Shown in pieces: positions 1-64,000 of a stretch of 64,000 nucleotides of DNA (positions within the stretch are counted from its first letter, which is position 1; every line of letters starts with the position of its first letter). Source of the DNA: Candidatus Rifleibacterium amylolyticum. GTDB taxonomy: Bacteria > Muiribacteriota > Ozemobacteria > Ozemobacterales > Ozemobacteraceae. The notes beneath the pieces are model-generated. The model was not told the origin of the DNA and searched no databases. It saw only the letters and a list, made by a program, of their open reading frames with translations. Location of the stretch: assembly GCA_009917695.1 (NCBI GenBank), contig JAACJG010000001.1, forward strand, positions 143,219-207,218. The letters are read 5' to 3'. Made by a program: the position numbers and the translations under genes.

Positions 1-336
1 GGGCTGGGATGAATTGGGAATTGCCGCCATTGGACTGCGGATCTGGTTGCGCTCAGGGCTGGAAGTGACAGAAAATGAGGGCCTTGGCGCGGTTACTTCT
101 ATGGATGGCAGTGGCCTGGATGGTGCGTCGGGCTGGGGACGCGACGCTGGCTTGCGGTCAATAATGCCGATAGTGAGTTCAACCAGTTCTTTGGTTCCAA
201 GGCCGAGATAAATCGGGTGTTTTACCCGTTTCGAAGTTAGAACCTCAAAATTTCCCTTCCCATATTTGTTTTCTGCTTTCAGATTGGCTTCAAAAAAGGT
301 TTCGCCGAGCAGTTTTTCGTATTGCTGGTAACTCAT
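1..336 (-). CDS. Partial ORF of unknown function. It starts at 336 and is open through position 1, so it continues beyond the window edge.
   Basis: ATG at 336..334 lies immediately after the flhG stop (TAAATG arrangement). The minus-strand frame has no stop across all 112 codons to position 1. The N-terminus reads MSYQQYEKLLGETFFEANLKAENKYGKGNFEVLTSKRVKHPIYLGL, in which I recognise no domain. It is not in the ORF track because no stop falls inside the window. Confidence 0.35.
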   Translation of the reverse strand, partial: MSYQQYEKLLGETFFEANLKAENKYGKGNFEVLTSKRVKHPIYLGLGTKELVELTIGIIDRKPASRPQPDAPSRPLPSIEVTAPRPSFSVTSSPERNQIRSPMAAIPNSSQP

Positions 337-1272
337 TTACTGCGTCGAACCTCCTTTGAAGAATCTTGTAAGTCTGGTGAAAAAACCTTCGATGCCCTCA
401 CAGCCAACGGTTTCTGGTATTTCGTGAAATGCCTGGGATACGATTTTCCGTATTCCCATCGCTGCTGGCGACATCGGAGAAAACAACATCAGTGGAGTCT
501 GCTGACGCACCGCCAGGTGCATATTGCGATCCTGTGGAAGGGTGCCAAGATGGTGCACTGGGAAGTGCAGGAATTCAGCAGCTACCCGTGCAACGCGTTC
601 ATGCACCTGGGTGCCCTCTGATTCTTCATCGACACGATTGACAAGCAATGAGACATGGCTTTCGGGGCGGCGATTACTGATTATCTTTATAATTCCGTAG
701 GCGTCAGCAAGCGAAGTCGGTTCGGTGGTAGTAATGACGACTATCTGATCGGCGGCCTGGCAAAAAGATATTACACTGTCGCTGATTCCGGCGCCAGTAT
801 CGATAAGCAGAAAGTCAGTTTTGTCTTCGAGAAAGCGCAGCTGGTGAAAAAGTCTTTGCGATTTATCCTGGTCGAGTTGTGCGAGTTCAGAAACTCCTGA
901 GCCGCCGGCTATTATCTGAATTCCACTTGGCCCCTGAATCATGATTTCGTCAATGTTCATGTCCCCATTGACTACATCCATCAGATTATGTTGTGGGCGA
1001 ATGCCGAATACTACATCTATATTGGCCAGTCCAAGGTCTGCATCGAGAATGATCACGCGTTGTCCCGACTGAGCTAGACATATCGCCATGTTGGCTACCA
1101 GGCTGGTTTTGCCGACTCCTCCCTTGCCCGAGGTGACAGTAATGGTTCGCGCAATTTTTTCGCCAGCTTTGCGAGGGGTGCGCGCTTCGAGACGTTTGAA
1201 AACATAAGGCTGAATCTGTTTGCGCGTTTCCGCTATGATCGCTTCAATCGGCTTGATTACAGGTTCAGTCAT
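337..1272 (-). CDS. flhG: Flagellar number/placement regulator FlhG (YlxH/FleN), a MinD/ParA-family ATPase.
   Basis: The deviant Walker A motif KGGVGKTS and MinD-like motifs (ILDADLGLANIDV) are present. The gene sits downstream of flhA and the FlhF-position ORF, as in the B. subtilis fla/che operon. Confidence 0.8.
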   Translation of the reverse strand: MTEPVIKPIEAIIAETRKQIQPYVFKRLEARTPRKAGEKIARTITVTSGKGGVGKTSLVANMAICLAQSGQRVIILDADLGLANIDVVFGIRPQHNLMDVVNGDMNIDEIMIQGPSGIQIIAGGSGVSELAQLDQDKSQRLFHQLRFLEDKTDFLLIDTGAGISDSVISFCQAADQIVVITTTEPTSLADAYGIIKIISNRRPESHVSLLVNRVDEESEGTQVHERVARVAAEFLHFPVHHLGTLPQDRNMHLAVRQQTPLMLFSPMSPAAMGIRKIVSQAFHEIPETVGCEGIEGFFTRLTRFFKGGSTQ

Positions 1273-1276
1273 ATCT

Positions 1277-2116
1277 TCAATACGTTCCTGGTATTAGATA
1301 GATCAGATTTTCGCTGAGGCAGTAAAGAAAATCCCTCGAACCTTCTTCGACGGCAGAAATTCTGCCACGGAGTCCGGCGTCATTTTCGGGTGGGATATAT
1401 GTGCAGTTAGAAAGTACCATCCCGGAGGCAACGAGGTCAATAGCCAAAAACTGTTTTGCAACAATTTTTATTTTGCTGCTCGAACTCTCGACTGGCGCAG
1501 ATTTTTCTTGAACGAAGTCCAGCATGCCGATCGGTGAAAAGTAGCCTGAGAGATGAATGGATTTGACTGTCTCATAACATTTGAACAGTGAGTCAGTATG
1601 CTGGGGCACCATTATGCAGACAGCATCGGTAGCGTGCAGAAGACAGTGGTATTTTTTGAGTTCACGGGCATTCAGACTGATCCAGACTTCTGACGAGCTT
1701 TTCAGGCTCCTGATCAGATGTCTGAGAAAATCGATGCGAGTTTGCTCGGGTTCGTCTGTGAGGTCCATGAGATCTGGCTGAAAAGGCATTATGGTAAGTG
1801 GCGTTAAACCAGACTCGATTCGAATAGGAACTGGATAGCGCAGCTTGATCTGAGTTTTCGGTAATGTCTCAGGCTTGATCAGAGCAGCCTGATCCCAGAA
1901 GCATGCTCGCGGAGAATACTGCATCAGTCCTGATATCCAGCTGGTGATCGGCGGAAAGGCAATGTCTGCGATATCCGGCACAATCAGGGCTACTGAGGCG
2001 AAAGGTGAGGGGCGTACTATCTGTGATAAAAAAGCTTCCCCATTGATTGGAACTGGTTGACTGGAGCGATCGACCATTTCTTTTAACTTGCGTAGGGTGG
2101 CTGCCTGGTCGTTCAT
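1277..2116 (-). CDS. Hypothetical protein in the genomic position of flhF. No P-loop or SRP-GTPase motifs were found.
   Basis: This 279-aa ORF is packed between flhA (5-nt gap upstream) and flhG (9-nt gap). I found no GxxGxGK[ST] Walker A and no DxxG/TKxD GTPase motifs in the translation. Confidence 0.45.
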   Translation of the reverse strand: MNDQAATLRKLKEMVDRSSQPVPINGEAFLSQIVRPSPFASVALIVPDIADIAFPPITSWISGLMQYSPRACFWDQAALIKPETLPKTQIKLRYPVPIRIESGLTPLTIMPFQPDLMDLTDEPEQTRIDFLRHLIRSLKSSSEVWISLNARELKKYHCLLHATDAVCIMVPQHTDSLFKCYETVKSIHLSGYFSPIGMLDFVQEKSAPVESSSSKIKIVAKQFLAIDLVASGMVLSNCTYIPPENDAGLRGRISAVEEGSRDFLYCLSENLIYLIPGTY

Positions 2117-2127
2117 AAAGATTTAAT

Positions 2128-4218
2128 TCAGTTCTGTAATGAGATGAGTCCGACCGATTCAAGCTTGAGGGTTGTCGGTATTTCCTGATAAGACAAAACA
2201 GTGAGTCGTGGTGCTATGCGTTCGGTCAGACGTTTGATGCTCAGTCGCAGTGCCGAACTGCAGAGAATTATCGGCGCGATGCCTTCTTGCATGACGCCGT
2301 CAATCTTGCTTCTGATGCTTTCGAGCAACCGTTGCGCAGAAGTCGGATCTATTGCCAGCTGCACAGAACCATCTATTTTCTGAAGTGCATTGCCAAGCAT
2401 CTGCTCAAGTTGTGGATTCAGAGATATGACTCTGAGTGTTCCGGTGTCATCAAGCAGAGGCTTGCAGATGTGGCGGGCCAGAGCCTGCCGGGCAATTTCG
2501 GTAAGAGTATCGACTTCATTGATGCCTTTGCAGTCGGCCAGAGCTTCGAGAATGTTGACAATATGTCGGATGGACACGTTTTCTTTGAGCAGATTCTGAA
2601 GAATTTTCAGCAGGGTGGAGTGGTTGACAACATTGGGCACAACTTCTTCGAGCACCAGCGGATAGGTTTCTTTGACGTTGTCGAGCAGCTGTTGCAGTTC
2701 CTGGCGGCCGAGGATTTCATGTGCATTCTTGCGGATAATCTCTGTAAGGTGGGTGGCAACTACAGTTGATGGGTCTACAACCGTATAACCTGCCATTTCG
2801 GCACGATCGCGCTTTGAACTTTCGATCCAGACAGCCGGCAGGCCGAAAGCGGGTTCTTCGACCGGAATTCCGTCTACCTTGGTGGTGGCATTGCCTGAAT
2901 CCATGGCGAGAAAGTGGTCGGGTAGTATTTCGTATGAAGCGAATTCAACGCCCTTGATCTTGAAGCAGTAAGTCGATGGGTGTAGTTGAATATTATCGCG
3001 AATACGAATTGGCGGGACGACCAGTCCGAGGTCAATAGCGATCTGGCGTCTGATCAAAGTAATACGGTTCAGCAGATCGCCGCCCTGGTTGGTATCGACC
3101 AGCGGAATGAGGTTGTAGCCAATCTCAAGCTCGAGTGGATCGACCGACAACAACGAGGAAACGTCTTCTGGTCCTGTTTTTGCAGTTTCTTCTTCAGCAA
3201 TTTTGCTTTCCATGGCCTTCTGTTCGAGCTCTATGTCGTTTTTGTGGGCGACGTAAGCGAGAATGCCAAAAACAACAGAAAGCAGCAGGAAGCTGAACTT
3301 CGGCAAACCTGGAACCATTCCGAGAAAGCCGAGCAGGCCTGAACCAATGCCCAATACACGAGGATTGCTAAGTAACTGGTCGCTGACTTCATGACCAAGG
3401 CTTGAGTCTGAACTGGCGCGAGTTACCACGATACCGGTGGCCGTCGCGATCAGGAGAGCAGGGATCTGTGTGACCAGTCCGTCGCCGACGGTAAACAGTG
3501 CATAAGCCTGTAATGCGTCTACAGCTGATTCACCACGTTGAAAAACACCGATGACCAGGCCGCCAAGAAGATTGATAATAGTTATGATAATACCGGCGAT
3601 AGCATCGTTTTTTACAAATTTACTCGCACCGTCCATGGAACCGTAAAAATCAGCTTCTCGTTTAAGGTTGAGGCGTCTTTTGGTTGCTTCTTCCTGATCG
3701 ATGGCGCCGGCATTGAGATCAGCATCTATGGCCATACCTTTGATCGGCATGGCATCGAGAGTGAACCTCGCTGCTACTTCAGCAACGCGTTCGGCACCCT
3801 TGGTGATAACGATGAATTGAATCAGAACCAGAATGATAAACACAACCATGCCGACAACGTAATTGCCACCGACAACGAAATTACCGAATGATTTTACGAT
3901 TTCAATCGTTGCACCGCGTCCAGAAAGGATAATGCGGGTCGAGCTTACATTCAGCGAAAGTCTGAACAGTGTTGCTATCAACAATAAACTTGGAAATGCA
4001 GAAAATTCGAGCGCTTCTTTGTTGTAGATCGATACCAGCAGGATTATCAGTGCCAGGGCTATATTCAGCGTCAGCAGAATGTTGAGTATTATCGATGGCA
4101 GCGGAACAACCATCATGATAACAATCAGTACGACACCAAAAGCAAAGATGATATCCTTGCTCTGTAACAGTGCCGCAAACGGTATGTTTCTCAATACTCC
4201 GCTACTGCTGTCTGCCAA
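2128..4218 (-). CDS. flhA: Flagellar type III secretion export gate protein FlhA.
   Basis: The 696-aa protein has N-terminal polytopic TM segments (VVLIVIMMVVPLP, FHIPG-like region) and a C-terminal cytoplasmic FlhA_C domain. It lies in the flhB-flhA-flhF/G order. The ORF opens with a TTG in the track, so the true start codon is uncertain. Confidence 0.9.
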   Translation of the reverse strand: MADSSSGVLRNIPFAALLQSKDIIFAFGVVLIVIMMVVPLPSIILNILLTLNIALALIILLVSIYNKEALEFSAFPSLLLIATLFRLSLNVSSTRIILSGRGATIEIVKSFGNFVVGGNYVVGMVVFIILVLIQFIVITKGAERVAEVAARFTLDAMPIKGMAIDADLNAGAIDQEEATKRRLNLKREADFYGSMDGASKFVKNDAIAGIIITIINLLGGLVIGVFQRGESAVDALQAYALFTVGDGLVTQIPALLIATATGIVVTRASSDSSLGHEVSDQLLSNPRVLGIGSGLLGFLGMVPGLPKFSFLLLSVVFGILAYVAHKNDIELEQKAMESKIAEEETAKTGPEDVSSLLSVDPLELEIGYNLIPLVDTNQGGDLLNRITLIRRQIAIDLGLVVPPIRIRDNIQLHPSTYCFKIKGVEFASYEILPDHFLAMDSGNATTKVDGIPVEEPAFGLPAVWIESSKRDRAEMAGYTVVDPSTVVATHLTEIIRKNAHEILGRQELQQLLDNVKETYPLVLEEVVPNVVNHSTLLKILQNLLKENVSIRHIVNILEALADCKGINEVDTLTEIARQALARHICKPLLDDTGTLRVISLNPQLEQMLGNALQKIDGSVQLAIDPTSAQRLLESIRSKIDGVMQEGIAPIILCSSALRLSIKRLTERIAPRLTVLSYQEIPTTLKLESVGLISLQN

Positions 4219-4267
4219 GCCGCCCTCCGCACCCGTTTTGCTGATGAAACCCCGTCAGGAGGCTCTT

Positions 4268-5422
4268 TTATGCGCTGGCCGACTGTCTCTTCATGTAAAC
4301 CTGTTTGAGAATTTCGACGACCGCATTGTAGAGTTCCGAGGGTATCTCGTCCCCTACTTCTAACATTTTATACAGCTGTCTTGCAAGAGGTTTATTTTCA
4401 ATAATCGGGACTTTATTTTCAGCGGCGATTTCTTTGATTTTCTGTGCAATAAGTCCAGCACCCATGGCTACAACTACCGGTGCATTGTCTTTTTCTATTT
4501 CATAGCGTAACGCGCAGGCGATATGGGTTGGGTTGGTAACTACTACTGTTGCCTTGGGAACTTCTTCCATCATTCGCCTTGATGCGGCCTGCCTTTGTTT
4601 TTCGCGAATCTTCTGTTTGACGCGCGGATCCCCTTCGCGTTGTTTGTATTCTTCTTTGATTTCGTCTTTTGACATCTTTATGTTCTCTTCGTGACGCCAC
4701 TTTTGAAAGGCCCAGTCAGCCAGCGCAAGAAACAACAGGATCAGTATGATTTTTATGGCCATGACAAAAGCGGTTTTTAGAATGATGATGATTGCCGGCA
4801 CCGGTTCAAGCTGAATGAATCTGATCAGCATCGGTATGTTTTCGCGTATGGTAGAGTAGGGCACGTAAGCTACGATAAGAATTTTTAGAATAGACTTTAG
4901 AAGCTCGGCAACCATTTTCCAGGAAAATACATTCTGAATTCCCGAAACCGGGTTCAGGCGGTCGATATCAGGAATCAACGGTTCAAACCTGAAAAGAAAG
5001 CCGGTCTGAATAATGTTTGAGACGACCGATCCCAGCATTATGGCTAGCATGAATGGCGTCATGATGCGCAGGACGGTCAGTATGAACTGATTAAGCAGAA
5101 TCAGCGTTTCTGGCAGGGTCATACTGGTGAAGATGGCTTGAGAAAAGGTGTAGCGCATGTATTCACCACACATTGCAAACAGCTGGGGGCCATAGAATCT
5201 CAGCATCAGAAATCCGGTCAACAGAACAATAACAGAGCTGAGATCCTGTGATTTGGCGATGTTGCCACGGTCAATAGCTTCCTGACGTCGCTTTTCGGTC
5301 GCTGGTTCTGTCTTCTCGCCAGCGAACAGCTGCAGGTCGAAAGTGTTTGCGGCCAGGCTCAAAGCTGGCAGAGGACTATTCCATTTAAGTTCCTGGTCAG
5401 ATTTTAGAGCTGGATTTTGCAA
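4268..5422 (-). CDS. flhB: Flagellar export apparatus protein FlhB.
   Basis: The NPTH autocleavage motif is present (VVVTNPTHIACALRY). The N-terminal LQLFAGEKTEPATEKRR matches the B. subtilis FlhB N-terminus (LQFFAGEKTEKATPKKR), and four TM helices are present. The true start is probably downstream of the TTG at 5422, near the LQLFAGEK region. Confidence 0.85.
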   Translation of the reverse strand: MQNPALKSDQELKWNSPLPALSLAANTFDLQLFAGEKTEPATEKRRQEAIDRGNIAKSQDLSSVIVLLTGFLMLRFYGPQLFAMCGEYMRYTFSQAIFTSMTLPETLILLNQFILTVLRIMTPFMLAIMLGSVVSNIIQTGFLFRFEPLIPDIDRLNPVSGIQNVFSWKMVAELLKSILKILIVAYVPYSTIRENIPMLIRFIQLEPVPAIIIILKTAFVMAIKIILILLFLALADWAFQKWRHEENIKMSKDEIKEEYKQREGDPRVKQKIREKQRQAASRRMMEEVPKATVVVTNPTHIACALRYEIEKDNAPVVVAMGAGLIAQKIKEIAAENKVPIIENKPLARQLYKMLEVGDEIPSELYNAVVEILKQVYMKRQSASA

Positions 5423-5426
5423 GGTG

Positions 5427-6203
5427 CTAGCCCATCTTTCCCAGAATAAGATTGATCTCGGTCATGCTCAGGCCGATCAGATGCCTGATCAGATCTCCGA
5501 GATAGGGCATCAGTATGATCAGCATTGCCAGGCCGCCAAGAATCTTGAGCGAAAAGCCGACCTGAAAAATGTTCATCTTGGGCACAGTGCGTGCAATAAT
5601 GCCTAGAGCCACGTCACCGATAAGAATAACTGCTACGATAGGCATTGATATCTGCAGGCCACAAACAAAAAGCATGCGACTGTAAAGTGCAATTTCTTCG
5701 ATTATGCTGCCATTCATTAACAGACCGGCAAGGGGAACCAGCTGAAAACTCTGGAAAAATGCTCTGAGTATCAACAGATGTCCGCCGACGAAAAGAAAAG
5801 TCAGGCTGCCTGCCAGCTGAAAAAATTCGGAGACGATACCGAGGCCCTGGTTTGAAGTCGGGTCGGCAACCTGCACGAAAGAAAAGCCTATCTGCATCCC
5901 GATAATGTTTCCTCCGAGCCTGAGCGCGGCTACGAAGACAAGGACAATGTAGCCGAGAGAAAAGCCGAGAGCAAGCTCTTTTACAGCCATCAATCCGTAT
6001 TCAATGGCCGAAAGTTGCGGCAGGGTCTGAGTTTTGATGAGGTGTGGCAGAATGATGAGCGCACACAAAGCCGAAAGACCGGCTTTTACGCGCATTGGAA
6101 TTATTGTCTCAGAATACACTGGAATATTGAGAAAAAAACCGCTGAAGCGCACAAGGCTGATAAGAAAAATGCCTACAGCATTAAGAAAGGCGGCTTCTGT
6201 CAT
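5427..6203 (-). CDS. fliR: Flagellar export apparatus protein FliR.
   Basis: This 258-aa polytopic membrane protein sits between fliQ and flhB. Confidence 0.8.
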   Translation of the reverse strand: MTEAAFLNAVGIFLISLVRFSGFFLNIPVYSETIIPMRVKAGLSALCALIILPHLIKTQTLPQLSAIEYGLMAVKELALGFSLGYIVLVFVAALRLGGNIIGMQIGFSFVQVADPTSNQGLGIVSEFFQLAGSLTFLFVGGHLLILRAFFQSFQLVPLAGLLMNGSIIEEIALYSRMLFVCGLQISMPIVAVILIGDVALGIIARTVPKMNIFQVGFSLKILGGLAMLIILMPYLGDLIRHLIGLSMTEINLILGKMG

Positions 6204-6215
6204 TCTGATGCCCGC

Positions 6216-6485
6216 TTATCGCGCAAATGTCTGTAGCTGGCCCAGAAGTTTCATCGCGAACTGCATGAGTTGCGTCAGCATCCAGGGCGCCAGCCAGATC
6301 ATGGCCAGACCGGTAATCAGCAGTTTTGGAATGAAAGTCAGGCTCTGCTCCTGAATTGATGTTGCTGTTTGAAAAATGCTGACAATAACACCAATTACCA
6401 TACCGAGTATGAGTATCGGGGCAGTCAGAATCAATGAGAGCAGGAAGGTTTCCTTGAACAGTTCGTATAAGGTGTATTCGGTCAT
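6216..6485 (-). CDS. fliQ: Flagellar export apparatus protein FliQ.
   Basis: This 89-aa two-TM protein has a typical FliQ sequence (LILTAPILILGMVIGVIVSIFQTATSIQEQSLTFIPKL). Confidence 0.8.
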   Translation of the reverse strand: MTEYTLYELFKETFLLSLILTAPILILGMVIGVIVSIFQTATSIQEQSLTFIPKLLITGLAMIWLAPWMLTQLMQFAMKLLGQLQTFAR

Positions 6486-7345
6486 GCATTGCCACCAAAG
6501 CTAAGAACTATGGATCTGATAACAAGATTCCATCCGTCAACCATCACGAATAAAAGAATCTTAAATGGTAGTGAAATCATGACCGGCGGCAGCATCATCA
6601 TCCCCATCGACATCAACAGGCTTGCTACAATCATGTCGATTACCAGAAATGGCAGATAGATAACCACCCCCATTTGAAAGGCCGTGCGCAACTCGCTGGT
6701 TATAAAGGCCGGAACCAGAGCCAGCGTGCTGAAATCATCTTTTGTTTGCGGTTTGGCGCCGCCTTCCATGCCGGCAAACAGTGCCAGATCAGTTTTTCTG
6801 GTATGTCTGAACATGAATTCACGAATGGGGAAAATTGCCTGATTGTAGGCTTCAACGTAATTGATATCACGGTTTACGTAGGGAACAAAACTCTTCTGAT
6901 AAATCTGGTCGATGACTGGCGACATGGTGAAAAAGGTTATGAACAGAGCAAGTCCGATTATTATCTGATTGCTTGGTTCCTGTTGAGTGCCGAGTGCACG
7001 CCGAACAAAGCTCAATACAATGAGTATGCGGGTGAAACTGGTGAGCATTATCAGAATAGAAGGAGCCAGACTAAGAATGGTCAGGAGAATGAGTACCTGC
7101 AGGCCGGTGCCAAGTTGACTGCGTTCGCGCGAAGGGTCGACCTGTATTGTTATGGCAGGTATCGGAAAAGGCGTTGCCTGCCTTTGAATACGGTCTATGT
7201 CAGTATCATCGTCCATGTTGACGCGTCCGCGTGGATTGCTGAGATCCTGAGTCTGAGCGCTGGTTCCCGCACAAAGCGCGATAAAAAGCAGCAACAATGC
7301 TGGCAGTATGATTCGGGTGCATACAGATCGGCGTTTTTTGTGCAT
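6482..7345 (-). CDS. fliP: Flagellar export apparatus protein FliP.
   Basis: The conserved FliP core is present (GTGLQVLILLTILSLAPSILIMLTSFTRI...LPFKILLFVMVDGW). The ORF track extends to a TTG at 7426. An in-frame ATG at 7345 (MHKKRRSV...) followed by a signal-peptide-like segment is the more plausible start. The gene overlaps fliQ by 4 nt. Confidence 0.8.
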   Translation of the reverse strand: MHKKRRSVCTRIILPALLLLFIALCAGTSAQTQDLSNPRGRVNMDDDTDIDRIQRQATPFPIPAITIQVDPSRERSQLGTGLQVLILLTILSLAPSILIMLTSFTRILIVLSFVRRALGTQQEPSNQIIIGLALFITFFTMSPVIDQIYQKSFVPYVNRDINYVEAYNQAIFPIREFMFRHTRKTDLALFAGMEGGAKPQTKDDFSTLALVPAFITSELRTAFQMGVVIYLPFLVIDMIVASLLMSMGMMMLPPVMISLPFKILLFVMVDGWNLVIRSIVLSFGGNA

Positions 7346-7439
7346 TGATTCCGATGACGGAGCACAAAATTTTATAGGGCACAGCTCCGCTCGTAAATTT
7401 ATACAATATGGTGCACAATAACGCAAGACTGAAAAAAAA

Positions 7440-8114
7440 TCAGTTTTCAGGTGGGGTGTTGCGTTTTACCAGAAGATCATTGAGCTTGCGCAGGCGCTCA
7501 TGATTACGTTGATTCTGAGCCTGGCCAGGTGTTGTCGGTTCTTCTTCTGCGGAACTGTCGGGGTTGCTGGCTGAAGCAGGTTTGAGAAAGGAGAACAGGC
7601 GTTCCATGCCGGGAAGAGGTTTGTCGTTCTGAAGTCGAAGCGCATCGAGCGTATCTTTGTCGGTGATTTCAGCCAGCATGTTGATGCTGGAATCTGTTAC
7701 TCCGAGTATAAGAACTTTTCCCATGACGTCTACCAGATAGATCATGCGGCGGTTGTCGAGAGGTAATATGCCAAGCACCTTGCCAAAGACATTGCCGCCG
7801 AATCCGGCTTTTTTCTGGATAAGCCAGGACAGGCCAAAGGCTATTATTATTATCGCAAACAGAGATGAAATGATACGCAGAGTCGAACTGAGCGGATCAG
7901 ATGCTGGAAGAAAAGGTGCTGAGGCTACGGGGCCTTCAAGGTAGAAAGGTATTGGCGCTTCTGTTGGCGTGCCGGTTGCGGCCAGGACTGCGGTTGCTGT
8001 TGCTGTTGCTTCAGATAAAAACCCGTTGCTTTCTGCAGCAACGGGTTCGGCAGATACAGAACAATAACTGACAAAAAGTATGAGCAGTAATGTTACTGTT
8101 AATTTATGCTTCAC
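7440..8114 (-). CDS. fliO: FliO/FliZ-like flagellar biosynthesis protein. It has a signal-like N-terminus, an Ala/Thr-rich linker and a single TM segment.
   Basis: It sits between cheY and fliP, as fliZ(fliO) does in B. subtilis. The track ORF (to 8267) overlaps cheY. An in-frame GTG at 8114 gives VKHKLTVTLLLILFVSYCSVSAEP, which is signal-peptide-like. This start is inferred and not certain. Confidence 0.45.
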   Translation of the reverse strand: MKHKLTVTLLLILFVSYCSVSAEPVAAESNGFLSEATATATAVLAATGTPTEAPIPFYLEGPVASAPFLPASDPLSSTLRIISSLFAIIIIAFGLSWLIQKKAGFGGNVFGKVLGILPLDNRRMIYLVDVMGKVLILGVTDSSINMLAEITDKDTLDALRLQNDKPLPGMERLFSFLKPASASNPDSSAEEEPTTPGQAQNQRNHERLRKLNDLLVKRNTPPEN

Positions 8115-8143
8115 GTTAAAAAAAGAACGACAGATGAACTGCT

Positions 8144-8506
8144 TCAGCGCAGTGCCTTTTGCACAGCTTCTATAACACGGTTTGGCTGGAATGGTTTGAC
8201 GATGAAGTCGCGGGCTCCCGCCTGAATAGCGTCGATAACCATGGCCTGCTGGCCCATGGCGCTGCACATTATGATCCTGGCTGCCGGGTCAAGCTTTTTA
8301 ATGGCTTTTACAGCATCGATCCCGTTCATTTCAGGCATGGTGATGTCCATGGTTACAAGGTCGGGTTTAAGCTTCTGATAAAGTTCAACCGCTTCCTTGC
8401 CAGTCTGCGCTTCGCCAAGCACCTCAAAGCCATTCTTGCTGAGAATGTCTTTGATCATCATACGCATGAAGGCTGCGTCATCTACTATAAGTATTGTTTT
8501 CCCCAT
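8144..8506 (-). CDS. cheY: CheY-like single-domain response regulator.
   Basis: The 120-aa receiver domain has the Asp pocket (IVDDAAFMR ... LVTMDITMPEMNG ... DFIVKPF). Confidence 0.8.
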   Translation of the reverse strand: MGKTILIVDDAAFMRMMIKDILSKNGFEVLGEAQTGKEAVELYQKLKPDLVTMDITMPEMNGIDAVKAIKKLDPAARIIMCSAMGQQAMVIDAIQAGARDFIVKPFQPNRVIEAVQKALR

Positions 8507-8523
8507 ACTAACCGGCAGTCTCC

Positions 8524-9870
8524 TTAGAGAGCTTGTAGTCTATCTTGTGGATTGATTATGCTGGTAATTCTGACCGCGAAGTTTTCGTCGATTACAACGA
8601 CTTCACCCTTTGCTATCAGCTTGTTATTAACAAATACCTCCACGGATTCACCCGCAAGTTTATTTAACTCTACTACAGAACCTATACCTAATTCAAGAAC
8701 ATCTTTTATTAACATACGGGTTCTGCCTAATTCAACTGTTATTTGCAGAGGAACATCAAGAAGCAGGTCAATATTCGATTGCAACCCTACTCCCATCGGC
8801 ATCTGAAGCATGCCGAATTCCGCTGGCGAACCCTGCATCATGCCTGGCATTCCCATTCCCGGCATCTGACCTGGCATTCCCATTCCCGGCATCCCCATTC
8901 CTGGCATTTGTCCTGGCATTCCCATTCCCTGCATTCCCATGCCAGACATCTGCCCTGGCATCCCCATTCCTGGCATCTGTCCCGGCATTCCCATTCCCGG
9001 CATTTGCCCTGGCATTCCCATTCCTGGCATCTGCGGTGGCATTCCCGGCATTTGCGGAGGCATCTGGCCCTGGGGTTGTCCGCCCAGCCCTGCGCCTGGC
9101 GGCGGTGGTGGCGGAGCTGCTTTTTTGGCAGATTCTTTGGGTTTGGTCAGATCTGAGGCCATGAGCTGTGCGAAGGCTGCCGGAAGCAGTTGTACCATTT
9201 CGGTTTCGGCCAGGTCGCCGATCTTGAGACTGTAGCCGATGCGCAAGAAGTTTGCGTTCTCGCTGAAGTCAGGCATCGCCGGCGGGCCGTCGTTAAAGTT
9301 GATCAGAAGAACCTCGGGTGGCGATATATCGACGCGCTTTTTGAAGTGCTCGGACAATGTGGTAGTTGTTTTACCCATCATCTGGTTCAGCATTTCGCCA
9401 ACTGCCGAAACGTGCATTTCCTGAAACTGTGCGTCAACCCCGCTGCCACCCATCATCAGGTCGCCGATCAGGGCCGAGATCGTCTTTTTAAGCAACAGAT
9501 ATGAATTTCCGTCAAAACCCTCTATGTAGGCAATCTTTGCAATGACAAATTCTTCGCCGCCTCCCTCGGAGGCAAGCTCGCCGAAGTTGACAACTCTGAT
9601 CTGCTCGAGGTCGATAGATATTTCCTTGTTCAACAGAACCTGAACAACTGAAGAGGTCGCACCAAGCGATATCTTGGCTACTTCGGCGAGCTGGTCGAGT
9701 TGTTCCTGTGAGAAGGAGGCTGCGGCAGTCGTGCCGCCAGATGATGCCGCCGGGGCAGCATGAGCTGCCGGAGCTTCAGCCGCGGGAGTATCGGCCGGAG
9801 CTTCGTCTCCGCCGCCACCGCCTGCGTTTAACAATGCATTGATTTCTTCCTGCGTCAGTATGTCACTCAC
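8524..9870 (-). CDS. fliY: Flagellar motor switch protein FliY (CheC-like domain plus FliN C-terminal domain) with a long Met/Pro/Gly-rich linker.
   Basis: The N-terminal LTQEEINALL peptide is FliM/FliY-like. A CheC-type motif is present (EMHVSAVGEMLNQMMG). The C-terminal FliN/SpoA domain reads IDLLLDVPLQITVELGRT...ELNKLAGESVEVFVNNKLIAKGEVVVIDENFAVRI. The position between cheY and fliM matches B. subtilis. Confidence 0.8.
   Translation of the reverse strand: MSDILTQEEINALLNAGGGGGDEAPADTPAAEAPAAHAAPAASSGGTTAAASFSQEQLDQLAEVAKISLGATSSVVQVLLNKEISIDLEQIRVVNFGELASEGGGEEFVIAKIAYIEGFDGNSYLLLKKTISALIGDLMMGGSGVDAQFQEMHVSAVGEMLNQMMGKTTTTLSEHFKKRVDISPPEVLLINFNDGPPAMPDFSENANFLRIGYSLKIGDLAETEMVQLLPAAFAQLMASDLTKPKESAKKAAPPPPPPGAGLGGQPQGQMPPQMPGMPPQMPGMGMPGQMPGMGMPGQMPGMGMPGQMSGMGMQGMGMPGQMPGMGMPGMGMPGQMPGMGMPGMMQGSPAEFGMLQMPMGVGLQSNIDLLLDVPLQITVELGRTRMLIKDVLELGIGSVVELNKLAGESVEVFVNNKLIAKGEVVVIDENFAVRITSIINPQDRLQAL
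8838..9078. repeat. Tandem imperfect ~27-nt repeats, about nine copies.
   Basis: The unit reads cattcccattcc(c/t)ggcatctg(a/t)cc(c/t)gg and is visible directly in the sequence. The repeats are in frame within fliY and encode (PGMGMPGQM)n. Confidence 0.7.
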
Positions 9871-10973
9871 GTCAATTCCTCCTCCTGGTCAGGGGGGTCA
9901 AAAACTTCTGTAATGGTAATGGCCATCTTTTTGCCGAGGATCCCGGGGCGGCCGCGAAACTTTACCCGGTTGCCGACCCTGATATTAAGGTCGTTCTTGA
10001 ACAACTGGTCGGTGACCATGATGTCGCCGGGTTGAAGTCCCAGGATATCCTGCAGGGTTACTATAGTGGCACCAAGCTCTGCGATCAGGGGGAGATGCAC
10101 TGATTTAACCTGCTGGCTTATCGCATCGACGTTGGTCTGGGCAGCCTCTTTGCGAACTGCAGCAAACCATGATGCGGCGTTGAATTTGTAAACAATGGAT
10201 TCGACTGTGTTATAGGGTATGCAGAGCGTCATGATACCAGTAACATCGTGAATCTTGATTTCGATCGTAATCGATACGACAATTTCACTTGGTGGAACAA
10301 TCTGCGCAAACTGAGGATTCGATTCAACCAGTTCGATCACCGGGGCCAGGTCGATAATGTTGATCCAGGCTTCGCGCAGGCGGTCGATGACGCTGACCAT
10401 AATCTTCTGCATGATCTGCTTTTCAACTTCGGTAAGCTGTCTGAGAATGCCAAGCGGCGTGCCATTGCCACCAAGAAGACGGTCGAGAATGGTGAAAACC
10501 ACATTCAGATTGATATCGATCAGTGCTTTGCCGTCGAGGTTGTCTGACCTGAATACGGTTATGAAGGTCGGGTTGTAAATTGACTGAATGAATTCTTCAA
10601 AAGTTCGCTGCTCGACCGAAACTATAGTCGCCTGCGCGTAAGCACGCAGTTTGGTGGAAAGATCGGTTCCGACCAGGCGGACAAAAGCTTCGTGAATCAG
10701 CTGTATGGTGTTGAGCTGTTCTTTGGAGAATTTAGTCTGGCGCTTGAAATCGTATTTTCGCTCGGTTCTTCCTTCTTTACGTTCGTCAGAACCGCCGCTG
10801 AACATCGATGGTGCAGCCGCAGCCGGAGCCGGGCCGGATTCTTTGGCAGGTTTTTTCTCGGCACCGCCCTCAGAAAACATGGGCGGCGGCGGTGGCGCCG
10901 AATCATCTTCTTCTGCTGGCCCCAATGCCGACAACAGGGCATCGATTTCGCTTTGCGAAAGGGTGTCTACCAT
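9867..10973 (-). CDS. fliM: Flagellar motor switch protein FliM.
   Basis: The N-terminal LSQSEIDALL motif binds CheY-P. The middle domain is CheC-like. The gene lies between fliL and fliY, and the 368 aa protein overlaps fliY by 4 nt. Confidence 0.85.
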   Translation of the reverse strand: MVDTLSQSEIDALLSALGPAEEDDSAPPPPPMFSEGGAEKKPAKESGPAPAAAAPSMFSGGSDERKEGRTERKYDFKRQTKFSKEQLNTIQLIHEAFVRLVGTDLSTKLRAYAQATIVSVEQRTFEEFIQSIYNPTFITVFRSDNLDGKALIDINLNVVFTILDRLLGGNGTPLGILRQLTEVEKQIMQKIMVSVIDRLREAWINIIDLAPVIELVESNPQFAQIVPPSEIVVSITIEIKIHDVTGIMTLCIPYNTVESIVYKFNAASWFAAVRKEAAQTNVDAISQQVKSVHLPLIAELGATIVTLQDILGLQPGDIMVTDQLFKNDLNIRVGNRVKFRGRPGILGKKMAITITEVFDPPDQEEELT

Positions 10974-11009
10974 TCTCTGGCTCCGGTTCTGTAAAACATT
11001 CTGTGTTAC

Positions 11010-11477
11010 TCAGTTGATCAGAAATGTCGGAATAAATACGCTGATAATACGGCTTTCAGATGTTGATTTACCGAGGATTCTGTTGAGTTCTCTTTCTATG
11101 TCCTTATGCAGAAAGCGGTCGATGTAATCTTCTTTAGCTCTCTGTATATTAAGTTTCATGAGGATATTGGTGATGCAGTCGCGCAGTTCGGCTTTGCGCT
11201 CTTCCAGTTCCTTTTCGAGATTGCCAATATAGCCGACTTCTACCTGAATCTTTATGTAATGAAGTTCTTCATCGCGAGAGGTCGCAATGAATTCGCCAAG
11301 ATCGAATCTGCCCATTTTTGGTGCGGTTTCGATGTCACCCTGCAGGGGTGGCGGTGTCTGCGCTCCGCCTGGGCCAGTTATCGCTTTTTTACTGGTAACG
11401 TACGCAATGCCGACAACTGCAAGCGCGATGATCAATACAACTAATACAACTAAAATCACTTTTGTTCTGGGTGACAT
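11010..11477 (-). CDS. fliL: Flagellar basal-body-associated protein FliL.
   Basis: The 155-aa protein has a single N-terminal TM (KVILVVLVVLIIALAVVGIAYV). Its position between flbD and fliM matches the B. subtilis order. Confidence 0.55.
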   Translation of the reverse strand: MSPRTKVILVVLVVLIIALAVVGIAYVTSKKAITGPGGAQTPPPLQGDIETAPKMGRFDLGEFIATSRDEELHYIKIQVEVGYIGNLEKELEERKAELRDCITNILMKLNIQRAKEDYIDRFLHKDIERELNRILGKSTSESRIISVFIPTFLIN

Positions 11478-11542
11478 AATTTATAAACCTACCATGAGAA
11501 AATCGGCCAAGTCAATGCACAAAACGACTTTTATGGGCATAA

Positions 11543-11776
11543 TTACAACTTCAATCCGGCGCTGGCCCCGTCAGATTTTTTCTTTACGATCCGGTGCGTA
11601 TGAATACGGCGCTTATAATTCATGATGCGGTGTAGAACTTCATGCACTGATTCTGCGACCATGACCGTTTTGCCAGTATACAGGGTGATGACAGTATCGG
11701 GAGACGACTCGATCTGTTCAATGAGTTCGGCATTCAGATAGAACTTCGCTCCATTGATGCGCGAAAGCCTGATCAT
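11543..11776 (-). CDS. flbD: Flagellar protein FlbD (SwrD).
   Basis: The roughly 70-aa protein reads MIRLSRINGAKFYLNAELIEQIESSPDTVITLYTGKTVMV, which is typical of FlbD. It lies immediately downstream of flgE. Confidence 0.65.
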   Translation of the reverse strand: MIRLSRINGAKFYLNAELIEQIESSPDTVITLYTGKTVMVAESVHEVLHRIMNYKRRIHTHRIVKKKSDGASAGLKL

Positions 11777-11797
11777 ATCAATTCGTCTCCCTTACTG

Positions 11798-14542
11798 TTA
11801 TCGTTTCAGATTCACGACTTCCTGAAGCATTTCATCGGACGTGGTAATTACTCGCGAGTTGGCCTGAAAGGCACGCTGAGTAATGATCATGTTGGTGAAC
11901 TCTTCTGAGATATCGACGTTACTCATTTCAAGCGAAGCGGCAACTATAATGCCGCGATCCATCATGCCGGGCTTGCCGACGACCGGATGTCCGGAGTTGG
12001 GGGCGTATGAGTAGAGATTTTTGCCGTTCTTTTCCAGACCGGCAGGGTTGTTGAAGGTTGTCAGAGCCACCTGTCCGATCGGTTGTTTCTGACCGTTCGA
12101 GAACACGCCTCTGATGATACCATCTTCTTCGAAATAGATCTGTTCGAGCAGACCCATTTCGTAGCCATCTTGATTTTCAGCTTTGGTAGAGAAGTCTGAG
12201 TCGAACTGAGTTATCAGTTCCGTGGTCAGATCGATTGCCAGAGGGTTGCTTCCTTTCGGTTGCATGCCGAGTGTTGGAACATAGGAACGGCCCTGGTCGA
12301 TCTTGCCGTTTTCGAAGAAGTACATCTTTCCTTCGCGGTTGGTGATAAGTGCGTCGTTGGCGCGTTCCAGGTCTTCCTTCGTCGGATCTTCTGGATCTGT
12401 GACGTTGTTGGCCGGGTCTCGCAGCCAGTTAACGATTTCGACATCGTCATCAGAATAGCTGACCTTGTAGCTCCATTCCATGGTTTCCTTGTTGGTGTGT
12501 TCCCATGTGGTCACCAGGCCGTGTTTGCCGCCGAGCGAGTCGTAAATGATGATGTTGGTCGAATGTTTGGCGCCTTCACTGACAGCTCCATTTATTTTGA
12601 ATGTCTCACCATTAACTGTTGCCGAGAATTCGAGCATATCTGACGAAGGCTGCGGAACCATGATGTTAACCGAATCAGAACCACCCTTTTCGGCAGTCGT
12701 CACAAAGCTCATGCTTTCATTGGGCAGCCAGGGATTATTGCCCTCGGTCAGAGAGAATTCGAGGCCACCATAGTTGAATTCGCTGACCGCTGCGGTGCCG
12801 GCATAGTCGCCAGCAGCCAGGCCGAGCTGCTCATAGCCGGTGCCACTGATGATGACGCGTTCGCCAGAACCGGAGTAGTTTCCGGTTATGATTAGCTGGT
12901 CAGGGCTGCCGTTGTTGTCTGTGTCGGCAAATGAAGCTGTTGCCGCGACATTTTCCTGGGCCAGGCGCGAGTTGATCTCAGCCAGAATGGCGCCGCGGGT
13001 ATAGATCTGATTGTTACCGGCCACAATGTCGCTGAAGTTTATCAAAGCTGTGCGGCCATGGCGGTCTGTTATGGTAAGGCTGACATCGCTGGCAGGATCC
13101 CAGCGATCATTTTCGGGATCCCATTCCATACTGAATGATTGAGCTGTCAGGGTGTCGCTGAATACTTCTGGTCTCGATCCGCCAGTGCCTGAATATACTC
13201 CGGCGGGAAGATTGAGGGCATCGGTGTCGCCGACAATTTCAAGCTGACGGTTGCTGCCGATATCATTGCTGACGATCTGGAACTGCTGGGTAATCGCATC
13301 GTAATATGCAGTTGCGCGCACGCCACTGTTCTTCATCGCAGTATTGATATTATCGACAATTTCTGAGGTTGAATAGGTCACTCCTGGATCGAACGCAACC
13401 GAAGCTGTTCTCGGCGGAACAAACTGATTGTCGTTGATGTCGAAATAGGCGCCAAATGCAGGAGTCCAGTGAGTTCCGAATCCTACGGGAGTGCCCTGAA
13501 CGCGAGCCTGCTCGCCGCCAAGAGTGCCGGCTCCGATAAAGCCGCGCTCTGAGCCGACGACGCGGTAAGAAGTTGCTCTGGTCGGGTCACCACCGTCAAA
13601 GATGATCTCGACGGTTTCATTCTCGACTTCAGTACCAGATGCAGTTACGCCTGAACTGATACCATCGCCGGTGTTAGAAATAGCATTGATCGGCATGGTT
13701 GCCGTGGCCGGCCGTGGGTCGCCGTCAGGATCATAAGTGAAATAGGGTTGTGCAACCGATGAAGTCGGTCCGGCAGGTTCTACTGTGCTCTCAAGAACAT
13801 TGCCGTCGTCATCAGTCTTGATCGTGCCAGTGGCGACGTTGCCTTCGGTATCATCGATGGCCGACCAGATCCAGTTGTTGGCGTCGAGTTTCTTGAACTT
13901 GAAAGTCAGGTTCTCGAATTCCCCCTGGCTGTTCTTGAAGGTGAGTGTGTCGAGCCCGAATTCAATGTCGCGCTCGTTCGATGCACTGTCAAGGTTACAG
14001 GAATAGGTGATTGTGTTGGTCTGGTGTGCGTGCTTCTTGAGATACTTGGTAATATTGATGTCATAAGGCACGACACCGGTTTCTTTCATTTCAAGATTAC
14101 CGGTCTTGGGGTTCTGAGTGGCCAGCCAGCCCTGCATCTTGAAGCCGGTGTTGGTCATGACCATGTCGTAGTTAGGATTGATGTTGAGGTTGCCGTCGCG
14201 GGTGTAGTAGAGATTGCCGTCGTAGCCGCGAACTGAAAAGAATCCGGCGCCTTCGATGGCGATGTCGGTCTGCTTACCGGTGCCTTCGATCGCTCCCTGG
14301 TCCATCAATGTGTCGATTGCGGCTTTGCTGACACCAAGACCGACCTGCATCGGGTTGAGTCCGCCGTAGTCGCCAAAGGCCTGCTGACCGTGCCGAAGTG
14401 TTTCTGAGAAAAGATCCTGGAACATGACGCGGCCACGCTTGAATGCAGTGGTATTGACGTTCGCAATGTTGTTACTGAGAACGTCCATTTTGGTCTGATG
14501 TTGCTTTAGACCCGTAACTCCCGTGAATAATGATCTTATCAT
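11798..14542 (-). CDS. flgE: Flagellar hook protein FlgE, an unusually long form of 914 aa.
   Basis: The N-terminal rod/hook motif is present (MIRSLFTGVTGLKQHQTKMDVLSNNIANVNTTAFK). The C-terminal motif reads NVDISEEFTNMIITQRAFQANSRVITTSDEMLQEVVNLKR. A large central insertion is rich in T/S/G/D. Confidence 0.85.
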   Translation of the reverse strand: MIRSLFTGVTGLKQHQTKMDVLSNNIANVNTTAFKRGRVMFQDLFSETLRHGQQAFGDYGGLNPMQVGLGVSKAAIDTLMDQGAIEGTGKQTDIAIEGAGFFSVRGYDGNLYYTRDGNLNINPNYDMVMTNTGFKMQGWLATQNPKTGNLEMKETGVVPYDINITKYLKKHAHQTNTITYSCNLDSASNERDIEFGLDTLTFKNSQGEFENLTFKFKKLDANNWIWSAIDDTEGNVATGTIKTDDDGNVLESTVEPAGPTSSVAQPYFTYDPDGDPRPATATMPINAISNTGDGISSGVTASGTEVENETVEIIFDGGDPTRATSYRVVGSERGFIGAGTLGGEQARVQGTPVGFGTHWTPAFGAYFDINDNQFVPPRTASVAFDPGVTYSTSEIVDNINTAMKNSGVRATAYYDAITQQFQIVSNDIGSNRQLEIVGDTDALNLPAGVYSGTGGSRPEVFSDTLTAQSFSMEWDPENDRWDPASDVSLTITDRHGRTALINFSDIVAGNNQIYTRGAILAEINSRLAQENVAATASFADTDNNGSPDQLIITGNYSGSGERVIISGTGYEQLGLAAGDYAGTAAVSEFNYGGLEFSLTEGNNPWLPNESMSFVTTAEKGGSDSVNIMVPQPSSDMLEFSATVNGETFKINGAVSEGAKHSTNIIIYDSLGGKHGLVTTWEHTNKETMEWSYKVSYSDDDVEIVNWLRDPANNVTDPEDPTKEDLERANDALITNREGKMYFFENGKIDQGRSYVPTLGMQPKGSNPLAIDLTTELITQFDSDFSTKAENQDGYEMGLLEQIYFEEDGIIRGVFSNGQKQPIGQVALTTFNNPAGLEKNGKNLYSYAPNSGHPVVGKPGMMDRGIIVAASLEMSNVDISEEFTNMIITQRAFQANSRVITTSDEMLQEVVNLKR

Positions 14543-14877
14543 AGCACAATTTCCTCTTCTTTCGGCTTAATGTGCCGTTAACCGCCGGTTCCGTTCCATC
14601 GTCACCACGGTACGCTCCATGAAGAGTGGAGCAGTCGACCGGGGGAGAAGAGCCTGCCTCATGCAGGAGTCTCCCGCCGGCCAATCCGCTGGGATTGGCA
14701 AAGATCATTCGTTTTTCTGTTTCCGCCTTCTGTCAGTCCGGCGGTCTGGCTTCCCCGGGAGGGGTCCGGCCATCTTATCGGATTTGTTTTTGCCTTATGA
14801 TCTCTGCGTTTTCCCGATCGTTCGCTTCCTTATGGATCTGTTTGCTTTTCTTTCATCTTCTGTTTTTGCGTTTCTCC

Positions 14878-15276
14878 TTATCCATACTTCATACTTACGC
14901 TGTCTATATTGGTCACCATTCCGTTTCGCATCTCGTCAATTCCCATAGCTGTCACCAGCGTGCGGCTCGGAACATTCACGACAAAGGCGCCTTCGCGGGT
15001 TATCACCAGCGAGTCTCTGGCTCCTTTTGCCTCCAGCTCTGAAAACGCGCGGTTCAGCGAATTCTCAAGGGCCGGGTTCATGCTTATGTTTCTTTCCGTG
15101 AGGCGCTTCTGGGCATGGGCACTGATGCGAAACTGTGTCGGTTCTGCTACAGCTTTCTGGAAAAGATCGCCGAATGACGCTGCGCCTGGCAGACCTGCTG
15201 CCGTGCTGTTGCTTCTCGTCGGCCTGATTCCCGTCAGCTGCGGTCCCTGCGGACCGATCATCAGTCTGGGATCCAT
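14878..15276 (-). CDS. Small flagellar-operon protein between flgD and flgE. It may belong to the flg_new family of flagellar operon proteins.
   Basis: It is 132 aa and sits between flgD and flgE, as this family does in Firmicute and spirochaete fla operons. The assignment is from position and memory of the family and was not verified by search. Confidence 0.4.
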   Translation of the reverse strand: MDPRLMIGPQGPQLTGIRPTRSNSTAAGLPGAASFGDLFQKAVAEPTQFRISAHAQKRLTERNISMNPALENSLNRAFSELEAKGARDSLVITREGAFVVNVPSRTLVTAMGIDEMRNGMVTNIDSVSMKYG

Positions 15277-15313
15277 GATTTGCCTCGTGTGAGTCAGATT
15301 AAGTTGTCAAGGT

Positions 15314-15760
15314 TCAGCCGCTTTGCGGCAGTTCATATATGGTCGGGCTGACAAGCTGAACGTCTTCGAGATTGTAAGCGTCGTCGCCGATCTTGAGGAA
15401 AGGCACGCCATCCTTGAAGCCGACCATATCCACTGTGCCGGTAACCGCTTCTTCCATGTCGGGTTTCTGCACTGTAACGGTAGTGCCCAGATACATCATG
15501 GCCTGGGTGTGTGAGTTGCTGGCGAGAATGTTCGACATCGCTTCCAGAGACTTGTTCATGTTGAGCATCTGCTCAAGTGAGCTGAAACTGGACATCTGGC
15601 TGATGAAATTCATGTCTTCCATGGGATTCATCGGATCCTGATTCTGCAGCTGCACGGTCAGAAGCTTCAGGAAGTCGTCTTTGCCAAGCTCCTGTGTCGG
15701 CGTTCTTGTCGTATTCAGATTCAAGCCGCTTTCCGGTATGTTCACTGTTTCTATAGCCAT
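15314..15760 (-). CDS. flgD: Flagellar hook capping/assembly protein FlgD.
   Basis: The FlgD N-terminal motif is present (LGKDDFLKLLTVQLQNQDPMNPM). The 148 aa protein lies between fliK and flgE. Confidence 0.8.
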   Translation of the reverse strand: MAIETVNIPESGLNLNTTRTPTQELGKDDFLKLLTVQLQNQDPMNPMEDMNFISQMSSFSSLEQMLNMNKSLEAMSNILASNSHTQAMMYLGTTVTVQKPDMEEAVTGTVDMVGFKDGVPFLKIGDDAYNLEDVQLVSPTIYELPQSG

Positions 15761-15773
15761 CGAACCATGCCTC

Positions 15774-17768
15774 CTATACGGTCAGGTCAACTGCTTTGAT
15801 ATTCAACGCAGCCCGTCTCAGATTGGGCAGCACATTCTTTCTTATAATCGCTTCAGCAGTGTCGTTACCGCCCGCCTGAATGCGACTGGATCTGTTTTTT
15901 CTGCCAGACATCTGATTCCTGTTACTTTCATCGGGATTTCTCGACGAAATGTCCACAGTTATTTCGGTCAAATTTACACCTTGATTGAGAAGCTGCTCTT
16001 TGATCTGGGGTGCCAGTTCTTCGAGACGTGCTTTGGCAAGGGCACTTTCGGCCGAAATGCGGGCCGATACTGTTCCATCCCTGGAGGTAAGTTCCATTTC
16101 AAGCTTGCCAAGGTCGCCGGGGTCGAGTTCCATGTTGAGAATCTTGCTGCCATTCTCTGTTTTCAGATATTCTGCCTTTTCAAGCATCTGACTGAAAATG
16201 TGAGTGGCGGCCGGAACCGGTGTGGCGGGCCTGGCTGCGCTCATCGAACTTGCGGGAGTGCCGTTGTGTGAAGAGAATCCGTTGCTTCCGTGGCCGGCAC
16301 TGTTGTTGTTCATGGCCGAATGTCGCTTTACCGCTTCAGGAGAGTAGGTTGCCGCTTCTGTAGCCTTTTCTCCGCCCCCAGTTTTTTCTGTGAACAGTGA
16401 AAAGAACTTTTTCGCAGCTTCTTCTACCGCTGCTTTTGCATGCTCAGGGGTTACCGGTTGGGCAGTTGCCGTCTGCATATTGGATTTGTTTGCGAGCACT
16501 GGTTCATCGGCTGTTTCGGCCTGGTCACTCGAGCTGGCTGCTTCGTTGATCGGCTGATTCAGACGCTTGAACTCTTCGCGCAGACTTTCTTCGTTTTTCG
16601 GCTGCTCACTGGTTTCACTGAGCTGGCTGGTTTCGACATTCTTTTCTTTGGTATTTCTCGTGGTTTCGTGACGTTCTGTGTCGCTCGCTGCTTTTTCTTC
16701 AGTCAGGGTTTCGCCTTCGGAATTGTTGGCAACGACTGCATCGGCAGCTTCTACGACTGTTGCCAGTTCAGTCGGGTCGTGACTGACTGCGTGTTCTTCA
16801 CTGTTTTTATCACCTTGTTTCCGCTCGTGCTCGACAACTACAGCCTCTTGAACGATTGTCTCAGAAACGGTCTGAGGCATGCTCTGCTGCGCGTTGGCTA
16901 CTTCGGCGGCTTTCTGCTGATCGGCCAGATTCTGCAGCAATTGCATCAGTTCAGGCGATTCTGCCAGCGTCAGTAACTCGTCCCTGGCTTCTGAATCAGG
17001 CATCGCATCGATCAGTTCACCGAGAACTTCTTTGAATGATTCCGGTGATTCGCTGAGAGCAGCAAGTTCCTGTGGCGAAAGGCCTTGTAGAAATTCGACC
17101 AGGGCAACCTTTTCGTCTTCGGTCAGAGTGCCTGCAAGTTCTTCGACCAGGGCCGCATAATCTAACTTTTTGTCATTTGCGCCGCTGACTTCGGTTTCGC
17201 TGTCAGAAACTCTGTTTGCGCTCAAACTGTCTGCTCCTTCAGTCCCTTCTGCAAGATCAATGGCTTCGCCTGTCGAAGTTTCAGACAGAATCTGTGTTTC
17301 AACCGTGCTTTCGCGTGATGGAAGTGCTTCGTCTCTAACAGAGAGGGTTCCTGATGCGTCAGTTTTGCTCTCGCCATCTTCAGCTATCTTCTCAGGGCTG
17401 TCAGTTGGCTCGCTAGCTACGTTCTGTGCTTCTTTGCCTGTTCTTTCTGAGGCGCTGACATTGTCATATTTGTCTCTGAATGATTCTGCCCGAACATCTT
17501 CTCTGAACTGATCATTGCGCACCGGAATTTCGAATTTTTCCGGACGTTCTGCCAGTAACGGGTTGATTGCAGAGATAGCACTGAAAGAATAGATTCTTGC
17601 ATTGCCGGTCACTTCACCAACCATGTTTTCAGCCGAAGTTGCGCCCAGTTGCTGCTGCAGCAGGCTGAGGAAGTCGCTGGAAGCTGATTTGTCGGTCGCA
17701 CTTTGCTTGTTCTGGGGTAGTTCAAACGTAAAAACCCCGGAAATACCAGCCAAAATGTCATTATTCAT
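15774..17768 (-). CDS. fliK: Flagellar hook-length control protein FliK.
   Basis: The 664-aa protein is acidic and low-complexity, rich in E/S/T/A. The C-terminal Flg_hook domain reads LDPGDLGKLEMELTSRDGTVSARISAESALAKARLEELAPQIKEQL. A strong RBS (GGAGGTG) lies 7 nt upstream of the ATG. Confidence 0.7.
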   Translation of the reverse strand: MNNDILAGISGVFTFELPQNKQSATDKSASSDFLSLLQQQLGATSAENMVGEVTGNARIYSFSAISAINPLLAERPEKFEIPVRNDQFREDVRAESFRDKYDNVSASERTGKEAQNVASEPTDSPEKIAEDGESKTDASGTLSVRDEALPSRESTVETQILSETSTGEAIDLAEGTEGADSLSANRVSDSETEVSGANDKKLDYAALVEELAGTLTEDEKVALVEFLQGLSPQELAALSESPESFKEVLGELIDAMPDSEARDELLTLAESPELMQLLQNLADQQKAAEVANAQQSMPQTVSETIVQEAVVVEHERKQGDKNSEEHAVSHDPTELATVVEAADAVVANNSEGETLTEEKAASDTERHETTRNTKEKNVETSQLSETSEQPKNEESLREEFKRLNQPINEAASSSDQAETADEPVLANKSNMQTATAQPVTPEHAKAAVEEAAKKFFSLFTEKTGGGEKATEAATYSPEAVKRHSAMNNNSAGHGSNGFSSHNGTPASSMSAARPATPVPAATHIFSQMLEKAEYLKTENGSKILNMELDPGDLGKLEMELTSRDGTVSARISAESALAKARLEELAPQIKEQLLNQGVNLTEITVDISSRNPDESNRNQMSGRKNRSSRIQAGGNDTAEAIIRKNVLPNLRRAALNIKAVDLTV

Positions 17769-17814
17769 CGTTTCACCTCCTTCCTTATCAATTTTGTATA
17801 GTTTCCCACTATCT

Positions 17815-17843
17815 TTATCGTCATAATTTTTCCGAACCCTTAG
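17815..17843 (-). promoter_or_regulatory. Candidate sigma-28 (FliA/SigD)-like promoter upstream of fliK.
   Basis: On the minus strand the element reads CTAAG-N16-GACGATAA, about 45 nt upstream of the fliK ATG. It is a weak match to TAAA-N15-GCCGATAA (6/8 in the -10 element). This is a motif-level guess only. Confidence 0.2.
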
Positions 17844-18378
17844 CGATTAATAAAAAAATCTTCTCCAGCCGCCCCCATCCGTCATCATAACGGTTCGAGC
17901 AGAATGACAAACTCGCACAAAGCCACTAAGACACGAAAATAAGGCCAGAAAAGAAAGGGAATAAATCCGCCGATTTCACAGACAGCAGAAGCTTTCTTCT
18001 TTTCTAAATGTCTTATTGCGAGCTTTCGCTTAAGATTATGCGCACGACCACTATTGCACGATTCTTCTTCATCGGTATCGCTATCGAGTTTCTCATTTTT
18101 ATCTCTCTGAACCCTTCTTCTGCTTATCCTTGCCACTGTTTCTCTTCCTGTTTCTCCGCGCCTCAGTGCGACCTTTCTTCTTCGCTGACCCTGCTGCGCT
18201 AAAGCTACGCAGGGCAGAGGGGAGTCGAATAACAGACTCGTGTAGAATGACTGATGTTTGACCAGGAATTACTGCAGATGACCCAGGTGCGTTGCATTTT
18301 TTTGGTCATGGGGGTATCCTGTTCACTCAGTTCTTTAAAGTTGTTTCTGGTTCTAAGCCTTATGCCAAGGAGTCTGCT

Positions 18379-20337
18379 TTGAGATATCTCTTCTGTATGT
18401 TGTTCATTCTGATTGTCTGCACCGCGTCAGCTGCTGATAAACTAGTCTGGCCTCTCAAGATAGAGATATCGCAAAGTTCCAGTTTCGCAGAATTCCGCGG
18501 CATGCGCCTGCACGCCGGCATCGATCTGCGCACACAGCGCCGCAACGGCTTGCCGGTGGTGGCGATCGCCGATGGTTTTGTTTCACGTGTCGGTGTTCAG
18601 TATCGTGGTTACGGTTATGCACTATACATCGACCATCCGGGCTTGAACGCCAGGGTTGTCTATGGCCATCTTCAAGACTTCCAGGGGCCGCTCAAGGAAT
18701 ATATCGACGCCAAACTGGCAAAAATGGGCAGTCGGCATGGCATCAATGATTTCTTCACTCCTGATCGCTTCCCGGTAAAAAAGGGGCAGGTGGTGGCTCT
18801 TTCTGGTGAGTCCGGCAGCGGGCCGTCACACCTGCATTTTGAAATGCGCAACTTTTCTGACGAGCCACTGGCTCCGGCAATGTTCGGCTACCGGCCGACT
18901 GATAACATCATTCCAGTTTTTCACCACTTTTATGTTGAGCCAATGTCTTATGCTTGCGTCATTGATGGCAGTTTTCTGCCGCAACGCTACAATCTCTCAA
19001 AGAAAACCGCCGTGCTTTATCAGCTGAATCCGGTTCCGGCTGTTTTTGGCAAAATAGGCCTGCAGGCAGGCATTTCCGATACCAATGGCGATGGCAACCG
19101 TTACGGAGTCGAGAACATCAATCTTGAAGTGAATGATACTATGCTGCTAGAGCGCGTGTTTCACCGTTATACTTATGAACAGAGCCGCCAGGCGACATGG
19201 GTTTACGACTATTTCAAGTCGAATCAGAAGGGAACCGGTTATGTCTATACTCTGTTCAAATGGCCATTTGACACCCTCTATTTTTCTTCTGGCCATCCTG
19301 TCTGGAGCGGAATCTTTGATGCAGGTTCGTTCGCCGGGAATTGCGCTGAATTCTCAATAAATGCTGAAGATTTTGGCGGCAATCGAATCTCGGCTGTTGG
19401 CAGCATCGTTAACCATCCGCTCGATTTTGCCAGCGAAATCGAAGCTTCTGAGCTCTCCAGCTTCAGCTTCGATCGCTTCGAACAGACCGATTATACTCTT
19501 GTGGTCATAGGAAGCCGAGGAAAGGGGCCAAAGATCACAAAAGAAGCCGGAATGGTTACCTGTCGTGACAGTCGTGGCGAAGCTGCAAAACTCAAAGCAT
19601 TGTTCGGCGGTACCAGGGTCGAGATTGCGTTTCCCAAAGAAAAACGTTGGCAGCATGGTGCCTGGCTCGGCGAACGGCAAATTTTGCCGGAGACAATGCT
19701 GGTCGGCCCTGAAGGCGCCACTCTGTCGCCGTTGCCTGACGCCAGTGTGGTATTTGCCCGCAACTCTTTGCATTTTCCGACATTTTGTTCTTTTCTGCGG
19801 ACGATCGAAAAGCCTGCTCCTGGCGGGAACGCGAAGCGAGGAATTCTTAAGCCCTACAGCGCTGTCTGGACACTTATGCCATCAGAAAAAGTCTTTGACG
19901 CAGAAGCCAAAATCAGTATACGGCCGGAAAATTACTCGGGCAGCCTTCAGAAGCTTGGAATTTACAATGTGTCTGATAGTGGCAAATATTCTCATAATGG
20001 CGAGAAGGTCGAGCAGGGAGCTTTGACTTTTACGACCCGCCTCGGTGGCAGTTTTGTGATTCTGGAAGACTTGATTGCACCGGTTATCAGTTATTCGCGC
20101 AAGGACAAAAATTATCATCTCGGCCCGGTCTATGTTTTCAGGGTTTCAGACCTTGGTGAAGGCGTCGATTATCTCAGTGCAAGTGCAACCGTTGCCGGCA
20201 GGAAGACCGAAGTCTACTCAGATCCGGATAAAGCCGAAATTTATGTGGTCAGGCCTGCAGGCAGCAACCACAAGGTCTCTCTAGAGGTGCGTGACAACGC
20301 CGGGAACAATGGTTCAATCAGTCGAATCATCAAGTAG
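18379..20337 (+). CDS. Secreted M23-family (LytM/lysostaphin-like) metallopeptidase with a long C-terminal extension.
   Basis: The HxxxD motif is present (GMRLHAGIDL) and the HxH motif is present (GESGSGPSHLHFEMR). The signal peptide reads LFCMLFILIVCTASAADK. The track ORF starts at a TTG at 18292. An in-frame TTG at 18379 has AAGGAG 7 nt upstream, and an ATG at 18397 is an alternative. Confidence 0.75.
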   Translation: MRYLFCMLFILIVCTASAADKLVWPLKIEISQSSSFAEFRGMRLHAGIDLRTQRRNGLPVVAIADGFVSRVGVQYRGYGYALYIDHPGLNARVVYGHLQDFQGPLKEYIDAKLAKMGSRHGINDFFTPDRFPVKKGQVVALSGESGSGPSHLHFEMRNFSDEPLAPAMFGYRPTDNIIPVFHHFYVEPMSYACVIDGSFLPQRYNLSKKTAVLYQLNPVPAVFGKIGLQAGISDTNGDGNRYGVENINLEVNDTMLLERVFHRYTYEQSRQATWVYDYFKSNQKGTGYVYTLFKWPFDTLYFSSGHPVWSGIFDAGSFAGNCAEFSINAEDFGGNRISAVGSIVNHPLDFASEIEASELSSFSFDRFEQTDYTLVVIGSRGKGPKITKEAGMVTCRDSRGEAAKLKALFGGTRVEIAFPKEKRWQHGAWLGERQILPETMLVGPEGATLSPLPDASVVFARNSLHFPTFCSFLRTIEKPAPGGNAKRGILKPYSAVWTLMPSEKVFDAEAKISIRPENYSGSLQKLGIYNVSDSGKYSHNGEKVEQGALTFTTRLGGSFVILEDLIAPVISYSRKDKNYHLGPVYVFRVSDLGEGVDYLSASATVAGRKTEVYSDPDKAEIYVVRPAGSNHKVSLEVRDNAGNNGSISRIIK

Positions 20338-20452
20338 TCGTCGTGTGGCTGGAAGGGTAAAAAAATTGACCTTGGTGGTGGTGTCGTGTTAGCAATTAAA
20401 GTTAAAGACATGAATTAGCTGTAGACAGTTTTTTATGAGGAGCCCCGCGCTG

Positions 20453-22120
20453 ATGAAACGCATTGGTTTATTACTGCTGGTCGCGTTTTTGCTTTCTTTC
20501 TCGCCGGTGTTTGCCGACAATGGCACTTCGATAGTCAAATTTGGTGACCTGCACGGCGAAGTAAATGTGCGACCGAATTCTGAAGACGATGATGCCTATA
20601 TTTTTGCCGAGCTTGCTACGCCGCTGCATCATGATGACCGCATCAAGACTTTGACGCGATCCGGTGCCATTTTGAGTTTCGCTGACATGACGACTTTTGT
20701 GCTCAAGGAAGATACGACGATTGTACTCGACATCGCCAACGAGAAGACCAGCAAAGTTGGTCTTCTGGCTGGAAACATCTGGGTGAACCTCAAAAAGATG
20801 GCAGCTGATGGGTCGCTTGAAGTCGAAATGGGGCAGGCGGTTGCCGGTCTCAAGGGCACCAATATCACCTGCTCGACCAGTAGTGGGGAAGACCGCATTC
20901 AAGTTTTGCGCGGTATTGCCAGCATCTTGATCAAAGAAACCAGAGAGAGAGTCGAACTCAAAGAGGGAGAAGAACTGATAATCAAAAAGGGTGCAAAGCC
21001 TGAGAAAAAAGAGATCGATGTCGCTGCTGAGCAGAAAAAATGGGAAGAAGAAACCTCGCGTCTTGGCGAATCGATAGAGTTGAACGAAATTCCAGATGTT
21101 CTGAAAGGCATTCTTGAATCAGAAACAGCTGAGTTCTCACGCATCAACGAGGCGTTTACGCGTATGCTTGCCCAGACCACGGTTGAAGAAGCCGAAGTTC
21201 TGGAATTACAGAAAGATGCAGAGCGCTTTCTCGGGATAATTCTTGAAGATAATCTGATTCTTGGATCAATGCGCAAAAAGGTTGATCTGGCAATGCAGAC
21301 TCCTGGGTTGCCTGCCGCAGATGCCGTCAGAATAGCCGGCCTGCTGCGCGAGATCGCAGCTGTTCTCGCGCGAGTGCAGGCAAATCAGTCTCAGGCGGCC
21401 AAGATAATACGTTATCAGTTCAAGCTTTCAGCCGTGATAAATGAAGAGTTGCAGACTGAAATTGAGCTCGTCAGCAATGAACTTGCTCAGACCGTATCCG
21501 AGGTTGATGCTGTCCGGGCAGTTATTTCAAGCAATCCGAATGGAAACAGCCAGGACTGGTTCATGGAAGCCCAGCAAACATGCTCGATGGCGCTGGTATC
21601 TCTTGAACCATTGCTTGAGAAAGTCTCCGCTCTTATCTCTGATAATCCGACAAGTATTGAAGCTCAGGCGCTGTTAAAGTCGATAACAGATCAGCAGGTA
21701 ACTATAAGTACACTTATGCGATCTCTGGCAGTAGTGGAAATTGATTCTGCTACAATAACCGAGTTGTCGCAGATAGATGACACATTGTCTGATCAGATAG
21801 TTGTTCTTCAGAACGAAATCACTGCTTATAACGCTTTGTCTGATTCTACCGTAGCCGAAAAAGAAACGCGCTTTGTTTCTTCGGTTAAGATCATGAGTAA
21901 TTTCGCCAAGGTTCGGCGGCAATATACAAATGCCCAGCGCCTTTATGAGACGACAGCCAAGGCTACCAGTTCTTCAAAATTCCGTACAGCCGAAATGGAT
22001 GAAGTAGACAGTGTGTACAATAGAATCACCGATAATTTTCAGCAGCTTGGTATCGCTGCTGAGGAATTAGAGCTCAACATTCGCGATCTCGAAAGTCAGT
22101 TGAGCACATATCTGAAGTAA
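20453..22120 (+). CDS. Secreted FecR-like-domain protein with a long coiled-coil C-terminal region (paralog A).
   Basis: The signal peptide reads MKRIGLLLLVAFLLSFSPVFA. The FecR-type beta-domain reads VKFGDLHGEVNVRP...HHDDRIKTLTRSGAILSF...TIVLDIAN...GNIWVNLKK. It is followed by about 350 aa of heptad-like helical sequence. The track starts at the ATG at 20435. The second ATG at 20453 has GAGGAG 10 nt upstream, and the same arrangement occurs in the paralog. Confidence 0.55.
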   Translation: MKRIGLLLLVAFLLSFSPVFADNGTSIVKFGDLHGEVNVRPNSEDDDAYIFAELATPLHHDDRIKTLTRSGAILSFADMTTFVLKEDTTIVLDIANEKTSKVGLLAGNIWVNLKKMAADGSLEVEMGQAVAGLKGTNITCSTSSGEDRIQVLRGIASILIKETRERVELKEGEELIIKKGAKPEKKEIDVAAEQKKWEEETSRLGESIELNEIPDVLKGILESETAEFSRINEAFTRMLAQTTVEEAEVLELQKDAERFLGIILEDNLILGSMRKKVDLAMQTPGLPAADAVRIAGLLREIAAVLARVQANQSQAAKIIRYQFKLSAVINEELQTEIELVSNELAQTVSEVDAVRAVISSNPNGNSQDWFMEAQQTCSMALVSLEPLLEKVSALISDNPTSIEAQALLKSITDQQVTISTLMRSLAVVEIDSATITELSQIDDTLSDQIVVLQNEITAYNALSDSTVAEKETRFVSSVKIMSNFAKVRRQYTNAQRLYETTAKATSSSKFRTAEMDEVDSVYNRITDNFQQLGIAAEELELNIRDLESQLSTYLK

Positions 22121-22258
22121 TTTCAAATCATGTGAGATACCTGCGTCTATTCTATAGCGATTTGAGAATCGCTGGATTAAAGTCATTGCGAGGAACGAAG
22201 TGACGAAGCAATCCCAATGACGTGAGTTTTGCAGGTCACTTAAACTGTGTCTCTTAAG

Positions 22259-22285
22259 TCTGCCCGATCCGGGCAGATTTTTTTA
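22259..22285 (+). terminator. Rho-independent terminator downstream of paralog A.
   Basis: TCTGCCCG-ATC-CGGGCAGA is a perfect 8-bp stem, followed by TTTTTTT. Confidence 0.6.
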
Positions 22286-22418
22286 TCATGACCTTCGATG
22301 CCTCACTGGGTAGGATCCATATTTTTCTTGACCATATAATGTAGACCATGGTAACAACAAATGTTTAAGTTGCACTCTATAAGCCAGAAAAGATGTTTTT
22401 TTGAGGAGTTTCGGAATT

Positions 22419-24122
22419 ATGAAGCGGATTGGTCTTTTGTTGTTGCTGATGACCTTTGTTTTTTCTTTGTCACCCGGTTTTGCTCAAAACGAGTCCACTA
22501 TCGTCAAGTTTGGTGATCTGCATGGTGAAGTTAACGTCCGCCCTGATAGTGAAGATGATGATGCCTATATTTTTGCCGAACTGTCTACACCTTTGCATCA
22601 CAACGACAGAATCAGAACGCTGACTCGTTCTGGTGCCATTCTGAGTTTTGCTGATATGACAACTTTTGTCATGAAGGAAGATACTACTATCGTTCTTGAT
22701 ATCGCCAATCAGCGTGAAAGCAAAATTGGTCTGGTGGCCGGGAATGTTTGGGTCAACCTCAAAAAGCTGGTGGCTGATGGTTCGATGGAAGTCGAAATGA
22801 GTCAGGCTGTTGCCGGTATCAAAGGCACTAATATTACCTGTTCGAGCAATCCGCAGGCTCAGGAAGACCGCGTAAAAGTTCTGCGCGGCCACGCACGGGT
22901 TCGCGTTAAAGCAACCAATGAAGAATTCGACGTTGAAGAAGGCGAAGAAATCGTTATTAAGCCAGAAACCAAGCCGGAAAAGCTTCAAATCGATATTGAC
23001 GTCGAGCAGAAGAACTGGGAAGAAGATCTTTCCAGGCTTGGCGAATCACTCGATATCGACGATCTCCCGGAGATCCTCAGAAATATCAATGAATCGTCGG
23101 CAGCTGAATTTGGCAGACTCAACGAAACATTTCAGGCTCTAATGGGCATGGAAAAGGTCGAACTTGCCGATGCGGCAGCGTTGCGAACTTCAGCCGAGCG
23201 GTTTGTCGGTGTTGTTCTTGAAAACATCCTCATTCTTAATAACTCACGCCGTCGAGTTGATGTTGCTATGGGGGTAGAAGGACTGACCGATGAACAGAGG
23301 GCGCAGCTTAACTCACTGACGAGAGAGATCGCCACTGCGTTAGCCAGTCAGCAAACCTACCAGACTGAAGCATCGCGCATGATGCGCTATCAGTTCCGAA
23401 CATCTGCCATCAGTGAAGAATTCCAGGCCGAACTCGAAATAATCCGCACCGAACTGGCTCAGATCGTTGGCGACCTCGACTCTATTCGCGCAATTATCTC
23501 AGGCAACATCAGCGGCCAGACCCAGGACTGGTTCACTCAGGCTCTTGATGAGTGCAATCAGGCGCAGATACGTCTTACTGATCTGTCGCAAAGAGTTGCG
23601 TCAATCATTTCCGAAGAGCCGACGAATCCAGATGCTCAGGCCCTGGTTAAGTCTATTGCAGATCAGCAGGCATCAATTCCTGGAATGCTTAAATCTCTCA
23701 CGGTAGTAGAGGTAGATACAGCTACCATAACTGAGATGCAGCAGATCGAGTTTGAAATTTCTGAAGCAATTGTAACGCTTGAACAGGGTATTCGCGATTA
23801 CAACAGCATCTCAGCCAGTCCTGTATCTGCCGCAGTCTCTAGAGCGACTATTATTGAACAGGAAGCACGATTGAAGGCATCGATTGCAATCATGAGTAAT
23901 TTCGCTAATGCCAGACGACTTTACCAGAAGGCACAGCGGAAATATGACTCAACAATGCGTTCAACTGCCGGTTCTGGAGTAAGAACCGGTGAACAGGAGG
24001 AAATGGATGCCCTGTGGATGAACATAAGCGACCGCTTTCAGCAGCTTGGAGTTGTTGCAGAAGAATTGCAGCAGCATATCCAGGAACTCGAAGACGATCT
24101 TAACTACATGCTTAATCGATAA
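22419..24122 (+). CDS. Secreted FecR-like-domain / coiled-coil protein (paralog B of the previous protein).
   Basis: It aligns visibly residue by residue with the 20453..22120 protein (VKFGDLHGEVNVRPDSEDDDAYIFAEL...TLTRSGAILSFADMTTFV...). The signal peptide reads MKRIGLLLLLMTFVFSLSPGFA. The track starts at the TTG at 22401. Confidence 0.55.
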   Translation: MKRIGLLLLLMTFVFSLSPGFAQNESTIVKFGDLHGEVNVRPDSEDDDAYIFAELSTPLHHNDRIRTLTRSGAILSFADMTTFVMKEDTTIVLDIANQRESKIGLVAGNVWVNLKKLVADGSMEVEMSQAVAGIKGTNITCSSNPQAQEDRVKVLRGHARVRVKATNEEFDVEEGEEIVIKPETKPEKLQIDIDVEQKNWEEDLSRLGESLDIDDLPEILRNINESSAAEFGRLNETFQALMGMEKVELADAAALRTSAERFVGVVLENILILNNSRRRVDVAMGVEGLTDEQRAQLNSLTREIATALASQQTYQTEASRMMRYQFRTSAISEEFQAELEIIRTELAQIVGDLDSIRAIISGNISGQTQDWFTQALDECNQAQIRLTDLSQRVASIISEEPTNPDAQALVKSIADQQASIPGMLKSLTVVEVDTATITEMQQIEFEISEAIVTLEQGIRDYNSISASPVSAAVSRATIIEQEARLKASIAIMSNFANARRLYQKAQRKYDSTMRSTAGSGVRTGEQEEMDALWMNISDRFQQLGVVAEELQQHIQELEDDLNYMLNR

Positions 24123-24143
24123 GGCTACCCGGAGGAAGATAAA

Positions 24144-26108
24144 ATGAAAAAATACACTGTTGCAATAATAGTTTTCGCGATAACAGTTCTGGGCAGTCCG
24201 CTGTTTGCCCTTTCGGCCGCAAGTGAGCGTGCTCTCGACGCTTTTCGGAGATATGAACCTGATTTTGCCAATTCTTTGCGCCGTCTTGAAGAGCTTGACC
24301 GACGCATGGAAAACCTGAATATTGATGCCGATAGTCCACGCGGTATCGAAATCAAAGACGAAGCTGAAGAAACGCTCAATCGTGTGCAGCGCCGCTACGA
24401 TTTGATGGAAGACCTGTTTACCAGCGTTTCTGCTGATTATCCTGCTGACCGCACTCAGCTGTTTGATGGGTTTTCGCGCATAGATGATCTTTATCGAAGC
24501 GTCCGCGATACATATCTTCAGAAATTTCTATATCGTGGCCAGAAACAGCCGGCTGCTAAAGAAGAGGCTCCCGCTGCCGCAAGCGAAACTGTTTCAGACG
24601 ATGGCGAGACGGCCGCTCCTGCCGCAGCATCCACCGCTACCACCAGAGTTGAAGATGAAAAGCGAGTAGACATCAGCGGCGTTTTAAAGCTCGATTTCAG
24701 AAATCGCAACGAAGTATATCGCACTCAGACCAACGCCGTTCCTAATGTGAACACAGAAGATGCTCTGCCGAACAACCTCAGGCAGGGTCGCCTTTCTCTG
24801 ACATTCAAGTTTGACGAAAATCGTCAGCTGTTTGCTGAAGAACGCTTTCTCAAGCGCGAACGCAATGAGCCAGTTCACGAAAACTATTTCACTTTGTCTT
24901 ACCTGCACAAAGTCGATCAGGATCACGTCTGGACACTCAAAAATACTTTGCAGCATGCCTGGTATCCTGAAAACGGCATCAAGGATTATCGCAACAATCT
25001 GATTGAAGCTTTCTATAACGAACGCTGGACCAAACGCGAAAGACTGGCTAATATTGGTTACCAGACCCGCATTTATCCGAGATATACGCGGTCAGATTTC
25101 CATCAGTTCAATCTCAGCGATCAGGAAACCTGGTTTAAGGAATTTGGCACCGTATTCGCTGAGCTGAAGGGCAATTGGCGCCGATATCGCAATGTCGATG
25201 ACCTCGACTATGATAACTTCAATCTCTATACCGAATATAATCGCAGCTACACGGGCAATAAAGCCGAACTGGCCCTGTCGAATACCTTCGATCGCCGAAC
25301 TTATGATCAGGAAGCGGTTAACCTTTACCGAACCAGTTACTACGATAATTATTTCAGGGTAACTTATGATCTGCCTGTTCACGACAGTCTTTCATACGGC
25401 TTCGAAGGCCAGCACCAGAAACGCAATTACGGTGCCGATGAACTGCGTGGTTATTCAGAAGTTAATCTGTTCAGTGCTGCACGCTTCAAAATCGACAAAG
25501 ACACCCGTGCACAGGCCGATTACCGTTATGTTTACAACGATGAAAACACTAAAATCCGCGCGCATAAAAACCACAAGATGCATGGGATGTGGCAGAAAAG
25601 CTATAACAAAGATTTCAAAGTTCGTCTTGATGATACATACCACATGCGCACTTCAGTCGTCGGTGAAACCATGGATTTCCGCGAAAATATGTTCACCGCC
25701 AAGCTGTCATGGCGTCTCAAAAGCAAAATCGATCTGACCTGGAACAATGAGTATCTGACCCGCTTCTATGACGAAACCTTCTATCGGGATTTCAGGTATT
25801 TCCTCAGTGGTCTGAACTTTTCTTATGCCAAACCTGGAACCTACGACTGGAAAGTTGATCAGAGCTGGCGCAAATTCTCTTTCCGTAACGGCAATAACGT
25901 AAACACCGGCTGGGAAGCAGAAGCACAGCCGATAACGCAGTTACAATACAATTATATAATTAACAGTGATCTCAAACTGCGTCTGAGAGCCTCATGGGAA
26001 AAGACCTACTACCGTTCGTTCGATTCTCTCTCTCAGGAATTGCTCTGGGATTTCGCCAGACCGATGACCATAACCGAATTCTTCGGCGGTCTCGAATACA
26101 CTTTCTGA
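24144..26108 (+). CDS. Putative outer-membrane beta-barrel protein with an N-terminal coiled-coil segment.
   Basis: The signal peptide reads MKKYTVAIIVFAITVLGSPLFALSAAS. An Ala/Glu/Pro-rich linker follows. About 450 aa is rich in Y/R/N/D/W/F alternating hydrophobic residues, and the C-terminal residue is Phe (...GLEYTF), as is typical for OMPs. It lies 22 nt downstream of paralog B. Confidence 0.5.
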   Translation: MKKYTVAIIVFAITVLGSPLFALSAASERALDAFRRYEPDFANSLRRLEELDRRMENLNIDADSPRGIEIKDEAEETLNRVQRRYDLMEDLFTSVSADYPADRTQLFDGFSRIDDLYRSVRDTYLQKFLYRGQKQPAAKEEAPAAASETVSDDGETAAPAAASTATTRVEDEKRVDISGVLKLDFRNRNEVYRTQTNAVPNVNTEDALPNNLRQGRLSLTFKFDENRQLFAEERFLKRERNEPVHENYFTLSYLHKVDQDHVWTLKNTLQHAWYPENGIKDYRNNLIEAFYNERWTKRERLANIGYQTRIYPRYTRSDFHQFNLSDQETWFKEFGTVFAELKGNWRRYRNVDDLDYDNFNLYTEYNRSYTGNKAELALSNTFDRRTYDQEAVNLYRTSYYDNYFRVTYDLPVHDSLSYGFEGQHQKRNYGADELRGYSEVNLFSAARFKIDKDTRAQADYRYVYNDENTKIRAHKNHKMHGMWQKSYNKDFKVRLDDTYHMRTSVVGETMDFRENMFTAKLSWRLKSKIDLTWNNEYLTRFYDETFYRDFRYFLSGLNFSYAKPGTYDWKVDQSWRKFSFRNGNNVNTGWEAEAQPITQLQYNYIINSDLKLRLRASWEKTYYRSFDSLSQELLWDFARPMTITEFFGGLEYTF

Positions 26109-26133
26109 GCCGACTACAGGAAATAAGAGGTAA

Positions 26134-27999
26134 ATGATTATGAATAAGTTGAGAGTCCTGTCAGTCCTTGTAATTCTTGCTATAACGCTTGTCGCAGCAG
26201 GTTGCGGCGGTGGTGGTGCCAGATCGGTTGAGATCGATAAAGACGTCGTTGGTATCACTTCTACCCTTAATAACTTCATTGCGGCCGCCCGCAGTGGCGA
26301 TAAGGCGACTCTTCAGTCCCTTCTCGCGTCACCTTCTGAATCTTATCTTATTGTTAAAGACTTTGGCGTAGATATTACAGACCCTGACGACAATCAGCCT
26401 TACGAATTCTACGTGAATCCTGATCTGATTGCTCAAACTTCGGCAGACCAGGCATATGTCTATGCTTACTACTTACTGCACAGCGGTGAACCACTCTGGT
26501 TGTATTTCAACATGGTGCGCGAAGAAGGCCGCTGGGTCATCGAAGAAATGAAGGAAAAGGCCCCCGAAGCCGGCGGTTACGTGCAACCGATCGAGCCGAC
26601 TCCGATCACCCCTGTTACTCCCAGTGATTTCGTTATTGCCAGCTTCAATCCTATGGACAGTAATATCGACAAGATATTTGCAATTGAAGACAATGCTGGT
26701 AATGCGAGCAGCACACGATTGATTACCAGCTATACCGAGCCATGGCTTGATTCAGATACCGGTATCTCTTTCGCCGAACTTGTGGAAATGTATGAAGAAC
26801 CAGATGGGGCATCTTATCAGGGTTTTGTTCCGTCTGATCTTATTCCGAACCAGAGGTCTATACGCAATAGCTTACCTCATGCGATTTCCAGAACAGTCGC
26901 TTCGAAACTTCGCAGCAGTCGCTTCAGCCTTCGCGGGCAGCTGGAAGACCCTAACGTTTCTGTCTATTACGGATTCGACAGCAGCGGCGCCATGTGGCTC
27001 AAACTCGTCGATTCTGTCTCGATCGTCATGTTCAACAATAACATGCCGATTAAGCTGTTCGAGCCTTCTCATCCATATGGCACGACTCGCACAGTTAATT
27101 TCCCGTATGAAGTTGATGGTTTTACTTACTCTTCTACTATCACTATCAATATCGGTTTCCCCACTTCTTTCACCACACCGTTGCAGACTTACACTGCTGT
27201 GCCGGTAACCTTTACCGATGTCGATGACGAAACCGGCGAAGGCGCCAAATGGACCGAATATCTCGTTCCCGTTATTGGAGAAGTTGGCTACGACGATTAT
27301 GAGACGATTACCTCGGCGACTCCGATCGAAAAAGACCGTCTGCTGACCAGATTTAATGGCGACGGATCTCTTAATGAGCGTAATGACCCTATTATTACCA
27401 ATACTAACACCAATCTGGGGACATATAATGTTGGCGACCCGATTACTGCCATGCAGGTAAATGTTTCTGGCGGGACTGCTCCTTATCTCTTCCGCTGGTA
27501 TCTTGCAGGCCCAACACTTTATAATCTGCCCGGGGTAACAGTTTCTCCTACGGGGCTCTTACAGGGTGTTGCACAGGGTTCTGGTGCTGGTGACATTTTC
27601 GAAGGAAAGCTTGAAGTCGTTGATAAATACGGTCGCTATTCAGTCAAGATTTTTTCTTATGAAACTCTGGTGGGTGAGGTAAGTGCCTCTGCAATAATGT
27701 TTTCTCCCCCCGTAGATTCTTCGCTCCCAATTGAAACTAGTAAAGAATATACGGTGTTGGTAAATGGGGGTTCTGTTCCCTACAACAGTTACACATTTTC
27801 GATCTCGCCGGATCCATCGACCTTTTCTTCAACCGCTAGTGTCGGGGTTTACCCGACGACCTTTGGTGATGATACCAGTCCGGCAATGTTGAGTGTGTAT
27901 GGCTTTACTTCTGGTTCTGTGACATTCACAGTTACTGCAACGAGCGTGTTGAATGAATATTCTTCTGATCCGATCACCATTTCGTTCAGCGCCCCATAG
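26134..27999 (+). CDS. Large lipoprotein with putative Ig-like domains.
   Basis: A lipobox is present (LTLVAAGCGGGGA). The C-terminal half contains segments resembling the 'putative Ig' fold (GGTAPYLFRWYLAGPTLYNLPGVTVSPTGLLQG). It lies 26 nt downstream of the OMP gene. Confidence 0.5.
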   Translation: MIMNKLRVLSVLVILAITLVAAGCGGGGARSVEIDKDVVGITSTLNNFIAAARSGDKATLQSLLASPSESYLIVKDFGVDITDPDDNQPYEFYVNPDLIAQTSADQAYVYAYYLLHSGEPLWLYFNMVREEGRWVIEEMKEKAPEAGGYVQPIEPTPITPVTPSDFVIASFNPMDSNIDKIFAIEDNAGNASSTRLITSYTEPWLDSDTGISFAELVEMYEEPDGASYQGFVPSDLIPNQRSIRNSLPHAISRTVASKLRSSRFSLRGQLEDPNVSVYYGFDSSGAMWLKLVDSVSIVMFNNNMPIKLFEPSHPYGTTRTVNFPYEVDGFTYSSTITINIGFPTSFTTPLQTYTAVPVTFTDVDDETGEGAKWTEYLVPVIGEVGYDDYETITSATPIEKDRLLTRFNGDGSLNERNDPIITNTNTNLGTYNVGDPITAMQVNVSGGTAPYLFRWYLAGPTLYNLPGVTVSPTGLLQGVAQGSGAGDIFEGKLEVVDKYGRYSVKIFSYETLVGEVSASAIMFSPPVDSSLPIETSKEYTVLVNGGSVPYNSYTFSISPDPSTFSSTASVGVYPTTFGDDTSPAMLSVYGFTSGSVTFTVTATSVLNEYSSDPITISFSAP

Positions 28000-28030
28000 G
28001 CGGCAAGGCAACGATCGTTTCCGGTTGTAA

Positions 28031-28073
28031 CAACACCCCGCAGCGGCACAGTCGCTGCGGGGTGTTGTTTATT
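28031..28073 (+). terminator. Rho-independent terminator ending the FecR-OMP-lipoprotein operon.
   Basis: CAACACCCCGCAGCG-GCACAGT-CGCTGCGGGGTGTTG is a perfect 15-bp stem, followed by TTTATTG. Confidence 0.55.
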
Positions 28074-28145
28074 GTCATCGCGAGGCATCCGCAGGATGCC
28101 GTGGCGATCTTATCGAAATAGATGTGCTGTGGAGATGTCTTTATC

Positions 28146-28319
28146 TCAATGCAGATTGTTAGAGTCGAGCCCGCCCGGAAAAGATGCTTCGGTAAGGATT
28201 TCCTGAATGATCTGCAACGCGCCGGGAGTGACCTTTTTGCTGGTGGTTGATTCAAAGCGACTGACGAAGGTATCGAGATTGGTGAGAATGAAATAGGCTT
28301 CGTTCTGGTTCAGTTTCAT
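28146..28319 (-). CDS. Small hypothetical protein of 57 aa.
   Basis: An in-frame ATG at 28319 has a canonical AGGAGG 7 nt upstream and gives MKLNQNEAYFILTNLDTFVSRFESTTSKKVTPGALQIIQEILTEASFPGGLDSNNLH. The longer track ORF starts at a TTG upstream. I recognise no domain. Confidence 0.3.
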   Translation of the reverse strand: MKLNQNEAYFILTNLDTFVSRFESTTSKKVTPGALQIIQEILTEASFPGGLDSNNLH

Positions 28320-28611
28320 GCCCGGGCCTCCTGTAAAATGTACATTTTTTTCGCTATCTTTAATACTTATCGACAATCCGCTCCCCAAAGTTTAGCTTTT
28401 TTGTAATCTTCTGTTATTCGTCATCCTGCGCGTCAGTCGCAGGATCCAGTAATGGTGGTATAAACATGGATTCTGCGACTTCGCGCTGAACGACTGAGAT
28501 AAGGCAAAGTCTTCTCTCTGATATCGGTTTGAAATCTCATATTATGTTTCTGCCTCGGACTTTCTTCGTGATTTTGTGGCTTAGTGCGAGTTTTCTTTGC
28601 GGCTGTCAAAA

Positions 28612-28661
28612 AGATTGTCTGTTGCGGGAGCGGGGAATTATGTATAGAATAGCGACAATCT
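28612..28661 (+). promoter_or_regulatory. Candidate sigma-70 promoter flanked by an inverted repeat, upstream of the HAMP sensor gene.
   Basis: The -35 element TTGCGG (28622..27) is followed by a 17-nt spacer and the -10 element TAGAAT (28645..50). It is flanked by AGATTGTCTGTTG at 28612 and GACAATCTGTTG at 28654, which form inverted GATTGTC/GACAATC arms with a shared TCTGTTG motif. This could be an operator. The reading is sequence-only. Confidence 0.25.
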
Positions 28662-28681
28662 GTTGTTTTTGATGAGGAATT

Positions 28682-29884
28682 ATGGCTTCACAAGATGAAA
28701 AATCAGGCAAGATCGCCTGGTATAGAAGAATTGGTAACCGAATCGTTCTCACGGCTATTGTTGCGGCAGTCCTGCCGCTATTTCTCCTGGGTGGCACTGT
28801 GGCGGTAAAAGTTCGTCTCGATCTCGTTCAACAGACGCTGACTTCTCAGAAAAATACCATGATGTCACTTCTGCATGGCTTTGGTTCGTTGTTTCAAAAC
28901 TATCGCAGACAGATTGAGTCTATGGTTGCCCTGCCCGACATTCAGTCAATGCGCCATGAGCGCCAGATTAAGATTGTTCATGACTTTCTCGATCAGCAGA
29001 AAATCTATTTTGGCTGCAATATTTACGATCGCGAAGGCAGAAAAATCCTGAGCGCAGTTCGCAATGACCAGGATTTTGGCAAAACTCCCGCTACTGGAAC
29101 CATCGATTTTGCCGGCGATCCTGCCTATGGGCAAAGCTTCAGAAATGTCGTCAAAACCCGCCAGGCCGCCATGTTCGCCAACGACGCTACTGAACTGAGT
29201 GAAAAAAAACTGTTTCTCATGGTTCCGATCAGCGACTTCGTAAATCCTGAAGAGGTTGTTGGTGTCATCAGCTGTTCGATAAGTATTTCTTCTCCGGATA
29301 TTCATGAGATAGTCTGTGGATTTCCGATCGCTGAAAGCGACATTCTGATTCTTCTCGACCGCCATGGCAATATCCTTTCTTCACAAGGTCATCTGCCCGA
29401 GGGTTTGCGTGCTATAAATGTCGAAAAGGTTTCCCGTAAAAAGATTGAGAATATTCTGCTCGACCTCGTCGGGACGACCTATCTTGGCACAATTGCTGCT
29501 CTGCCCGGTTCAGAAGGTCTTTTGCTGGTCGCGCGGCCCAGACATCTCGTTCTGGCGTTTCTCAATCAGTTGCTTCTCGATCTCGCGCTGATGCTGGTTG
29601 TGGCATTTGTAATTGCTGTGGCTGCCGGCTTTTTCATGTCGCGTTCCCTGGCCGAAGGTATAAGTATTCTGGTCGATGCCATACGAAATGTCGCCAGCGG
29701 CGCAGTAAGCCATCGCGTCGATCTCAGAGGCGAAGACGAGCTGGCTGAAGCGGCACAGGCTTTTAACGATATGCTCAATACTCTTGAAAAACATCGCATG
29801 ATGGATGATATCTGGCATCAAGAATGGGAATCGGCGCAAAAGAAGGCAGAGGGCGATTCCAGTCCGGAGGCCAGCTCAAGGTGA
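28682..29884 (+). CDS. Membrane sensor with a periplasmic Cache-like domain and a cytoplasmic HAMP domain but no output domain.
   Basis: TM1 reads IVLTAIVAAVLPLFLLGGTVAV. It is followed by an extracytoplasmic domain of about 250 aa. TM2 reads LNQLLLDLALMLVVAFVIAVAAGFF. The HAMP domain reads SRSLAEGISILVDAIRNVASGAVSHRVDLRGEDELAEAAQAFNDMLNTL. The ORF ends 40 aa later. Confidence 0.6.
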   Translation: MASQDEKSGKIAWYRRIGNRIVLTAIVAAVLPLFLLGGTVAVKVRLDLVQQTLTSQKNTMMSLLHGFGSLFQNYRRQIESMVALPDIQSMRHERQIKIVHDFLDQQKIYFGCNIYDREGRKILSAVRNDQDFGKTPATGTIDFAGDPAYGQSFRNVVKTRQAAMFANDATELSEKKLFLMVPISDFVNPEEVVGVISCSISISSPDIHEIVCGFPIAESDILILLDRHGNILSSQGHLPEGLRAINVEKVSRKKIENILLDLVGTTYLGTIAALPGSEGLLLVARPRHLVLAFLNQLLLDLALMLVVAFVIAVAAGFFMSRSLAEGISILVDAIRNVASGAVSHRVDLRGEDELAEAAQAFNDMLNTLEKHRMMDDIWHQEWESAQKKAEGDSSPEASSR

Positions 29885-32658
29885 CCGAGAATGTTGTCAT
29901 AGCACCCGTCCAAAACGGCATTGCCCGCCGCGAAAACCTGCCGCATCTGGTGGCCGGCTTTTTCATGCTGCTCAAGGCGAGTAACAACCTGCTTTATCTT
30001 TCTGTTCTCACCACTTTTCTCGACAATATCGGTGCTGGCTCACTACCCTGGGTTTATCTGTCAGTTAATGTGGTTTTTATCGTTTTTCAGTTTCAATTCA
30101 TGTCGAGAATTGTCGGTTATGAAGGGCACTGGTTACTCTCTCTGGTTAACTGGCCTGCCGCCGCCCTGTCTTTTGCGGCCGCCCTGATGTTTCCGGCCAA
30201 TACTATGCCGGTGTTGCTGGCATTTCTGGTGATGGCAATGCTGATCGATCTTGTGTCGACTCAGGCTTTTACGGCTATGCTGAACCATTTCTTTTCAGTT
30301 GCCGAGTCGCGCCGGTTTACTCCGGTGATATATGCTTCTGGCAGCTTTGGCTTCATTATCAGCGGTCTGCTGCTCAAATTTGTGCTTGATTTTGTCGGGA
30401 TAAGGGGTCTGCTTGTCGGAAATGGCGCAATTATCCTGGTGTCGGCAATAATTCTGCGACTTCTCAAGCCAATAGAAGAGGCGCGACTGGCCGAGTCAGA
30501 CGAAGCAGATCAGCCAGTCTCGACGGCAGGCGGGGAACAATCAACAGGTGAATCTTCCTGGCAGCACCCGTTGGCAAGGCTTCTCAATATCTCTTCCTTT
30601 CTTATCCTTTTCAACAAATATCTCGTGGATTTCTTGTTCGCAGCTGCTGTTGCGGCCTATTTTACCAGGGGAAACGACCTGGCTGCTTTTATGGGAGTGT
30701 TTGGCGCTTCTGCCGATTTTGCCGTTATCGGCCTGCAGACCTTTGTCATGCACCGGGTTTTCGCTGCCTTTTCCATCGGTAAAATTCTCGCAGCCATGCC
30801 CCTGGTGCTGACTGTGCTCTGCTTTTCAGCTTCCTTCAGTCTCAAGTTCGCCGTCATTGCTACGGTGCAATTTCTGGTGCTGCTGAACAGCAAAAACTTT
30901 ACGGTGCCGGCCACCACCATTCTCATGGGCGTAATCCCTCAGAAACAGCGGGTATATTATCGTCGCGACATGTCTATCGTCTGCTCGATTTCTTCAACTC
31001 TGGTTGGCATTTTTCTTCTGCTGGTGCGAAATTCCGTCGGGGCCGAGGTGCTTTTTCTGATCGCCGCCGTTGTCTATCTCGCCCTGTCGGCAGTTCATTA
31101 TCTTATCGATCAGGCTTATTTGACCACCCTGCGTCGGGCGATAGATAACCGTCAGCTGGATTTTGGCGAAGATCAGGTCGCTTCGTTGCGCTTTTTGCAA
31201 TATGGTGAGCGCCTGCAGCAGTTGCAGCAGCTGCTCATCGATGAAAACCCCAGAATCAGAGGGCGTGCGGTTGAAGAGGTCTCGTTGCTGCCAGCAAATA
31301 CTGCAACTCAATTACTGCTGCCTATGCTCGAAAACGAGAACGATTCGCGTTGTCTGACTGCGGTTGCTCGTAACCTGCTTCAGATCTCACCACAGGCCGC
31401 GGCAATGCACATTCGACGAGTTCTTGCCGAAACCGATGATCAGCGCTTGCGGGCAGATATTATCGAAACTATCGGCAAGGTTCGAGCGCCAGACGTTGGC
31501 GAAGATTTTGTTACGCCATTTCTCGATTCGCCGCATCATCGGGTGAGAGCCAGCGCTATTATCAGCACCATCAGACTGACCCGTCAGTCCGACATGCTGT
31601 CGCGTGCCATGCATAAGCTGGCGGCTATGGCACATGATGCCGAAGAGCTTATGCGTGCTTCGGCCGCAGCTGTGATGGGAGAACTCGGGCTGCCTCTTTT
31701 CGTCCCGGCTCTTGTCGCCCTTGCCGGTGCCGGCGAAACAGTCGTTGCCGGCAACGCTGCTTCAGCACTGGCGCGAATTCATACCCCCGATGCCGTGGTT
31801 GCACTCGAAAATATGCTTTTTCATGAAAACCAGGAGGTGACAGAACGGGTTGAGGGTTTGCTGGCTGCTTCTACGCGGGAGAGTATCAGTCGAATCAGCC
31901 GCCTGTTGCCCGGAATAACGGCAGAAGAACGTCGCCGGCTGACGACCCGTTTGCGCTCAGGCCGTCACCAGGACAGCCAGGAAGTTCTGGCCAACATTCT
32001 CTGTATTGATAATCTTGAGCAGCGGCGCAATCTTATTGCTCTGCTCGAAAAGTCAGACCGCGAAATGGTCAGGCTGATGCAGGCCTGTATAAAAATGGGA
32101 GAAGACGACAGGATACAGCTGACAGTTGAACCATTACTGCTGCTGGCCAGAGAATATGCTGGCAGCAATATGCCGGACTGGGCTGCTCTGCTCGGTATTC
32201 TGGCCGGCGGTACGCTTGAAAAGCCTGAAGATAACGAAGAATTGTTTGAAGCTGCCTGCAGTCTTATTAAAATGTTGTGGTACGAGCGCATTGTCATTGC
32301 AAAGGCCGGCGTCATTGCAGCAGCCAGGGAAAAATGGCAGAACCGCGCTTTGTCGCTGATCAGAATGATTGCCTGCTTTTCATCCGAGCCGGCACCGTTG
32401 AGCAGAAGCATCAACGAGCTCAAGAGCGGAAAAGCCTACGCCAGAGGAATGGCGGCAGAGTACATTGATGCCCGCGCAGGTCACAAGCTGGCGCAGATGA
32501 TTATTCCACTGGTCGATTCCGGGGCTGCTGTGCCTGATGATTTTGCGGCTCTGGTAAGGTTTGCTGCCGGGCTTGGCGTCGAAGCCTCTGAAAATGATCT
32601 GACCGCTGCCCGCGACCGGTTGTTACGATTTGCTGTCATCGAGGAAAACGACAAATGA
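29824..32658 (+). CDS. Polytopic (about 12-TM) permease-like N-terminal domain fused to C-terminal PBS-lyase-type HEAT repeats. The membrane part may be related to TLC/NTT-type or MFS-type transporters.
   Basis: Roughly 12 hydrophobic helices in residues 40-440 are followed by repeated HEAT-like units (NPRIRGRAVEEVSLL..., HHRVRASAIISTIRL..., AEELMRASAAAVMGELGL...). The track start at ATG 29824 overlaps the upstream gene by 61 nt. An in-frame GTG at 29881 overlaps its TGA stop (GTGA), and either start is possible. The stop of this gene overlaps the next start (ATGA). Confidence 0.55.
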   Translation: MGIGAKEGRGRFQSGGQLKVTENVVIAPVQNGIARRENLPHLVAGFFMLLKASNNLLYLSVLTTFLDNIGAGSLPWVYLSVNVVFIVFQFQFMSRIVGYEGHWLLSLVNWPAAALSFAAALMFPANTMPVLLAFLVMAMLIDLVSTQAFTAMLNHFFSVAESRRFTPVIYASGSFGFIISGLLLKFVLDFVGIRGLLVGNGAIILVSAIILRLLKPIEEARLAESDEADQPVSTAGGEQSTGESSWQHPLARLLNISSFLILFNKYLVDFLFAAAVAAYFTRGNDLAAFMGVFGASADFAVIGLQTFVMHRVFAAFSIGKILAAMPLVLTVLCFSASFSLKFAVIATVQFLVLLNSKNFTVPATTILMGVIPQKQRVYYRRDMSIVCSISSTLVGIFLLLVRNSVGAEVLFLIAAVVYLALSAVHYLIDQAYLTTLRRAIDNRQLDFGEDQVASLRFLQYGERLQQLQQLLIDENPRIRGRAVEEVSLLPANTATQLLLPMLENENDSRCLTAVARNLLQISPQAAAMHIRRVLAETDDQRLRADIIETIGKVRAPDVGEDFVTPFLDSPHHRVRASAIISTIRLTRQSDMLSRAMHKLAAMAHDAEELMRASAAAVMGELGLPLFVPALVALAGAGETVVAGNAASALARIHTPDAVVALENMLFHENQEVTERVEGLLAASTRESISRISRLLPGITAEERRRLTTRLRSGRHQDSQEVLANILCIDNLEQRRNLIALLEKSDREMVRLMQACIKMGEDDRIQLTVEPLLLLAREYAGSNMPDWAALLGILAGGTLEKPEDNEELFEAACSLIKMLWYERIVIAKAGVIAAAREKWQNRALSLIRMIACFSSEPAPLSRSINELKSGKAYARGMAAEYIDARAGHKLAQMIIPLVDSGAAVPDDFAALVRFAAGLGVEASENDLTAARDRLLRFAVIEENDK

Positions 32659-33545
32659 AGATAACAATTTTTATAGTAACGCTGCTTGTCATTTTGATGC
32701 CGATTGGCTGGTTTGCAGCCTCAGATTCTGAAATGCTGCATCTTACTCCGATAATTGACGAGGTTTCGCCTCTATATATGGGCGTAATTCCTTTCATTCA
32801 GGCCGACAAACTTCGCGAACAGACGCAGCCGGTCGGTGACTATCTGGCATATCGTATCGGACGACCGGTCAGGCTTATCACTGTGCCTGATTACGAAAGT
32901 CTGGCCCGCCTGCTCGAACTTGGCAAAATTCATATTGCCTGGTTTTCGCATGCTTCGCTTGAAAAGCTGCGGAGAAACCGCGACTGGCAGGTTGTCTGCC
33001 GTCCGGTTCAGTATAACAGCGTGCTTTATAACGGGCAGATAATAGTACGTGATGACAGCCCATATCAGAGCGTGCATGATTTGCGCGGTCGCCGATTTGC
33101 CTATGTCGATAGATTTTCCGGGTCAGGATTTTACTTTCCCAATCTGCTTTTTGCCGCTGAAGGAATAAGGCCACTGGAATTTTTCAGCAATGTCGAATTC
33201 TCGCAAAGCCATCGCTCAAGTCTGCTGGGAGTGATGGAGGGAAGGTATGACGCGGCGGCTGTGTTCTCTTCTGACCTGGTATCTGAAGGCAGCAAAGGCC
33301 TGCGTGTCATCGCCCGCACCGGTCCTATTCCTAACGATCCGCTTGTTGTGCGTTCTGACATGGGTTCTGAACTTAAATCTCAGATAGAGAAAGCCATGTT
33401 GACAATGCACGAAGACGAAAAGGGTATTGCCTGTCTTAAAAGTCTCAAAGTCTTGCGCGGCACCACAAAATACGTTGCTGAAAGCGAAGTGCAGGCTCTT
33501 CTCAAAAAATCCACCTCGCCAGATCAACCAGCCGCCGACAGATAA
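32655..33545 (+). CDS. PhnD/SsuA-like periplasmic substrate-binding protein of the phosphonate ABC-type family. It is used here apparently without cognate permease or ATPase genes.
   Basis: A signal/TM anchor is present (KITIFIVTLLVILMPIGWFAA). A PhnD-like core is present (LYMGVIPFIQADKLREQTQPVGDYLAYRIGRPVRLITVPDYESLARLLELGKIHIAWF...YNGQIIVRDDSPYQSVHDLRGRRFAYVDRFSGSGF). Confidence 0.6.
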   Translation: MKITIFIVTLLVILMPIGWFAASDSEMLHLTPIIDEVSPLYMGVIPFIQADKLREQTQPVGDYLAYRIGRPVRLITVPDYESLARLLELGKIHIAWFSHASLEKLRRNRDWQVVCRPVQYNSVLYNGQIIVRDDSPYQSVHDLRGRRFAYVDRFSGSGFYFPNLLFAAEGIRPLEFFSNVEFSQSHRSSLLGVMEGRYDAAAVFSSDLVSEGSKGLRVIARTGPIPNDPLVVRSDMGSELKSQIEKAMLTMHEDEKGIACLKSLKVLRGTTKYVAESEVQALLKKSTSPDQPAADR

Positions 33546-33573
33546 CATGATTTATTGAGGCTGATACTGAAAT

Positions 33574-34713
33574 GTGGTAGAATGCAGCACTATGAAAAAC
33601 ACTGAAATTCCTTTTTTTCTTGGATACGTCGAACAGGCAATTGGTGGAGCCCAGGATCCTCTGAATCCGCCGATTTCGATCAGCAGAAACGGCACTCTTG
33701 CCAAATGGCGCGGCAAACTCAATTTCATCGATCTCAGGGTCAACGACCCGGCACTCAAAAAAAATGCTGCAGCCTTTGAACAGACTCTTCAGAAGGCCGC
33801 CTCTCTCGAAATCAAGGTTGTCATCACATTGCCAGAGTTCTCGCCGGTCTACTTCGATCTCCCGCCTGAGCCAGAAATCCCGGATCCAAAGCGTCCGGCG
33901 CCGCCGCCGCCTCGTGGAACCATCAAAGATAAACGTCTGACTCACTTCAAGCCGGCTTATCTTGCTTTGCCGTCTGCAATTCAGGGACACCCCTCATACT
34001 ACGCTCTGTCGGTCGAAGAGTGTCTGCCAATAATTGAACTGGCCGCAAAATATGAGGTTAAAGACGTTATTGTTCCTGTTTCAGAACCAGGTGTTTTTCT
34101 TGATCCACAGGCCGAAATCAGATTCAAGAAGGCTTTAAAGGAACTTCACGCAGCTGCTTCCGCTTCATCGATAACACTGCATCTGCGCAATGGCGGTATT
34201 TCACTTTCTGTTTACCGCAAGCTGGCGCGTGAATTTGGCTGTAAATTTGCTTATGATGTTGGAATAGCGCATCTCGAAGGCGATAATATTCTCGACACTT
34301 ATCATAAATTAGATGGCAACATTTCTATTATTTCTTTGCAGCAGGTGTTGCCGGGGCTGGATAAATACAGTGGTCGGCGCGAAGCAATGGATCGGGCGCT
34401 TAAAGAGTATGTCGCCGCCCGCAACGAATACCGTCAGAGCCTGAAAGAAAACGACGAAGGCTATAGCGAAAAGTGCCTCAAGCAGTTTAATTTTGCGCTC
34501 AAGGATTATCAGGAAGCCCGCCGCAATAGCTGCTTCAATCTCGGCTTGTATCAGAGCGGCGATCTCAACCTGGTGCCGTTGCTCAAGGAAATTCGTCGCA
34601 GTATCGAGGCTGGCAGCGAAAAACATGTGCTTCTGGCCATGGTTCCCAATACCCGTAATAATGATTTTGTTGTGCAGAAGGTTGCGCCTGAAAATTTTTC
34701 GGGCGCGTTTTGA
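33574..34713 (+). CDS. Hypothetical protein. It may have a TIM-barrel (xylose-isomerase-like) fold, but this is very tentative.
   Basis: The track ORF starts at GTG 33574, and an ATG at 33592 (MKNTEIP...) is more likely. Alternating beta-alpha-like segments are present (KVVITLPEF, VKDVIVPVSEPGVFL, SITLHLRNGG, FAYDVGIAHLEGDN). A Pro-rich insert is present (PEPEIPDPKRPAPPPPRG). Confidence 0.4.
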   Translation: MVECSTMKNTEIPFFLGYVEQAIGGAQDPLNPPISISRNGTLAKWRGKLNFIDLRVNDPALKKNAAAFEQTLQKAASLEIKVVITLPEFSPVYFDLPPEPEIPDPKRPAPPPPRGTIKDKRLTHFKPAYLALPSAIQGHPSYYALSVEECLPIIELAAKYEVKDVIVPVSEPGVFLDPQAEIRFKKALKELHAAASASSITLHLRNGGISLSVYRKLAREFGCKFAYDVGIAHLEGDNILDTYHKLDGNISIISLQQVLPGLDKYSGRREAMDRALKEYVAARNEYRQSLKENDEGYSEKCLKQFNFALKDYQEARRNSCFNLGLYQSGDLNLVPLLKEIRRSIEAGSEKHVLLAMVPNTRNNDFVVQKVAPENFSGAF

Positions 34714-34725
34714 TGCGGTGTTAGC

Positions 34726-35868
34726 ATGAAAAAATCAATACTCTGTCTGGCTTTTTGCGTGTCGTTGCTGATGCCGGTGCATGGCCGGAACGATGACGCT
34801 CAGAGCGGTGGAGTGACAGCGCCTTATACTCTGAATAACTGTTTGACCCGGGCCGAAGAGTTGTTTCGTGCCAATAAATATTCAGAGGCTTTGATTTTTT
34901 ATTATGAAGGCATGGGTATGACCGCTAATGAAGAGATCAAGGCCCGCTTGCACTTTCGTATCGGTGAATGCCTTGAGGCACTCAGGCGATTTGATTTTGC
35001 AACTTACCATTATAAACTTGCCATACAGGGAAAACTACCGGAACTGCTGGTAAGTCGAGCGATCATGAAGCTCGAACACCTGCCCGAGCTGGCACAGACT
35101 GAAGAGGCCACCCGTCTGTTCAATCGCGCCATGGATCTATACCGTCGTCGCAATATCCGCGATGCCATCGACAGCTATCTTGCCAGCCTCCGACTGATGC
35201 CGACTCTCATGGCACAGGACGAATCAGGCCTTATCGAAGATGCTGTAAAATACCTGACTTTTTTGTCTGAGAGCAAAGAGCGAGAGCCCGATCGTCTGCT
35301 TAAGCTTGCTACTTTTCTTGAATTGCGTGGTGATGTCGAAAAGGCAATCGAAACATTGCAGCAGATTTCGATCATCTATCCTGAATCAGATCAGGCGCGC
35401 CAGGCCGACGAAAAGCTCGAACAGTTTACACAGAGACGTACCGCTTATGTCGAACCGGTAAAACCGGCTGATGCCCTGAGCGAAGTCTATGGCGAAGAGC
35501 CGGTGCTGATATTCAACGAAATGTTTGAGTTCAGAAATGCCGGTACAATTTCGCGTCAGCTGGAAAACGCCGCGTTTACCTTGCGCGCAATCAATGAACG
35601 CGCGGGCATTCCAGCTGACAGATTCGAAGTGTTTTCGGTAACCCTCGGAATGGGCAGCGATCAGCGTGACTTCGTATTCTCAGCTGAAGAGGGCATTGAT
35701 CAGAGAGAGCTTAGTTTCGCCTCTGGCGGCATTAAATATACGGTTACGTTTACCTCGATAAACCAGACTAGCGGGTATATTCAGGATCTTTATGGTGACG
35801 GTCGTCGCGCGGTCACGCTTTTTTCGAATGTCGGGGTACAGCTCAAAATTGAGCGGCAGCAGGACTGA
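34726..35868 (+). CDS. Secreted helical-repeat (TPR-like) protein.
   Basis: The signal peptide reads MKKSILCLAFCVSLLMPVHG. The rest has a TPR-like helical repeat character (ALIFYYEGMGMT...RLHFRIGECLEAL...ATYHYKLAIQG). Confidence 0.4.
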   Translation: MKKSILCLAFCVSLLMPVHGRNDDAQSGGVTAPYTLNNCLTRAEELFRANKYSEALIFYYEGMGMTANEEIKARLHFRIGECLEALRRFDFATYHYKLAIQGKLPELLVSRAIMKLEHLPELAQTEEATRLFNRAMDLYRRRNIRDAIDSYLASLRLMPTLMAQDESGLIEDAVKYLTFLSESKEREPDRLLKLATFLELRGDVEKAIETLQQISIIYPESDQARQADEKLEQFTQRRTAYVEPVKPADALSEVYGEEPVLIFNEMFEFRNAGTISRQLENAAFTLRAINERAGIPADRFEVFSVTLGMGSDQRDFVFSAEEGIDQRELSFASGGIKYTVTFTSINQTSGYIQDLYGDGRRAVTLFSNVGVQLKIERQQD

Positions 35869-36076
35869 CGGAGGAAAGCTATAATGTTTTTTCAGATTTT
35901 TGGCTATGCTTTCGGGTTGTTTATGGCTGTACATTATTATGTCTTTCTCGTGTTTCTGCCTGCTTTGATAGACAGTTTTCTCGACGATAAATAATTTGGG
36001 CAAATTTTGCGGTTTTCTGTTATCATATCTGGAACGCCTTGGCGGACATTCCTGTTAGAGACCTTGGAGCGTGGAT

Positions 36077-38296
36077 ATGAGAACAAGATTTTCTGGGGAA
36101 GACCTCAACAGCCTGAGTCGGGAAGAGTTGTACGAACTCGCGCAAAAACTGGAGCTGAAGGTACGCAAAAACAGCTCACGTGAAAAGCTTGTCGAAGCCC
36201 TGCTGCCGCATGCGCAGGAGCCTTCCGCCAAAAAGGCTTCTCCCAGAAAGACTGTAGTCGCAAAACCGGCTTCGGCAGCTGAAAAAAAGTCTGCTACAAA
36301 AGCAACTGCCAAGACTAAAGCCGCTGCAGCCAAAAAAACTGAAGACACAGAAAAAAAAGCAGGCGCCGCCAAATCGACTGCCGCCAGAAAAGTTGTTAAA
36401 ACCGAGAAATCCCCTGCATCCAGGAAACCTGCAATCTCTGACAAATCTACTCCGGCCGGAGAATCAGATAAATCTGAAAAAGCTGCGGGTGCAAAAAAAT
36501 CAGCAGCTCCGAAAAAATCTGCAGAAGCTAAAGTTACCACCGCTCAAAAAAGTGGCGCTGCAAAAACAGCTGTGGCAAAAGCCTCTGATCGAGATCGCGA
36601 AGCTGTCTCTCCGGTAAAAAAACGAGGCCGACCAGCCAAAGCTGAGAATAAAGCCGTTATTGCCGAAGAGAAGACAGTTGCTAAAAGAACTACCAGAAAA
36701 TCTGCTGCAGAAAAATCAGTTGAAGAGAATACACCGGTCAGAGCGCCACGTGGTCGGCCTGCGAAGGGTGATGCAAAAGCCTCGACAAAATTGAGCGCTC
36801 CTGAGAAAAAAAGTTCAGCAAAAGCTCCCAGAAAAGCTGTAGAGCCAGCCAGAAAAACATCAGAAAAAAAGCCGGATAAATCTGAAAAAAATAAAGAAGC
36901 GTTGGCAAAGTCAGCGCAAGACAAGGCAGTTGCCGCTGAAACGCCCGTTTCCAGAAAACGCGGTCGCCCAGCTAAAAGCGCTGTTGCAGCAAAGTCTAAG
37001 CCGGAGCAGGAACTGATAGAAGAAAAGTCAGATGTTTCTGCCTGTGATGTTTCAGAAGCAGCAGTAAAAGGGCTTACCCGTGGATTCGCTAAAAAGTCCG
37101 AAGATTCTTCCCAGACTCCCAGAAGTAAAAAGGGTGCTGAGGTGTTCAAAGATGGTGTGGCAGTGCCGGTTGAATCTGCAGATGCGCAGAAAATAGCTTC
37201 GCCGGCTGCCGATAAAATCGAGCGCGAGCGCGCAAAACGTTATTCTTCGCTGAAAACAACAATGGAAGTGCCGATTTTCCAGGCGGTAGCGCCGATTGAA
37301 GCGGCATCTACCATAAGCGAAGAAGAACTGACCGGTGAATTGCCGCAGGAATACGGTGAAACCCGCATTGTACTCCAGATTCGTGATCCGCACTGGGCCT
37401 ACGCGTATTGGGAAGTCCCACGAGTCGAGCTCAAGCGCATTGAACTCGAAGTTGGCATTTTTGAGTTTGCCCATTCACATTTTGTTCTTCGTCTGCATAA
37501 CGTTTCAGAGGGCTTTTCACAGGAGATAAAACTCAGCGAACATGCCCGTAACTGGTATATATACCTGGAAAATCCGCAGACTGTTTATCAGGTAGAGCTC
37601 GGTATGCAGAGCCCGTCTGAAGGCTATACTTTTATCGCCCTTTCGAATCTGGTGCAGACGCCGCCCGACCGCGTTGCCGAAAACTGGGCTGCGCCAGTTG
37701 TTTATGAGCCCGAGTCTTTACCAGAACCAGTCGAACGGCTCGGCGGTCATGAAATTCTCGAATCACCGCCGCAGGCTCCAGGAATCCCTCAAATAACAGA
37801 ACCGGCGCAAGTCTATTTTATCAGTGTTTCCGGCGATCCGGTTCCACATCCAGGTTCTTCCGATCTTCTGGCCGGTCAGCGCTTGCAACCTCTCGAACAG
37901 CCTTCTGCTGAAGCGCCTTTTGCTATGCCTGGCTCCTTAAATATGCCCGGCTCTTTTGTCATGCCAGGTTCACTCAATATGCCAACTTCTTTCGCGCCCA
38001 CCTCATCTGACTGGACCTCACCGGGCGCCGACAGTTTTGGAGCCCGACCGACCGTAGCAGATGAAGACGACATCTTTCTCATGGCCGCGGTCGAAGTAAT
38101 AGTATATGGCCGGGTAAAAACTGGCTGTGACCTGACATTCCAGGGGCATCCGCTGCAGGTTCGACCCGATGGTTCTTTCAGTCTGCGCATGGCGTTGCCT
38201 TTTGACAGTGGTCACAGTATCGATCTGGTTGCCACCGATCCTCGCACCGGGAAACAGCGTCTGATCAAAGCGGCCGTCAGTCTAAAAAAATCCTGA
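36077..38296 (+). CDS. DUF4912-like protein with an N-terminal Rho_N/SAP-like helix pair and a 300-aa Lys/Ala-rich histone-H1-like region containing three AT-hook (RGRP) motifs.
   Basis: The N-terminus reads DLNSLSREELYELAQKLELKVRKNSSREKLVEAL. Low-complexity K/A/S/T/E stretches are interrupted by KKRGRPAKA, APRGRPAKG and RKRGRPAKS. The C-terminal 330 aa is globular (IVLQIRDPHWAYAYWEVP...YIYLENPQTVYQVELG...), which I associate with DUF4912, a family commonly encoded next to GH57 genes. The track start is GTG 36071. The ATG at 36077 has GGAG 7 nt upstream. Confidence 0.5.
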   Translation: MRTRFSGEDLNSLSREELYELAQKLELKVRKNSSREKLVEALLPHAQEPSAKKASPRKTVVAKPASAAEKKSATKATAKTKAAAAKKTEDTEKKAGAAKSTAARKVVKTEKSPASRKPAISDKSTPAGESDKSEKAAGAKKSAAPKKSAEAKVTTAQKSGAAKTAVAKASDRDREAVSPVKKRGRPAKAENKAVIAEEKTVAKRTTRKSAAEKSVEENTPVRAPRGRPAKGDAKASTKLSAPEKKSSAKAPRKAVEPARKTSEKKPDKSEKNKEALAKSAQDKAVAAETPVSRKRGRPAKSAVAAKSKPEQELIEEKSDVSACDVSEAAVKGLTRGFAKKSEDSSQTPRSKKGAEVFKDGVAVPVESADAQKIASPAADKIERERAKRYSSLKTTMEVPIFQAVAPIEAASTISEEELTGELPQEYGETRIVLQIRDPHWAYAYWEVPRVELKRIELEVGIFEFAHSHFVLRLHNVSEGFSQEIKLSEHARNWYIYLENPQTVYQVELGMQSPSEGYTFIALSNLVQTPPDRVAENWAAPVVYEPESLPEPVERLGGHEILESPPQAPGIPQITEPAQVYFISVSGDPVPHPGSSDLLAGQRLQPLEQPSAEAPFAMPGSLNMPGSFVMPGSLNMPTSFAPTSSDWTSPGADSFGARPTVADEDDIFLMAAVEVIVYGRVKTGCDLTFQGHPLQVRPDGSFSLRMALPFDSGHSIDLVATDPRTGKQRLIKAAVSLKKS

Positions 38297-38305
38297 TCTA
38301 GCCTG

Positions 38306-39895
38306 ATGAATAACACCACTGGTTACCTTTCACTGATACTGCATGCTCATCTGCCTTTTGTCCGCCATCCTGAACACGCCGACATGATGGAGGAAAGATG
38401 GCTTTTCGAAGCTATCACTGAAACTTATGTGCCCCTGATCGAGGTTTTTGGCAAGCTTTGCGATGATGAGATTGATTTTCGCATCACCATGACGCTGACA
38501 CCGCCTCTGGTGAACATGCTTGCTGACGACCTGCTGATTGCCCGCTATTCACGACACCTCGCTTTACTCGAAGAACTGGCGGAAAAGGAAGTCGAGCGCA
38601 CTCGCTGGATGCCACAGTTTCATGCTTCGGCGCTGATGTACCGCGATAAGTTTCAGCGTATTCGCAAGATTTTCAACTTCTGGCAGGGCAATCTGGTCAA
38701 GGCTTTCAAAAGCTTTCAGGATGCCGGCGTGCTCGAAATCATCACCTGCTGCGCAACCCATGGTTTCCTGCCACTTATCAACGATTTCAGAGAGGCTGTG
38801 CGCGCCCAGATCGATATGGCTGTGCGTGACTATAAAAAGCATTTTGGCCGTCAGCCACGTGGTATCTGGCTGGCAGAGTGTGCCTACAACCCGGGCGATG
38901 ACGAGATCCTCAAGGAATTCGGTCTCGAATATTTTTTTACCGATACCCATGGCATTTTGTTTGCCGACCCGAGACCAACTTATGGGGTATATGCGCCGAT
39001 TGCCTGTCCGTCTGGCGTCGTCGCATTCGGTCGCGATGTCGAGAGCAGTCGACAGGTCTGGTCCGCGCATGAAGGCTATCCCGGCGATCCTGCCTATCGC
39101 GATTTTTATCGAGATATTGGCTTTGACCTTGAATTTGATTATATCAAACCTTACATTCACGAGTCCGGTCATCGATTGAATACTGGTATCAAGTATCATC
39201 GTATTACTTCGCGCGAAATAGAAGACAAAGAGCCTTACAACTATCAGGAAGCAATGGCGAGAGTTGCCGTGCATGCCGGGCATTTTCTCTGGTGCCGCGA
39301 GCGCCAGATCGAATATCTGACCGGCAACATGGAACGTAAGCCAATCGTCGTGTCGCCATACGATGCTGAGCTGTTCGGGCACTGGTGGTATGAGGGGCCG
39401 GATTTCATTCATCTGGTTCTGCGCAAAATTGCGCTCGAAAGTAAGGTCGTCCGACTTGCCACTCCCTCTGATTATCTCGATGAATACCCACGTAATCAGA
39501 AATCTACTCCGTCTTTGTCTTCATGGGGCCACAAAGGCTATAACGAAGTCTGGCTTGATGAGAGCAATGCCTGGATATACCCGCATATGCACAAGGCCTC
39601 TGAACGCATGATCGAGCTGGCAAATTCGTTCCCGGAAGCAGAAGGGCTGCAGTTGCGTGCTCTCAATCAGGCTGCCCGCGAACTCATGCTGCTGCAATCT
39701 TCTGACTGGGCCTTCATCATGAAGACCGGTACTACGGTAGAATACGCGCACAAACGCACTAAAGATCATGTATTCAGATTTACCAGGCTTTATGGTGACA
39801 TCAGAAACGGCAGCATAAACGAGAACTGGCTGCGTGAGGTCGAACGCCGTGACAATATTTTTCCCGAGATGGATTACCGTATTTATCGCAGCTGA
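38306..39895 (+). CDS. Glycoside hydrolase family 57 protein (1,4-alpha-glucan branching enzyme type, DUF1957-containing).
   Basis: The N-terminal catalytic region is characteristic of GH57 (GYLSLILHAHLPFVRHPEHADMMEERWLFEAITETYVPLIEVF...TLTPPLVNMLAD). The 529 aa length is typical for GH57 branching enzymes. Confidence 0.7.
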   Translation: MNNTTGYLSLILHAHLPFVRHPEHADMMEERWLFEAITETYVPLIEVFGKLCDDEIDFRITMTLTPPLVNMLADDLLIARYSRHLALLEELAEKEVERTRWMPQFHASALMYRDKFQRIRKIFNFWQGNLVKAFKSFQDAGVLEIITCCATHGFLPLINDFREAVRAQIDMAVRDYKKHFGRQPRGIWLAECAYNPGDDEILKEFGLEYFFTDTHGILFADPRPTYGVYAPIACPSGVVAFGRDVESSRQVWSAHEGYPGDPAYRDFYRDIGFDLEFDYIKPYIHESGHRLNTGIKYHRITSREIEDKEPYNYQEAMARVAVHAGHFLWCRERQIEYLTGNMERKPIVVSPYDAELFGHWWYEGPDFIHLVLRKIALESKVVRLATPSDYLDEYPRNQKSTPSLSSWGHKGYNEVWLDESNAWIYPHMHKASERMIELANSFPEAEGLQLRALNQAARELMLLQSSDWAFIMKTGTTVEYAHKRTKDHVFRFTRLYGDIRNGSINENWLREVERRDNIFPEMDYRIYRS

Positions 39896-39907
39896 TAGAG
39901 AGGTGTT

Positions 39908-42853
39908 ATGAGCAAGTCAGGTTTTTATGCTGCCATAAAATCAGTTTTTATTGCTTCTTCAAGCTCAAAGGCACAGGAAACTGTGCGAACAGGCCTGATT
40001 TTCGGCTTCATAATTGCATCCTTATCGCTTTTGCTCCTGATGACGGGTGTTTACAACGAAGTCGACACCTATGTTAATACCATGGTCATGCAGATGGCCA
40101 TTGAAGACAAAGAAGAGATGCATCCACGAATATGCATAGTAAAAAAGGATCAGGCTACTTCAGAGCTGCTTGAAAAAAATCCAGATCGTGCCGAGTTTGC
40201 TTCGTTGTTCAGGTTTCTTGGCCAGCCCCAGATAATCCAGCGGCCACATGGCGGAGCCGGAAGAGGCCTTCGTGTGCTTGACATCGGCATTGGTTGTTTC
40301 ACCGACCTCAAGGACCTCCCCTTTAAAACAGGTTATGACGAGTGGGGTTCGTTTGCCGATTTTTCAGATCAGGCTTCGGCTACTCATATCGAGAAATTCG
40401 ATCAGCGCAACTGGCATTCCAGCAGCCGCCGGGTGCGCGATTATTTTAAGGCGAACCCTGATGCAGAAACTTTCTCTGGCTTGATCCAGGTCCGCAGCTA
40501 TCTATGGAACCCGCTTGCCAAAAATGCCTTTACAGCATTGGCTGGTGGTGGCCAGTATCTGGTTCTACCAACTTTGGCTACGCGCTGGGATGATCCTGAG
40601 CTGAAAAAATACCTGCAGAATTTAAGCGACAAAAATAACAGTACGGACAATGCGCCGCCTGCAGGCATTGCTGAAAGTATCGAGCTGCTTAACCGTTGGC
40701 AGAATCTATTTGACAATCTAAATCGCATCGATGTTGATCTTCACATTGTGATGTTTGAAAAGCCTGGAGTTTTGCTCAGCATTTCTCTGGACCTGGTGGT
40801 TGACCCGCCAACTCCAGAGTATATTATCGAGCCTGCTTCTGTTATTGGCTTCGACTTTGTCCTCCAGGGCGAGAAGTCTGACGCCGTAGACAATGCACTG
40901 GTTGCTGCGATTGAATCAACTGAAAGTCAGGTGGTTCTGGCGGCTCATACCGCACTGGAAGAAGATGCGAGAGATTATTCGCAGGAAAGCAAAACTGGTG
41001 ATGACGCCTTTGCCCTTGGTAGAAAAGCTTCTGCGGTTATGCGCCATATCATGCCACATGAGAAGTTTATCAAAGGCAACGCCATGACGGCTGTCATCGA
41101 CATTGCACTTGGCAGCAAGAGCTTTGTCACCATGGTGCCGATGTTTATTGCCAATCATCAGGAAAAACGGCTTATACCTTCATTCAGTCTCAAGATTGCG
41201 ATGCTCGAACTCGACCGATGTCACCCAGAGCTCAAGCCATCTTATAGCGAAGAGATGAACAGAGTACTCGCGGCGATATATGACGACGTTGCTTCAGGCA
41301 AGTTTCGTGGACCTCTGACAATTCACGATCGCAGTATCCCGGTTGACAGTCGTGGCATGATGCTTATTGACTTCTACGGTTCTACTTCTGTCGGTCGCTA
41401 CAGATGGCCCCGCATCGGATCAGTTTCTCTGTATGAATGTCTGGATGAGAAAACACTCAGACGCCTGTTAAAGAAGATGCCCGAGAAAAACGAGCTCGAT
41501 CCAATCAAGGCGCATTCCAGAACTCTTTACGGAGGCATGAACAGCTTCAATAAATCTGAACGTATAATGCTGGTCGGCCCTTTTGAAATCACCGATTTCG
41601 ACTATTTCCCGACTCCCATGGAGCTGTATACCCCCTATAGAGCGCAGAAAGAACAGTTGATGGGTATTGAAATTCATGCCAACGCCATCATCAATATCCT
41701 TGATAAGCTTTATATAAAACATCCAAATGGTTATCACACGGCTTTTGCTCTCTTCGTATCCTGTATTCTTCTCGGTTTCATTCTCGACATTCTGACGCCA
41801 GTCGCCGGCTTCTTTCTTGTCGTTGCTTTCATGGGCGGCGCTTTCTGGCATTCATTCAACTCCTATCATTATGCGCGCCAGATGTTTAACAGCTCGGCTC
41901 TGCTGTTCAGCTACCCGGCCATCTGGGCGATCGCGACCCTGACCAACTACGTGCGCCAGCGCGCCCGCGCCCAGAAGACCAAAGACATGTTTTCGCGCTT
42001 CGTCGCGGCTGACGTCGTGCAATACATGCTCGACAACCCCGACATGGTTAAGCCGGGCGGAGAAAAGGTCGAGTTGACCATTTTCTTCTCTGACGTCGCC
42101 GGTTTTACTTCGATTTCTGAGGCTCTGACCCCTGAAGAACTCGTCGTTCTTCTTAATGAATATCTCGGCGCCATGACCGATCTGCTCTTCGAATACGGGG
42201 GCACCCTCGACAAATTCATCGGCGACGCAGTAATGGCCTTCTGGAACTTTCCGCGCAAACAGGAAGATCACGCGGTTCGCGCTTGTCTATGTGCTCTGGC
42301 CATGCAGCGCAAGATCAACGAGCTGCAGATCGGCTGGGCGGAAAGAGGCCTGCCGCGGGTTTCTGCACGTGCCGGCCTGAATACGGCAAACGTGGTTGTC
42401 GGCTATATGGGTTCTTCAAAGGCGCAGATGAACTTCACCTGTATGGGCGATGGCGTCAATCTCGCCTCCCGTCTTGAAGGCGCCAACAAAGAATACGGCA
42501 CGGCAATGATGGTGAGTGACGCTACTTTCCAGAGGGCAAAACATGCGGTTGTCGGCCGATTTCTCGATTTTCTTGCCGTCAAAGGAAAAAAGGAACCGGT
42601 CAAGGTGCACGAGCTTGTTTGCGAAGTCGGCAAAGAACCGCCGGGCTGGAACGAGCTGATCGAACTTTACAATCGCGCGATTCAGCTGCATCTCGAACGC
42701 AAATGGGATGAAGCCATCGCGACCTTCGAACAGATTCTCGCGCGCTGGCCGGATGATGGGCCCAGTCGCACCTATATTGCGCGCTGCAACGAGTACAAAG
42801 AGAACCCGCCCCCCGAAGGATGGGACGGCAGGTATATCCTTACCCACAAATAA
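39908..42853 (+). CDS. CHASE2-sensor class III adenylate/guanylate cyclase with a C-terminal TPR-like segment.
   Basis: An N-terminal TM is followed by a large extracytoplasmic CHASE2-like domain. Three TM helices span residues about 600-680. The CYC catalytic core reads VELTIFFSDVAGFTSISEALTPEELVVLLNEYLGAMTDLLFEYGGTLDKFIGDAVMAFWNFP...GLNTANVVVGYMGS...NFTCMGDGVNLASRLE. Confidence 0.8.
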   Translation: MSKSGFYAAIKSVFIASSSSKAQETVRTGLIFGFIIASLSLLLLMTGVYNEVDTYVNTMVMQMAIEDKEEMHPRICIVKKDQATSELLEKNPDRAEFASLFRFLGQPQIIQRPHGGAGRGLRVLDIGIGCFTDLKDLPFKTGYDEWGSFADFSDQASATHIEKFDQRNWHSSSRRVRDYFKANPDAETFSGLIQVRSYLWNPLAKNAFTALAGGGQYLVLPTLATRWDDPELKKYLQNLSDKNNSTDNAPPAGIAESIELLNRWQNLFDNLNRIDVDLHIVMFEKPGVLLSISLDLVVDPPTPEYIIEPASVIGFDFVLQGEKSDAVDNALVAAIESTESQVVLAAHTALEEDARDYSQESKTGDDAFALGRKASAVMRHIMPHEKFIKGNAMTAVIDIALGSKSFVTMVPMFIANHQEKRLIPSFSLKIAMLELDRCHPELKPSYSEEMNRVLAAIYDDVASGKFRGPLTIHDRSIPVDSRGMMLIDFYGSTSVGRYRWPRIGSVSLYECLDEKTLRRLLKKMPEKNELDPIKAHSRTLYGGMNSFNKSERIMLVGPFEITDFDYFPTPMELYTPYRAQKEQLMGIEIHANAIINILDKLYIKHPNGYHTAFALFVSCILLGFILDILTPVAGFFLVVAFMGGAFWHSFNSYHYARQMFNSSALLFSYPAIWAIATLTNYVRQRARAQKTKDMFSRFVAADVVQYMLDNPDMVKPGGEKVELTIFFSDVAGFTSISEALTPEELVVLLNEYLGAMTDLLFEYGGTLDKFIGDAVMAFWNFPRKQEDHAVRACLCALAMQRKINELQIGWAERGLPRVSARAGLNTANVVVGYMGSSKAQMNFTCMGDGVNLASRLEGANKEYGTAMMVSDATFQRAKHAVVGRFLDFLAVKGKKEPVKVHELVCEVGKEPPGWNELIELYNRAIQLHLERKWDEAIATFEQILARWPDDGPSRTYIARCNEYKENPPPEGWDGRYILTHK

Positions 42854-43103
42854 CTTCTTCTCCAAATCTTAATCGGTATCGTGTTCGGGTTCGGTATCGA
42901 TGTCCTTCCTCTCTTGTCATCACTCTTACTTTCTCTTTTACTCACTTACCCACTTTCTCGTTAGCGCATCGATTTTTATCGGGTCCCGTCAGCATGCCCG
43001 CGTCAAATTGTTAAAAAAAATGGTGCTTAATGACAGTGAATTGTGATAATTATTGTTTGACCGCCGTTCTGGACAAAACAGTCATACACAACTCAGGAAC
43101 AGA

Positions 43104-44324
43104 ATGAAACCAGAATTCGATTATCACAGATTTATTGACAACGCCATGGTCGTAGAAACTGCCGAGCAGTTTGAAGCATTCTTCAGGCGCGCCGAAGGCA
43201 GTGATATAATAGCGGTTGATATAGAGTCCGCCGGTTTTTATCGATATTATTCCCGGGTCAACCTGATCCAGATCGCAACAAGAACCGAAGCGGCCATAAT
43301 TGATCCGCAGAAAATCAAAGATTTTTCCAGCTTTCAGAAATTCGCCAGAGACAGCCGCTGTATATGGGTTTTTCATGGCGGCGACTATGATATTTCGATG
43401 CTGGCGCGCGACCTTGATATTTATATTCCGCGCATGTTCGACACCCGCAAAGCCGCTGAGTTTCTTGGCCAGCGCGAGCTTGGGCTCAGAGCGTTGACTG
43501 AAAAATATCTTGGATTCACCCTTGATAAACGTTTGCAGCGCTGCGACTGGTCGCGACGTCCATTGACGCCGGCAATGAAAGAATATGGCCTGCTCGACGC
43601 CGTATGTCTTGTGCCCATCTTCGATTTTATGGTCCGTGAACTCGATGACCTCGGCCGTCTCGACTGGGTAATGCAGGAATGTGAATATATTGCTCGTGAC
43701 GCAAGAGAAGCGCCGGCGCCGACAAGAAATCCCTATGCTTTTCGTATAAAGGGCTCTTCTCGACTGTCACCCCGTTCTTTGGCTGTCCTGCGCTCAGTCT
43801 GGGAACTCCGCGAAAAAATCGCCGAGCGCCAGGATCGGGCTGCTTTCATGCTTCTCAGCAATCAGGCGTTGCTTGAGATTGCCCGTCAGATTCCGCGTAC
43901 GGTGTCAGGGCTTTCTGTAATCAAACATATCGGTCGCGATTTCTTGAACCGGTATGGTCAGGAATTGCAGGCTGCAATCCGGGAGGGGATAGAATCAGAT
44001 CTCACCGATCTTGAACCTCCGCCCCGGCCGCGAGAACGTCATGAACTGCTCAACGCCTGGGAGGGTGAAATTGCCAAGGCATTGCGCGAGATACGCGATG
44101 AAATGGCCAATCGCCTGCAGATCCCGGCATCGGTGCTGGCGCCGTCACATGCTTTGTATGACCTTGCCAAACAGCGACCCGAAACCATGGGACAGCTGGT
44201 TCAGAGCGAAATACTGCACGACTGGCAGGCAAGGCAGCTGGGCGATGATTTTCTCGCTGTTTTACAGCAGGAGCCACCGCAAAAAATGCGCAAAGGCAGG
44301 CGCAGACGCCGTCGTCGCATTTGA
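43104..44324 (+). CDS. rnd: Ribonuclease D (DEDDy 3'-5' exonuclease plus HRDC domain).
   Basis: The Exo I motif is present (IIAVDIESAGFYRYYSRVNLIQIAT). The HRDC-like region reads SPRSLAVLRSVWELREKIAERQDRAAFMLLSNQALLEIARQIPRT. The track ORF starts at TTG 43053. The ATG at 43104 has AGGA 5 nt upstream. The Arg-rich tail reads KGRRRRRRRI. Confidence 0.7.
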   Translation: MKPEFDYHRFIDNAMVVETAEQFEAFFRRAEGSDIIAVDIESAGFYRYYSRVNLIQIATRTEAAIIDPQKIKDFSSFQKFARDSRCIWVFHGGDYDISMLARDLDIYIPRMFDTRKAAEFLGQRELGLRALTEKYLGFTLDKRLQRCDWSRRPLTPAMKEYGLLDAVCLVPIFDFMVRELDDLGRLDWVMQECEYIARDAREAPAPTRNPYAFRIKGSSRLSPRSLAVLRSVWELREKIAERQDRAAFMLLSNQALLEIARQIPRTVSGLSVIKHIGRDFLNRYGQELQAAIREGIESDLTDLEPPPRPRERHELLNAWEGEIAKALREIRDEMANRLQIPASVLAPSHALYDLAKQRPETMGQLVQSEILHDWQARQLGDDFLAVLQQEPPQKMRKGRRRRRRRI

Positions 44325-44450
44325 CACTATTTGCGTTACAAATAGTATGTGGGGCGATCATCTCGTATTAGCGGCTAATTATGAAGCACTGTTGAGACGG
44401 TGAACTTTTTGGGCAGGCAGTTACAAAACTCATTTTTTTTTGAGAAACTA

Positions 44451-44479
44451 TTGCGCCACGGTGTACCAATCCGTATAAT
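44451..44479 (+). promoter_or_regulatory. Candidate sigma-70 promoter for the C25 peptidase gene.
   Basis: The -35 element TTGCGC is followed by a 17-nt spacer and a perfect -10 element TATAAT (44474..79), about 50 nt upstream of the TTG start. AGGAGG lies 7 nt from the TTG at 44529. Confidence 0.35.
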
Positions 44480-44528
44480 CAAAATACTAAGCTTTTATAA
44501 GTATGACAAGTAATTAGGAGGAAAGAGC

Positions 44529-46475
44529 TTGAAACGTATTACCAGTTTGTTTGTCGTTCTTTGTCTGCTCGGCTCTGGCGCCGCTTTTGCCGCTGGAGTG
44601 TCTGTAAGCACTGCGCGTGGTTATTCAACCACTCTGACCATCGATTGTCCCAAAGTTGAATTGACCGAAGCCCAGGTTCTCGGCGCCAAAGCCTATATGG
44701 TTACCGCTCCCGAAGCTTCTCTCTCTTCTGACAAAGATGCTCCGACCCTTCCGGTCTATACCGCAATGGTAATGGTAGACCCGGTGCGCCGCCCGGTTTT
44801 CCAGGTCAACAGCCTCGAATCCGAAATCATCGAAATCGATGCGCGTGTAATGCCCAGCAAAGGCAACTTTACCCGCAACATCAACCCCGCTGATGTTCCT
44901 TTCAACTTCGGCCCGGCTTATGAAGCCAATACCTGGTATCCCGCTGACAAAGACCTCGTCAAAATGGGCGAACCTTTCATCTTCCGCGATATCCGCGGTG
45001 TTAACCTGATTGTTAGCCCGGTTCAGTACAATCCCTCAACTAACAAGCTCAGAATCCACAAGAAGATACAGGTTTCCATCAACGCTGACGAAAAAGCTTC
45101 TAAAAACACCATGAAGAAGTCAAACCCGATCAGCAAAGTTTTCGAACCTATCTACAAGAATACTTTCGTTAACTACAAAGAAGCCGCTCGCCGCCTGCCC
45201 CGCCTCGACGAAAATGGCCGCCTGCTCATCATCTGCTACGACGATTTCATGAACGCCATGAAACCCTTCGTAGACTGGAAGAAGAAAATCGGTATCAACG
45301 TTAAACTCGTTCCGCTCAGCGAAGTTGGCAAGACCAACACTGAAGTCCAGACTTTCATCACTGATGAATTCAATCAGGGTGGCCTCACTCACATCATGCT
45401 GGTTGGCGATGCTGAACAGATCCCGACCAACAAGGGCGTTAAAGAACGCGCCGACTCTGACCCCTGCTACGTAAAACTCGCCGGTGACGATCATGTTCCG
45501 GATGCAATCATCAGCCGTCTGTCAGCCACCACTGAAAAAGACGTAGCCTATCAGGTTGCCAAGTTCATCAACTATGAACGTTTTCCGACCGAAGACAAAG
45601 CCTGGTATACCAGAGCTCTCGGTATCGGTTCTAACGAAGGTAACCCGACCGACAAGGCTTACATCGAAGAAATCCGCCAGGTTCTTCTTGGCAAAATGTT
45701 CACCGAAATCGCTACTGCCTATGACCCGGGCGCAACTGCCGCTATGGTCACTGAAGCCGTTAACAAGGGTCTCAGCCTGATCAACTATCTTGGCCATGGC
45801 TCCGGCACCAGCTGGGGTACTACCCGCTTCAACAACACCAATGCCAGCCAGCTCAAAAATGGTTGGATGATGCCGGTAATCTGGGACGTCGCCTGTGTTA
45901 ACGGTCGCTTCGTTAACTACACCGGTTTCGGCGAAGCCTGGATGCGCTCAGGTAACATCGAAGCTCCGGCCGGCGCCGTTTCTTATGCCGGCGCGACCAC
46001 CAACATGGAATGGGTTCCCCCGATCCACGTTCAGGCCGAATTCAACAAGAACTACATCGCCAATGAAGTATACAAGACCACCGGTGGTATCTTCATCAAC
46101 GGTATCATGAAGGGTCTTGAACTCTACACCACTGACCCCAAGAAATCTGGCGTCATGATGCTCGAGCAGTGGCACCTCTTCGGCGATGGCACTACTCTGG
46201 TTCGCTTCAAGGCCCCGACCAAAGTTAAGGCTGAAAACCGCGCTACCCGCAATGGTGATGCCGTAACTGTAAAAGTTAACGTTGTCGATGAAGAAGGCAA
46301 GCCCGTAAGCAACGCCCGCGTTACCGTTTACACTGAAGGCGTCGAAAACATTCGCGTCGCTACCACCAATGACGAAGGTGAAGCTGTTGTGACCATGGAA
46401 AACATGACCGCCGGTTATGTTACCATCATCCACTCAGACATCGTTCCGGTTGTAGACGAGCCAATCGTTTTCTGA
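44529..46475 (+). CDS. Secreted peptidase C25 (gingipain-like cysteine protease) family protein with a C-terminal Ig/CARDB-like domain.
   Basis: The signal peptide reads KRITSLFVVLCLLGSGAAFAAG. A C25-like catalytic region is present, with the His motif INYLGHGSGTSWG and the Cys motif WDVACVNGRF. The C-terminal 90 aa forms a beta-domain. The start is TTG with a canonical SD. Confidence 0.6.
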   Translation: MKRITSLFVVLCLLGSGAAFAAGVSVSTARGYSTTLTIDCPKVELTEAQVLGAKAYMVTAPEASLSSDKDAPTLPVYTAMVMVDPVRRPVFQVNSLESEIIEIDARVMPSKGNFTRNINPADVPFNFGPAYEANTWYPADKDLVKMGEPFIFRDIRGVNLIVSPVQYNPSTNKLRIHKKIQVSINADEKASKNTMKKSNPISKVFEPIYKNTFVNYKEAARRLPRLDENGRLLIICYDDFMNAMKPFVDWKKKIGINVKLVPLSEVGKTNTEVQTFITDEFNQGGLTHIMLVGDAEQIPTNKGVKERADSDPCYVKLAGDDHVPDAIISRLSATTEKDVAYQVAKFINYERFPTEDKAWYTRALGIGSNEGNPTDKAYIEEIRQVLLGKMFTEIATAYDPGATAAMVTEAVNKGLSLINYLGHGSGTSWGTTRFNNTNASQLKNGWMMPVIWDVACVNGRFVNYTGFGEAWMRSGNIEAPAGAVSYAGATTNMEWVPPIHVQAEFNKNYIANEVYKTTGGIFINGIMKGLELYTTDPKKSGVMMLEQWHLFGDGTTLVRFKAPTKVKAENRATRNGDAVTVKVNVVDEEGKPVSNARVTVYTEGVENIRVATTNDEGEAVVTMENMTAGYVTIIHSDIVPVVDEPIVF

Positions 46476-46490
46476 TCCAGCTCTGAATTA

Positions 46491-46527
46491 AAAGCCGGTC
46501 ACCGTAAGGTGGCCGGCTTTTTTTTTT
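46491..46527 (+). terminator. Rho-independent terminator of the C25 gene. It also serves as the attachment site for the downstream group II intron.
   Basis: AAAGCCGGTCACC-GTAA-GGTGGCCGGCTTT forms a stem, followed by ten T residues. Confidence 0.7.
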
Positions 46528-47087
46528 ATAGTGTGCCCGGCATGGGCGATAACTCGGCGGTGCAAGTCCGCTACAGGCTTGGCAGCAGGAACTGTTAGCC
46601 AAAGGCAAGGGTGTCCACCGTGAGGTGGAATCTGAAGGAAGCCGGAGGCAAACCCTCGGCCCGATGAACAAGAACCGTATATAAGGCACTACGTGACTGG
46701 ACGAGCTTGCTATACAAAGCAAAGTCCGATACTGCCCGAGGTCTGCGGTGTAGATACGGCGGGTATATGAGGGGAAAGTTATCGTTCTTACCCGGGGAGA
46801 TCTTGTAGTGGTCGCCGACAAGAGGGATGGTTAGACAACCCACAGCGACAGGTGGGGCAGCAATGCCCCACTGAACTACAAGAAGTCAGCAGAGGCCATA
46901 GTAACGCGGCGATGCGCGAAGGGCCGAACAATGGTTAATCTTCGATCGTATGGATGGCGTGATGACGCAACGACTGCCGAATACTGTTCCAACAGGCTAC
47001 CTCTGCAATGATACGGTGGAACCGGAAAGTAACAGAGGAGCGCATAGCGCCGTTATACCAAAAATCGAAAAAAAAATCGAAACGAAG

Positions 47088-47957
47088 ATGGGTGCAGATG
47101 CTTTGCTCGAAATGGTGCTAGACAGAAATAATCTGAATCAGGCATACAAGCGGGTGAAGCAGAATGGTGGTGGCGCTGGCATTGACGGGATGACGGTCGA
47201 TCAAATGCTGCCTTATCTGAGAGCTCACGGGAGCAGTCTGCTGGAAGAACTTGCAAGCGGAAAATACCGTCCCCAACCTGTTAAAAGAGTTGAGATTCCG
47301 AAACCAGACGGGGGAAAACGACTGCTTGGTGTACCAACGGTAATAGACCGTATGGTTCAGCAGGCAATCGTGCAGGTATTACAACCGATATTCGAGCCGA
47401 CTTTCTCTGACAGCAGTTTCGGGTTTCGTCCGAAGCGAAGTGCACAGCAGGCGATCAAGCGGGCGAAGGAATATTATGAGCGAGGATACTCCGATGTCTT
47501 AGACATTGATCTCGCCAGATATTTCGACACCGTAAACCACAACCTGCTGATCAGAATGGTCAGGGAGCATGTGAAAGACGAACGGATAATCAACCTGATA
47601 CGCAAATTCCTTCGGAGTGGCGTTCTGGCTGGTGGTCTCGTAAGTCCGACAGAGGAAGGAACCCCGCAAGGTGGCAATCTTTCTCCGTTGCTCAGCAATA
47701 TTTACCTCACGAGCTTTGACAGACTTCTGGAAAGCAGAAATCATCGGTTCGTGAGGTATGCGGATGACTGCAATATCTATGTCAAAAGTCGTAGAGCTGC
47801 TGCCAGAGTGATGGCCGGATGTGTCAAATTCCTCGAAGGAAAGCTTAAACTCAAGGTTAATCGTGAAAAGAGCCGTGTCGGAAGCCCGCTAAAGCTGAAA
47901 TTTCTTGGTTTCTCACTGTATAAAAGGCAAGAAAACAGGAATAAGACCACATCATAA
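47088..47957 (+). CDS. Group II intron-encoded protein, reverse-transcriptase domains (fragment 1 of a frameshifted ORF).
   Basis: RT0/RT1 reads LNQAYKRVKQNGGGAGIDGMTVDQ. RT3/4 reads LDIDLARYFDTVNHNLL. RT5 reads FVRYADDCNIYVKS (YADD). The track ORF begins at ATG 46950, and the typical IEP start MGADALLEMVL is at 47088. Confidence 0.75.
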   Translation: MGADALLEMVLDRNNLNQAYKRVKQNGGGAGIDGMTVDQMLPYLRAHGSSLLEELASGKYRPQPVKRVEIPKPDGGKRLLGVPTVIDRMVQQAIVQVLQPIFEPTFSDSSFGFRPKRSAQQAIKRAKEYYERGYSDVLDIDLARYFDTVNHNLLIRMVREHVKDERIINLIRKFLRSGVLAGGLVSPTEEGTPQGGNLSPLLSNIYLTSFDRLLESRNHRFVRYADDCNIYVKSRRAAARVMAGCVKFLEGKLKLKVNREKSRVGSPLKLKFLGFSLYKRQENRNKTTS

Positions 47958-48363
47958 GCCCCTTGAGACCTTCAAAAATAGGGTTAGAATGATTACCAGT
48001 CGCAGAAGAGGAAGATCGGTCAGTCAGATTCTACAGGAAACAAAAGTTTTCACCACAGGCTGGCTGGGCTACTATGCCATTGCAGATATGAGGGAGCGTA
48101 TATCCGAACTTAACGAATGGATAAGACGGAGAATACGTCAGTATACATGGAAGCAATGGAAGAAGATCAGCGCGAAATTCCGAAATCTGAAGCAGCTTGG
48201 GATTCCTGAAGAGCGGTCATGGATGTGGGCGAATACCAGGTTGGGTTACTGGAGAACGGCTGGGAGCCCTGTGCTGACAAGGTCATTAACAAACAAATAC
48301 CTCGTATCTATCGGATATGAAGACATATCAGTAAGATACGAGGCATTGCATCAAAACCATTGA
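47905..48363 (+). CDS. Group II intron-encoded protein, thumb/X maturase domain (fragment 2, in a +1 frame relative to the RT part). No endonuclease domain is present.
   Basis: The X-domain reads GWLGYYAIADMRERISELNEWIRRRIRQYTWKQWKK...RLGYWRTAGSPVLTRSLTNKYLVSIGY. It ends 1 nt before domain V. The frames switch within 47908..47925, which contains an A4 run. An IEP that lacks the endonuclease domain is typical of class C introns. Confidence 0.65.
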   Translation: MVSHCIKGKKTGIRPHHKPLETFKNRVRMITSRRRGRSVSQILQETKVFTTGWLGYYAIADMRERISELNEWIRRRIRQYTWKQWKKISAKFRNLKQLGIPEERSWMWANTRLGYWRTAGSPVLTRSLTNKYLVSIGYEDISVRYEALHQNH

Positions 48364-48508
48364 ACCGCCGTATACCGAACGGTACGTACGGTGGGGTGAG
48401 AGGACAATGGGTGAAATAATCACCCATTTCCTACTCGATTGCTCGCGTTTTGTCTCTTCTTAGCTTCAGCGAAACAGAGCAGGCGTGTTTGTTTTTCTTG
48501 CGTAATCT

Positions 48509-48548
48509 CAGACAAAATAACCAGCGCCTCCCTTGCAGGAGGCGCTGG
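48509..48548 (-). terminator. Rho-independent terminator downstream of pgpA on the minus strand.
   Basis: On the minus strand CCAGCGCCTCC-TGCAAG-GGAGGCGCTGG is a perfect 11-bp stem, followed by TTATTTTGTCTG. Confidence 0.5.
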
Positions 48549-48573
48549 TCTGTCACTGCTTTACCTTGTTTTA

Positions 48574-49107
48574 TTAAATAATACCGTTGAGCAGTAGTAT
48601 GCGCAGAATCAGGTTGGCGATCATGCCGGCGGCTAGATCGTCGGCAACAATGCCGGTGCCACCGCGAAAAGTCTGAAAAAGGTTGATTGGAAAAGGCTTG
48701 AGAATATCGAGCAGGCGAAACAGGATGAAGCCGACGACAATGGCGGCAGAGCTGGCATCCCAGATAAAAAGCAGAGTCGTCCACATCCCAAGCGCTTCGT
48801 CTATCACTACTTCTTCGGGGTCGATGCTGCGGTCGATCTTTTCAATACGCTCTGATATTCCGATTGCAATAAGCGTAAAAGTGAAAAACAGCCCAATTTG
48901 AGGCCAGGCGCCAAGATTCTTTGTCATCATGAAAAGGGCAATGCCAGGCAGGCTGCCAAGAGTGCCCGGCGCTTTCTTGATGTAACCGAGGCCGAAGCAT
49001 GAGCCCAGCAGCTTGATGCTGCCGATGCTTGCTGAACTGTTAGTCCAGGAAGTGCCAATTCTTTTTGAAGTAGTCATAACCAGAATACACCGTGGCGACA
49101 GCTGCAA
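48574..49107 (-). CDS. pgpA: Phosphatidylglycerophosphatase A.
   Basis: The PgpA signature reads LLGSCFGLGYIKKAPGTLGSLPGIALF...VVIDEALGMW. The track start at 49107 overlaps pgsA by 68 nt. An internal start at 49077 (MTTSKRIG...) would reduce this overlap. Confidence 0.65.
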   Translation of the reverse strand: MQLSPRCILVMTTSKRIGTSWTNSSASIGSIKLLGSCFGLGYIKKAPGTLGSLPGIALFMMTKNLGAWPQIGLFFTFTLIAIGISERIEKIDRSIDPEEVVIDEALGMWTTLLFIWDASSAAIVVGFILFRLLDILKPFPINLFQTFRGGTGIVADDLAAGMIANLILRILLLNGII

Positions 49108-49648
49108 TGATCATGAGAACCTGAATCGTTACAGCATAGAACTGCATCAGCAGGTCGAGCCATTGCTGCTGCGCGTAACTGAGAAGAAAAATTCTGATGG
49201 TCAAAAAGCAAAGAGATGTGATGATAGCTGTAAGCTGGGCTGCGGTCTTGAGTTTGCCAGCGCCGCTGGCGTCGATGACCTTGCCGCGTTCGGCACAGAT
49301 CAGCCTGAGCCCGGTAACTGCGAATTCCCGCGCGATAATGATAATAGCGACCCAGGCCGCTGTGTGCGTGATCTCGCGGTATTCTACCATTGCGATAAGG
49401 GCGGTTGAGACCAGCAGTTTGTCGGCAATTGGATCCATGAATCGGCCAAATGTGGTAACCTGCTGATATTTTCTGGCCAGATAGCCATCGTAATAGTCGG
49501 TTATCGCTGCAACAATGAAAATAATAGTGGCAACGGCCTTGCCCCAGTCGCCTTCAAGTGCTGCTCCAGGCGGTCGATAGAAAAAGGCCACCATGAAGAA
49601 TGGTATTGCCGCCACCCGTGCGACTGTAAGTTTGGTGGCAAGATTCAT
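49040..49648 (-). CDS. pgsA: CDP-diacylglycerol--glycerol-3-phosphate 3-phosphatidyltransferase.
   Basis: The CDP-alcohol phosphatidyltransferase motif reads DYYDGYLARKYQQVTTFGRFMDPIADKLL. The 202 aa protein has multiple TM segments. Confidence 0.8.
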   Translation of the reverse strand: MNLATKLTVARVAAIPFFMVAFFYRPPGAALEGDWGKAVATIIFIVAAITDYYDGYLARKYQQVTTFGRFMDPIADKLLVSTALIAMVEYREITHTAAWVAIIIIAREFAVTGLRLICAERGKVIDASGAGKLKTAAQLTAIITSLCFLTIRIFLLSYAQQQWLDLLMQFYAVTIQVLMIIAAVATVYSGYDYFKKNWHFLD

Positions 49649-50937
49649 GCGACCATCTCCGCTGTGAAGTCGTAAGAATCTGCATTAACAATACGTACTC
49701 TGATAATGTCGCCTGGCTTAACCTTGTGTTTCCCGGCGATCGTCGTAACATTATCGACCTCATAGGCATCGCCGGCAGTTCGCGCCAGAACACGTTCAGG
49801 TTGAACTTCATCGACGATAACATTGACAACTCGATTGAGCAGTTTCTGGTTCTGCTCGCCGACAATCAGCTGTTGCAGTGTCATCAGCTGGTCGAGTCGG
49901 GCTTGTCTGGTCGATGGCCTGACCCGGGGTTTGAGTTTTTCGGCAGCGGTTCCCTCTTCTTCTGAATAGGCAAAAGCACCGACGCGGTCGAGCGGGTGCT
50001 CTTCGATAAAGTCGATGAGTTTGTCGAAATCGCGCTTCTGTTCGCCGGGAAAGCCAACGATAAAGGTGGTTCTGATCGTACCTTCTGGATAATTGCGGCG
50101 AATGTGATCGATCAGCCTGATCAGGTGTTCTGGCGAAGTGTGACGGTTCATCGCTTCCAGAATTCGTTTAGAAACGTGCTGTAGCGGAATATCGAAGTAG
50201 GGGAGGACTTTGGGGATGCTGTAGAGCTCGTCTATCAATCGCGGCGTCAGGCCGCGCGGGTGCATATAGTGAAGACGCAGCCATTCTAATCCCGTGACCG
50301 CAGAAAGTTCTCTGACCAGTGCTGGTAGCGTGCATCTGCCTTCGATATCGGTGCCATATCTGGTAATGTCCTGTGCTACAATAGACATTTCTTTTGCGCC
50401 TGAGGCTGCCAGTTTCTGGGCATCTCTGAGAATTTCAGCCTGCGGCCGCGAATAAAAAGGGCCTCTGATGCCTGGGATCGCACAGTAAGAACAACGGTTG
50501 CTGCAGCCTTCGGCAATTTTGAGTATGCCGATATGAGAGGGCGTGAAAAAGCGCCAGCTCTGGCTGTAGTCGGGGGTAAGCCGGTTGTTACTGTTAAGTG
50601 AGATCAGCATTTTAAGCTGATCTTCGCTTAAAAATTCAAAAAGATAGTCGATTTCGGGAATTTCACTCTGTATTTCGGCCCGATATCTTTTCACCAGACA
50701 ACCGAACACGCAGACTCGAATGTCGGGGTGGTTGTCTTTAATGCTGAGGTTATTCATTATTGTCGTCAGAGATTCTTCTTTGGCGTCTTTAATGAATCCG
50801 CAGGTGTTTATGAGGATCAGATCGGCCATCTCCGGCTTTTCGGCCCAAGACCAGCCTGCAGAGGCAAAGCGATTAGCGATGAACTCTGAATCTGCTGTGT
50901 TCTTGGTGCAGCCGAGGGATATCAGGTGGAATTTCAT
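49645..50937 (-). CDS. rimO: Radical-SAM methylthiotransferase of the MiaB/RimO family, most like RimO (ribosomal protein S12 methylthiotransferase).
   Basis: The MTTase N-domain is present (HLISLGCTKNTADSE). The radical SAM motif is CSNRCSYCAIP. A C-terminal TRAM-like segment is present. The 430 aa size fits RimO. The gene overlaps pgsA by 4 nt. Confidence 0.65.
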   Translation of the reverse strand: MKFHLISLGCTKNTADSEFIANRFASAGWSWAEKPEMADLILINTCGFIKDAKEESLTTIMNNLSIKDNHPDIRVCVFGCLVKRYRAEIQSEIPEIDYLFEFLSEDQLKMLISLNSNNRLTPDYSQSWRFFTPSHIGILKIAEGCSNRCSYCAIPGIRGPFYSRPQAEILRDAQKLAASGAKEMSIVAQDITRYGTDIEGRCTLPALVRELSAVTGLEWLRLHYMHPRGLTPRLIDELYSIPKVLPYFDIPLQHVSKRILEAMNRHTSPEHLIRLIDHIRRNYPEGTIRTTFIVGFPGEQKRDFDKLIDFIEEHPLDRVGAFAYSEEEGTAAEKLKPRVRPSTRQARLDQLMTLQQLIVGEQNQKLLNRVVNVIVDEVQPERVLARTAGDAYEVDNVTTIAGKHKVKPGDIIRVRIVNADSYDFTAEMVA

Positions 50938-51261
50938 AGTGATAGAATACCTTTCTGCGGCCTAAAAGGCAAGCTATCTTGCCAATACTGGTGTTTTAGA
51001 TAGCTTTTCCATGTCTCATCGACAAGGAATTAAAGCTTGTGCGATTACATGCAGAGTCTCTGAGCGATTCAAATATTGAAATTTGCTTATCAAATATTTA
51101 ATTAAAGCGATAATTTAATATTAAAATGATTATGTTTGTATAAAATTGATTGTTGCCGGCATTGATAAAGAAACGGCAGGTAAAAAGCTGGCTATGCATA
51201 AGAATTCCTGTTATTGTGCCGAAAACCATGCTGATTATGCTTATCCTCGGGAGGATGCTTT

Positions 51262-52569
51262 ATGAAGTGCAGTTTGTTGAAAAATACCGGTTCATTTTTG
51301 CAGGGGCTGGCGATAATTCTGTCGGCGACTTTATTGCCCGGCGTTGTCGCAGCTCAGGAACCGCAGGATTGCATGGCGAAAGTCGGGATTGAGCTGTCTT
51401 ATGGACTGCCGGTGAGCATGCCTGATGAGTTGTATGGCGCGTCACGCCTTGCTGAAGCTGCCGACAAATATCGTCTGGCTGTCGGCGATCCCAATTGCCC
51501 GGGCGATGTTTCCTTTATCGTTGCCGGAGAAGTCAGCAGTCCTGGCGAATATAATTTGAAAGCGCCAGTCAATCTTTTGAACGCCCTGCTGACAGCCGGG
51601 GGGCCTACTCATGCCGGAAGCATGCGTCGGATTCAGGTATTTCATGGTGGCAGTCTATTGGGTGAGTATGACTTGTATGGCTTTTTCAATGAAGGTCGTA
51701 TCGTGGATGATTTTGTCTTTAACGGTGGTGAGCACGTTGTAGTTATGCCACATGGTGCTCGTGTGAGTGTTTCAGGCAGTGTCGCTGCGCCAGCTGTTTT
51801 TGAACTCAAGCCTGTCGAGATGAGTTTGCAGTATTTGATGGAGTATTGTGGCGGTTTTTCGGCTGGAGAAGGTATCTATCGGATCGAAGTCGTAAGAGTT
51901 GCGAATCTGAAGCGCAACATCGTTTTTTCGTCTGACGTAAAATCAGACGCAAAGCTGCCAGAATTTCAGCTGGTTGCCGGTGACAGGGTCAGTGTCTATA
52001 AAAAAGTCGATAGGTTGCCGGGGATGACAAGTGTTCAATTCCCGGATGGCAGCAGACGGGAGTTCAGTCTTGACAATATTGCCAGGTTGTCGCATCTGCT
52101 AAAGGAACTGGAACCGTTGTCTGAGAATGTTTCTATGAGCTATGCCGAGTTGTTGCGTGCTGGTCGATCTGATAAAAAATACGAGGTTATCGGAATTTCG
52201 ATAGAGGCTTTGTCGCGTATGATTGCAGCAGGAGATACCTCTTTTGATCTGGTTTTGCGACCCGACGATCGCCTTATGCTTTTCGATCGCGAGTTTATCG
52301 AGAAAAAGCCGATAGTCGGGCTTGAAATCGCGGGGCAGGCACCTGTGTTCACTGACTATAAGGCGGGTATGAAGATAAGCGATCTTTTGCGCGCCATCGA
52401 AGTTGAATTGCCTGGCAGAGCAAAAAATGTCAGGATAAATCGCCGTCGTTTGAGCGGGGCAAAAATAGAATCATCGAACCTGCTGGTCGATATCTCAGCA
52501 GTCAGGCGCGGAAGCAGGCGGCATGATGTTGAGCTGCAGCCTTTCGATGTCCTTATGATTCAGCCTTGA
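51262..52569 (+). CDS. Secreted SLBB (soluble-ligand-binding beta-grasp) domain protein, possibly of the polysaccharide-export (Wza-like) periplasmic family.
   Basis: The signal peptide reads MKCSLLKNTGSFLQGLAIILSATLLPGVVAAQ. Two SLBB-like units are present (VAGEVSSPGEYNLKAPVNLLNALLTAGGPT and VSVSGSVAAPAVFELKPVEMSLQYLMEYCGG). A GGGAGG RBS is present. Confidence 0.35.
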   Translation: MKCSLLKNTGSFLQGLAIILSATLLPGVVAAQEPQDCMAKVGIELSYGLPVSMPDELYGASRLAEAADKYRLAVGDPNCPGDVSFIVAGEVSSPGEYNLKAPVNLLNALLTAGGPTHAGSMRRIQVFHGGSLLGEYDLYGFFNEGRIVDDFVFNGGEHVVVMPHGARVSVSGSVAAPAVFELKPVEMSLQYLMEYCGGFSAGEGIYRIEVVRVANLKRNIVFSSDVKSDAKLPEFQLVAGDRVSVYKKVDRLPGMTSVQFPDGSRREFSLDNIARLSHLLKELEPLSENVSMSYAELLRAGRSDKKYEVIGISIEALSRMIAAGDTSFDLVLRPDDRLMLFDREFIEKKPIVGLEIAGQAPVFTDYKAGMKISDLLRAIEVELPGRAKNVRINRRRLSGAKIESSNLLVDISAVRRGSRRHDVELQPFDVLMIQP

Positions 52570-52587
52570 AAAAGCTGTCTAAGGGTA

Positions 52588-53088
52588 TCATCGTGCCATG
52601 ATCGATTTCAGGGTCTGCTGCATTTTACTCAGGCTGGGAGATACCGCGGCAATGTCGCCTCCCTGACTGGGCAATACAATCCCGAGTCTTTCGGCCTCGG
52701 CCTGGCGATGTGCGCGATTTTGCTGCATTTTGCTGAGGGCTTCTGAGAACAGCGGTGAGTCAGATTGTCGTTCATCTGATTTCAGTGCTTCTTCTTTACT
52801 GCTGGCGGTCTCAGGTTCTGGTATTATCTGAACCTGACCAACAGTCTTATTGTCTGAAGTAAATTCCGGTTCAAGTTCCTCGCGTTCAGAGGCGGCCATG
52901 AATGGCTGGCTGGTGTTATTGGCCTGAGCCACGTATGATATTGAGTTCTCGGGAATTTTGTATTCGCCTTCACCAGCTATTACAGAATATGGAAAGAGAA
53001 GCATCATCAAAACGCTTAAAATTAATGCGGGTTTTACATAGCGCACGAAATTTCGGAAATTGTTCACTTTGTTATCCTTGTGACACAA
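52588..53088 (-). CDS. Hypothetical secreted or membrane-anchored protein.
   Basis: The 166-aa ORF opens with a TTG in the track. An N-terminal hydrophobic segment is present (PALILSVLMMLLFPYSVIAG). I recognise no domain. Confidence 0.3.
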   Translation of the reverse strand: MCHKDNKVNNFRNFVRYVKPALILSVLMMLLFPYSVIAGEGEYKIPENSISYVAQANNTSQPFMAASEREELEPEFTSDNKTVGQVQIIPEPETASSKEEALKSDERQSDSPLFSEALSKMQQNRAHRQAEAERLGIVLPSQGGDIAAVSPSLSKMQQTLKSIMAR

Positions 53089-53156
53089 AATCAGGCCATG
53101 AGTCGGCCAATGCGCAGATAATACTATTATGTCGAGCTCAGGTCAAGTCTCGCAAT

Positions 53157-53197
53157 AAAAAAAAACTGCCCGTTGCAGCTGCAACAGGCAGTTTTTT
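53157..53197 (-). terminator. Rho-independent terminator downstream of the TPR gene on the minus strand. Its symmetric structure makes it potentially bidirectional.
   Basis: AAAAAAAAA-CTGCCCGTTGCAG/CTGCAACAGGCAG-TTTTTT forms a 13-bp near-perfect stem with A- and T-runs on either side. Confidence 0.5.
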
Positions 53198-53204
53198 CTG
53201 AGTG

Positions 53205-56200
53205 TCAGGCTTCGCCTTTTGACCGCTCGATGTGAACCAGCGATCTTTTCGCGTCGTTAGCCAGCGGGCCGGTTGGATCGAGTTCGATAACCTTGTTATA
53301 TTCTTCGCTCGCACGGTCATACATGTTTTTGACACGATAAATACTGGCCAGTCTGAAATGTGCTTCAACATAGTTGGGATCGAGCTGGATAGCTTTTCGG
53401 TATTCCTGCATCGCCTCGTTTTTCATGTTGATCTGATAGTTCTCGTTGTAGGCTTCGCCAAGCTCGTAATGTGCTCTTGGACTGTTTTCGTCGACCTTTA
53501 GGGCCTTGCGGCAGATGGCGATTGCTTCGTCATACATGTGCTTGCCGCTGATAGACTGTTTGCTGTAGACGATCTTCAGGCCCCAGTATGGCCAAAGGTT
53601 ATTGGGGTCACAGCTGTTGGCCAGCTTAAAGTAGTAAACGGCCTTCTGCTGCTCTTCTTCAGTTGGAGTAAAGCCGGACCCCAGCGTTATGAAAGCATAG
53701 CCCAGGCTGAAGTTCGCCATGGTATCTTTGGGGTTGGCTTCAGCTTTCGTCTGGTATTCCTTTAACAGCGCGGCCAGCTGGCGGTCGCGATCCTGTGCTT
53801 TGGCGAGCATTTCCTTGCTGATGTCGATTATCTTCATATGATAATCACCGCTCATTGGCTCAAGTTCAAGCAGCTGGCGCAGCTCTGAAAGCGCTTCCGC
53901 AAACCTTGTCTGGCTCTGATAGAGGTCAGCCAGTTTCCGATGCACGTAAGTGCTTTCCGGGTCTTTTTCCAGGATCTGCTTGTAAATGCTCTCGACATCG
54001 GCGAGCATGTTGCGGCGATGATAAACCTTCGCCAGTTCGGTCATCGCAAATACATTGCCGGGGTCAAGCTCAAGAACCTTTTGAAAGCATTCTATCGACT
54101 GCGTGATCGCCGTTTCTTCGTCGATTTCTGCATCGAGGCCCTTTGACACAAACAGGCCGAGCTCAAGCCAGTCGCAATAATTCTGACCCTGTTCTACCGC
54201 TGCGCGGATGGACTTGTTGAAGTCCTGCAGCTCTTCGGGCGAACTGAAGTTGTTGAGTGCTTTGAATTTCAGCTGGGTGATCAGCTCAATTCGCAGGTCA
54301 ACATTGGTTGGAAAGTATTGTTTGGCGGTACTGAGAGCCTCTACGGCTTCAACTATCTTGCCTTTGCGAATATGCAGGTTGCCAAGTCTGAGTGGAAGTT
54401 CCTTGTAGCGGGCGTTTTTGTCGAGTCCGATAGCCTGTTCGTATTCGAAGGTGGCTTCATCAAACATGTTCTTTGATTCGTAGAGAGACCCGAGTTTGAA
54501 ACGTGCGTCGAGATTGTGGTTGTCAAGGTCGATGATGCTGTCATAATGCATGATCGCCGTATCGACGTCGCCTTCTTTTTCGGCTTCAGCTGCTTTGGCG
54601 AAGGCTTCGTCGATTTCCTGACTGCGCTGGGAGGCTGAGAGATTGGCAAAGAAATCTGATGCCACCATATTGCCGGCATCAACTTCAATGACCTTTTGAA
54701 ACCATACTCTTGCCGTGTCGAAGTCGTTCTTTTCGCGATAAAGAATGCCGAGTTGAAGAACCGGGTCGAGTTCGGTCGGAATGACCTGATTGGCGGCCTC
54801 GTATTTTTCGATGGCTTCATCAACCCAGCCCTTGTCCTGAAAAATCTTGCCAAGCATATACAGACCCTGGAAATGGTCTGGAGCCATGCCGAGCAGTTCC
54901 TGCAATTCGATAGATGCTTCATCGGGCTGATCTATCTTCATATATGTCTGGGCCAGAGAGATGTATACTTCTGGCTGTTCCGGGTCAATTTCTTTTGCTT
55001 TCAGCAGCGCTTCAAGTGCTTTCTCGTATGATTCCATGGTGAAATGGAGATTTCCCAGTTCATACCAGGCAATCTGATTGTTGGCCTGAATTTCGATGAC
55101 TTTTTCATACTCGAGTACAGCATTTTTGAACATTCCGCGTTCTGAAAAGATGCGGGCCTGCTTGATACCTTCGTTTGCCTGTGAACTTACTTTAACGTTC
55201 ACCAGCGCATTGTAGTATTCCTTGCCCTGTAGATGAAGCGGATCAAGCTCAAGTACCCTGGTGAATTCCTTCAGAGCATCATCGACTTTGCCGAGGTCGT
55301 TATAGGCCTTGCCCAGCTCGAAATGAGCATTTACCGATTTTTCATCAAGACTGAGAGCTGTTTTTAGTTCAGTAATACCACTTTCAATCATGCTGCTGTC
55401 ATTATATGACTTGCCCATGTTGAGATAAATGCAGCCAAGCTCTGTTCTGGCGATAGGATTGTTGGGCTCGTCTGCGATGATATCCTTGAAAGTCATACTC
55501 GCCTGATCTATCATATTGCTGATAGAATATACTCGGCCAAGCTGAATCCGCGCCATGGTGTTGTTGGGATCATTGTTGATGAGGGTTTTGAGCTCAAGTA
55601 TCGCCATCTCATGATCGCCGGTTCTGGCGTAGGCCTCAGAAATTATTGAGCTGATCTCATTATTACCGGGGTTAATCTGACGCGCTTCCTGAAGAATTGC
55701 AATTACCTGTGCAAAATCTTCGCAGGTCATGTACAGTCTGGCGATCTCAAGAGTTATCGAGAGATCCTGCGGTGCAACTACTCTGGCCTGATTCAGCACT
55801 TCAAGACCTTCTTCGAACATCTGGCGACTCTGATAAATGCGCGACATCTTGACATACAGGCTGATATCTTCGGGAGTCTGCTGACGCAGATTCTCAAGCT
55901 CATCGAGAGCCTGTTGATGGAAATTTCGCATCAGGTATATATCGACGAGGTTATTGAGAAACTGCGGCGACTGGTCGGAGAGCTCACGTGCCTGCTGCAG
56001 ATAGGCAAGGCCGTTTTCGCTGTCGCCTTCCTGAAGAAGATTGCTGCCGAGTTCAAGATACAGTCGGGGATCGCGTGCGCCAAGCGAAATTGCCTGCTTG
56101 AGCGAGGCGATCTGGTCGTGGGTGCGGCCAAGCGCCCGGTAAAGCTCGCCAAGGTCGAGATGTGCCTTGAGATTGTCGGGATTGCGCTGGATAATAACGT

Positions 56201-57812
56201 TGTATGAGCGAATGGCTTCTTCGTTCATACCCCGCTGTTTATAAATTTCGGCAAGAATTTCGTGTGGGCTGGTGTCTTCAGGATTCAGTTGCAGAGCCTG
56301 CTGCAGTGATGTGATCGCTTCTGAGACGAAGCCCAGTTTAAGATATATCGGGCCAAGAATGTTCAGCCAGCGTGAAGACGGGTTCAGCTGATGGAGGCGC
56401 AGAAGTGTGGTCACGGCATCACGATCTCTGCCGCCCGCGATCTGGAGTTCGTGCAGATCGCTGAGGAGCTCGATGTTGGCCTGATCGTTCTCCAGAAGAG
56501 CATTGATCGCATCGATTTCTTCGTTGATCATGCCCTTGCTGCGATAGATCATGCGCAGTTCACCCTTGATATCGCTGCGGCCCGGGTCAAGTTCGAGAAC
56601 CCGCATATAATATGTGTTGGCTTCTTCTATCATGCCCTGCTCGCCGTAAGCTCTGGCCAGAATCAGTGCCAGTTCAGAGTCTTCCGGGATGCTGACGCTC
56701 AAGGCTTCGAGCGCATCAAGGCAAAGAGCTGCATTGCCGCCGGCTCGAACTATTTCATACAGGCGTTCCAAGATGTCGTAGTCTTCAGGATCAGATTCGA
56801 GAGCTTGTTTATAGCATTCTATCGCTTTGTCGAGATCGCCATTGGCAGCGTATGAAGCTGCCAGGTTTTTCATGATTTCGCTTGAGGACGTATCCTGTGC
56901 TGCTATGGCTTCGTATTCTTTTATCTGAAGTTCATACAGGCCCTTTTCGCCATAGAGATTCGCAAGCTCGTAGCGGATTTCAAGCCAGTCAGGCTTCATC
57001 CGGGCGATAGCCTCGAATTCCTGGAGAGCTTCTTCCATCATTTCAAGTCTCTGATAAAGCTTGCCACAGCGGTAGAAAAGTTCGACATTGTTCTTGTCGA
57101 GCTCTTTTACCGCCTCGTATTTGGCGAGGGCCTCTTCAAATTTGCCGCGAGTTTCGAGGTCCTTGGCGATTTTGAAATGAATAGCCGGATTGTTTGGGTC
57201 GAGATATTCGGCTTTTTTATATTCCATCATCGCATCGTTATATTGACCATTGAATTCATAGGCTTCGCCAAGCTCTGAGTGAAGTCTGGCGTTGTCAGGA
57301 TCGTTTTCGATGGCCTGTTGATATAGCGAAATTGCGCTGTCAATATCGTTCTGAGTGATTTTAAGACGGGCCAGTTCAATTATGGCGCCGGTGAATTTGC
57401 GGTCCAGGTCAATGGCTCGATTGAAGTGCTTTTCGGCTTTATCAAAAGAATTGCGCTGTAGATAAAGCTGGCCGAGGTCAAATTGCAGTTCTTTGTTGTC
57501 CGGGGCCAGGCTTATCGCCTTGTCATAGATCTCTATTGCCTGATCGGTCTGACCAGTCTGGATATACAATGATCCAAGGGTGTTGAGAGCAGGAGCATCT
57601 GCCGGAGACAGCGAAATGATGTTCTCAAGAGTTTTAATTGCCTCGGTCTTGTTGTCGAGATGCTGATAGCAGTCTGCCATCAGTTTCATTGCCGGCACGA
57701 AGTCCGGCTTTTCTTCAAGTACCTTTCCGAGGGTCTTGCTGGCTTTTTCGTAGTTCTGCAGCTCGAAGTATGTCTGCCCTTTTTCCAGAAGGATTTCCCA
57801 GCGGTTAATCAT
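53205..57812 (-). CDS. Giant tetratricopeptide-repeat protein of 1535 aa.
   Basis: The protein is essentially wall-to-wall 34-residue TPR units (W-LG-Y...A...Y..A..L.P.N pattern repeated more than 35 times). No signal peptide is seen. Confidence 0.7.
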   Translation of the reverse strand: MINRWEILLEKGQTYFELQNYEKASKTLGKVLEEKPDFVPAMKLMADCYQHLDNKTEAIKTLENIISLSPADAPALNTLGSLYIQTGQTDQAIEIYDKAISLAPDNKELQFDLGQLYLQRNSFDKAEKHFNRAIDLDRKFTGAIIELARLKITQNDIDSAISLYQQAIENDPDNARLHSELGEAYEFNGQYNDAMMEYKKAEYLDPNNPAIHFKIAKDLETRGKFEEALAKYEAVKELDKNNVELFYRCGKLYQRLEMMEEALQEFEAIARMKPDWLEIRYELANLYGEKGLYELQIKEYEAIAAQDTSSSEIMKNLAASYAANGDLDKAIECYKQALESDPEDYDILERLYEIVRAGGNAALCLDALEALSVSIPEDSELALILARAYGEQGMIEEANTYYMRVLELDPGRSDIKGELRMIYRSKGMINEEIDAINALLENDQANIELLSDLHELQIAGGRDRDAVTTLLRLHQLNPSSRWLNILGPIYLKLGFVSEAITSLQQALQLNPEDTSPHEILAEIYKQRGMNEEAIRSYNVIIQRNPDNLKAHLDLGELYRALGRTHDQIASLKQAISLGARDPRLYLELGSNLLQEGDSENGLAYLQQARELSDQSPQFLNNLVDIYLMRNFHQQALDELENLRQQTPEDISLYVKMSRIYQSRQMFEEGLEVLNQARVVAPQDLSITLEIARLYMTCEDFAQVIAILQEARQINPGNNEISSIISEAYARTGDHEMAILELKTLINNDPNNTMARIQLGRVYSISNMIDQASMTFKDIIADEPNNPIARTELGCIYLNMGKSYNDSSMIESGITELKTALSLDEKSVNAHFELGKAYNDLGKVDDALKEFTRVLELDPLHLQGKEYYNALVNVKVSSQANEGIKQARIFSERGMFKNAVLEYEKVIEIQANNQIAWYELGNLHFTMESYEKALEALLKAKEIDPEQPEVYISLAQTYMKIDQPDEASIELQELLGMAPDHFQGLYMLGKIFQDKGWVDEAIEKYEAANQVIPTELDPVLQLGILYREKNDFDTARVWFQKVIEVDAGNMVASDFFANLSASQRSQEIDEAFAKAAEAEKEGDVDTAIMHYDSIIDLDNHNLDARFKLGSLYESKNMFDEATFEYEQAIGLDKNARYKELPLRLGNLHIRKGKIVEAVEALSTAKQYFPTNVDLRIELITQLKFKALNNFSSPEELQDFNKSIRAAVEQGQNYCDWLELGLFVSKGLDAEIDEETAITQSIECFQKVLELDPGNVFAMTELAKVYHRRNMLADVESIYKQILEKDPESTYVHRKLADLYQSQTRFAEALSELRQLLELEPMSGDYHMKIIDISKEMLAKAQDRDRQLAALLKEYQTKAEANPKDTMANFSLGYAFITLGSGFTPTEEEQQKAVYYFKLANSCDPNNLWPYWGLKIVYSKQSISGKHMYDEAIAICRKALKVDENSPRAHYELGEAYNENYQINMKNEAMQEYRKAIQLDPNYVEAHFRLASIYRVKNMYDRASEEYNKVIELDPTGPLANDAKRSLVHIERSKGEA

Positions 57813-57873
57813 TCGCCTGTCTCCTTAGCTGTGTCATATATATCAGTGTTTCTGTATTGCCGCAACGCTGGCA

Positions 57874-60800
57874 TCAATCGTCGCCCTCCTCGGCTTCCAT
57901 CAGTTCATCCGCTTTTTCAAAGGCTTTGACCGCCTCTTCTTTTTTACCCATGCCGCGATAAGTTTTGCCGAGCAGGAAGTAAACCGTGGAGCCGGCTTCG
58001 GGGAATCCGGCCGCTTTCTGCAGATTCTGCAGAGCTTCTTCATAAGATTCTTTTTCAAGGTAGTCGGCACCGATCTTGAGCAGAACTTCGTAGTTCTCTT
58101 CCATCTGGCCCTGAGCCTTCTTGAAGGATTCGGTAGCCTTTGACTTGTCATTGAGTCCTTCGTAAGCTTTACCCAGCAGGAAGTGGGCTTCGCCATTATC
58201 GGGGGTGATGCTTACGGCTTTTTCGAGCGCAGGCGCCGCTTCAGCCAGCATGCCATTGTCAATGTAGAGTTTGCCCAGTTCGAAGTAGACTTCCTGGTGG
58301 TTTGAATCGAGGTTGATGACTTTCTTGAATTCTTCGATCGCCTCAGTGACCTTGAGCTGCTTATAATAAGCTTTTCCCAGCTCAAAGTGAGCCCGGCTGT
58401 TGGTCGGATAGCGATTGATCGCTTTTTTGTAGAGACGAACCATTTTTTCGTAACTCTGGTGTTCCCAGAATATTGCGCCAAGTGCATAAATGCATTCAAT
58501 CAGGTTTTCATTGAGCGCCAGTGCCTGTTCGAAGTTGGCGGCAGCTTCGTTCTGCTGACCAAGCCCGCGATAGGCTTCCCCAAGCTCAAAGAAGAACAGA
58601 GCATTTTTAGGTGCCGCTTCGACTGCTTTTGAATAGAGAGCGACCATGGCATCGTAATTCTGGTTCTGCTTGTATTGAGCGCCAAGCCGATAAATGATGT
58701 TGAGGTCGCCGGGCTTGAAATCGAGCGCCTTTTCGAATGAGTTTATGGCACCCTGAACGTCGCCGAGTTTTTCGCAGGCTTCGCCAAGTTCTTTGTGAAC
58801 CAGGTAGTTCTCGGCCTCGAGCTCGATAGCCTTTTCGTAAAACTCTTTTGCTTCCTGCCACTGTTCCATTGACAGGTGGATCGTGCCAAGCTTCTGGTAG
58901 ACGTCGACATAGTCATCCTGCAATTCGAGAGCGCGTTTGAACTTGAGCATGGCATCGTGGTATTCGTCGCGCTGATAGTAGACGTCGCCGAGCTCGTAGT
59001 AGATGACGGCATTCTCAGGATCGAGCTGGCTGGCTCTCTGAAGCTCATCGATGGCGTCATCGGTGCGCCCGGTGTCGCGCAGGTGGCGGCCAAGCTCAAG
59101 GTGGGCGCGCTTGTGGTCAGGTGCCAGTCCGATTACAGTCTTGAATTCATTGATGGCATTGTCGTTCAGGCCCTGGGTCGAATAAATTATGCCAAGCTCG
59201 AAGTGAGCGCTGGCATTGCGTGGATCGAGGCTTATTACCTTGCGGTAAGCGTCGACAGCTTCGTCGATGATGCCCTGGCTGGCGTAGGCCTTAGCCAGTT
59301 CAATATTAACCGCGATATTTGAGGGCTCGTAATTGAGGGCTTCTTTGAATTCGCCGATCGCTTTATCGACGCGCCCCTTGTTGATATAAGCCATTGCCAG
59401 CTCGCGGTGCGGTACCGGGCTGCTGCCGTCAATCTGAATTGCCCGGCTGAAGCGTTCGATCGCCATGTCAAGATTGCCCTGTTTTCTGTGCATCAGACCA
59501 ATCTGAGTCAGAATTTCAGCGTTGTTGGGTTCGCGTTCGAGCGCCGCTTCGAATTCACGCAGAGCATCGGTCAGGCGATTGAGGTGATCGTAGACCTTAC
59601 CGAGTTCGAGGTGAATCATTGAGTTCTGTGGATCGGTTTCGAAGACGCGTACGTAGTATTTGGCCGCTTCTTCCCACTTTTCAAGGGATGCGTAGATTTT
59701 GCCGAGGCGAATAAGCGCATCGGTGCGCTCTTCGTTGATTTCTGCAACTTTGAGATATTCGTCAAGCGCTTTTTCGAGCTGACCGCAGTGGTAACAGGTT
59801 TCGGCCAGGCGGAAACGGGCCGAATGGTTTTGCGGATCCATTTCTACCAGCCGGCGATAGCAGTTTCCTGCCAGCTCATACTGCTCTGACATGTTGTAGA
59901 GGTCGCCGAGATTGGCGAGCGCTTCGCCAAGTGACGGGTCGATTTCGAGAGCCAGCTTGTATTCTTCGATAGCTTTGGCGCTCTTGTCCTGGTCGAGATA
60001 AACTTCAGCCAGTTCGACATGAGCCTGCGGCGCATCCGGGCGAATCTTGATGGCTGATTTATAAGATTCAACCGATTTTTCAAGGGCATTGCGGTGATGG
60101 TAGATTCGGCCAAGCTCAAGGTGGGCTTCGAATATTTCAGGCTCGATGTCGACTACTGTGTGAAGAGCATTGAGAGCCTTATCATGCAGATCTCTGATGA
60201 TGTAGATCTTGGCCAGCGACATCTGAGCCGGGACATGATCAGGCTTGATTTCGACCACTTTTCTGAATTCGTCTTCGGCCTTATAAATCTGGTTCGTGCT
60301 TTCATACAGGTGGGCGAGGTTCTCATGGGCCAACAGGCCTTCGGGCTGCAGTTCGATGGCTCTGAGATATTCTTCTTCTGCTTCTTTGAGCAGATCTAAT
60401 CGCTCAAGAGTGTTGGCGTAGAGTATGATCGCATCAATGAAGTCGTTTTCACGCTCAAGAACTTTTTCGAGAATGTTCTTCGCTTCCTGCCAGTTGCCAG
60501 AATCAGCATGGAGTCTGGCCAGATCGAACTGAATCCAGGACGGGTCTGGTGCCAGGGTGATGGCGCGACCCAGTTCGTCGATAGCCTGCTGGAAACGGCC
60601 ATTGCGGTGATGCAGCAGACCCAGGTAATAACGGGCCTGATAGTGCTCAGGTTCGAGCTCGATAGTTCTGGTCAGCCGTATTCGTGCGGTTTCATCCTGA
60701 TTCTCTTCGAAGCTGATGCGGCCGATGGCAAAATGCGCTTCAGTATAGTCAATATCGAGTTCTACGGCTTTGCGCAGATTGGCGAGAGCCTTTTCTGTTT

Positions 60801-62724
60801 CTTTGATGTCTTGGTAGACGCGGCCAAGTTCGTAGTAACCCTGGGCAAAGTTCGGGTTGATGCGGATAATCTTCTGATAAAGCTTGATCGCTTCTTCTTC
60901 ATGTTTTTCGGCATACTTGATTTCGGCCATGTGCAGATATGCCGGAATATAGGTTTTGTCCTTTTCGGCGGCCTGTGAGAAATAGTCGTAAGCCTTGCTC
61001 AGATTGCCCATCTTTCGGTAGACATCGCCGGTTTCAAAATATGCACGCGGATCTTCGGGGTCGAGTTCGGTGACCAGTTTGCAGGCTTCAAGAGCCTGAT
61101 CATACAGAGGTGTTGAGTTCTCGAGTGTTGTCAGATAAGAGTTCTTGAGGCCCCAATACGCCCATTTGAAATCAGGAGTAAGATTGATCGCCATCTGATA
61201 GCCGTTGAGAGCCTCTTCAAGCCGTTCTTCCTGCTTTTCGGGCAACTGCGACGGCAGAACCTGACAGGCGTAGGCCAGGGCAAAGTGTGATACCGGGTTC
61301 TGGAAGTCAACCATAGCTGAATTCTTGTATTGTTCGATGAACTTGCTGTAAAGTGTTTCGGTATCTTTGCTGTCGAGGGTTCTGATGCGGTAGAGGTCGA
61401 TCTGGTTCATAATCGCCAGCGGGCTTGATTTGTCGATTTCGAGAGCTTTTTCAAAAGCCTCATAGGCTTCTTCATACTGACGGCGTTTTACATAGATTTT
61501 ACCGAGCTCTATCCAGGCACCGAGAGCGTTGGCTTCTTTGAAGAAGCGCAGCTTGTTGAAAAGATAGCCTTCCTGGTATACGTCATGGGTGCGGTTGCGC
61601 GACAGTTCGATAACTTCGCGGAATCTGGTGATCGCGAGCTCGAGCATTCCCATCAACAGATGAATGCTTCCCAGCCGAAAGTGGGCAAAAACATTGGTCG
61701 GGTTGATATTGAGACCCTGCTGGTAATATTCGATAGCCTGGTCGTAATTGGCCTTCTGCTCGCTGATGTAGCCGAGTCGGAAGTAGGCGGGAGCATAGCC
61801 CGGGCTGAGTTCAAGAGCGCGGCGGTAGCTGCTGTGCGCGCTGGCCAGGGCTTCTTCTGTAATCATCGCGTGTTCAGCCTGCGAAATCAGATAGCATTCG
61901 CCGAGCTCGAAATTCAGGCGCGGGTCGTCACTGATCTGGTCGAGGGCCGCCAGCAGCTGGTCAACCGCCTTGTCGTAACGGCCATCATAAATATACAGAT
62001 CTTTGATGCCAAGATGTGCCCAGAGATTTTTCGGATTGATTTCGAGCGCGCGCTCCATCATCAATTTTGCTTCCTGGCGCTGCTCGACAAATTTTTCGCT
62101 GTCCTGCGAATGCAGAATCAGATAGGCGTTGCCCATAATGCAGTTTGCCATCGATTCGCTCTCAATTGTGCGCAGATCTTCGCGCAGCTTGTCGATAATT
62201 GCCTGATAGCGCTGCTCGCGATCAGGCATGTTCGAACACAGCGCTCTGTATTGGAGAATAAGTCTGATCCAGGTTTCACCATCTTCAGGCTCGCTTTTCA
62301 GACACTGGCGATAAGATGAGATCGATTCGTCAAAGATGCCCTGAACCGAGTAGATGTCGCCGAGAGCCTTATGCACTATCGGGTTCTGAACGTCGAGAAT
62401 AGCAGCCTTCTTATAGTCGAGCAAGGCTTTTTCAAAAAGACCCTTGTTCTTGTAGATGCTGGCCTGGCTGATATACAGGTTGACACGTTCCTGCTTCTCA
62501 TCGTCAGAAAACAGGCTGGCACGTTCTTTCATCAGCACCAGCTCATTCTGCTCGGCCAGTTTTTTGAGCGAGTCGAGATACTCGCGCGAAGCGGTGCCTA
62601 TCTCCAGGAAAATGCAGCGCGCTTCCTGCGCATGATAGAACATGCACTGTTCCTGTATGCACCCGCCTTCCGGGCCTTTGTCTTCTCTCAGTTTACCCAG
62701 AAAAGGGCATATTTCCTTGGTCAT
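57874..62724 (-). CDS. Giant tetratricopeptide-repeat protein of 1616 aa with an N-terminal Cys-rich segment.
   Basis: The TPR repeats run throughout. The N-terminus MTKEICPFLGKLREDKGPEGGCIQEQCMFYHAQEARCIF contains four Cys that might form a zinc knuckle. The start codon overlaps the ftsK stop (ATGA). Confidence 0.7.
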   Translation of the reverse strand: MTKEICPFLGKLREDKGPEGGCIQEQCMFYHAQEARCIFLEIGTASREYLDSLKKLAEQNELVLMKERASLFSDDEKQERVNLYISQASIYKNKGLFEKALLDYKKAAILDVQNPIVHKALGDIYSVQGIFDESISSYRQCLKSEPEDGETWIRLILQYRALCSNMPDREQRYQAIIDKLREDLRTIESESMANCIMGNAYLILHSQDSEKFVEQRQEAKLMMERALEINPKNLWAHLGIKDLYIYDGRYDKAVDQLLAALDQISDDPRLNFELGECYLISQAEHAMITEEALASAHSSYRRALELSPGYAPAYFRLGYISEQKANYDQAIEYYQQGLNINPTNVFAHFRLGSIHLLMGMLELAITRFREVIELSRNRTHDVYQEGYLFNKLRFFKEANALGAWIELGKIYVKRRQYEEAYEAFEKALEIDKSSPLAIMNQIDLYRIRTLDSKDTETLYSKFIEQYKNSAMVDFQNPVSHFALAYACQVLPSQLPEKQEERLEEALNGYQMAINLTPDFKWAYWGLKNSYLTTLENSTPLYDQALEACKLVTELDPEDPRAYFETGDVYRKMGNLSKAYDYFSQAAEKDKTYIPAYLHMAEIKYAEKHEEEAIKLYQKIIRINPNFAQGYYELGRVYQDIKETEKALANLRKAVELDIDYTEAHFAIGRISFEENQDETARIRLTRTIELEPEHYQARYYLGLLHHRNGRFQQAIDELGRAITLAPDPSWIQFDLARLHADSGNWQEAKNILEKVLERENDFIDAIILYANTLERLDLLKEAEEEYLRAIELQPEGLLAHENLAHLYESTNQIYKAEDEFRKVVEIKPDHVPAQMSLAKIYIIRDLHDKALNALHTVVDIEPEIFEAHLELGRIYHHRNALEKSVESYKSAIKIRPDAPQAHVELAEVYLDQDKSAKAIEEYKLALEIDPSLGEALANLGDLYNMSEQYELAGNCYRRLVEMDPQNHSARFRLAETCYHCGQLEKALDEYLKVAEINEERTDALIRLGKIYASLEKWEEAAKYYVRVFETDPQNSMIHLELGKVYDHLNRLTDALREFEAALEREPNNAEILTQIGLMHRKQGNLDMAIERFSRAIQIDGSSPVPHRELAMAYINKGRVDKAIGEFKEALNYEPSNIAVNIELAKAYASQGIIDEAVDAYRKVISLDPRNASAHFELGIIYSTQGLNDNAINEFKTVIGLAPDHKRAHLELGRHLRDTGRTDDAIDELQRASQLDPENAVIYYELGDVYYQRDEYHDAMLKFKRALELQDDYVDVYQKLGTIHLSMEQWQEAKEFYEKAIELEAENYLVHKELGEACEKLGDVQGAINSFEKALDFKPGDLNIIYRLGAQYKQNQNYDAMVALYSKAVEAAPKNALFFFELGEAYRGLGQQNEAAANFEQALALNENLIECIYALGAIFWEHQSYEKMVRLYKKAINRYPTNSRAHFELGKAYYKQLKVTEAIEEFKKVINLDSNHQEVYFELGKLYIDNGMLAEAAPALEKAVSITPDNGEAHFLLGKAYEGLNDKSKATESFKKAQGQMEENYEVLLKIGADYLEKESYEEALQNLQKAAGFPEAGSTVYFLLGKTYRGMGKKEEAVKAFEKADELMEAEEGDD

Positions 62725-64000
62725 ACCTGAGTATTACTCCTTCCGATGAGAACTCTGCGTTTGTTGGCTCCATCCATTGGGCTGACCAGTCCTTTTTCTT
62801 CAAGCTGATCCATAATTCTGGCCGCCCTATTATAACCGATTCTGAACTTTCTTTGAAGCATACTGGTTGATGTTTTTTCCTGAGTTTCCAGATACTTCAA
62901 TATCTGCTGTATCAGCGGAGAATCTGCGTCTCCACCATCGCTTTCCTCGTCTTCGTAACCATCTTCATCATCATCCGAACGGGTTGGAGCTATGTCCATA
63001 TATTCCGGCTGGCCCTGCTGCTTGACAAAGTTGATAAGATCCATCAACTCGTGGTCTGAAACATAGGCTCCCTGCAGTCGCAACGGTTTATTGCGTCCCT
63101 TCGGTATGAACAGCATATCGCCCTTGCCAAGCAGTCGTTCGGCTCCCTTGGCATCAAGAATAGTTCTAGAGTCTATCGCAGAGGTGACCGAAAATGCAAT
63201 CCTTGTTGGCAGATTCGCTTTGATCAACCCGGTCAGAACGTTCACCGACGGGCGCTGCGTCGCTATCACCAGATGCATGCCAACAGCGCGTGCCATCTGG
63301 GCCAGACGGCAGATCGACCCTTCGACTTCGGCTGAGGCCGTCATCATAAGGTCTGCCAGCTCGTCAATGACTATAACTATGAATGGCATTGGCTCAAGCT
63401 CAGGATTTTCCTGTCTGAGCCTTTCTATTTCCTCATTGTAAGTGGAGATTTTTTTGCAGCCACATTCGGCCATTATTTCGTAGCGTCTCGTCATTTCTTC
63501 GACCGCCCACATAAGAGCTGCCGAGGCTTTTGCAGGATCAGTCACCACTGGAGCGATCAGGTGCGGAATGCCATTGTAGGAAGACAGCTCGACCATTTTG
63601 GGATCGATCATCACAAACTTTACCTGATCGGCGCGGGCCTGAAACAAAATGCTGGCAATGATGGTGTTAACACATACCGATTTGCCAGAACCAGTTGAAC
63701 CGGCGATCAGCAGGTGTGGCATCTCCGAAAGATCCGCGAGCACCGGTTTGCCTTCTATGGTTACGCCGAGAGCCAGATTCAGAGGAATTGGATTCTTACC
63801 GAATTTTTCATTTTTCAGCAGCTCGTAAAAATATACTGGAGTCGCCTTGGGATTCGGAATTTCGATGCCCAGTGCCGATTTGCCGGGAATAGGCGCTTCA
63901 ATGCGAATTGCCTGTGCGGCAAGCGCCAGGGCTATGTCGTCTGTCAGACCGGTAATTCTCGATACCTTTACTCCGGGCGCCGGCTTGATTTCAAATCGTG
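62721..64000 (-). CDS. ftsK: DNA translocase FtsK/SpoIIIE, C-terminal motor and gamma domains (partial). The gene continues beyond the window end.
   Basis: The Walker A motif reads LLIAGSTGSGKSV. The Walker B region reads IVIVIDELADLMM. The gamma winged helix reads LIQQILKYLETQEKTSTSMLQRKFRIGYNRAARIMDQLEEKGLV. The reading frame stays open upstream to 64000. Confidence 0.85.
   Translation of the reverse strand, partial: RFEIKPAPGVKVSRITGLTDDIALALAAQAIRIEAPIPGKSALGIEIPNPKATPVYFYELLKNEKFGKNPIPLNLALGVTIEGKPVLADLSEMPHLLIAGSTGSGKSVCVNTIIASILFQARADQVKFVMIDPKMVELSSYNGIPHLIAPVVTDPAKASAALMWAVEEMTRRYEIMAECGCKKISTYNEEIERLRQENPELEPMPFIVIVIDELADLMMTASAEVEGSICRLAQMARAVGMHLVIATQRPSVNVLTGLIKANLPTRIAFSVTSAIDSRTILDAKGAERLLGKGDMLFIPKGRNKPLRLQGAYVSDHELMDLINFVKQQGQPEYMDIAPTRSDDDEDGYEDEESDGGDADSPLIQQILKYLETQEKTSTSMLQRKFRIGYNRAARIMDQLEEKGLVSPMDGANKRRVLIGRSNTQV

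Follow-up and report, generated by a model that had tools for sequence, protein, structure and literature searches.

In this study, the 64,000-nt stretch of DNA that was analysed (the window), from Candidatus Rifleibacterium amylolyticum, was found to encode a 739-aa member of the DUF4912 family, directly upstream of a GH57 glycogen-branching-enzyme-type gene. On the reading preferred here, this member is a non-enzymatic, modular protein. Its domain anatomy, the predicted disorder of its tail, the basic tails found across the family and the pairing of the two genes across phyla are the established part of this work. That pairing tentatively suggests a protein which would hold glycogen synthesis beside the chromosome. 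We propose, with a confidence somewhat short of even, that the protein is attached to nucleic acid and would serve the branching enzyme, or the glucan which that enzyme makes, as a non-catalytic partner, by analogy with PhaM/PhaF on PHB granules and AlgP on polyphosphate granules.

Gene and domain architecture

The gene occupies 36077..38296 (+), stop codon included. Its ATG at 36077 lies inside an open reading frame of 36071..38296 (+) with the ribosome-binding sequence GGAG 7 nt upstream, and the product is 100% identical to GQF41_0165, a hypothetical protein of the same organism (NCBI). Searched as a whole, the 739-aa protein had no sequence match in the PDB. Six parts follow one another from the N to the C terminus: a Rho_N-type helix-loop-helix, a Lys/Ala-rich tail, a short conserved helix, the DUF4912 domain, a Pro/Ser-rich linker and an Ig-like domain.

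The N-terminal domain (aa 1-48; 36077..36220, +) is a helix, extended loop and helix of the Rho_N (SAP-like) type. AlphaFold2 predicted a Rho_N-like fold with helices at aa 7-12, 15-24 and 35-45 (pLDDT 93-95), and the domain is 96-98% identical in two homologues. Scanned alone, aa 1-50 missed the gathering score of Rho_N (PF07498; 13.5 bits vs 24.9, E=0.07), and a Fan1_SAP match of the N-terminus was also below threshold (E=0.037). Homologous N-termini that align with this one do score above the PF07498 threshold, and a family profile matched the N-termini of the Rho structures 7OQH and 3L0O in the PDB (E=0.002-0.004); the match to M. tuberculosis Rho (7OQH) extends into the insertion region of that protein. 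The Rho_N/SAP-type N-terminus read from the sequence in an earlier note was thus borne out by the predicted fold, the homologues and the family profile, with its own HMM score remaining sub-threshold. In a Pfam architecture scan of 100 family representatives, Rho_N was detected in 28.

Behind the tail lies a clade-conserved middle segment (aa 331-425; 37067..37351, +), which is 43-93% identical across the clade, has one predicted helix (aa 376-390, pLDDT 67-76) and has no Pfam match. The DUF4912 domain (PF16258) itself, an FN3/Ig-like beta-sandwich with a helical insert, spans aa 426-536 (37352..37684, +) and scored 86.3 bits (cutoff 29.4, E=2.4e-24) over profile positions 1-115 of 118. Next comes a disordered acidic linker of 119 aa (aa 537-655; 37685..38041, +; 17.6% P, 12.6% S, net charge -11, pLDDT <50), in which four MP(G/T)S hexapeptide repeats were located at 37919-37993 (+). 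The protein is closed by a second, Ig-like beta-sandwich (aa 656-739, folded core approximately 667-739; 38042..38293, +), which was predicted with pLDDT 87-97 and in which the family-invariant YG, DG and P residues align. The earlier note had taken DUF4912 for the C-terminal domain and assumed a single globular domain at that end; instead, DUF4912 is central, and two beta-sandwich domains are separated by the linker. The equivalent C-terminal domain matched Glucodextran_B in 66 of the 100 representatives (Pfam, best E=4.5e-8), and the C-terminal domain of this protein did not reach E<=1 with the same model. Both folds are generic FN3/Ig sandwiches, which do not single out a carbohydrate-binding module.

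The basic tail and its AT-hooks

The tail (aa 46-330, 285 aa; 36212..37066, +) is net basic and Lys/Ala-rich, with 20% K, 6% R, 22.8% A and 12.6% acidic residues and a net charge of +38. AlphaFold2 predicted no secondary structure in it (pLDDT approximately 40-47). In homologues whose DUF4912 domains are 87-95% identical, the tail is only 18-37% identical. Tandem Repeats Finder detected no DNA tandem repeat within the gene; hence the tail did not arise by a recent expansion of repeats. The Linker_histone, Hc1 and HC2 models gave no match at E<=0.1, and the resemblance to histone H1 is compositional only.

Three AT-hook cores are embedded in the tail: RGRP in VKKRGRPAKAE (aa 183; 36623..36634, +), conserved in the closest homologues only; RGRP in RAPRGRPAKGD (aa 225; 36749..36760, +), found in several clade members; and RGRP in SRKRGRPAKSA (aa 295; 36959..36970, +), the positionally conserved hook. 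Of the three KRGRPAK motifs reported earlier, all three are present as RGRPAK, only two read KRGRPAK and the remaining one is PRGRPAK. The cores have basic flanks, and AT_hook (PF02178) was matched with 22 bits against a gathering score of 17.4; HMM searches therefore placed both AT_hook and DUF4912 above their gathering scores. From the composition of the window's proteins, 0.006 chance occurrences of RGRP would be expected in 739 aa, and the 33 large ORFs of the window contain a single further RGRP. Of the 15 homologues listed, 14 have RGRP aligned with the third hook, in a tail that otherwise drifts to approximately 20% identity, and up to 8 RGRP hooks are found within the clade.

The family comprises 9,843 clusters at 50% identity (E<=1e-3). 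The fusion of such a tail to DUF4912 had been called unexpected, yet a basic region before DUF4912 is the family norm: a net charge of at least +10 was found in 81 of the 128 diverse representatives in the charge survey (approximately 63%; median +15), and the region is net basic in all 75 scorable Verrucomicrobiota loci. What is specific to Riflebacteria is the length of approximately 300 aa and the hooks. The protein has 420 aa before DUF4912 against a family median of 125 aa (approximately 3-fold), and RGRP hooks occurred in 2/128 representatives, being nearly absent outside Riflebacteria. The same tail position is K/A/P-rich in some lineages and carries RGRP hooks in others; the HC2 model (chlamydial H1-like) was matched by one of the 100 scanned representatives.

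The conserved pair with a GH57 branching enzyme

The GH57 gene (38306..39895, +) begins 9 nt past the stop codon of the DUF4912 gene, in the same strand and frame. Its product matched Glyco_hydro_57 (E=5e-42) and BE_C (E=6e-44) and contains the catalytic Glu and Asp motifs WLAEC (aa 188) and DAELFGHWW (aa 353). The nearest solved structure was 2B5D (E=1e-171), and 5WU7, 3N8T, 1UFA and 3P0B were also matched; the NCBIfam equivalog cutoff was not reached (359 vs 1000). A CHASE2 adenylate/guanylate cyclase gene (39908..42853, +) starts 12 nt further downstream; each of the three Riflebacteria loci examined has it behind GH57. A promoter-like site, TGGGCA-18-TATCAT with an upstream TG, was located at 35997..36026 (+) by consensus match only, and no terminator-like site was found on the + strand between 36077 and 39083. 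With this 9-nt gap, the promoter-like site upstream and no terminator-like site between them, the two genes are probably transcribed as one unit.

The linkage to GH57 pointed out in the earlier note proved to be both tight and conserved across phyla. A GH57+BE_C gene lies directly downstream on the same strand in two further Riflebacteria loci, one locus of Hydrogenedentota, one of Bacillota and four loci of other lineages. Of 80 Verrucomicrobiota loci, 68 also carried the pair; 77 of the 80 were informative, having 2 kb or more of sequence downstream, which makes the count 68 of 77. The 80-locus search returned loci of the Verrucomicrobiota type only (a few MAG records bear other taxon labels), so this large synteny count rests on one phylum. 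ORF clustering in the same 80 loci gave no third conserved gene beside the pair. In three other loci the DUF4912 gene does not adjoin GH57, and some GH57-linked members, such as one from Bacillota, have no basic tail. Among the family clusters looked up, few bore an organism name and none provided a cyanobacterial locus for a synteny comparison. Phosphate/phosphonate binding-protein domains recur close to or within family members.

Comparison with known systems

Proteins of PF16258 are often annotated as "Rho termination factor N-terminal domain-containing protein". They share with the present protein the core of basic region, sometimes Rho_N, DUF4912, linker and Ig-like domain, as well as the position upstream of a GH57 branching enzyme; the tail described here differs from their norm in being about three times the median length and hooked with RGRP. 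No published function was found in the literature searched for the family name. The family is absent from the alpha-glucan review and the glycogen literature searched, and no paper was found that names both GH57 and Rho termination factor. The recently described glycogen regulator CipG of Cyanobacteria is a pentapeptide-repeat protein and unrelated.

Precedents exist in PhaM, PhaF and AlgP, each a single protein that attaches to a storage granule by one end and, through its H1-like tail, to DNA by the other (PMC13052382; PMC3556143; PMC9239181). Nucleoid tethers have been described for bacterial PHB and polyphosphate granules and none for glycogen in a 2025 review of organelle positioning, in which the word "glycogen" occurs 0 times (PMC13052382). 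PhaM of Cupriavidus necator, PhaF of Pseudomonas putida and AlgP of P. aeruginosa join a polymer-system module to a Lys/Ala-rich tail that binds DNA non-specifically, and their genes stand beside those of the polymer's enzyme (PMC13052382); a like design is predicted here, but the tail is N-terminal instead of C-terminal and the polymer would be glycogen. No phasin or PhaM domain was matched in Pfam and no tandem repeat of the KPAA type was found, and the likeness is one of design only.

Among regulators, CarD of Myxococcus xanthus is HMGA-like and likewise joins a disordered DNA-binding region, with four RGRP AT-hooks, to a folded domain for protein interaction; related species have an H1-like tail instead of the hooks. 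In the account of Garcia-Heras 2009 given in PMC4374960, K/A/P-rich (H1-like) and RGRP-hook tails are functionally interchangeable DNA-binding modules in CarD. In contrast to CarD, the present protein lacks the CarD_CdnL_TRCF RNA-polymerase-binding domain, and CarD has no link to glucan metabolism. The RGRP cores with basic flanks and the Lys/Ala/Pro-rich disorder are also common to eukaryotic HMGA and linker-histone H1 tails; the H1 globular domain is absent here and the tail, with its acidic residues, has the lower charge density. With Rho, the N-terminal helix-loop-helix subdomain is homologous at the family level. Neither the RNA-binding OB fold nor the RecA-type hexameric ATPase of Rho gave a Pfam or NCBIfam match, so the protein is not a Rho factor.

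Proposed role and alternatives

We believed that the protein might work as follows. Both beta-sandwich domains would most likely make the contact with the branching enzyme or with the alpha-glucan particle. The Rho_N-type domain, the polycationic tail and the three AT-hooks would most likely bind nucleic acid, chiefly AT-rich DNA of the nucleoid in its minor groove. In this way either the branching of glycogen or its particles would be retained on the nucleoid. In favour of this reading are the domain anatomy, the operon layout, the gene pair kept across phyla, the basic tails of the family, the exchange of tail types between lineages, the conserved position of hook 3 and the precedent of PhaM, PhaF and AlgP. 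The earlier suggestion of a tether from glycogen to the nucleoid or polyphosphate, or of a nucleoid-associated role, fits the anatomy of the protein. Against a tether stand the generic FN3/Ig folds, the GH57-linked members that have no basic tail, the DUF4912 genes that do not adjoin GH57, the silence of the glycogen literature searched, and the charge density of the tail, +0.13 per residue; the C-terminal tails of histone H1 lie well above this value. A broader claim, which we regard as doubtful, is that DUF4912 proteins are widespread unrecognised glycogen organisers, non-catalytic proteins whose polycationic tail brings to the nucleoid either the GH57 enzyme or alpha-glucan particles as they form, in the way of PhaM/PhaF for PHB and AlgP for polyphosphate, and that the Riflebacteria tail was independently upgraded with eukaryote-style AT-hooks.

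The tail could instead bind polyphosphate or acidic membrane lipids and not DNA, or could be a charged brush that keeps glycogen particles soluble and separate. Its sequence drifts fast with composition and net charge kept, as expected of a bulk physical role, the H1-like AlgP is located on polyphosphate granules (PMC13052382), and the phosphate/phosphonate binding-protein domains mentioned above recur in or near family members. We consider this unlikely: the conserved position of hook 3 and the multiplication of hooks to as many as 8 in the clade are better explained by a specific ligand than by a simple brush, and the folded helix-loop-helix at the tip of the tail is highly conserved. The Rho_N domain could also indicate RNA instead of DNA, and basic disordered regions bind these two nucleic acids equally readily. 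Rho_N and the disordered region would then bind RNA in the manner of the basic insertion domains that some Rho factors have at the N-terminus. The protein would act on the mRNA of its own operon, or would form condensates of RNA and protein in which the branching enzyme is concentrated, and would not be tied to the nucleoid. The match of the family profile to Rho N-termini, continuing into the insertion region of 7OQH, points in this direction, as does the label "Rho-like" given to the family in Cyanobacteria (PMC13613805). Against it, AT-hooks are known above all for binding DNA in the minor groove, 72 of the 100 representatives have no Rho_N, and the protein has neither the OB domain nor the ATPase of Rho. 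The family is moreover described as unable to terminate transcription by itself (PMC13613805), and altogether an RNA-directed function seems quite unlikely to us.

We thought it very unlikely that the protein is a nucleoid-associated or transcriptional protein connected to GH57 through the common operon alone, without physical contact with the enzyme or with glycogen. The AT-hooks and H1-like composition, which recall the Myxococcus regulator CarD, and the cyclase gene in the same operon would suit such a protein. However, five phyla or more have kept the pair and no other neighbour is conserved, a pattern usual for genes whose products are coupled physically or in function, tail-less members are still linked to GH57, and Pfam gave no recognised DNA-binding fold or RNA-polymerase-binding domain. 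That the tail is an annotation artefact, with the true start near aa ~400 and the Lys/Ala-rich stretch untranslated, is extremely improbable. Low complexity does yield long spurious ORFs, including 36055-36540 and 36544-37149 on the opposite strand, but the 739-codon frame runs uninterrupted from a start with a ribosome-binding site, and the conserved N-terminal domain ahead of the tail is confidently folded. The tail was also found in frame in homologues at 36-88% identity despite many insertions and deletions, with the hooks conserved and the third in place, which upholds its reading as coding sequence.

To our knowledge, branching enzymes of GH57 do not themselves contain a carbohydrate-binding module. 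If the protein is indeed a tether or partner of the branching enzyme, this would explain how these enzymes cope without one, and would give a handle on the placement and partitioning of bacterial glycogen. It would also be the second bacterial case, after CarD, of AT-hooks and H1-like tails swapping. The family has approximately 10,000 sequence clusters, usually basic-tailed and nearly always preceding a GH57 branching enzyme. Even should the tether or partner reading be wrong, its conserved pair would still flag it as an accessory factor in the metabolism of alpha-glucan.

Domain Organization of the DUF4912 Protein

The gene studied here occupies an ORF at 36071..38296 (+), with its ATG at 36077 and a GGAG 7 nt before it, and encodes a protein of 739 aa that is 100% identical to the NCBI entry GQF41_0165 ("hypothetical protein") of Candidatus Rifleibacterium amylolyticum, from which the window comes. 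Long ORFs were also present on the opposite strand at 36055–36540 and 36544–37149; these are by-products of low-complexity codons, which likewise explain the AT skew of 0.36 across 36001–37000. The Pfam scan placed DUF4912 at aa 426–536 (E = 2.4e-24) and AT_hook above the gathering score, and the NCBIfam scan of the protein gave no match. Judged by its sequence, the protein is a member of DUF4912 (Pfam) with bona fide AT-hook motifs.

Two AlphaFold2 models, one of aa 400–739 built with 19 sequences and one of the full length built with 41 sequences, agreed with each other. The predicted parts were a helix, extended loop and helix at aa 1–48 (pLDDT 93–95), an unstructured segment at aa 51–372 (about 40–47), a single helix at aa 376–390 (67–76), the DUF4912 beta-sandwich with a two-helix insert at aa ~430–533 (92–97), a Pro/Ser-rich acidic linker at aa 534–665 that is predicted to be disordered (below 50), and a second small beta-sandwich at aa 667–739 (87–97). 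The earlier note had described one globular C-terminal domain. This part is indeed predicted to be globular, but it consists of two domains, with DUF4912 as the inner of them. Four hexapeptides of the form MP(G/T)S, FAMPGSLNMPGSFVMPGSLNMPTSF, are repeated at 37919–37993 (+) (aa 615–639) in the linker that precedes the C-terminal domain, and in other lineages Ser-rich runs such as SSGALSS are found at the corresponding position.

A Rho_N/SAP-like N-terminus had also been proposed. The Pfam matches of the N-terminus alone were sub-threshold (Rho_N, E = 0.07; SAP subdomain, E = 0.037). Rho_N was, however, present in homologues aligned to this N-terminus, and the family profile matched solved Rho structures in their N-terminal subdomain (E = 0.002–0.004). 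By predicted fold and family profile, the N-terminal domain is Rho_N-like. Pfam detected neither the Rho RNA-binding domain nor the ATPase in the protein, and no recognisable catalytic domain was present. Identity as a Rho factor, linker histone, phasin-type tether or CarD-family protein was ruled out, because the defining domains are absent (Pfam).

Basic Tail and AT-Hooks

Lys makes up 20%, Arg 6% and Ala 22.8% of the tail at aa 46–330, whose net charge is +38. Copies of RGRPAK lie at aa 183, 225 and 295, and these are the three AT-hooks that had been noticed from the sequence. The composition of the proteins encoded in the window predicts only 0.006 RGRP per 739 aa, and one other RGRP was found among 33 large ORFs of the window. 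Because the motif is so rare by composition, the hooks are real and not a product of chance.

The tail is coding sequence, as the earlier note had taken it to be: homologues of 36–88% overall identity keep a single frame despite many insertions and deletions. No DNA tandem repeat was found in the gene. In the homologues P0005–P0010, identity to the window protein was 87–92% for DUF4912, 68–81% for the C-terminal domain and 67–80% for the N-terminal domain, and 18–22% for the tail. The hook at aa 295, which is nearest the folded part, kept its column in the alignment in 14 of 15 displayed homologues. Rapid drift at constant composition, with a single short motif conserved, is the pattern expected of a functional disordered region, and these comparisons argue that the tail is translated and under selection.

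Basic Tails in the DUF4912 Family

The profile from DUF4912 to the C-terminus matched 9,843 clusters (50% identity) at E ≤ 1e-3 and 2,513 at E ≤ 1e-30. Members were found in Riflebacteria, Verrucomicrobiota, Omnitrophota, Hydrogenedentota, Planctomycetota (Gemmataceae), Auribacterota and Bacillota. The family has been reported across Cyanobacteria, where it was called "Rho-like" and was not assigned a function (PMC13613805), and our literature search returned no paper linking DUF4912 to GH57. We rated the window protein as a variant of a known, uncharacterised family; the more valuable leads are the family-wide basic tail and the pairing with a GH57 branching enzyme across phyla.

A Pfam scan of 100 representatives recovered DUF4912 in every one. 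It assigned a Glucodextran_B-like domain to the C-terminus of 66 (best E = 4.5e-8) and Rho_N to 28, and SAP and the chlamydial H1-like HC2 model matched one each. Across 128 representatives, the region N-terminal to DUF4912 had medians of 125 aa in length and +15 in net charge, and in 81 of them its net charge was at least +10. In all 75 scorable Verrucomicrobiota loci this region was basic as well, its final 120 aa carrying a charge of +4 to +23. This indicates that a basic tail on DUF4912 is the rule, and the fusion is not "unexpected", as had been thought. Whether the tail is lineage-specific has a divided answer. The basic tail itself is not, but RGRP hooks scarcely occur outside the Riflebacteria clade. 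Within it, 28/45 members carry one or more, with a maximum of eight, versus a single hook in 2/128 representatives outside it. The Riflebacteria homologue P0041 contains eight near-identical 22-aa repeats with an RRGRPPK AT-hook in each (PRRGRPPKAKPEAPVPAPVAPA), so hook number grows by recent tandem duplication in this clade. Before DUF4912, the window protein has 420 aa, net +40 and three hooks; an orthologue at the same genomic position in the Riflebacteria family Ozemobacteraceae has 418 aa in all and a short tail without hooks. The window protein is an extreme, lineage-specific elaboration of the family tail.

Another DUF4912 architecture was seen in the homologues P0053, P0089, P0120 and P0184 and in the related locus L092 (5001–8435): a signal peptide and PstS-like PBP_like_2, in P0053 also a transmembrane segment and a WD40-type propeller, then one to six DUF4912 repeats and a C-terminal Ig-like domain. 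The L092 gene adjoins a phosphonate/NMT1-type ABC transporter, not GH57, and a phosphonate-binding-protein gene likewise lies near the window gene (32655–33545).

Linkage to the GH57 Branching Enzyme

The GH57 glucan branching enzyme gene noted earlier was confirmed directly downstream at 38306..39895 (+), encoding GH57 and BE_C and starting 9 nt past the DUF4912 stop. Its nearest solved structure is the Thermotoga GH57 enzyme 2B5D (E = 1e-171), it also matches the GH57 chains 5WU7, 3N8T, 1UFA and 3P0B, and the WLAEC and DAELFGHWW motifs are kept. Consensus scanning found no terminator-like site between the two genes, and a promoter-like site (consensus match only) lies just upstream of the DUF4912 gene.

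Among the related loci, GH57 and BE_C follow DUF4912 directly on the same strand in L001 and L091 (Riflebacteria), L088 (Hydrogenedentota), L090 (Bacillota), L003, L005, L007 and L093, but not in L002, L089 and L092. The large synteny count covered one phylum, Verrucomicrobiota: in species-representative genomes, GH57 was directly downstream in 68/80 loci, or 68/77 of those with at least 2 kb after the DUF4912 gene, and no third gene was conserved across the 80. DUF4912–GH57 is a two-gene module that survives across phyla. In two loci the pair sits within a larger alpha-glucan cluster: upstream of it, L003 (3836–10913) has a second GH57 of the 4-alpha-glucanotransferase type and a CBM48-bearing debranching enzyme of the GlgX type, and L093 (5001–10448) has a second GH57 with DUF3536 downstream.

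Proposed Role

Besides its helix–loop–helix tip and polycationic disordered tail, the window protein comprises a flexible linker and two small beta-sandwiches, and its coupling to the GH57 branching enzyme is both tight and widespread. GH57 branching enzymes are not known to have the CBM48 module that GH13 branching enzymes carry, and RGRP hooks are well known to bind in the minor groove of DNA. We propose that the beta-sandwiches bind the GH57 enzyme or glucan, and that the tail and N-terminal tip bind nucleic acid. The latter step draws on the hooks and on two precedents. K/A/P-rich tails and RGRP hooks take the same position in different DUF4912 lineages, and in Myxococcus CarD an H1-like tail and an RGRP hook can be exchanged with equivalent function (Garcia-Heras 2009, as cited in PMC4374960). 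PhaM, PhaF and AlgP each attach to a storage granule by one end and to DNA by an H1-like tail at the opposite end, and cells that lack them have fewer, larger or clumped granules (PMC13052382, PMC3556143, PMC9239181). The DUF4912 protein probably acts in functional partnership with the GH57 enzyme or its product, and we lean towards a tail that binds nucleic acid or another polyanion. The full nucleoid-tether model is tentative, and we would sooner expect some part of it to fail: the Bacillota member adjoining GH57 has no basic tail, the charge density of the tail is modest (12.6% acidic residues), and the beta-sandwich folds say nothing about the ligand.

Of the other explanations, the one we weighted highest, while considering it unlikely, is that the tail forms a charged brush or binds polyphosphate or membrane lipid; a tail that drifts fast but keeps its composition and net charge would suit this, and the conserved hook argues for a specific ligand instead. 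An RNA-directed role through Rho_N and the basic disordered region is somewhat less probable, and the Rho domain that binds RNA is missing. That a nucleoid or transcription protein is merely co-expressed with GH57 we doubt strongly, given the recurrence of the pair across phyla. An annotation artefact could be imagined for a tail of such low complexity and is scarcely credible given the kept frame.

Gene Block and Surroundings

Seven co-directional genes with gaps of 9–82 nt occupy 32655–42853 (+), in the order phosphonate-type binding protein, 379-aa protein, TPR lipoprotein, 36-aa ORF, DUF4912, GH57 and CHASE2 adenylate/guanylate cyclase, and this block is conserved in the Riflebacteria loci L001 and L091. 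The strongest terminator-like hairpin of the region (34683–34707 (+), an 11-bp stem then TTTT, consensus match) falls within the final codons of the 379-aa ORF, immediately ahead of the TPR gene; therefore, the block may not be a single transcription unit. In 3/3 Riflebacteria loci (window, L001 and L091) the cyclase is the next gene after GH57, a position that may point to a connection between cyclic nucleotides and glucan metabolism. The 36-aa hydrophobic ORF MFFQIFGYAFGLFMAVHYYVFLVFLPALIDSFLDDK (35884–35994 (+)), between the TPR lipoprotein and DUF4912 genes, recurs almost unchanged at the corresponding place in L001 (7811–7921) and L091 (4729–4839), although the DUF4912 proteins of these loci share only 32–42% identity with that of the window; the ORF probably encodes a conserved microprotein of the membrane.

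Elsewhere in the window, a group II intron lies at 46614–48439 (+) (Rfam D1–D4, 153 and 65 bits; domain V–VI, 47.5 bits), with a reverse-transcriptase ORF of 335 aa between the Rfam matches (46950–47957 (+)). Two adjacent giant acidic ORFs lie on the reverse strand, one of 1,535 aa with net −93 (53205–57812 (−)) and the other of 1,616 aa with net −85 (57874–62724 (−)).

Follow-up and report, generated by a model that had tools for sequence, protein, structure and literature searches.

A class IIC group II intron with a frameshifted protein gene behind the terminator of a C25 peptidase gene in Candidatus Riflebacteria

Results

Locus and limits of the intron

The window, by which we mean the whole stretch of 64,000 nucleotides of a Candidatus Riflebacteria chromosome that was analysed, carries a group II intron between two convergent genes. 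The intron has the orientation of the C25 peptidase gene and interrupts no gene:

44529-46475, + strand: C25 peptidase gene, upstream of the intron
46490-46527, + strand: intrinsic terminator of the C25 peptidase gene (terminator scan; fold; the hairpin is also present in the empty-site contig L010)
46531-48439, + strand: complete group IIC intron of 1909 nt, GUGUG to CUCGAU (empty-site allele, homology, Rfam)
48574-49107, - strand: pgpA, convergent with the C25 peptidase gene

The terminator consists of a 14-bp hairpin (46490-46521; -25.5 kcal/mol, z -6.9 in the fold) and a T-run reaching 46527, after which ATA leads into the GTGTG at 46531. The intron thus starts 3 nt past the T-run of a strong terminator, as a first-pass annotation of this DNA had claimed, and the gene coordinates agree with its description of a convergent C25 peptidase and pgpA. 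Insertion between convergent genes is plausibly neutral.

Both intron boundaries are exact to one base, because an allele of the empty site is known. In a metagenome contig of the same species (L010, 97-98% identical; 97.4-98.2% identity between its flanks and those of the window), GGCTTTTTTATA is joined directly to TGCTCGCG, with the junction reading ...TTTTATA/TGCTCG.... Similarity to copies at other sites runs from 46531 to 48439, plus 2 matching exon bases. The extent of 46491-48434 proposed in the first-pass annotation has to be revised accordingly, as the empty-site allele places the 3' end at 48439, and 46491 belongs to the terminator rather than to the intron. An empty-site allele, which it had advised looking for in related genomes, is present in strain L010. 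The filled site was assembled independently in SRR6186653 with 100% identity; over 15 kb an independent short-read assembly agrees, at 100% and without a gap, with the flanks and the two ends of the intron. The intron is polymorphic, filled or empty, within one species, and the insertion is probably recent, the sister strain L010 having the empty site. This polymorphism, together with the at least 9 sites occupied by the subfamily, is indirect evidence of splicing and retromobility.

Two other placements of the ends were considered and rejected. The dinucleotide TG follows ...CUCGAU in all four close copies, as would be expected if the intron ended at 48441 or if its target included a 2-nt motif on the 3' side. 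This is ruled out by the empty site (ATA/TGCTCG), by the TA found in L019 and by the variability of the exon +2 base, which across 45 sites is G at 15, A at 15, T at 11 and C at 3; the G that the close copies share at +2 is a coincidence. Upstream, blastn alignments to L008 and L009 begin at 46495, but this is a mere likeness of two GC-rich terminator hairpins, and the introns of those loci start with GTGCG after their own hairpin.

Ribozyme domains

The following ribozyme features were located:

46536-46796, + strand: domain I (closing helix 46536-46540 / 46792-46796; RNAalifold compensatory changes; RF02001)
46630-46640, + strand: 11-nt epsilon-prime bulge, AUCUGAAGGAA, with AGGAA, IIC-specific (RF02001 alignment)
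46797-46887, + strand: domain II (RNAalifold consensus; 5' part of the RF01998 match)
46896-46923, + strand: domain III (RF01998 match; RNAalifold pairs with compensatory changes)
48365-48394, + strand: domain V, with a CGC triad at 48366-48368, a 2-nt bulge and a short distal stem (RF00029; fold)
48397-48437, + strand: domain VI, with a bulged branch-point A at 48433 (RF00029 alignment; fold)

A group II ribozyme is expected to begin with GUGYG, to end with AY and to contain domains I-VI; here we find GUGUG at 46531, ...GAU ending at 48439 and three Rfam matches above the gathering score. RF02001 matches 46614-46786 with 153 bits (E 4.5e-32), RF01998 matches 46849-46924 with 65 bits, and RF00029 matches domains V and VI at 48363-48439 with 47.5 bits. 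The RNAalifold consensus of domains I to III, built on 37 relatives, contains 99 pairs, of which 70 show compensatory changes. The fold of domains V and VI has an energy of -38.7 kcal/mol (z -6.2) and leaves A48433, the seventh base counted from the 3' end, bulged. The structural comparison that had been proposed for the element thus recovers domains I-III, V and VI.

In class IIC, the basal stem of domain V has CGC instead of AGC, the distal stem is 2 bp shorter, and an 11-nt epsilon-prime bulge with a conserved AGGAA is a mark of the class (PMC1702495). In the RF00029 alignment, the AGC of the consensus stands opposite CGC at 48366-48368, and 4 nt (2 bp) of the general consensus are missing from the distal stem; this domain V is also found in ~70 relatives. 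The AUCUGAAGGAA bulge is unpaired in the RF02001 consensus alignment and almost invariant across the 37 relatives. As first described, domain V with its CGC triad lies 1 nt past the stop of the reading frame (stop 48361-48363, spacer 48364, domain V from 48365), and the estimate of about 630 nt outside the frame is close to the ~633 nt obtained if the frame starts at 47088.

The intron-encoded protein and its frameshift

The gene for the intron-encoded protein (IEP) is present in two pieces:

46950-47957, + strand: IEP gene piece 1, reverse transcriptase (RT) fingers/palm, RVT_1 (Pfam E 9e-40), with a premature stop at 47955-47957
47925-47926, + strand: site of a 2-nt (CA) deletion, UAUAAAAGGCAAG in the window against UAUAAAACAGGNAAG in all relatives
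47926-48363, + strand: IEP gene piece 2, out of frame, maturase/thumb (GIIM) and C-terminal DNA-binding domain (Pfam GIIM E 2.7e-15)

The first-pass annotation had described a single RT-maturase frame without an endonuclease domain. The latter part stands, since Pfam detects RVT_1 and GIIM only and no endonuclease domain follows; the former does not, as the RVT_1 and GIIM parts lie in different frames because of a 2-nt deletion relative to every relative. In the nucleotide comparison the CA deletion is absent from six relatives, all of them intact, and it is also absent from L095 and L097. Removal of one base makes the IEP colinear with the RT of the GsI-IIC intron (6AR1) across the junction, and the intact protein is one residue longer (...LYKTGKK...). 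A first model, in which the frameshift was one extra A in the run 47922-47925, was discarded when the nucleotide comparison identified the change as a CA deletion. Exact look-ups of the 335-aa and 289-aa truncated products in a gene index returned no match, and the deletion junction was not found in a scan of JGI metagenomes. Candidate starts of the IEP are the ATG at 47088, which is aligned to the start of the GsI-IIC RT, and the upstream in-frame ATGs at 46950 and 46962; an in-frame N-terminal extension of ~40 aa is conserved among homologs.

As the first-pass annotation had anticipated, the protein groups with those of IIC introns and not with retron RTs. It matches 6AR1 with E 3e-126 and the Eubacterium rectale (E. 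rectale) IIC maturase (7UIM) with E 4e-103, compared with E 3e-40 for the IIA protein LtrA, E 3e-35 for IIB and about 1e-6 to 1e-12 for retron and DRT RTs. The top solved-structure matches are all IIC RTs, colinear to the C-terminus. Intact homologs reach up to 89-95% identity, and the relatives in plasmid and phage collections, annotated ltrA, are only 68-71% identical.

Target pairing and survey of insertion sites

The elements involved in target pairing are:

46527-46530, + strand: IBS1 (UAUA), the last four 5' exon bases, 4/4 Watson-Crick to EBS1
46711-46714, + strand: EBS1 (UAUA), in the loop GC-UAUA-CA of the Id hairpin (stem 46705-46708 / 46717-46720)
46752-46753, + strand: 3' side (AG) of the Id coordination loop, assigned from its counterpart A231 in the E. 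rectale IIC intron (PMC10190682)
48440, + strand: candidate IBS3 (T), the first 3' exon base; +1 is T at 42/45 independent IIC sites

The pairing of EBS1 with IBS1, which the first-pass annotation had put forward for checking, is real and covaries across insertions. Over 49 independent IIC sites a mean of 3.59 of the 4 positions are paired, compared with 2.19 in shuffled controls (z 11.4), with all four paired at 32 of the 49 sites and three at another 15. The segment 46711-46714 is the sole part of the intron whose complementarity to exon positions -1 to -4 exceeds that of shuffles. Two initial guesses for EBS1 gave way to this hairpin loop, which was chosen by an unbiased scan: UGUA at 46749-46752, whose UGU is paired in the Rfam structure, and the 14-nt single strand 46728-46741. 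When the first 420 nt of the intron were compared with exon positions -4 to -19, no second covarying segment emerged that could serve as EBS2 (best z <=4.0, negligible effect size). Class IIC introns have a stem-loop in place of IBS2, and here the terminator hairpin occupies exon positions -10 to -41, spanning the usual position of IBS2.

For class IIC we took EBS3-IBS3 to be a single base pair of the IIB type. G46753 is the candidate EBS3, assigned by homology, and would form a G-U pair with T48440. Its column is compatible with exon +1 at 44/46 sites, and variants with G in this column take T or C at +1, a weak covariation (Fisher p 0.04).

All inspected intron copies with a 5' flank (49 distinct sites) lie behind an inverted repeat, usually followed by a T-run, and the subfamily of the window's intron occupies at least 9 different hairpin-plus-T sites. 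In each full-length subfamily copy examined, EBS1 matches the copy's own site at 3 or 4 of 4 positions. The association with terminators suggested at this locus thus extends to related copies behind other hairpin and T-run motifs, and in the window the hairpin at 46490-46521, with its T-run, supplies the stem-loop part of the DNA target.

Discussion

Class assignment, integration and autonomy

The first-pass assignment to class C of the group II introns is upheld by the Rfam domains, the CGC triad, the AGGAA bulge, the IIC-like RT, the 4-bp EBS1-IBS1 pairing and the terminator. Taking all of the evidence together, we are highly confident that the element is a class IIC intron that retrohomed behind the C25 peptidase terminator, and that the copy is most likely non-autonomous. 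We propose that a particle of intron RNA and protein targeted the terminator stem-loop in its DNA form, with EBS1 (UAUA) pairing with the UAUA after the T-run and EBS3 with the next T, and that the RNA would then have reverse-spliced between what are now positions 46530 and 48440. Because the protein is without an endonuclease domain, the intron RNA was probably copied into DNA from a replication-fork primer; GC skew across the 64 kb is uninformative on the direction of replication, and hence on a lagging-strand-template bias. Since it points the same way as the upstream gene, the intron would be transcribed only by read-through of the terminator.

The 2-nt deletion shifts the IEP frame in the window copy as sequenced. 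In IIC introns lariat formation requires the thumb and the DNA-binding domain, by which the EBS1 and EBS3 loops are held (PMC10190682). We therefore consider it most likely that this copy is non-autonomous, and that it would splice or move only with protein supplied by an intact copy.

Alternative explanations

An assignment to one of the other group II classes (A, B, D, E or F), or to a retron, DGR or defence RT, is refuted, and we give it practically no credence. Nothing was found in its favour: the relatives 5HHJ and 5HHL were deposited under the loose name 'retron-type reverse transcriptase' but are fragments of IIC intron RTs. The element has the CGC triad, the AGGAA bulge and a short domain V, EBS1 is 4 bp long with no EBS2 found in the exon scan, and the association with a terminator and the empty site also speak against it, as do protein matches to IIA and IIB that are ~85 orders of magnitude worse than those to IIC and the still weaker ones to retron and DRT RTs.

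The autonomy of the copy is less settled, and two readings would restore the protein. The deletion could be an assembly or consensus error, for example if several intron copies were collapsed in the metagenome; were AAAACAGG the true reading at 47922-47927, the same IIC intron would be intact and autonomous. The element is multi-copy in the source sample, as Logan contigs break just within both intron ends (28 and 72 nt inside the intron), and the independent assembly covers the intron at these ends only. Furthermore, the deletion allele was found nowhere else in the gene index and the JGI metagenomes, all other copies examined are intact, and the window copy has few other private changes. We nevertheless regard an error as unlikely, considering the gapless 15-kb agreement of the flanks and intron ends, the support that the independent contig L011 gives to a further private change (at 48395, U to G), and the nature of the lost CA, which is a dinucleotide and not part of a single-base homopolymer, though it abuts the A-run 47922-47925. 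Far less probable still is that the deletion by chance created a +1 slippery site, UAU-AAA-AGG-C, at which the lysine tRNA would re-pair on the run of four A while the rare AGG codon waits, yielding mostly an RT-only fragment and a little full-length maturase. A +1 shift on AAAA gives back the exact frame (...LYK/GKKTGIRPHHK), the genes in the window use AGG less than any other arginine codon (3.5 per 1000), and both Ty1 and E. coli (AGG-AGG) provide known cases of slippage beside rare AGG codons. However, the site arose by a deletion that is absent from relatives and is therefore not a conserved programmed signal, and the slippage product would be one residue (T) short. If slippage did occur, the intron would not simply be dead; ribosomal frameshifting would throttle its supply of protein.

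Significance

The element is an ordinary bacterial group IIC intron of the self-splicing type, a retroelement that combines a ribozyme with an RT, and its importance beyond annotation is small. For annotation, the RT and maturase frame fragments should be read as one frameshifted IEP within a 1909-nt IIC intron and not as host genes, and the filled/empty polymorphism can serve as a clean marker of strains within this Riflebacteria species. The literature that we searched has no paper naming both group II introns and Riflebacteria; we therefore suggest that this copy extends the documented host range of IIC introns. The 49-site survey confirms independently, from sequence alone, that IIC introns follow the 4-bp EBS1-IBS1 rule and target terminators; both points were already established by experiment and structure.

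Comparison with known IIC introns

Our comparison with B.h.I1, the group IIC intron of Bacillus halodurans, is by description. B.h.I1 inserts just past intrinsic terminator stem-loops, uses an IBS1-EBS1 pairing of 3-4 bp with no EBS2, and encodes a protein without an endonuclease domain (PMC1702495). The window's intron is alike in these traits, and also in its CGC triad, short distal stem and AGGAA epsilon-prime bulge. The two differ in host phylum (Riflebacteria versus Bacillota), in the frameshift of the window's protein gene and in the in-frame N-terminal extension of ~40 aa in the window's clade. The best solved-structure match, the GsI-IIC RT of Geobacillus stearothermophilus (6AR1), is colinear with the repaired window protein over residues 5-424 with no gaps, the repaired junction included, and its C-terminus is where the window protein ends, both being without an endonuclease domain. 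About half of the residues differ, however (a related Geobacillus locus, L084, is 47% identical), and the GsI-IIC RT starts at the window's internal Met at 47088, with no upstream extension.

The E. rectale IIC particle, whose RT (MarathonRT, 7UIM) also matches the window protein, provides a structural model of the grip on the DNA stem-loop, with a 4-nt EBS1 at the D1d tip and a single-base EBS3 in the coordination loop, both loops being held by the thumb and DNA-binding domain (PMC10190682). In the window the candidate EBS3 is a G, which would pair G-U with T, whereas it is an A in the E. rectale intron, and, unlike in the E. rectale intron, the frameshift keeps the window copy from producing a thumb and DNA-binding domain in frame.

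With O.i.I1 of Oceanobacillus iheyensis, the window's intron presumably shares the 5' start GUGUGCCCGGCAUGGG, and we take the domain V of the two, CCGCCGUAUACCGAACGGUACGUACGGUGG, to be identical. O.i.I1 is an ORF-less IIC intron with crystal structures, whose ORF has been lost wholly, whereas that of the window copy is full-length but frameshifted. The frameshift in the window may possibly represent an early stage of ORF decay of the kind seen in O.i.I1.

The insertion site and its empty allele

Public assemblies were searched for exact matches to the pgsA and C25 products. A 24-kb contig (L010, SRR31593245) is 97.4-98.2% identical to the window, and we therefore assign it to the same species. 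The gap between its C25 gene and pgpA is only 185 nt, and the intergenic sequence (...AAAAGCCGGTCACCGTAAGGTGGCCGGCTTTTTTATA|TGCTCGCGTT...) is the left flank of the window joined straight to the right flank. The intron therefore spans 46531-48439 (1909 nt), without a target-site duplication. Matches to copies at unrelated sites begin exactly at 46531 and reach 48439 plus two exon bases that are alike by chance. The first-pass annotation, which had proposed looking for such an allele in related genomes, placed the 3' end at 48434, 5 nt short and just past the branch-point A at 48433.

Features of the locus
44529-46475, C25-family peptidase gene (Pfam Peptidase_C25, E 2e-49), stop codon 15 nt before the hairpin
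46490-46521, 14-bp terminator hairpin, followed by a T-run to 46527 and ATA; the intron starts GTGTG at 46531
46614-46786, + strand, Rfam group-II-D1D4-3 (153 bits, E 4.5e-32)
46849-46924, + strand, Rfam group-II-D1D4-1 (65 bits)
48363-48439, + strand, Rfam Intron_gpII, the DV/DVI model (47.5 bits)
48574-49107, minus strand, pgpA, downstream of the intron
pgsA, minus strand, downstream of the intron

The RNA fold of the C25 terminator (-25.5 kcal/mol) was equalled by none of 200 shuffles, and pgpA and pgsA run towards it; both the strong terminator closing the C25 gene and the convergent setting had been read correctly from the sequence. The terminator T-run (46518-46527) has 10 T in the filled allele (window, also L012) versus 6 T in the empty one (L010, reverse complement of 7001-7330). 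Elsewhere in the window (337-17768 and 53205-62724), a minus-strand flagellar cluster encodes FlhA, a switch protein of the FliY type and a FlgE-like hook protein that is unusually long (914 aa), and is followed by two adjoining giant ORFs (1535 and 1616 aa), the 1535-aa product having no Pfam match on record.

A class C ribozyme

Scanning the whole 64-kb window with Rfam at the gathering-score cut-off gave exactly three matches, all in the intron and all on the + strand. Four distinguishing features of IIC introns listed in PMC1702495 were checked and all are present: a CGC triad (48366-48368) aligned opposite the consensus AGC, a short DV with a 4-nt gap in its distal stem relative to the consensus, the AGGAA bulge (the unpaired 11-mer AUCUGAAGGAA at 46630-46640) and a terminator stem-loop within the 5' exon. 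The fold of DV plus DVI, at -38.7 kcal/mol (z -6.2), shows both the 2-nt bulge expected in DV and, seven bases from the 3' end, a bulged A. In the first 400 nt of 37 relatives, RNAalifold recovered 99 consensus pairs across DI, DII and DIII, 70 of them maintained by two-sided changes in one or more sequences. Structural models and alignment thus cover DI-DIII and DV/DVI, and together with the IIC-like protein described below they uphold the class C assignment.

A scan of one genome per species yielded 80 loci encoding relatives at 47-93% identity. About two thirds match a strict CGC-type DV pattern (CCGCCGUAU...), and in every locus with a 5' flank an inverted repeat, in most cases with a T-run behind it, ends a few bases before GUGYG. 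The window copy carries a private U-to-G change at 48395 in the J5/6 linker (GGUGGGGUGAGAGG versus GGUGGUGUGAGAGG in nearly all of ~70 relatives), also present in the independent contig L011, which may affect DVI positioning and branching.

Exon recognition

To locate EBS1, which pairs with the last four bases of the 5' exon (IBS1), any four consecutive intron columns were compared with exon positions -1 to -4 at 49 independent insertion sites, with exons shuffled among introns as the null and no complement chosen by eye. The best position, 46711-46714, averages 3.59 of 4 pairs versus 2.19 in shuffles (z 11.4; runner-up z 3.2), with 4/4 pairs at 32 sites and 3/4 at 15. It corresponds to the GC[NNNN]CA loop in the terminal Id hairpin, where EBS1 lies in the E. 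rectale IIC particle resolved by cryo-EM (PMC10190682). In the window, UAUA faces an exon end UAUA with four Watson-Crick pairs, bearing out the expected EBS1/IBS1 pairing. Copies of the window subfamily share 88-95% identity overall, and no two have the same four loop bases, which track the local target.

EBS1 and exon end (IBS1) in copies of the window subfamily
L002: AAAA, TTTT
L019: AACA, TGTT
L095: GACA, TGTC
L006: GTAA, CTGC
L008: CTAA, ATGG

EBS1 is distinct in all six copies (these and the window), each fitting its own site, within a DI at least 95% identical. This would mean either that variants of EBS1 send the intron to new targets or that EBS1 undergoes renewed selection once the intron is in place. 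Applied to exon positions -4 to -19, the scan gave nothing comparable, a pattern consistent with the absence of an EBS2. The first base of the 3' exon (+1, the putative IBS3) is T at 42/45 sites and +2 is unconstrained; the candidate EBS3, G46753 within the coordination-loop AG, is compatible with that base at 44/46 sites. Because covariation there is weak (p 0.04), we infer rather than assign this role.

The intron protein and its broken frame

The intron reading frames hold only RVT_1 and GIIM domains (Pfam). All PDB chains were searched for matches to the protein after frame repair.

Matches of the frame-repaired protein
GsI-IIC RT (6AR1), class IIC: E 3e-126, colinear over 420 residues to its C-terminus
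E. rectale maturase (7UIM), class IIC: E 4e-103
Two IIC RT fragments, class IIC: E 1e-83 to 1e-85
LtrA, class IIA: E 3e-40
T.el4h, class IIB: E 3e-35
Retron and defence RTs, not introns: E 1e-6 to 1e-12

The nearest chains are thus IIC RTs, with retron and defence RTs far weaker. Homologs number in the thousands, the nearest being 89-95% identical and intact. The frame is open for 46 codons (46950-47087) upstream of the Met that lines up with where the GsI-IIC RT starts. At 70-78% identity, homologs lack a Met at that position (…EKDGAESLLE…) and start ~38 aa upstream, in a region recognisably like that of the window (MQREQKT.AGY.C.G..ETESNRGV.S). This clade seems to carry an N-terminal extension overlapping the DIV RNA; the conservation there may lie in the protein, the RNA or both. 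Just upstream of the ATG at 47088, within DIV and near the anchoring region of IIC maturases, lies a 12-nt in-frame tandem duplication (47061-47084, AAAATCGAAAAA|AAAATCGAAACG, KIEK|KIET) missing from four other copies (L002, L006, L008, L009).

The first-pass annotation described one RT-maturase ORF without an endonuclease; the domain content stands, but the frame is broken, the RT part stopping at 47955-47957 and the maturase part continuing in the +1 frame to 48363. Nucleotide comparison with six relatives, which read CTGTATAAAACAGGNAAGAAAAC (one with AAG for the AAA lysine codon) where the window reads CTGTATAAAAGGCAAGAAAAC, places the loss of CA at 47925/47926; a further two copies from metagenomes are intact there as well. 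The deletion spares fingers and palm and shifts the frame for the thumb (X) and DNA-binding domain. As these domains grip the EBS1 and EBS3 loops in the IIC holoenzyme, and lariat formation by IIC introns is almost wholly protein-dependent (PMC10190682), this copy should be non-autonomous. It is otherwise little decayed: set against its nearest relatives, it has only 12 private differences, including that at 48395.

The deletion junction is absent from JGI metagenomes, and our look-up found no record of truncated RT/maturase products. A short-read assembly agrees perfectly with the flanks, and the bases lost were CA, not a single-base homopolymer, though they abut an A-run (47922-47925); we consider the deletion probably real. 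After it the sequence reads UAU-AAA-AGG-C, where a +1 slip of the lysine tRNA on four A's would restore the frame exactly, and among arginine codons of the window genes AGG is the least used (3.5 per 1000). Low-level rescue by such slippage is very improbable.

Mobility and distribution

The intron points the same way as the C25 gene, and no promoter-like site was found at its 5' end, so that, by analogy with IIC biology, its transcription would depend wholly on read-through of the terminator. Given a full-length maturase, the RNA would splice as a lariat and form a particle recognising a single-stranded DNA stem-loop, then the 4-nt IBS1, then T. It would then reverse-splice into DNA and, since the protein lacks an endonuclease, be copied from a replication-fork primer (PMC10190682). 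We infer from sequence comparison that retrohoming happened at this site, and recently, because filled and empty alleles are polymorphic between strains ~2-2.6% diverged, the EBS1-IBS1 match is perfect and the same subfamily occupies at least nine different terminator-like sites.

Two Logan contigs of SRR6186653 (L011, L012) match the window at 100% identity along 7.3 and 8.0 kb. Both break off inside the intron (72 and 28 nt in), as is typical where an assembler fails to get through a repeat, and the family is therefore probably multi-copy in that sample. Two related proteins (P0001, P0005) are encoded on ~1760-nt contigs holding intron interior only. In three loci an intron 3' end (…CUCGAU) runs directly into another 5' end (GUGCGCCC…): L018 1823-1915, a 3.8-kb contig of two intron units, L053 ~1877-1945 and L057 ~3762-3840, the last two with N in the junction region. 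These are either tandem head-to-tail copies or assembly artefacts.

In L002-L005 (ENA ERZ7240xx, Logan SRR3330206) an 88% identical copy lies behind a hairpin downstream of an unannotated gene, itself after an ERF-family recombinase gene, a setting suggestive of a phage or prophage. The 3' flank of another locus (L001) holds a YoeB/YefM toxin-antitoxin pair. L096 (Ga0079069_1003045) matches the first 47 nt of the window intron exactly, with only ~57% identity over its whole 1904-nt element (global alignment), and may represent either a separate IIC lineage in which the 5' end is conserved or a recombinant.

The window FlhA shares 94% identity with its counterpart in Candidatus Riflebacteria bacterium GWC2_50_8, followed by many Rifleibacteriota MAG proteins. 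Locus L019 of a Rifleibacterium MAG has, at a different site, an intron with 93% identity. In the plasmid and phage collections the relatives reach only 68-71% identity, and the literature searched yielded no paper treating Riflebacteria and group II introns together. Overall, these data support the original interpretation: the window intron is a new copy of a thoroughly characterised kind, the IIC introns.

What the first reader, a model, noticed from the sequence alone, without database searches (positions are those of the whole stretch)
53205..64000. Two giant all-TPR proteins translationally coupled to ftsK
- ftsK (partial), a 1616-aa TPR protein and a 1535-aa TPR protein lie head-to-tail on the minus strand.
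- The ftsK stop and the first TPR start overlap as ATGA, a 61-nt gap separates the two TPR genes, and a single terminator follows.
- Each protein carries more than 35 tandem TPR units and nothing else except a four-Cys N-terminal segment on the first (C-x15-C-x4-C-x9-C, possibly zinc-binding).
- Over 3100 residues of scaffold co-expressed with the divisome DNA pump suggests a role in division-site or chromosome-segregation protein assembly.
- They could alternatively be very large adaptors for envelope biogenesis.
- The pair is probably a duplication.
Basis: partly seen in the sequence, partly recalled or inferred. Interest (0 to 1): 0.5.

Follow-up and report, generated by a model that had tools for sequence, protein, structure and literature searches.

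The report
Conserved giant TPR pair behind ftsK
Two very large, soluble repeat proteins sit directly behind the chromosome-pumping gene ftsK in every available genome of two uncultured bacterial phyla, with almost no length change, so they are probably an essential but uncharacterised cellular scaffold whose tie to cell division is still only inferred.

Summary
On the minus strand, partial ftsK ends in an ATGA overlap with a 1616-aa TPR protein (TPR1). A 61-nt gap with a Shine-Dalgarno site follows, then a 1535-aa TPR protein (TPR2) and a strong intrinsic terminator.

The window comes from a Rifleibacteriota (Ozemobacteraceae-like) genome. The order ftsK-TPR1-TPR2 is kept in all about 40 species genomes that could be inspected, and in three Wallbacteria-like contigs at about 30% identity.

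Across 31 and 30 orthologues (50-94% identity), TPR1 is 1611-1616 aa with 2 internal gap columns. TPR2 is 1534-1536 aa with 4. dN/dS is about 0.03. The four N-terminal cysteines are invariant. Both proteins are acidic and have no signal peptide or membrane segment.

TPR1 and TPR2 co-evolve strongly, with partial r 0.83. Neither co-evolves with the FtsK motor.

The wider block efp-bacA-ftsK-...-rimO-pgsA-pgpA is also syntenic, and a Firmicute has it without the TPR genes.

Best reading: a fixed-geometry cytoplasmic TPR1-TPR2 scaffold co-expressed with FtsK. I call it a new variant of a known kind. Function is untested.

The parts
62721..64000 (-). ftsK, C-terminal 425 codons (alpha, motor and gamma domains); the gene continues beyond the window
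   Evidence: Pfam FtsK_alpha, FtsK_SpoIIIE and FtsK_gamma. It is 97% identical to the FtsK of HGW-Riflebacteria-2. Full-length orthologues are about 900-1000 aa, with an N-terminal membrane domain and an acidic linker.
62721..62724 (-). ATGA overlap of the ftsK stop (TGA) and the TPR1 start (ATG)
   Evidence: Read directly from the sequence. The same 4-nt overlap occurs in 29 of 37 Rifleibacteriota loci, and 7 others have a 3-9 nt gap.
57874..62724 (-). TPR1, 1616 aa, 186 kDa, pI 5.0, soluble
   Evidence: Orthologues are 1611-1616 aa in 31 genomes, with 2 internal gap columns and 20% invariant columns. dN/dS is 0.03.
62614..62709 (-). Cys4 segment of TPR1 (C6, C22, C27, C37), a putative metal site
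   Evidence: All four Cys are invariant, with invariant spacing, in 31 orthologues. They are kept as C-x17-C-x4-C-x9-C in Wallbacteria-like proteins. No Pfam match. AlphaFold2 confidence is below 50 here.
61855..62292 (-). variant TPR module, copy A (TPR1 residues 145-290)
   Evidence: Aligns to TPR2 residues 1318-1455 better than to any of 118 unrelated giant TPR proteins.
61000..61434 (-). variant TPR module, copy B (TPR1 residues 431-575)
   Evidence: Reciprocal best match to TPR2 residues 1329-1457, at 51 bits against at most 29 bits for unrelated TPR proteins.
57892..61053 (-). uninterrupted array of 31 TPR units in exact 34-residue register (TPR1 residues 558-1611)
   Evidence: Conservation peaks at repeats 13-18 (residues 967-1170) and 26-27 (residues 1409-1476).
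57813..57873 (-). 61-nt intergenic spacer with Shine-Dalgarno AAGGAG (57821-57826) 8 nt before the TPR2 ATG
   Evidence: The spacer is 32-107 nt in orthologous loci.
53205..57812 (-). TPR2, 1535 aa, 175 kDa, pI 4.75, soluble
   Evidence: Orthologues are 1534-1536 aa in 30 genomes, with 4 internal gap columns. dN/dS is 0.03. The most conserved stretch is residues 1395-1535.
53418..53861 (-). variant TPR module in TPR2 (residues 1318-1465)
53157..53191 (-). intrinsic terminator (hairpin 53166-53191, T-run 53157-53165); the A-tract upstream makes it potentially bidirectional
   Evidence: Folds at -27.6 kcal/mol, z = -6.9.
48574..50937 (-). rimO (49645-50937), pgsA (49040-49648) and pgpA (48574-49107): the downstream end of the conserved synteny block
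   Evidence: RimO scores 421.9 bits on TIGR01125 against a cut-off of 357. CDP-OH_P_transf and PgpA by Pfam. These genes lie downstream of TPR2 in most loci.

Best explanation
TPR1 and TPR2 are two lineage-specific, housekeeping-grade cytoplasmic alpha-solenoid proteins. I propose that they assemble with each other into a scaffold of fixed geometry, about 360 kDa per heterodimer and roughly 75-85 TPR units.

Shown:
- They are made from the ftsK transcript. TPR1 is translationally coupled to ftsK through the ATGA overlap. TPR2 starts from its own ribosome-binding site, and one terminator closes the unit.
- The arrangement is conserved across Rifleibacteriota and Wallbacteria-like bacteria.
- Selection against both substitutions and indels is extreme.
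- There are no export signals.
- TPR1 and TPR2 co-evolve tightly.

Inferred:
- The scaffold works with membrane-anchored FtsK late in division or chromosome segregation. For example, it could hold FtsK or its partners at the septum at a set spacing.
- The conserved patches (TPR1 residues 953-1170 and 1409-1476, TPR2 residues 1395-1535) are docking sites.
- The invariant N-terminal Cys4 site binds a metal, either Zn or an Fe-S cluster, for folding or regulation.
For: - Gene layout and terminator.
- Order ftsK-TPR1-TPR2 in all inspectable loci of about 40 Rifleibacteriota species genomes, with TPR1 identity from 94% down to 50% and the ATGA overlap in 29 of 37.
- The same order in Wallbacteria-like contigs L087-L089. 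There FtsK is about 50% identical, and TPR1-like (about 1717 aa) and TPR2-like (1302 aa) are each about 30% identical and collinear.
- No ftsK within 10 kb of 38 unrelated giant TPR genes.
- Near-absence of indels over 1.5-1.6 kaa.
- dN/dS about 0.03, against 0.02 for the FtsK motor.
- Kimura distances of 0.47 and 0.51, which lie between PgsA (0.45) and RimO (0.57).
- TPR1-TPR2 distance correlation r = 0.977, with partial r = 0.83 after removing RimO and PgsA.
- pI of 5.0 and 4.75, and maximum Kyte-Doolittle (19-residue window) of 1.3, so both are soluble and cytoplasmic.
- Cys4 invariant.
- GC content like the rest of the window.
Against: - There is no direct evidence for any interaction with FtsK.
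- Partial correlation of TPR1 and TPR2 with the FtsK motor/gamma region is about 0, at -0.07 and 0.14.
- The whole block from efp to pgpA is syntenic. A Firmicute keeps bacA...ftsK...rimO-pgsA with other genes in the slot. Adjacency may therefore be inherited order.
- In Wallbacteria-like loci a 63-nt gap replaces the overlap.
- The co-evolution signal between two proteins of the same repeat type may partly reflect shared rate behaviour.
- dS is near saturation, so dN/dS is approximate.
- The Cys4 fold and its metal are unresolved.
Confidence: 0.4

Rival explanations
1. The pair is an essential cytoplasmic TPR1-TPR2 scaffold whose client is not FtsK. It sits behind ftsK only because it was inserted into an old, rarely rearranged gene block. 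The client could be another large assembly, such as cytoplasmic steps of envelope lipid or peptidoglycan-carrier metabolism (bacA, pgsA and pgpA are neighbours) or translation-linked factors (efp and rimO are neighbours).
For: - Block-wide synteny from efp to pgpA across the phylum.
- The same ftsK...rimO-pgsA order in Desulfofundulus without TPR genes.
- No excess co-evolution with the FtsK motor.
- Loss of the start/stop overlap in Wallbacteria-like loci.
Against: - The trio stays intact where the flanks change. bacA is missing in 6 or more loci, rimO is not found downstream in L022 and L036, and p166 plus SLBB are inserted after TPR2 rather than between ftsK and TPR1.
- The ATGA overlap is kept in most species.
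- No insertion between ftsK and TPR1 was ever seen in about 40 loci.
Confidence: 0.35
2. The pair is chiefly a regulator or sensor. The invariant Cys4 site holds a redox-sensitive Fe-S cluster or zinc. Its state changes the solenoid's ability to bind or sequester FtsK or other division proteins, tying division to redox or metal status in these anaerobes.
For: - The four Cys and their spacing are invariant from Rifleibacteriota to Wallbacteria-like proteins.
- The spacing is not the paired CxxC type of classical zinc ribbons (read from the sequence).
- There is no match to any zinc-finger family, with the best Pfam E-value at 0.57.
Against: - Only about 40 of more than 3100 residues are involved.
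- The extreme conservation of length and sequence along the whole solenoids points to a structural role.
- The metal identity is unknown, and the structure prediction was uninformative.
Confidence: 0.1
3. The two proteins are periplasmic or outer-membrane envelope-biogenesis adaptors, like the TPR lipoproteins BamD, LpoA, PilW, PrsT or CpoB.
For: NCBIfam models for PrsT, PilW, Tgl, GltE and YbgF give high summed scores.
Against: - Those scores are sums over many generic repeats (7-10 stretches each), not family-specific matches.
- Neither protein has a signal peptide, a lipobox or any hydrophobic segment.
- TPR1 begins with a conserved Cys-rich cytoplasmic-type segment.
Confidence: 0.03

Closest known systems
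Long TPR superhelices: consensus CTPR proteins (PDB 8bu0, 9qhb) and the O-GlcNAc transferase TPR domain (PDB 1w3b)
   Same: These are the best sequence matches among solved structures. They share the 34-residue helix-turn-helix unit, and structural positions 7, 8, 20 and 27 are the most conserved. An unbroken array is expected to form a continuous superhelix (my own knowledge of CTPR and OGT structures).
   Different: They have 8-16 repeats, against 31 in perfect register and about 40 or more in total here. None has a Cys4 head or a paired second solenoid, and there is no enzyme domain as in OGT.
Giant eukaryotic TPR scaffolds: SKI3/TTC37 (PDB 7qdr, 9g8o), CTR9, the APC/C subunit CDC27, and IFT139/TTC21
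   Same: They are 1000-1600-aa all-TPR proteins that act as fixed-shape platforms for multi-protein machines. Weak sequence hits were seen to them.
   Different: The similarity is generic to TPR repeats and there is no orthology. These are eukaryotic complexes with no bacterial counterpart here. The comparison is an analogy of role only, and it is inferred.
TPR proteins of bacterial division: cyanobacterial ZipN/Ftn2 (cytoplasmic divisome scaffold) and E. coli CpoB/YbgF (periplasmic) (own knowledge; CpoB paper PMC4458516 appeared)
   Same: They are precedents for TPR proteins organising division machinery.
   Different: ZipN has a DnaJ domain, a membrane anchor and few TPRs. CpoB is small, exported and encoded with tol-pal. 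Neither is encoded with ftsK. The YbgF model hit here is a short, generic stretch.
MamA, the magnetosome TPR coat protein (NF040959; PDB 3vtx)
   Same: This is the highest NCBIfam score, 535 bits against a cut-off of 200. It is a cytoplasmic TPR protein that self-assembles into a coat.
   Different: MamA is about 200 aa with 5 TPRs and lies in a mam gene cluster. The score here is the sum of 10 separate stretches. There are no mam genes in the window.

Membership tests
TPR repeat superfamily (Pfam clan TPR) | Tandem 34-residue units matching the TPR consensus | tested here: met
   TPR_1, 2, 8, 11, 16, 17 and 19 match at E from 1e-107 to 1e-175 in both proteins. There are 40 and 33 units, 31 of them in exact register.
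FtsK/SpoIIIE DNA translocase (upstream gene) | Alpha domain, RecA-type motor and gamma (winged-helix) domain; N-terminal membrane anchor | tested here: met
   All three Pfam domains are present in the window fragment. The membrane domain and linker are seen in full-length orthologues. The N-terminus itself lies outside the window.
MamA (NCBIfam NF040959 equivalog) | About 200-aa protein with 5 TPRs matched end to end once, encoded in a magnetosome gene cluster | tested here: not met
   The score passes the cut-off only as a sum of 10 stretches in a 1616-aa protein. No mam genes are nearby.
PrsT / PEP-CTERM TPR lipoprotein (TIGR02917), PilW, Tgl, GltE | Signal peptide or lipobox, and the matching secretion or pilus gene neighbourhood | tested here: not met
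   No hydrophobic N-terminus. The neighbours are ftsK and rimO. Scores are summed over 6-7 stretches.
CpoB/YbgF (TIGR02795) | Exported protein of about 260 aa with a coiled coil plus 3 TPRs, encoded in the tol-pal operon | tested here: not met
   Only a 70-residue generic stretch matches, with no stretch passing on its own. No signal peptide, and no tol-pal genes in the window.
Zinc ribbon / zinc finger (for the Cys4 head) | Four metal ligands brought together in a recognised fold, and a family-level sequence match | tested here: inconclusive
   The four Cys are invariant. The best Pfam hit has E = 0.57. Two AlphaFold2 runs gave pLDDT below 50 over residues 1-27/44, so no fold search was justified.
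Proposed new family: FtsK-linked giant TPR pair (Rifleibacteriota / Wallbacteria) | Cys4 head plus about 1600-1720-aa solenoid, followed by a second 1300-1535-aa solenoid, directly downstream of ftsK | tested here: met
   Window; about 40 Rifleibacteriota loci; L087-L089.
RimO (TIGR01125), downstream gene | UPF0004, radical SAM and TRAM domains; score above the equivalog cut-off | tested here: met
   421.9 bits against 356.95. Pfam domains found.

The most novel reading that the evidence does not exclude
Rifleibacteriota and Wallbacteria possess a previously undescribed cell-division or chromosome-segregation module. In this reading, a two-protein alpha-solenoid structure of fixed length, about 360 kDa per TPR1-TPR2 unit, is an obligate partner of FtsK. 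It could act as a molecular ruler, ring or coat at the closing septum. It might carry a redox- or metal-sensitive Cys4 switch and might replace scaffolding functions supplied by other proteins in model bacteria.
Probability: 0.2. Interest if true: 0.7.

Novelty: new variant of a known kind. Interest (0 to 1): 0.45.

Why it matters
These phyla are uncultured. Rifleibacteriota has been singled out for an unusually high load of unknown, lineage-defining genes (PMC10849945).

This is a concrete lineage-defining pair of genes, and its properties set it apart:
- The pair takes up 9.5 kb.
- The proteins evolve at rates between those of PgsA and RimO, two housekeeping enzymes in the same block.
- Their lengths are almost frozen over more than 3100 residues.
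- The pair is welded to ftsK.

Length-invariant giant solenoids elsewhere are parts of machines with defined geometry. If the FtsK link is functional, this would be a new type of divisome or segregation accessory, and a natural example of a very long, perfectly periodic TPR superhelix. If it is not, the pair is still a strong target for structural genomics and a useful phylogenetic marker for the two phyla.

There is also a practical point. Summed repeat scores push these proteins over the 'equivalog' thresholds of several families (MamA, PrsT, PilW), so automated names for them cannot be trusted.

Tried and rejected
- **Word-index homologue search with TPR1.** It returned only two true orthologues, both fragments, and hundreds of generic TPR proteins at 20-30% identity. 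It was of little use for distribution. The genome scan and the FtsK-anchored look-ups did the job.
- **Apparent 1237-aa 'short' TPR1 in L001.** This was rejected as a variant. The next ORF continues TPR1 at about residue 1260, so the gene is broken by a frameshift or stop. The same applies to L032 and L042 and to the 369-aa P0250.
- **Pfam on the 80-residue head.** Nothing was found.
- **Two AlphaFold2 runs on the head, with 6 and 13 sequences.** The Cys4 part came out below pLDDT 50.
- **Exhaustive HMMER with the 75-aa head.** It found only orthologues plus one Wallbacteria-type protein. P0247 and P0249 are low-complexity repeat artefacts.
- **NCBIfam names (MamA, PrsT, PilW, LcrH and others).** These were rejected as additive-score artefacts.
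- **Literature searches** (Riflebacteria; Ozemobacter; FtsK + tetratricopeptide + divisome + scaffold). No description of these genes was found.
- **Search of FtsK for a conserved lineage-specific docking motif.** The linker is too variable to say anything.
- **DGR hypothesis for the nearby reverse transcriptase.** This was rejected. No template/variable repeats were found, and Rfam shows a group II intron.
- **Horizontal transfer.** No compositional sign in the window.
Full report
**1. What is in the sequence**

ORF listing and translation confirm three head-to-tail genes on the minus strand:
- 62721-64000: an ORF that runs off the window.
- 57874-62724: 1616 aa, here called TPR1.
- 53205-57812: 1535 aa, here called TPR2.

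The first ORF carries the FtsK_alpha, FtsK_SpoIIIE motor and FtsK_gamma domains. Its stop and the TPR1 start share the tetranucleotide ATGA. TPR1 and TPR2 are separated by 61 nt, with AAGGAG 8 nt before the TPR2 ATG.

Thirteen nucleotides after the TPR2 stop there is a long hairpin followed by nine T. It folds at -27.6 kcal/mol with z = -6.9 against shuffles. The generic terminator scan was not enriched overall, so only this site counts.

Pfam finds nothing but TPR-type families in either protein. An HMM built from TPR1's own units finds 40 units in TPR1. Of these, 31 form an uninterrupted array in exact 34-residue register from residue 558 to 1611. The same HMM finds 33 units in TPR2.

The N-terminal cysteines are C6, C22, C27 and C37, which is C-x15-C-x4-C-x9-C as reported. 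Both proteins are acidic, with pI 5.0 and 4.75. Neither has a segment hydrophobic enough for a signal peptide or membrane helix; the maximum 19-residue Kyte-Doolittle value is 1.3. '>35 units' is only approximately verified for TPR2.

**2. Whose genome, and how widespread**

The FtsK fragment's best relatives are named Candidatus Ozemobacteraceae or Riflebacteria at 72-93% identity. The next tier is Firmicutes at 57-59%.

A scan of one genome per GTDB species with an alignment of four TPR1 orthologues returned 42 loci with full-length matches. Best-segment identity ran from 94% down to 50%. Almost all are labelled Riflebacteria, Rifleibacteriota or Ozemobacteraceae. Below that there is a sharp drop to generic TPR proteins at 21-34%. 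The nearest is HGW-Riflebacteria-2, at FtsK 97%, TPR1 94%, TPR2 92% and about 85% nucleotide identity. The window therefore comes from a related but different species.

In every locus where the contig reaches far enough, the order is ftsK, TPR1, TPR2:
- The ftsK/TPR1 junction is the same ATGA overlap in 29 loci and a 3-9 nt gap in 7.
- It is disrupted only in one short contig with a truncated ftsK.
- The TPR1-TPR2 spacer is 32-107 nt.
- None of the 38 loci with unrelated giant TPR proteins has an ftsK within 10 kb. Linkage to ftsK is therefore not a general habit of big TPR genes.

**3. Extension to a second candidate phylum**

An exhaustive HMMER search with the 75-residue head found only orthologues plus one distant protein, P0250. 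P0250 has the motif C-x17-C-x4-C-x9-C and the same downstream architecture. Its close relatives are annotated Candidatus Wallbacteria by NCBI. NCBI treats this as a separate candidate phylum, Walliibacteriota.

Contigs of this type show the following:
- ftsK, about 50% identical.
- A 63-nt gap.
- A TPR1-like protein of about 1717 aa, 30% identical and collinear over about 1590 residues.
- A TPR2-like protein of 1302 aa, 30% identical over about 1300 residues.
- Then yajQ-like, rimO and pgsA.

The Wallbacteria label rests on database names for fragments that are 66-88% identical to P0250.

**4. Strength of selection**

Thirty-one TPR1 orthologues (50-94% identical to the window) are 1611-1616 aa. 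They align with only two internal gap columns, and 20% of columns are invariant. Thirty TPR2 orthologues are 1534-1536 aa with four internal gap columns. This indel intolerance is striking for repeat proteins, which usually gain and lose units.

Against HGW-Riflebacteria-2, dN/dS is 0.031 for both proteins and 0.020 for the FtsK motor. dS is about 1 or more, so the ratio is approximate, but dN is plainly low.

Mean Kimura distances across 26 genomes are:

| Protein | Mean Kimura distance |
|---|---|
| TPR1 | 0.47 |
| TPR2 | 0.51 |
| PgsA | 0.45 |
| RimO | 0.57 |
| FtsK C-terminal half | 0.28 |

Within the periodic array, the canonical structural positions are the most conserved. Whole repeats stand out as conserved on all faces: repeats 13-18 (residues 967-1170) and 26-27 (1409-1476) in TPR1, and residues 1395-1535 in TPR2. 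These are the best candidates for binding surfaces. The four N-terminal cysteines are invariant in all 31 orthologues.

**5. Relation between the two proteins**

Overall they are 23-26% identical in many alternative registers. That is no better than TPR1 against unrelated giant TPR proteins.

They do share a specific ~140-residue variant module: TPR1 145-290 and 431-575, and TPR2 1318-1465. Signature motifs are NLWAHLGIKDLY, KWAYWGLKNSY and LWPYWGLKIVY. The copies are reciprocal best matches and score above any of 118 unrelated giant TPR proteins.

A common origin is therefore plausible, but it is old. Both genes already exist separately in the Wallbacteria-like loci. It was not a simple tandem copy, because the module sits near the head of TPR1 and near the tail of TPR2.

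Their pairwise distance matrices correlate at r = 0.977. After regressing out RimO and PgsA the partial correlation is still 0.83. This fits two proteins that work as one unit. The caveats are that the pairs are not independent and that both proteins are the same kind of repeat protein.

**6. How good is the FtsK link?**

For the link:
- The linkage is unbroken across two phyla.
- The start/stop overlap is retained in most species.
- No gene was ever found inserted between ftsK and TPR1, although flanks do change. bacA is missing in several loci. A 166-aa gene and an SLBB-domain gene are inserted after TPR2 in one subclade, including this window. rimO is not detected downstream in two loci.

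Against the link:
- The entire block efp-bacA-ftsK-TPR1-TPR2-rimO-pgsA-pgpA is syntenic across the phylum.
- The Firmicute Desulfofundulus luciae has bacA...ftsK-selU-RodZ-like-x-rimO-pgsA...cinA. The TPR pair therefore occupies a slot in an old, stable neighbourhood. Another Firmicute, Carboxydocella, lacks the block.
- The TPR proteins show no excess co-evolution with the FtsK motor/gamma region, with partial r of -0.07 and 0.14.
- FtsK itself looks ordinary, with a membrane domain, a variable acidic linker and conserved motor and gamma domains.

Co-transcription and coupled translation are well supported. Functional partnership with FtsK is an inference.

**7. Most likely mechanism**

I commit to the following at about 0.4 confidence. 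TPR1 and TPR2 form a cytoplasmic hetero-oligomeric solenoid scaffold whose exact length matters, hence the indel intolerance. It is produced together with FtsK and acts with it late in division or chromosome segregation, using the conserved repeat blocks as docking sites. The Cys4 head binds a metal.

From my own knowledge of consensus TPR and OGT structures, there are about 8 repeats per superhelical turn. The 31-repeat array alone would then make roughly four turns, a few tens of nanometres long. This geometry was not computed here.

The main rival, at about 0.35, keeps the TPR1-TPR2 scaffold but gives it a client other than FtsK and attributes the adjacency to inherited order. A sensor or regulator reading centred on the Cys4 site (0.1) and a periplasmic-adaptor reading (0.03, contradicted by the lack of any export signal) are less likely.

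**8. Comparison with known systems**

By sequence these are members of the TPR superfamily. The closest solved relatives are designed consensus TPR superhelices and the OGT TPR domain.

NCBIfam equivalog cut-offs for MamA, PrsT, PilW, LcrH/SycD, Tgl and GltE are exceeded only because many generic repeats add up. Length, export signals and gene context fail those memberships.

Functionally, the nearest analogies are giant eukaryotic TPR platforms (SKI3/TTC37, CTR9, APC/C subunits, IFT139) and bacterial division-associated TPR proteins (ZipN/Ftn2, CpoB). None is encoded with ftsK.

Full-text searches found no description of these genes. One paper notes that Riflebacteria have the highest density of novel gene families and 26 putative synapomorphic ones (PMC10849945).

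I classify the finding as a new variant of a known kind. It is an ordinary fold in an unusual, tightly conserved, ftsK-coupled two-gene architecture with a novel Cys4 head.

**9. Limits**
- The Cys4 fold could not be predicted.
- No multimer prediction was possible.
- No expression or localisation data exist.
- The denominator of Rifleibacteriota genomes lacking the pair is unknown, because only matching loci were returned.
- Several GTDB records carrying the locus are labelled as other taxa (Methylomirabilis, Erysipelotrichia, Avigastranaerophilus). These are probably mis-binned.

Noticed in passing
window 46614-48439 (+): A group II intron. Rfam domains D1-D4 lie at 46614-46786 and 46849-46924 and domain V/VI at 48363-48439, flanking a 335-aa reverse-transcriptase ORF (46950-47957, RVT_1). 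It lies between a C25 (gingipain-like) peptidase gene and pgpA. No DGR-type repeats were found.
   Followed up: partly
window 51262-53088: A 166-aa ORF with no family match (52588-53088, minus strand) and a 435-aa SLBB-domain protein (51262-52569, plus strand) lie between TPR2 and rimO. They are present only in one Rifleibacteriota subclade. In other genomes rimO follows TPR2 directly, so this is a later insertion into the block.
   Followed up: partly
window 337-17768 (-): A flagellar gene cluster: a ParA/MinD-type ATPase (possibly FlhG), FlhA, FlhB, FliR, FliP, FliO, FliN/FliY-like, FliM, a 914-aa FlgE-like hook protein and a FliK-like protein. It is unrelated to the finding.
   Followed up: no
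window 53205-62724 (TPR1, TPR2): NCBIfam 'equivalog' thresholds for MamA, PrsT, PilW, LcrH/SycD, Tgl and GltE are exceeded purely by summing many generic TPR stretches. Automated annotation could give these proteins misleading names.
   Followed up: yes
L014, L037, L020, L041 (genome contigs records): Records titled Candidatus Methylomirabilis, Erysipelotrichia and Candidatus Avigastranaerophilus carry Rifleibacteriota-type ftsK-TPR1-TPR2 loci at 68-80% identity. These are probably mis-binned contigs or mislabelled MAGs.
   Followed up: no
L001 7602-12229; L032; L042; L087: In several metagenomic contigs the TPR1 gene is interrupted by a frameshift or premature stop. Examples are a 1237-aa call in L001 whose continuation is the next ORF, and a 369-aa call in L087. 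These are likely assembly errors in repeat-rich DNA rather than true short forms.
   Followed up: partly
L093 (Desulfofundulus luciae) 1086-15123: bacA...ftsK-selU-RodZ-like-small ORF-rimO-pgsA...cinA. This is the same ancestral neighbourhood as in the window. A RodZ-like cell-shape protein sits in the slot that holds the TPR pair in Rifleibacteriota.
   Followed up: no
window 20435-27999 and 29824-42853 (+): Two adjacent FecR-domain paralogues (561 and 573 aa) are followed by two large ORFs with no family match (654 and 621 aa). Further on are a 944-aa HEAT-repeat protein, a DUF4912 protein next to a GH57 branching enzyme, and a 981-aa CHASE2 adenylate/guanylate cyclase. The cluster of uncharacterised large proteins was not examined.
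   Followed up: no
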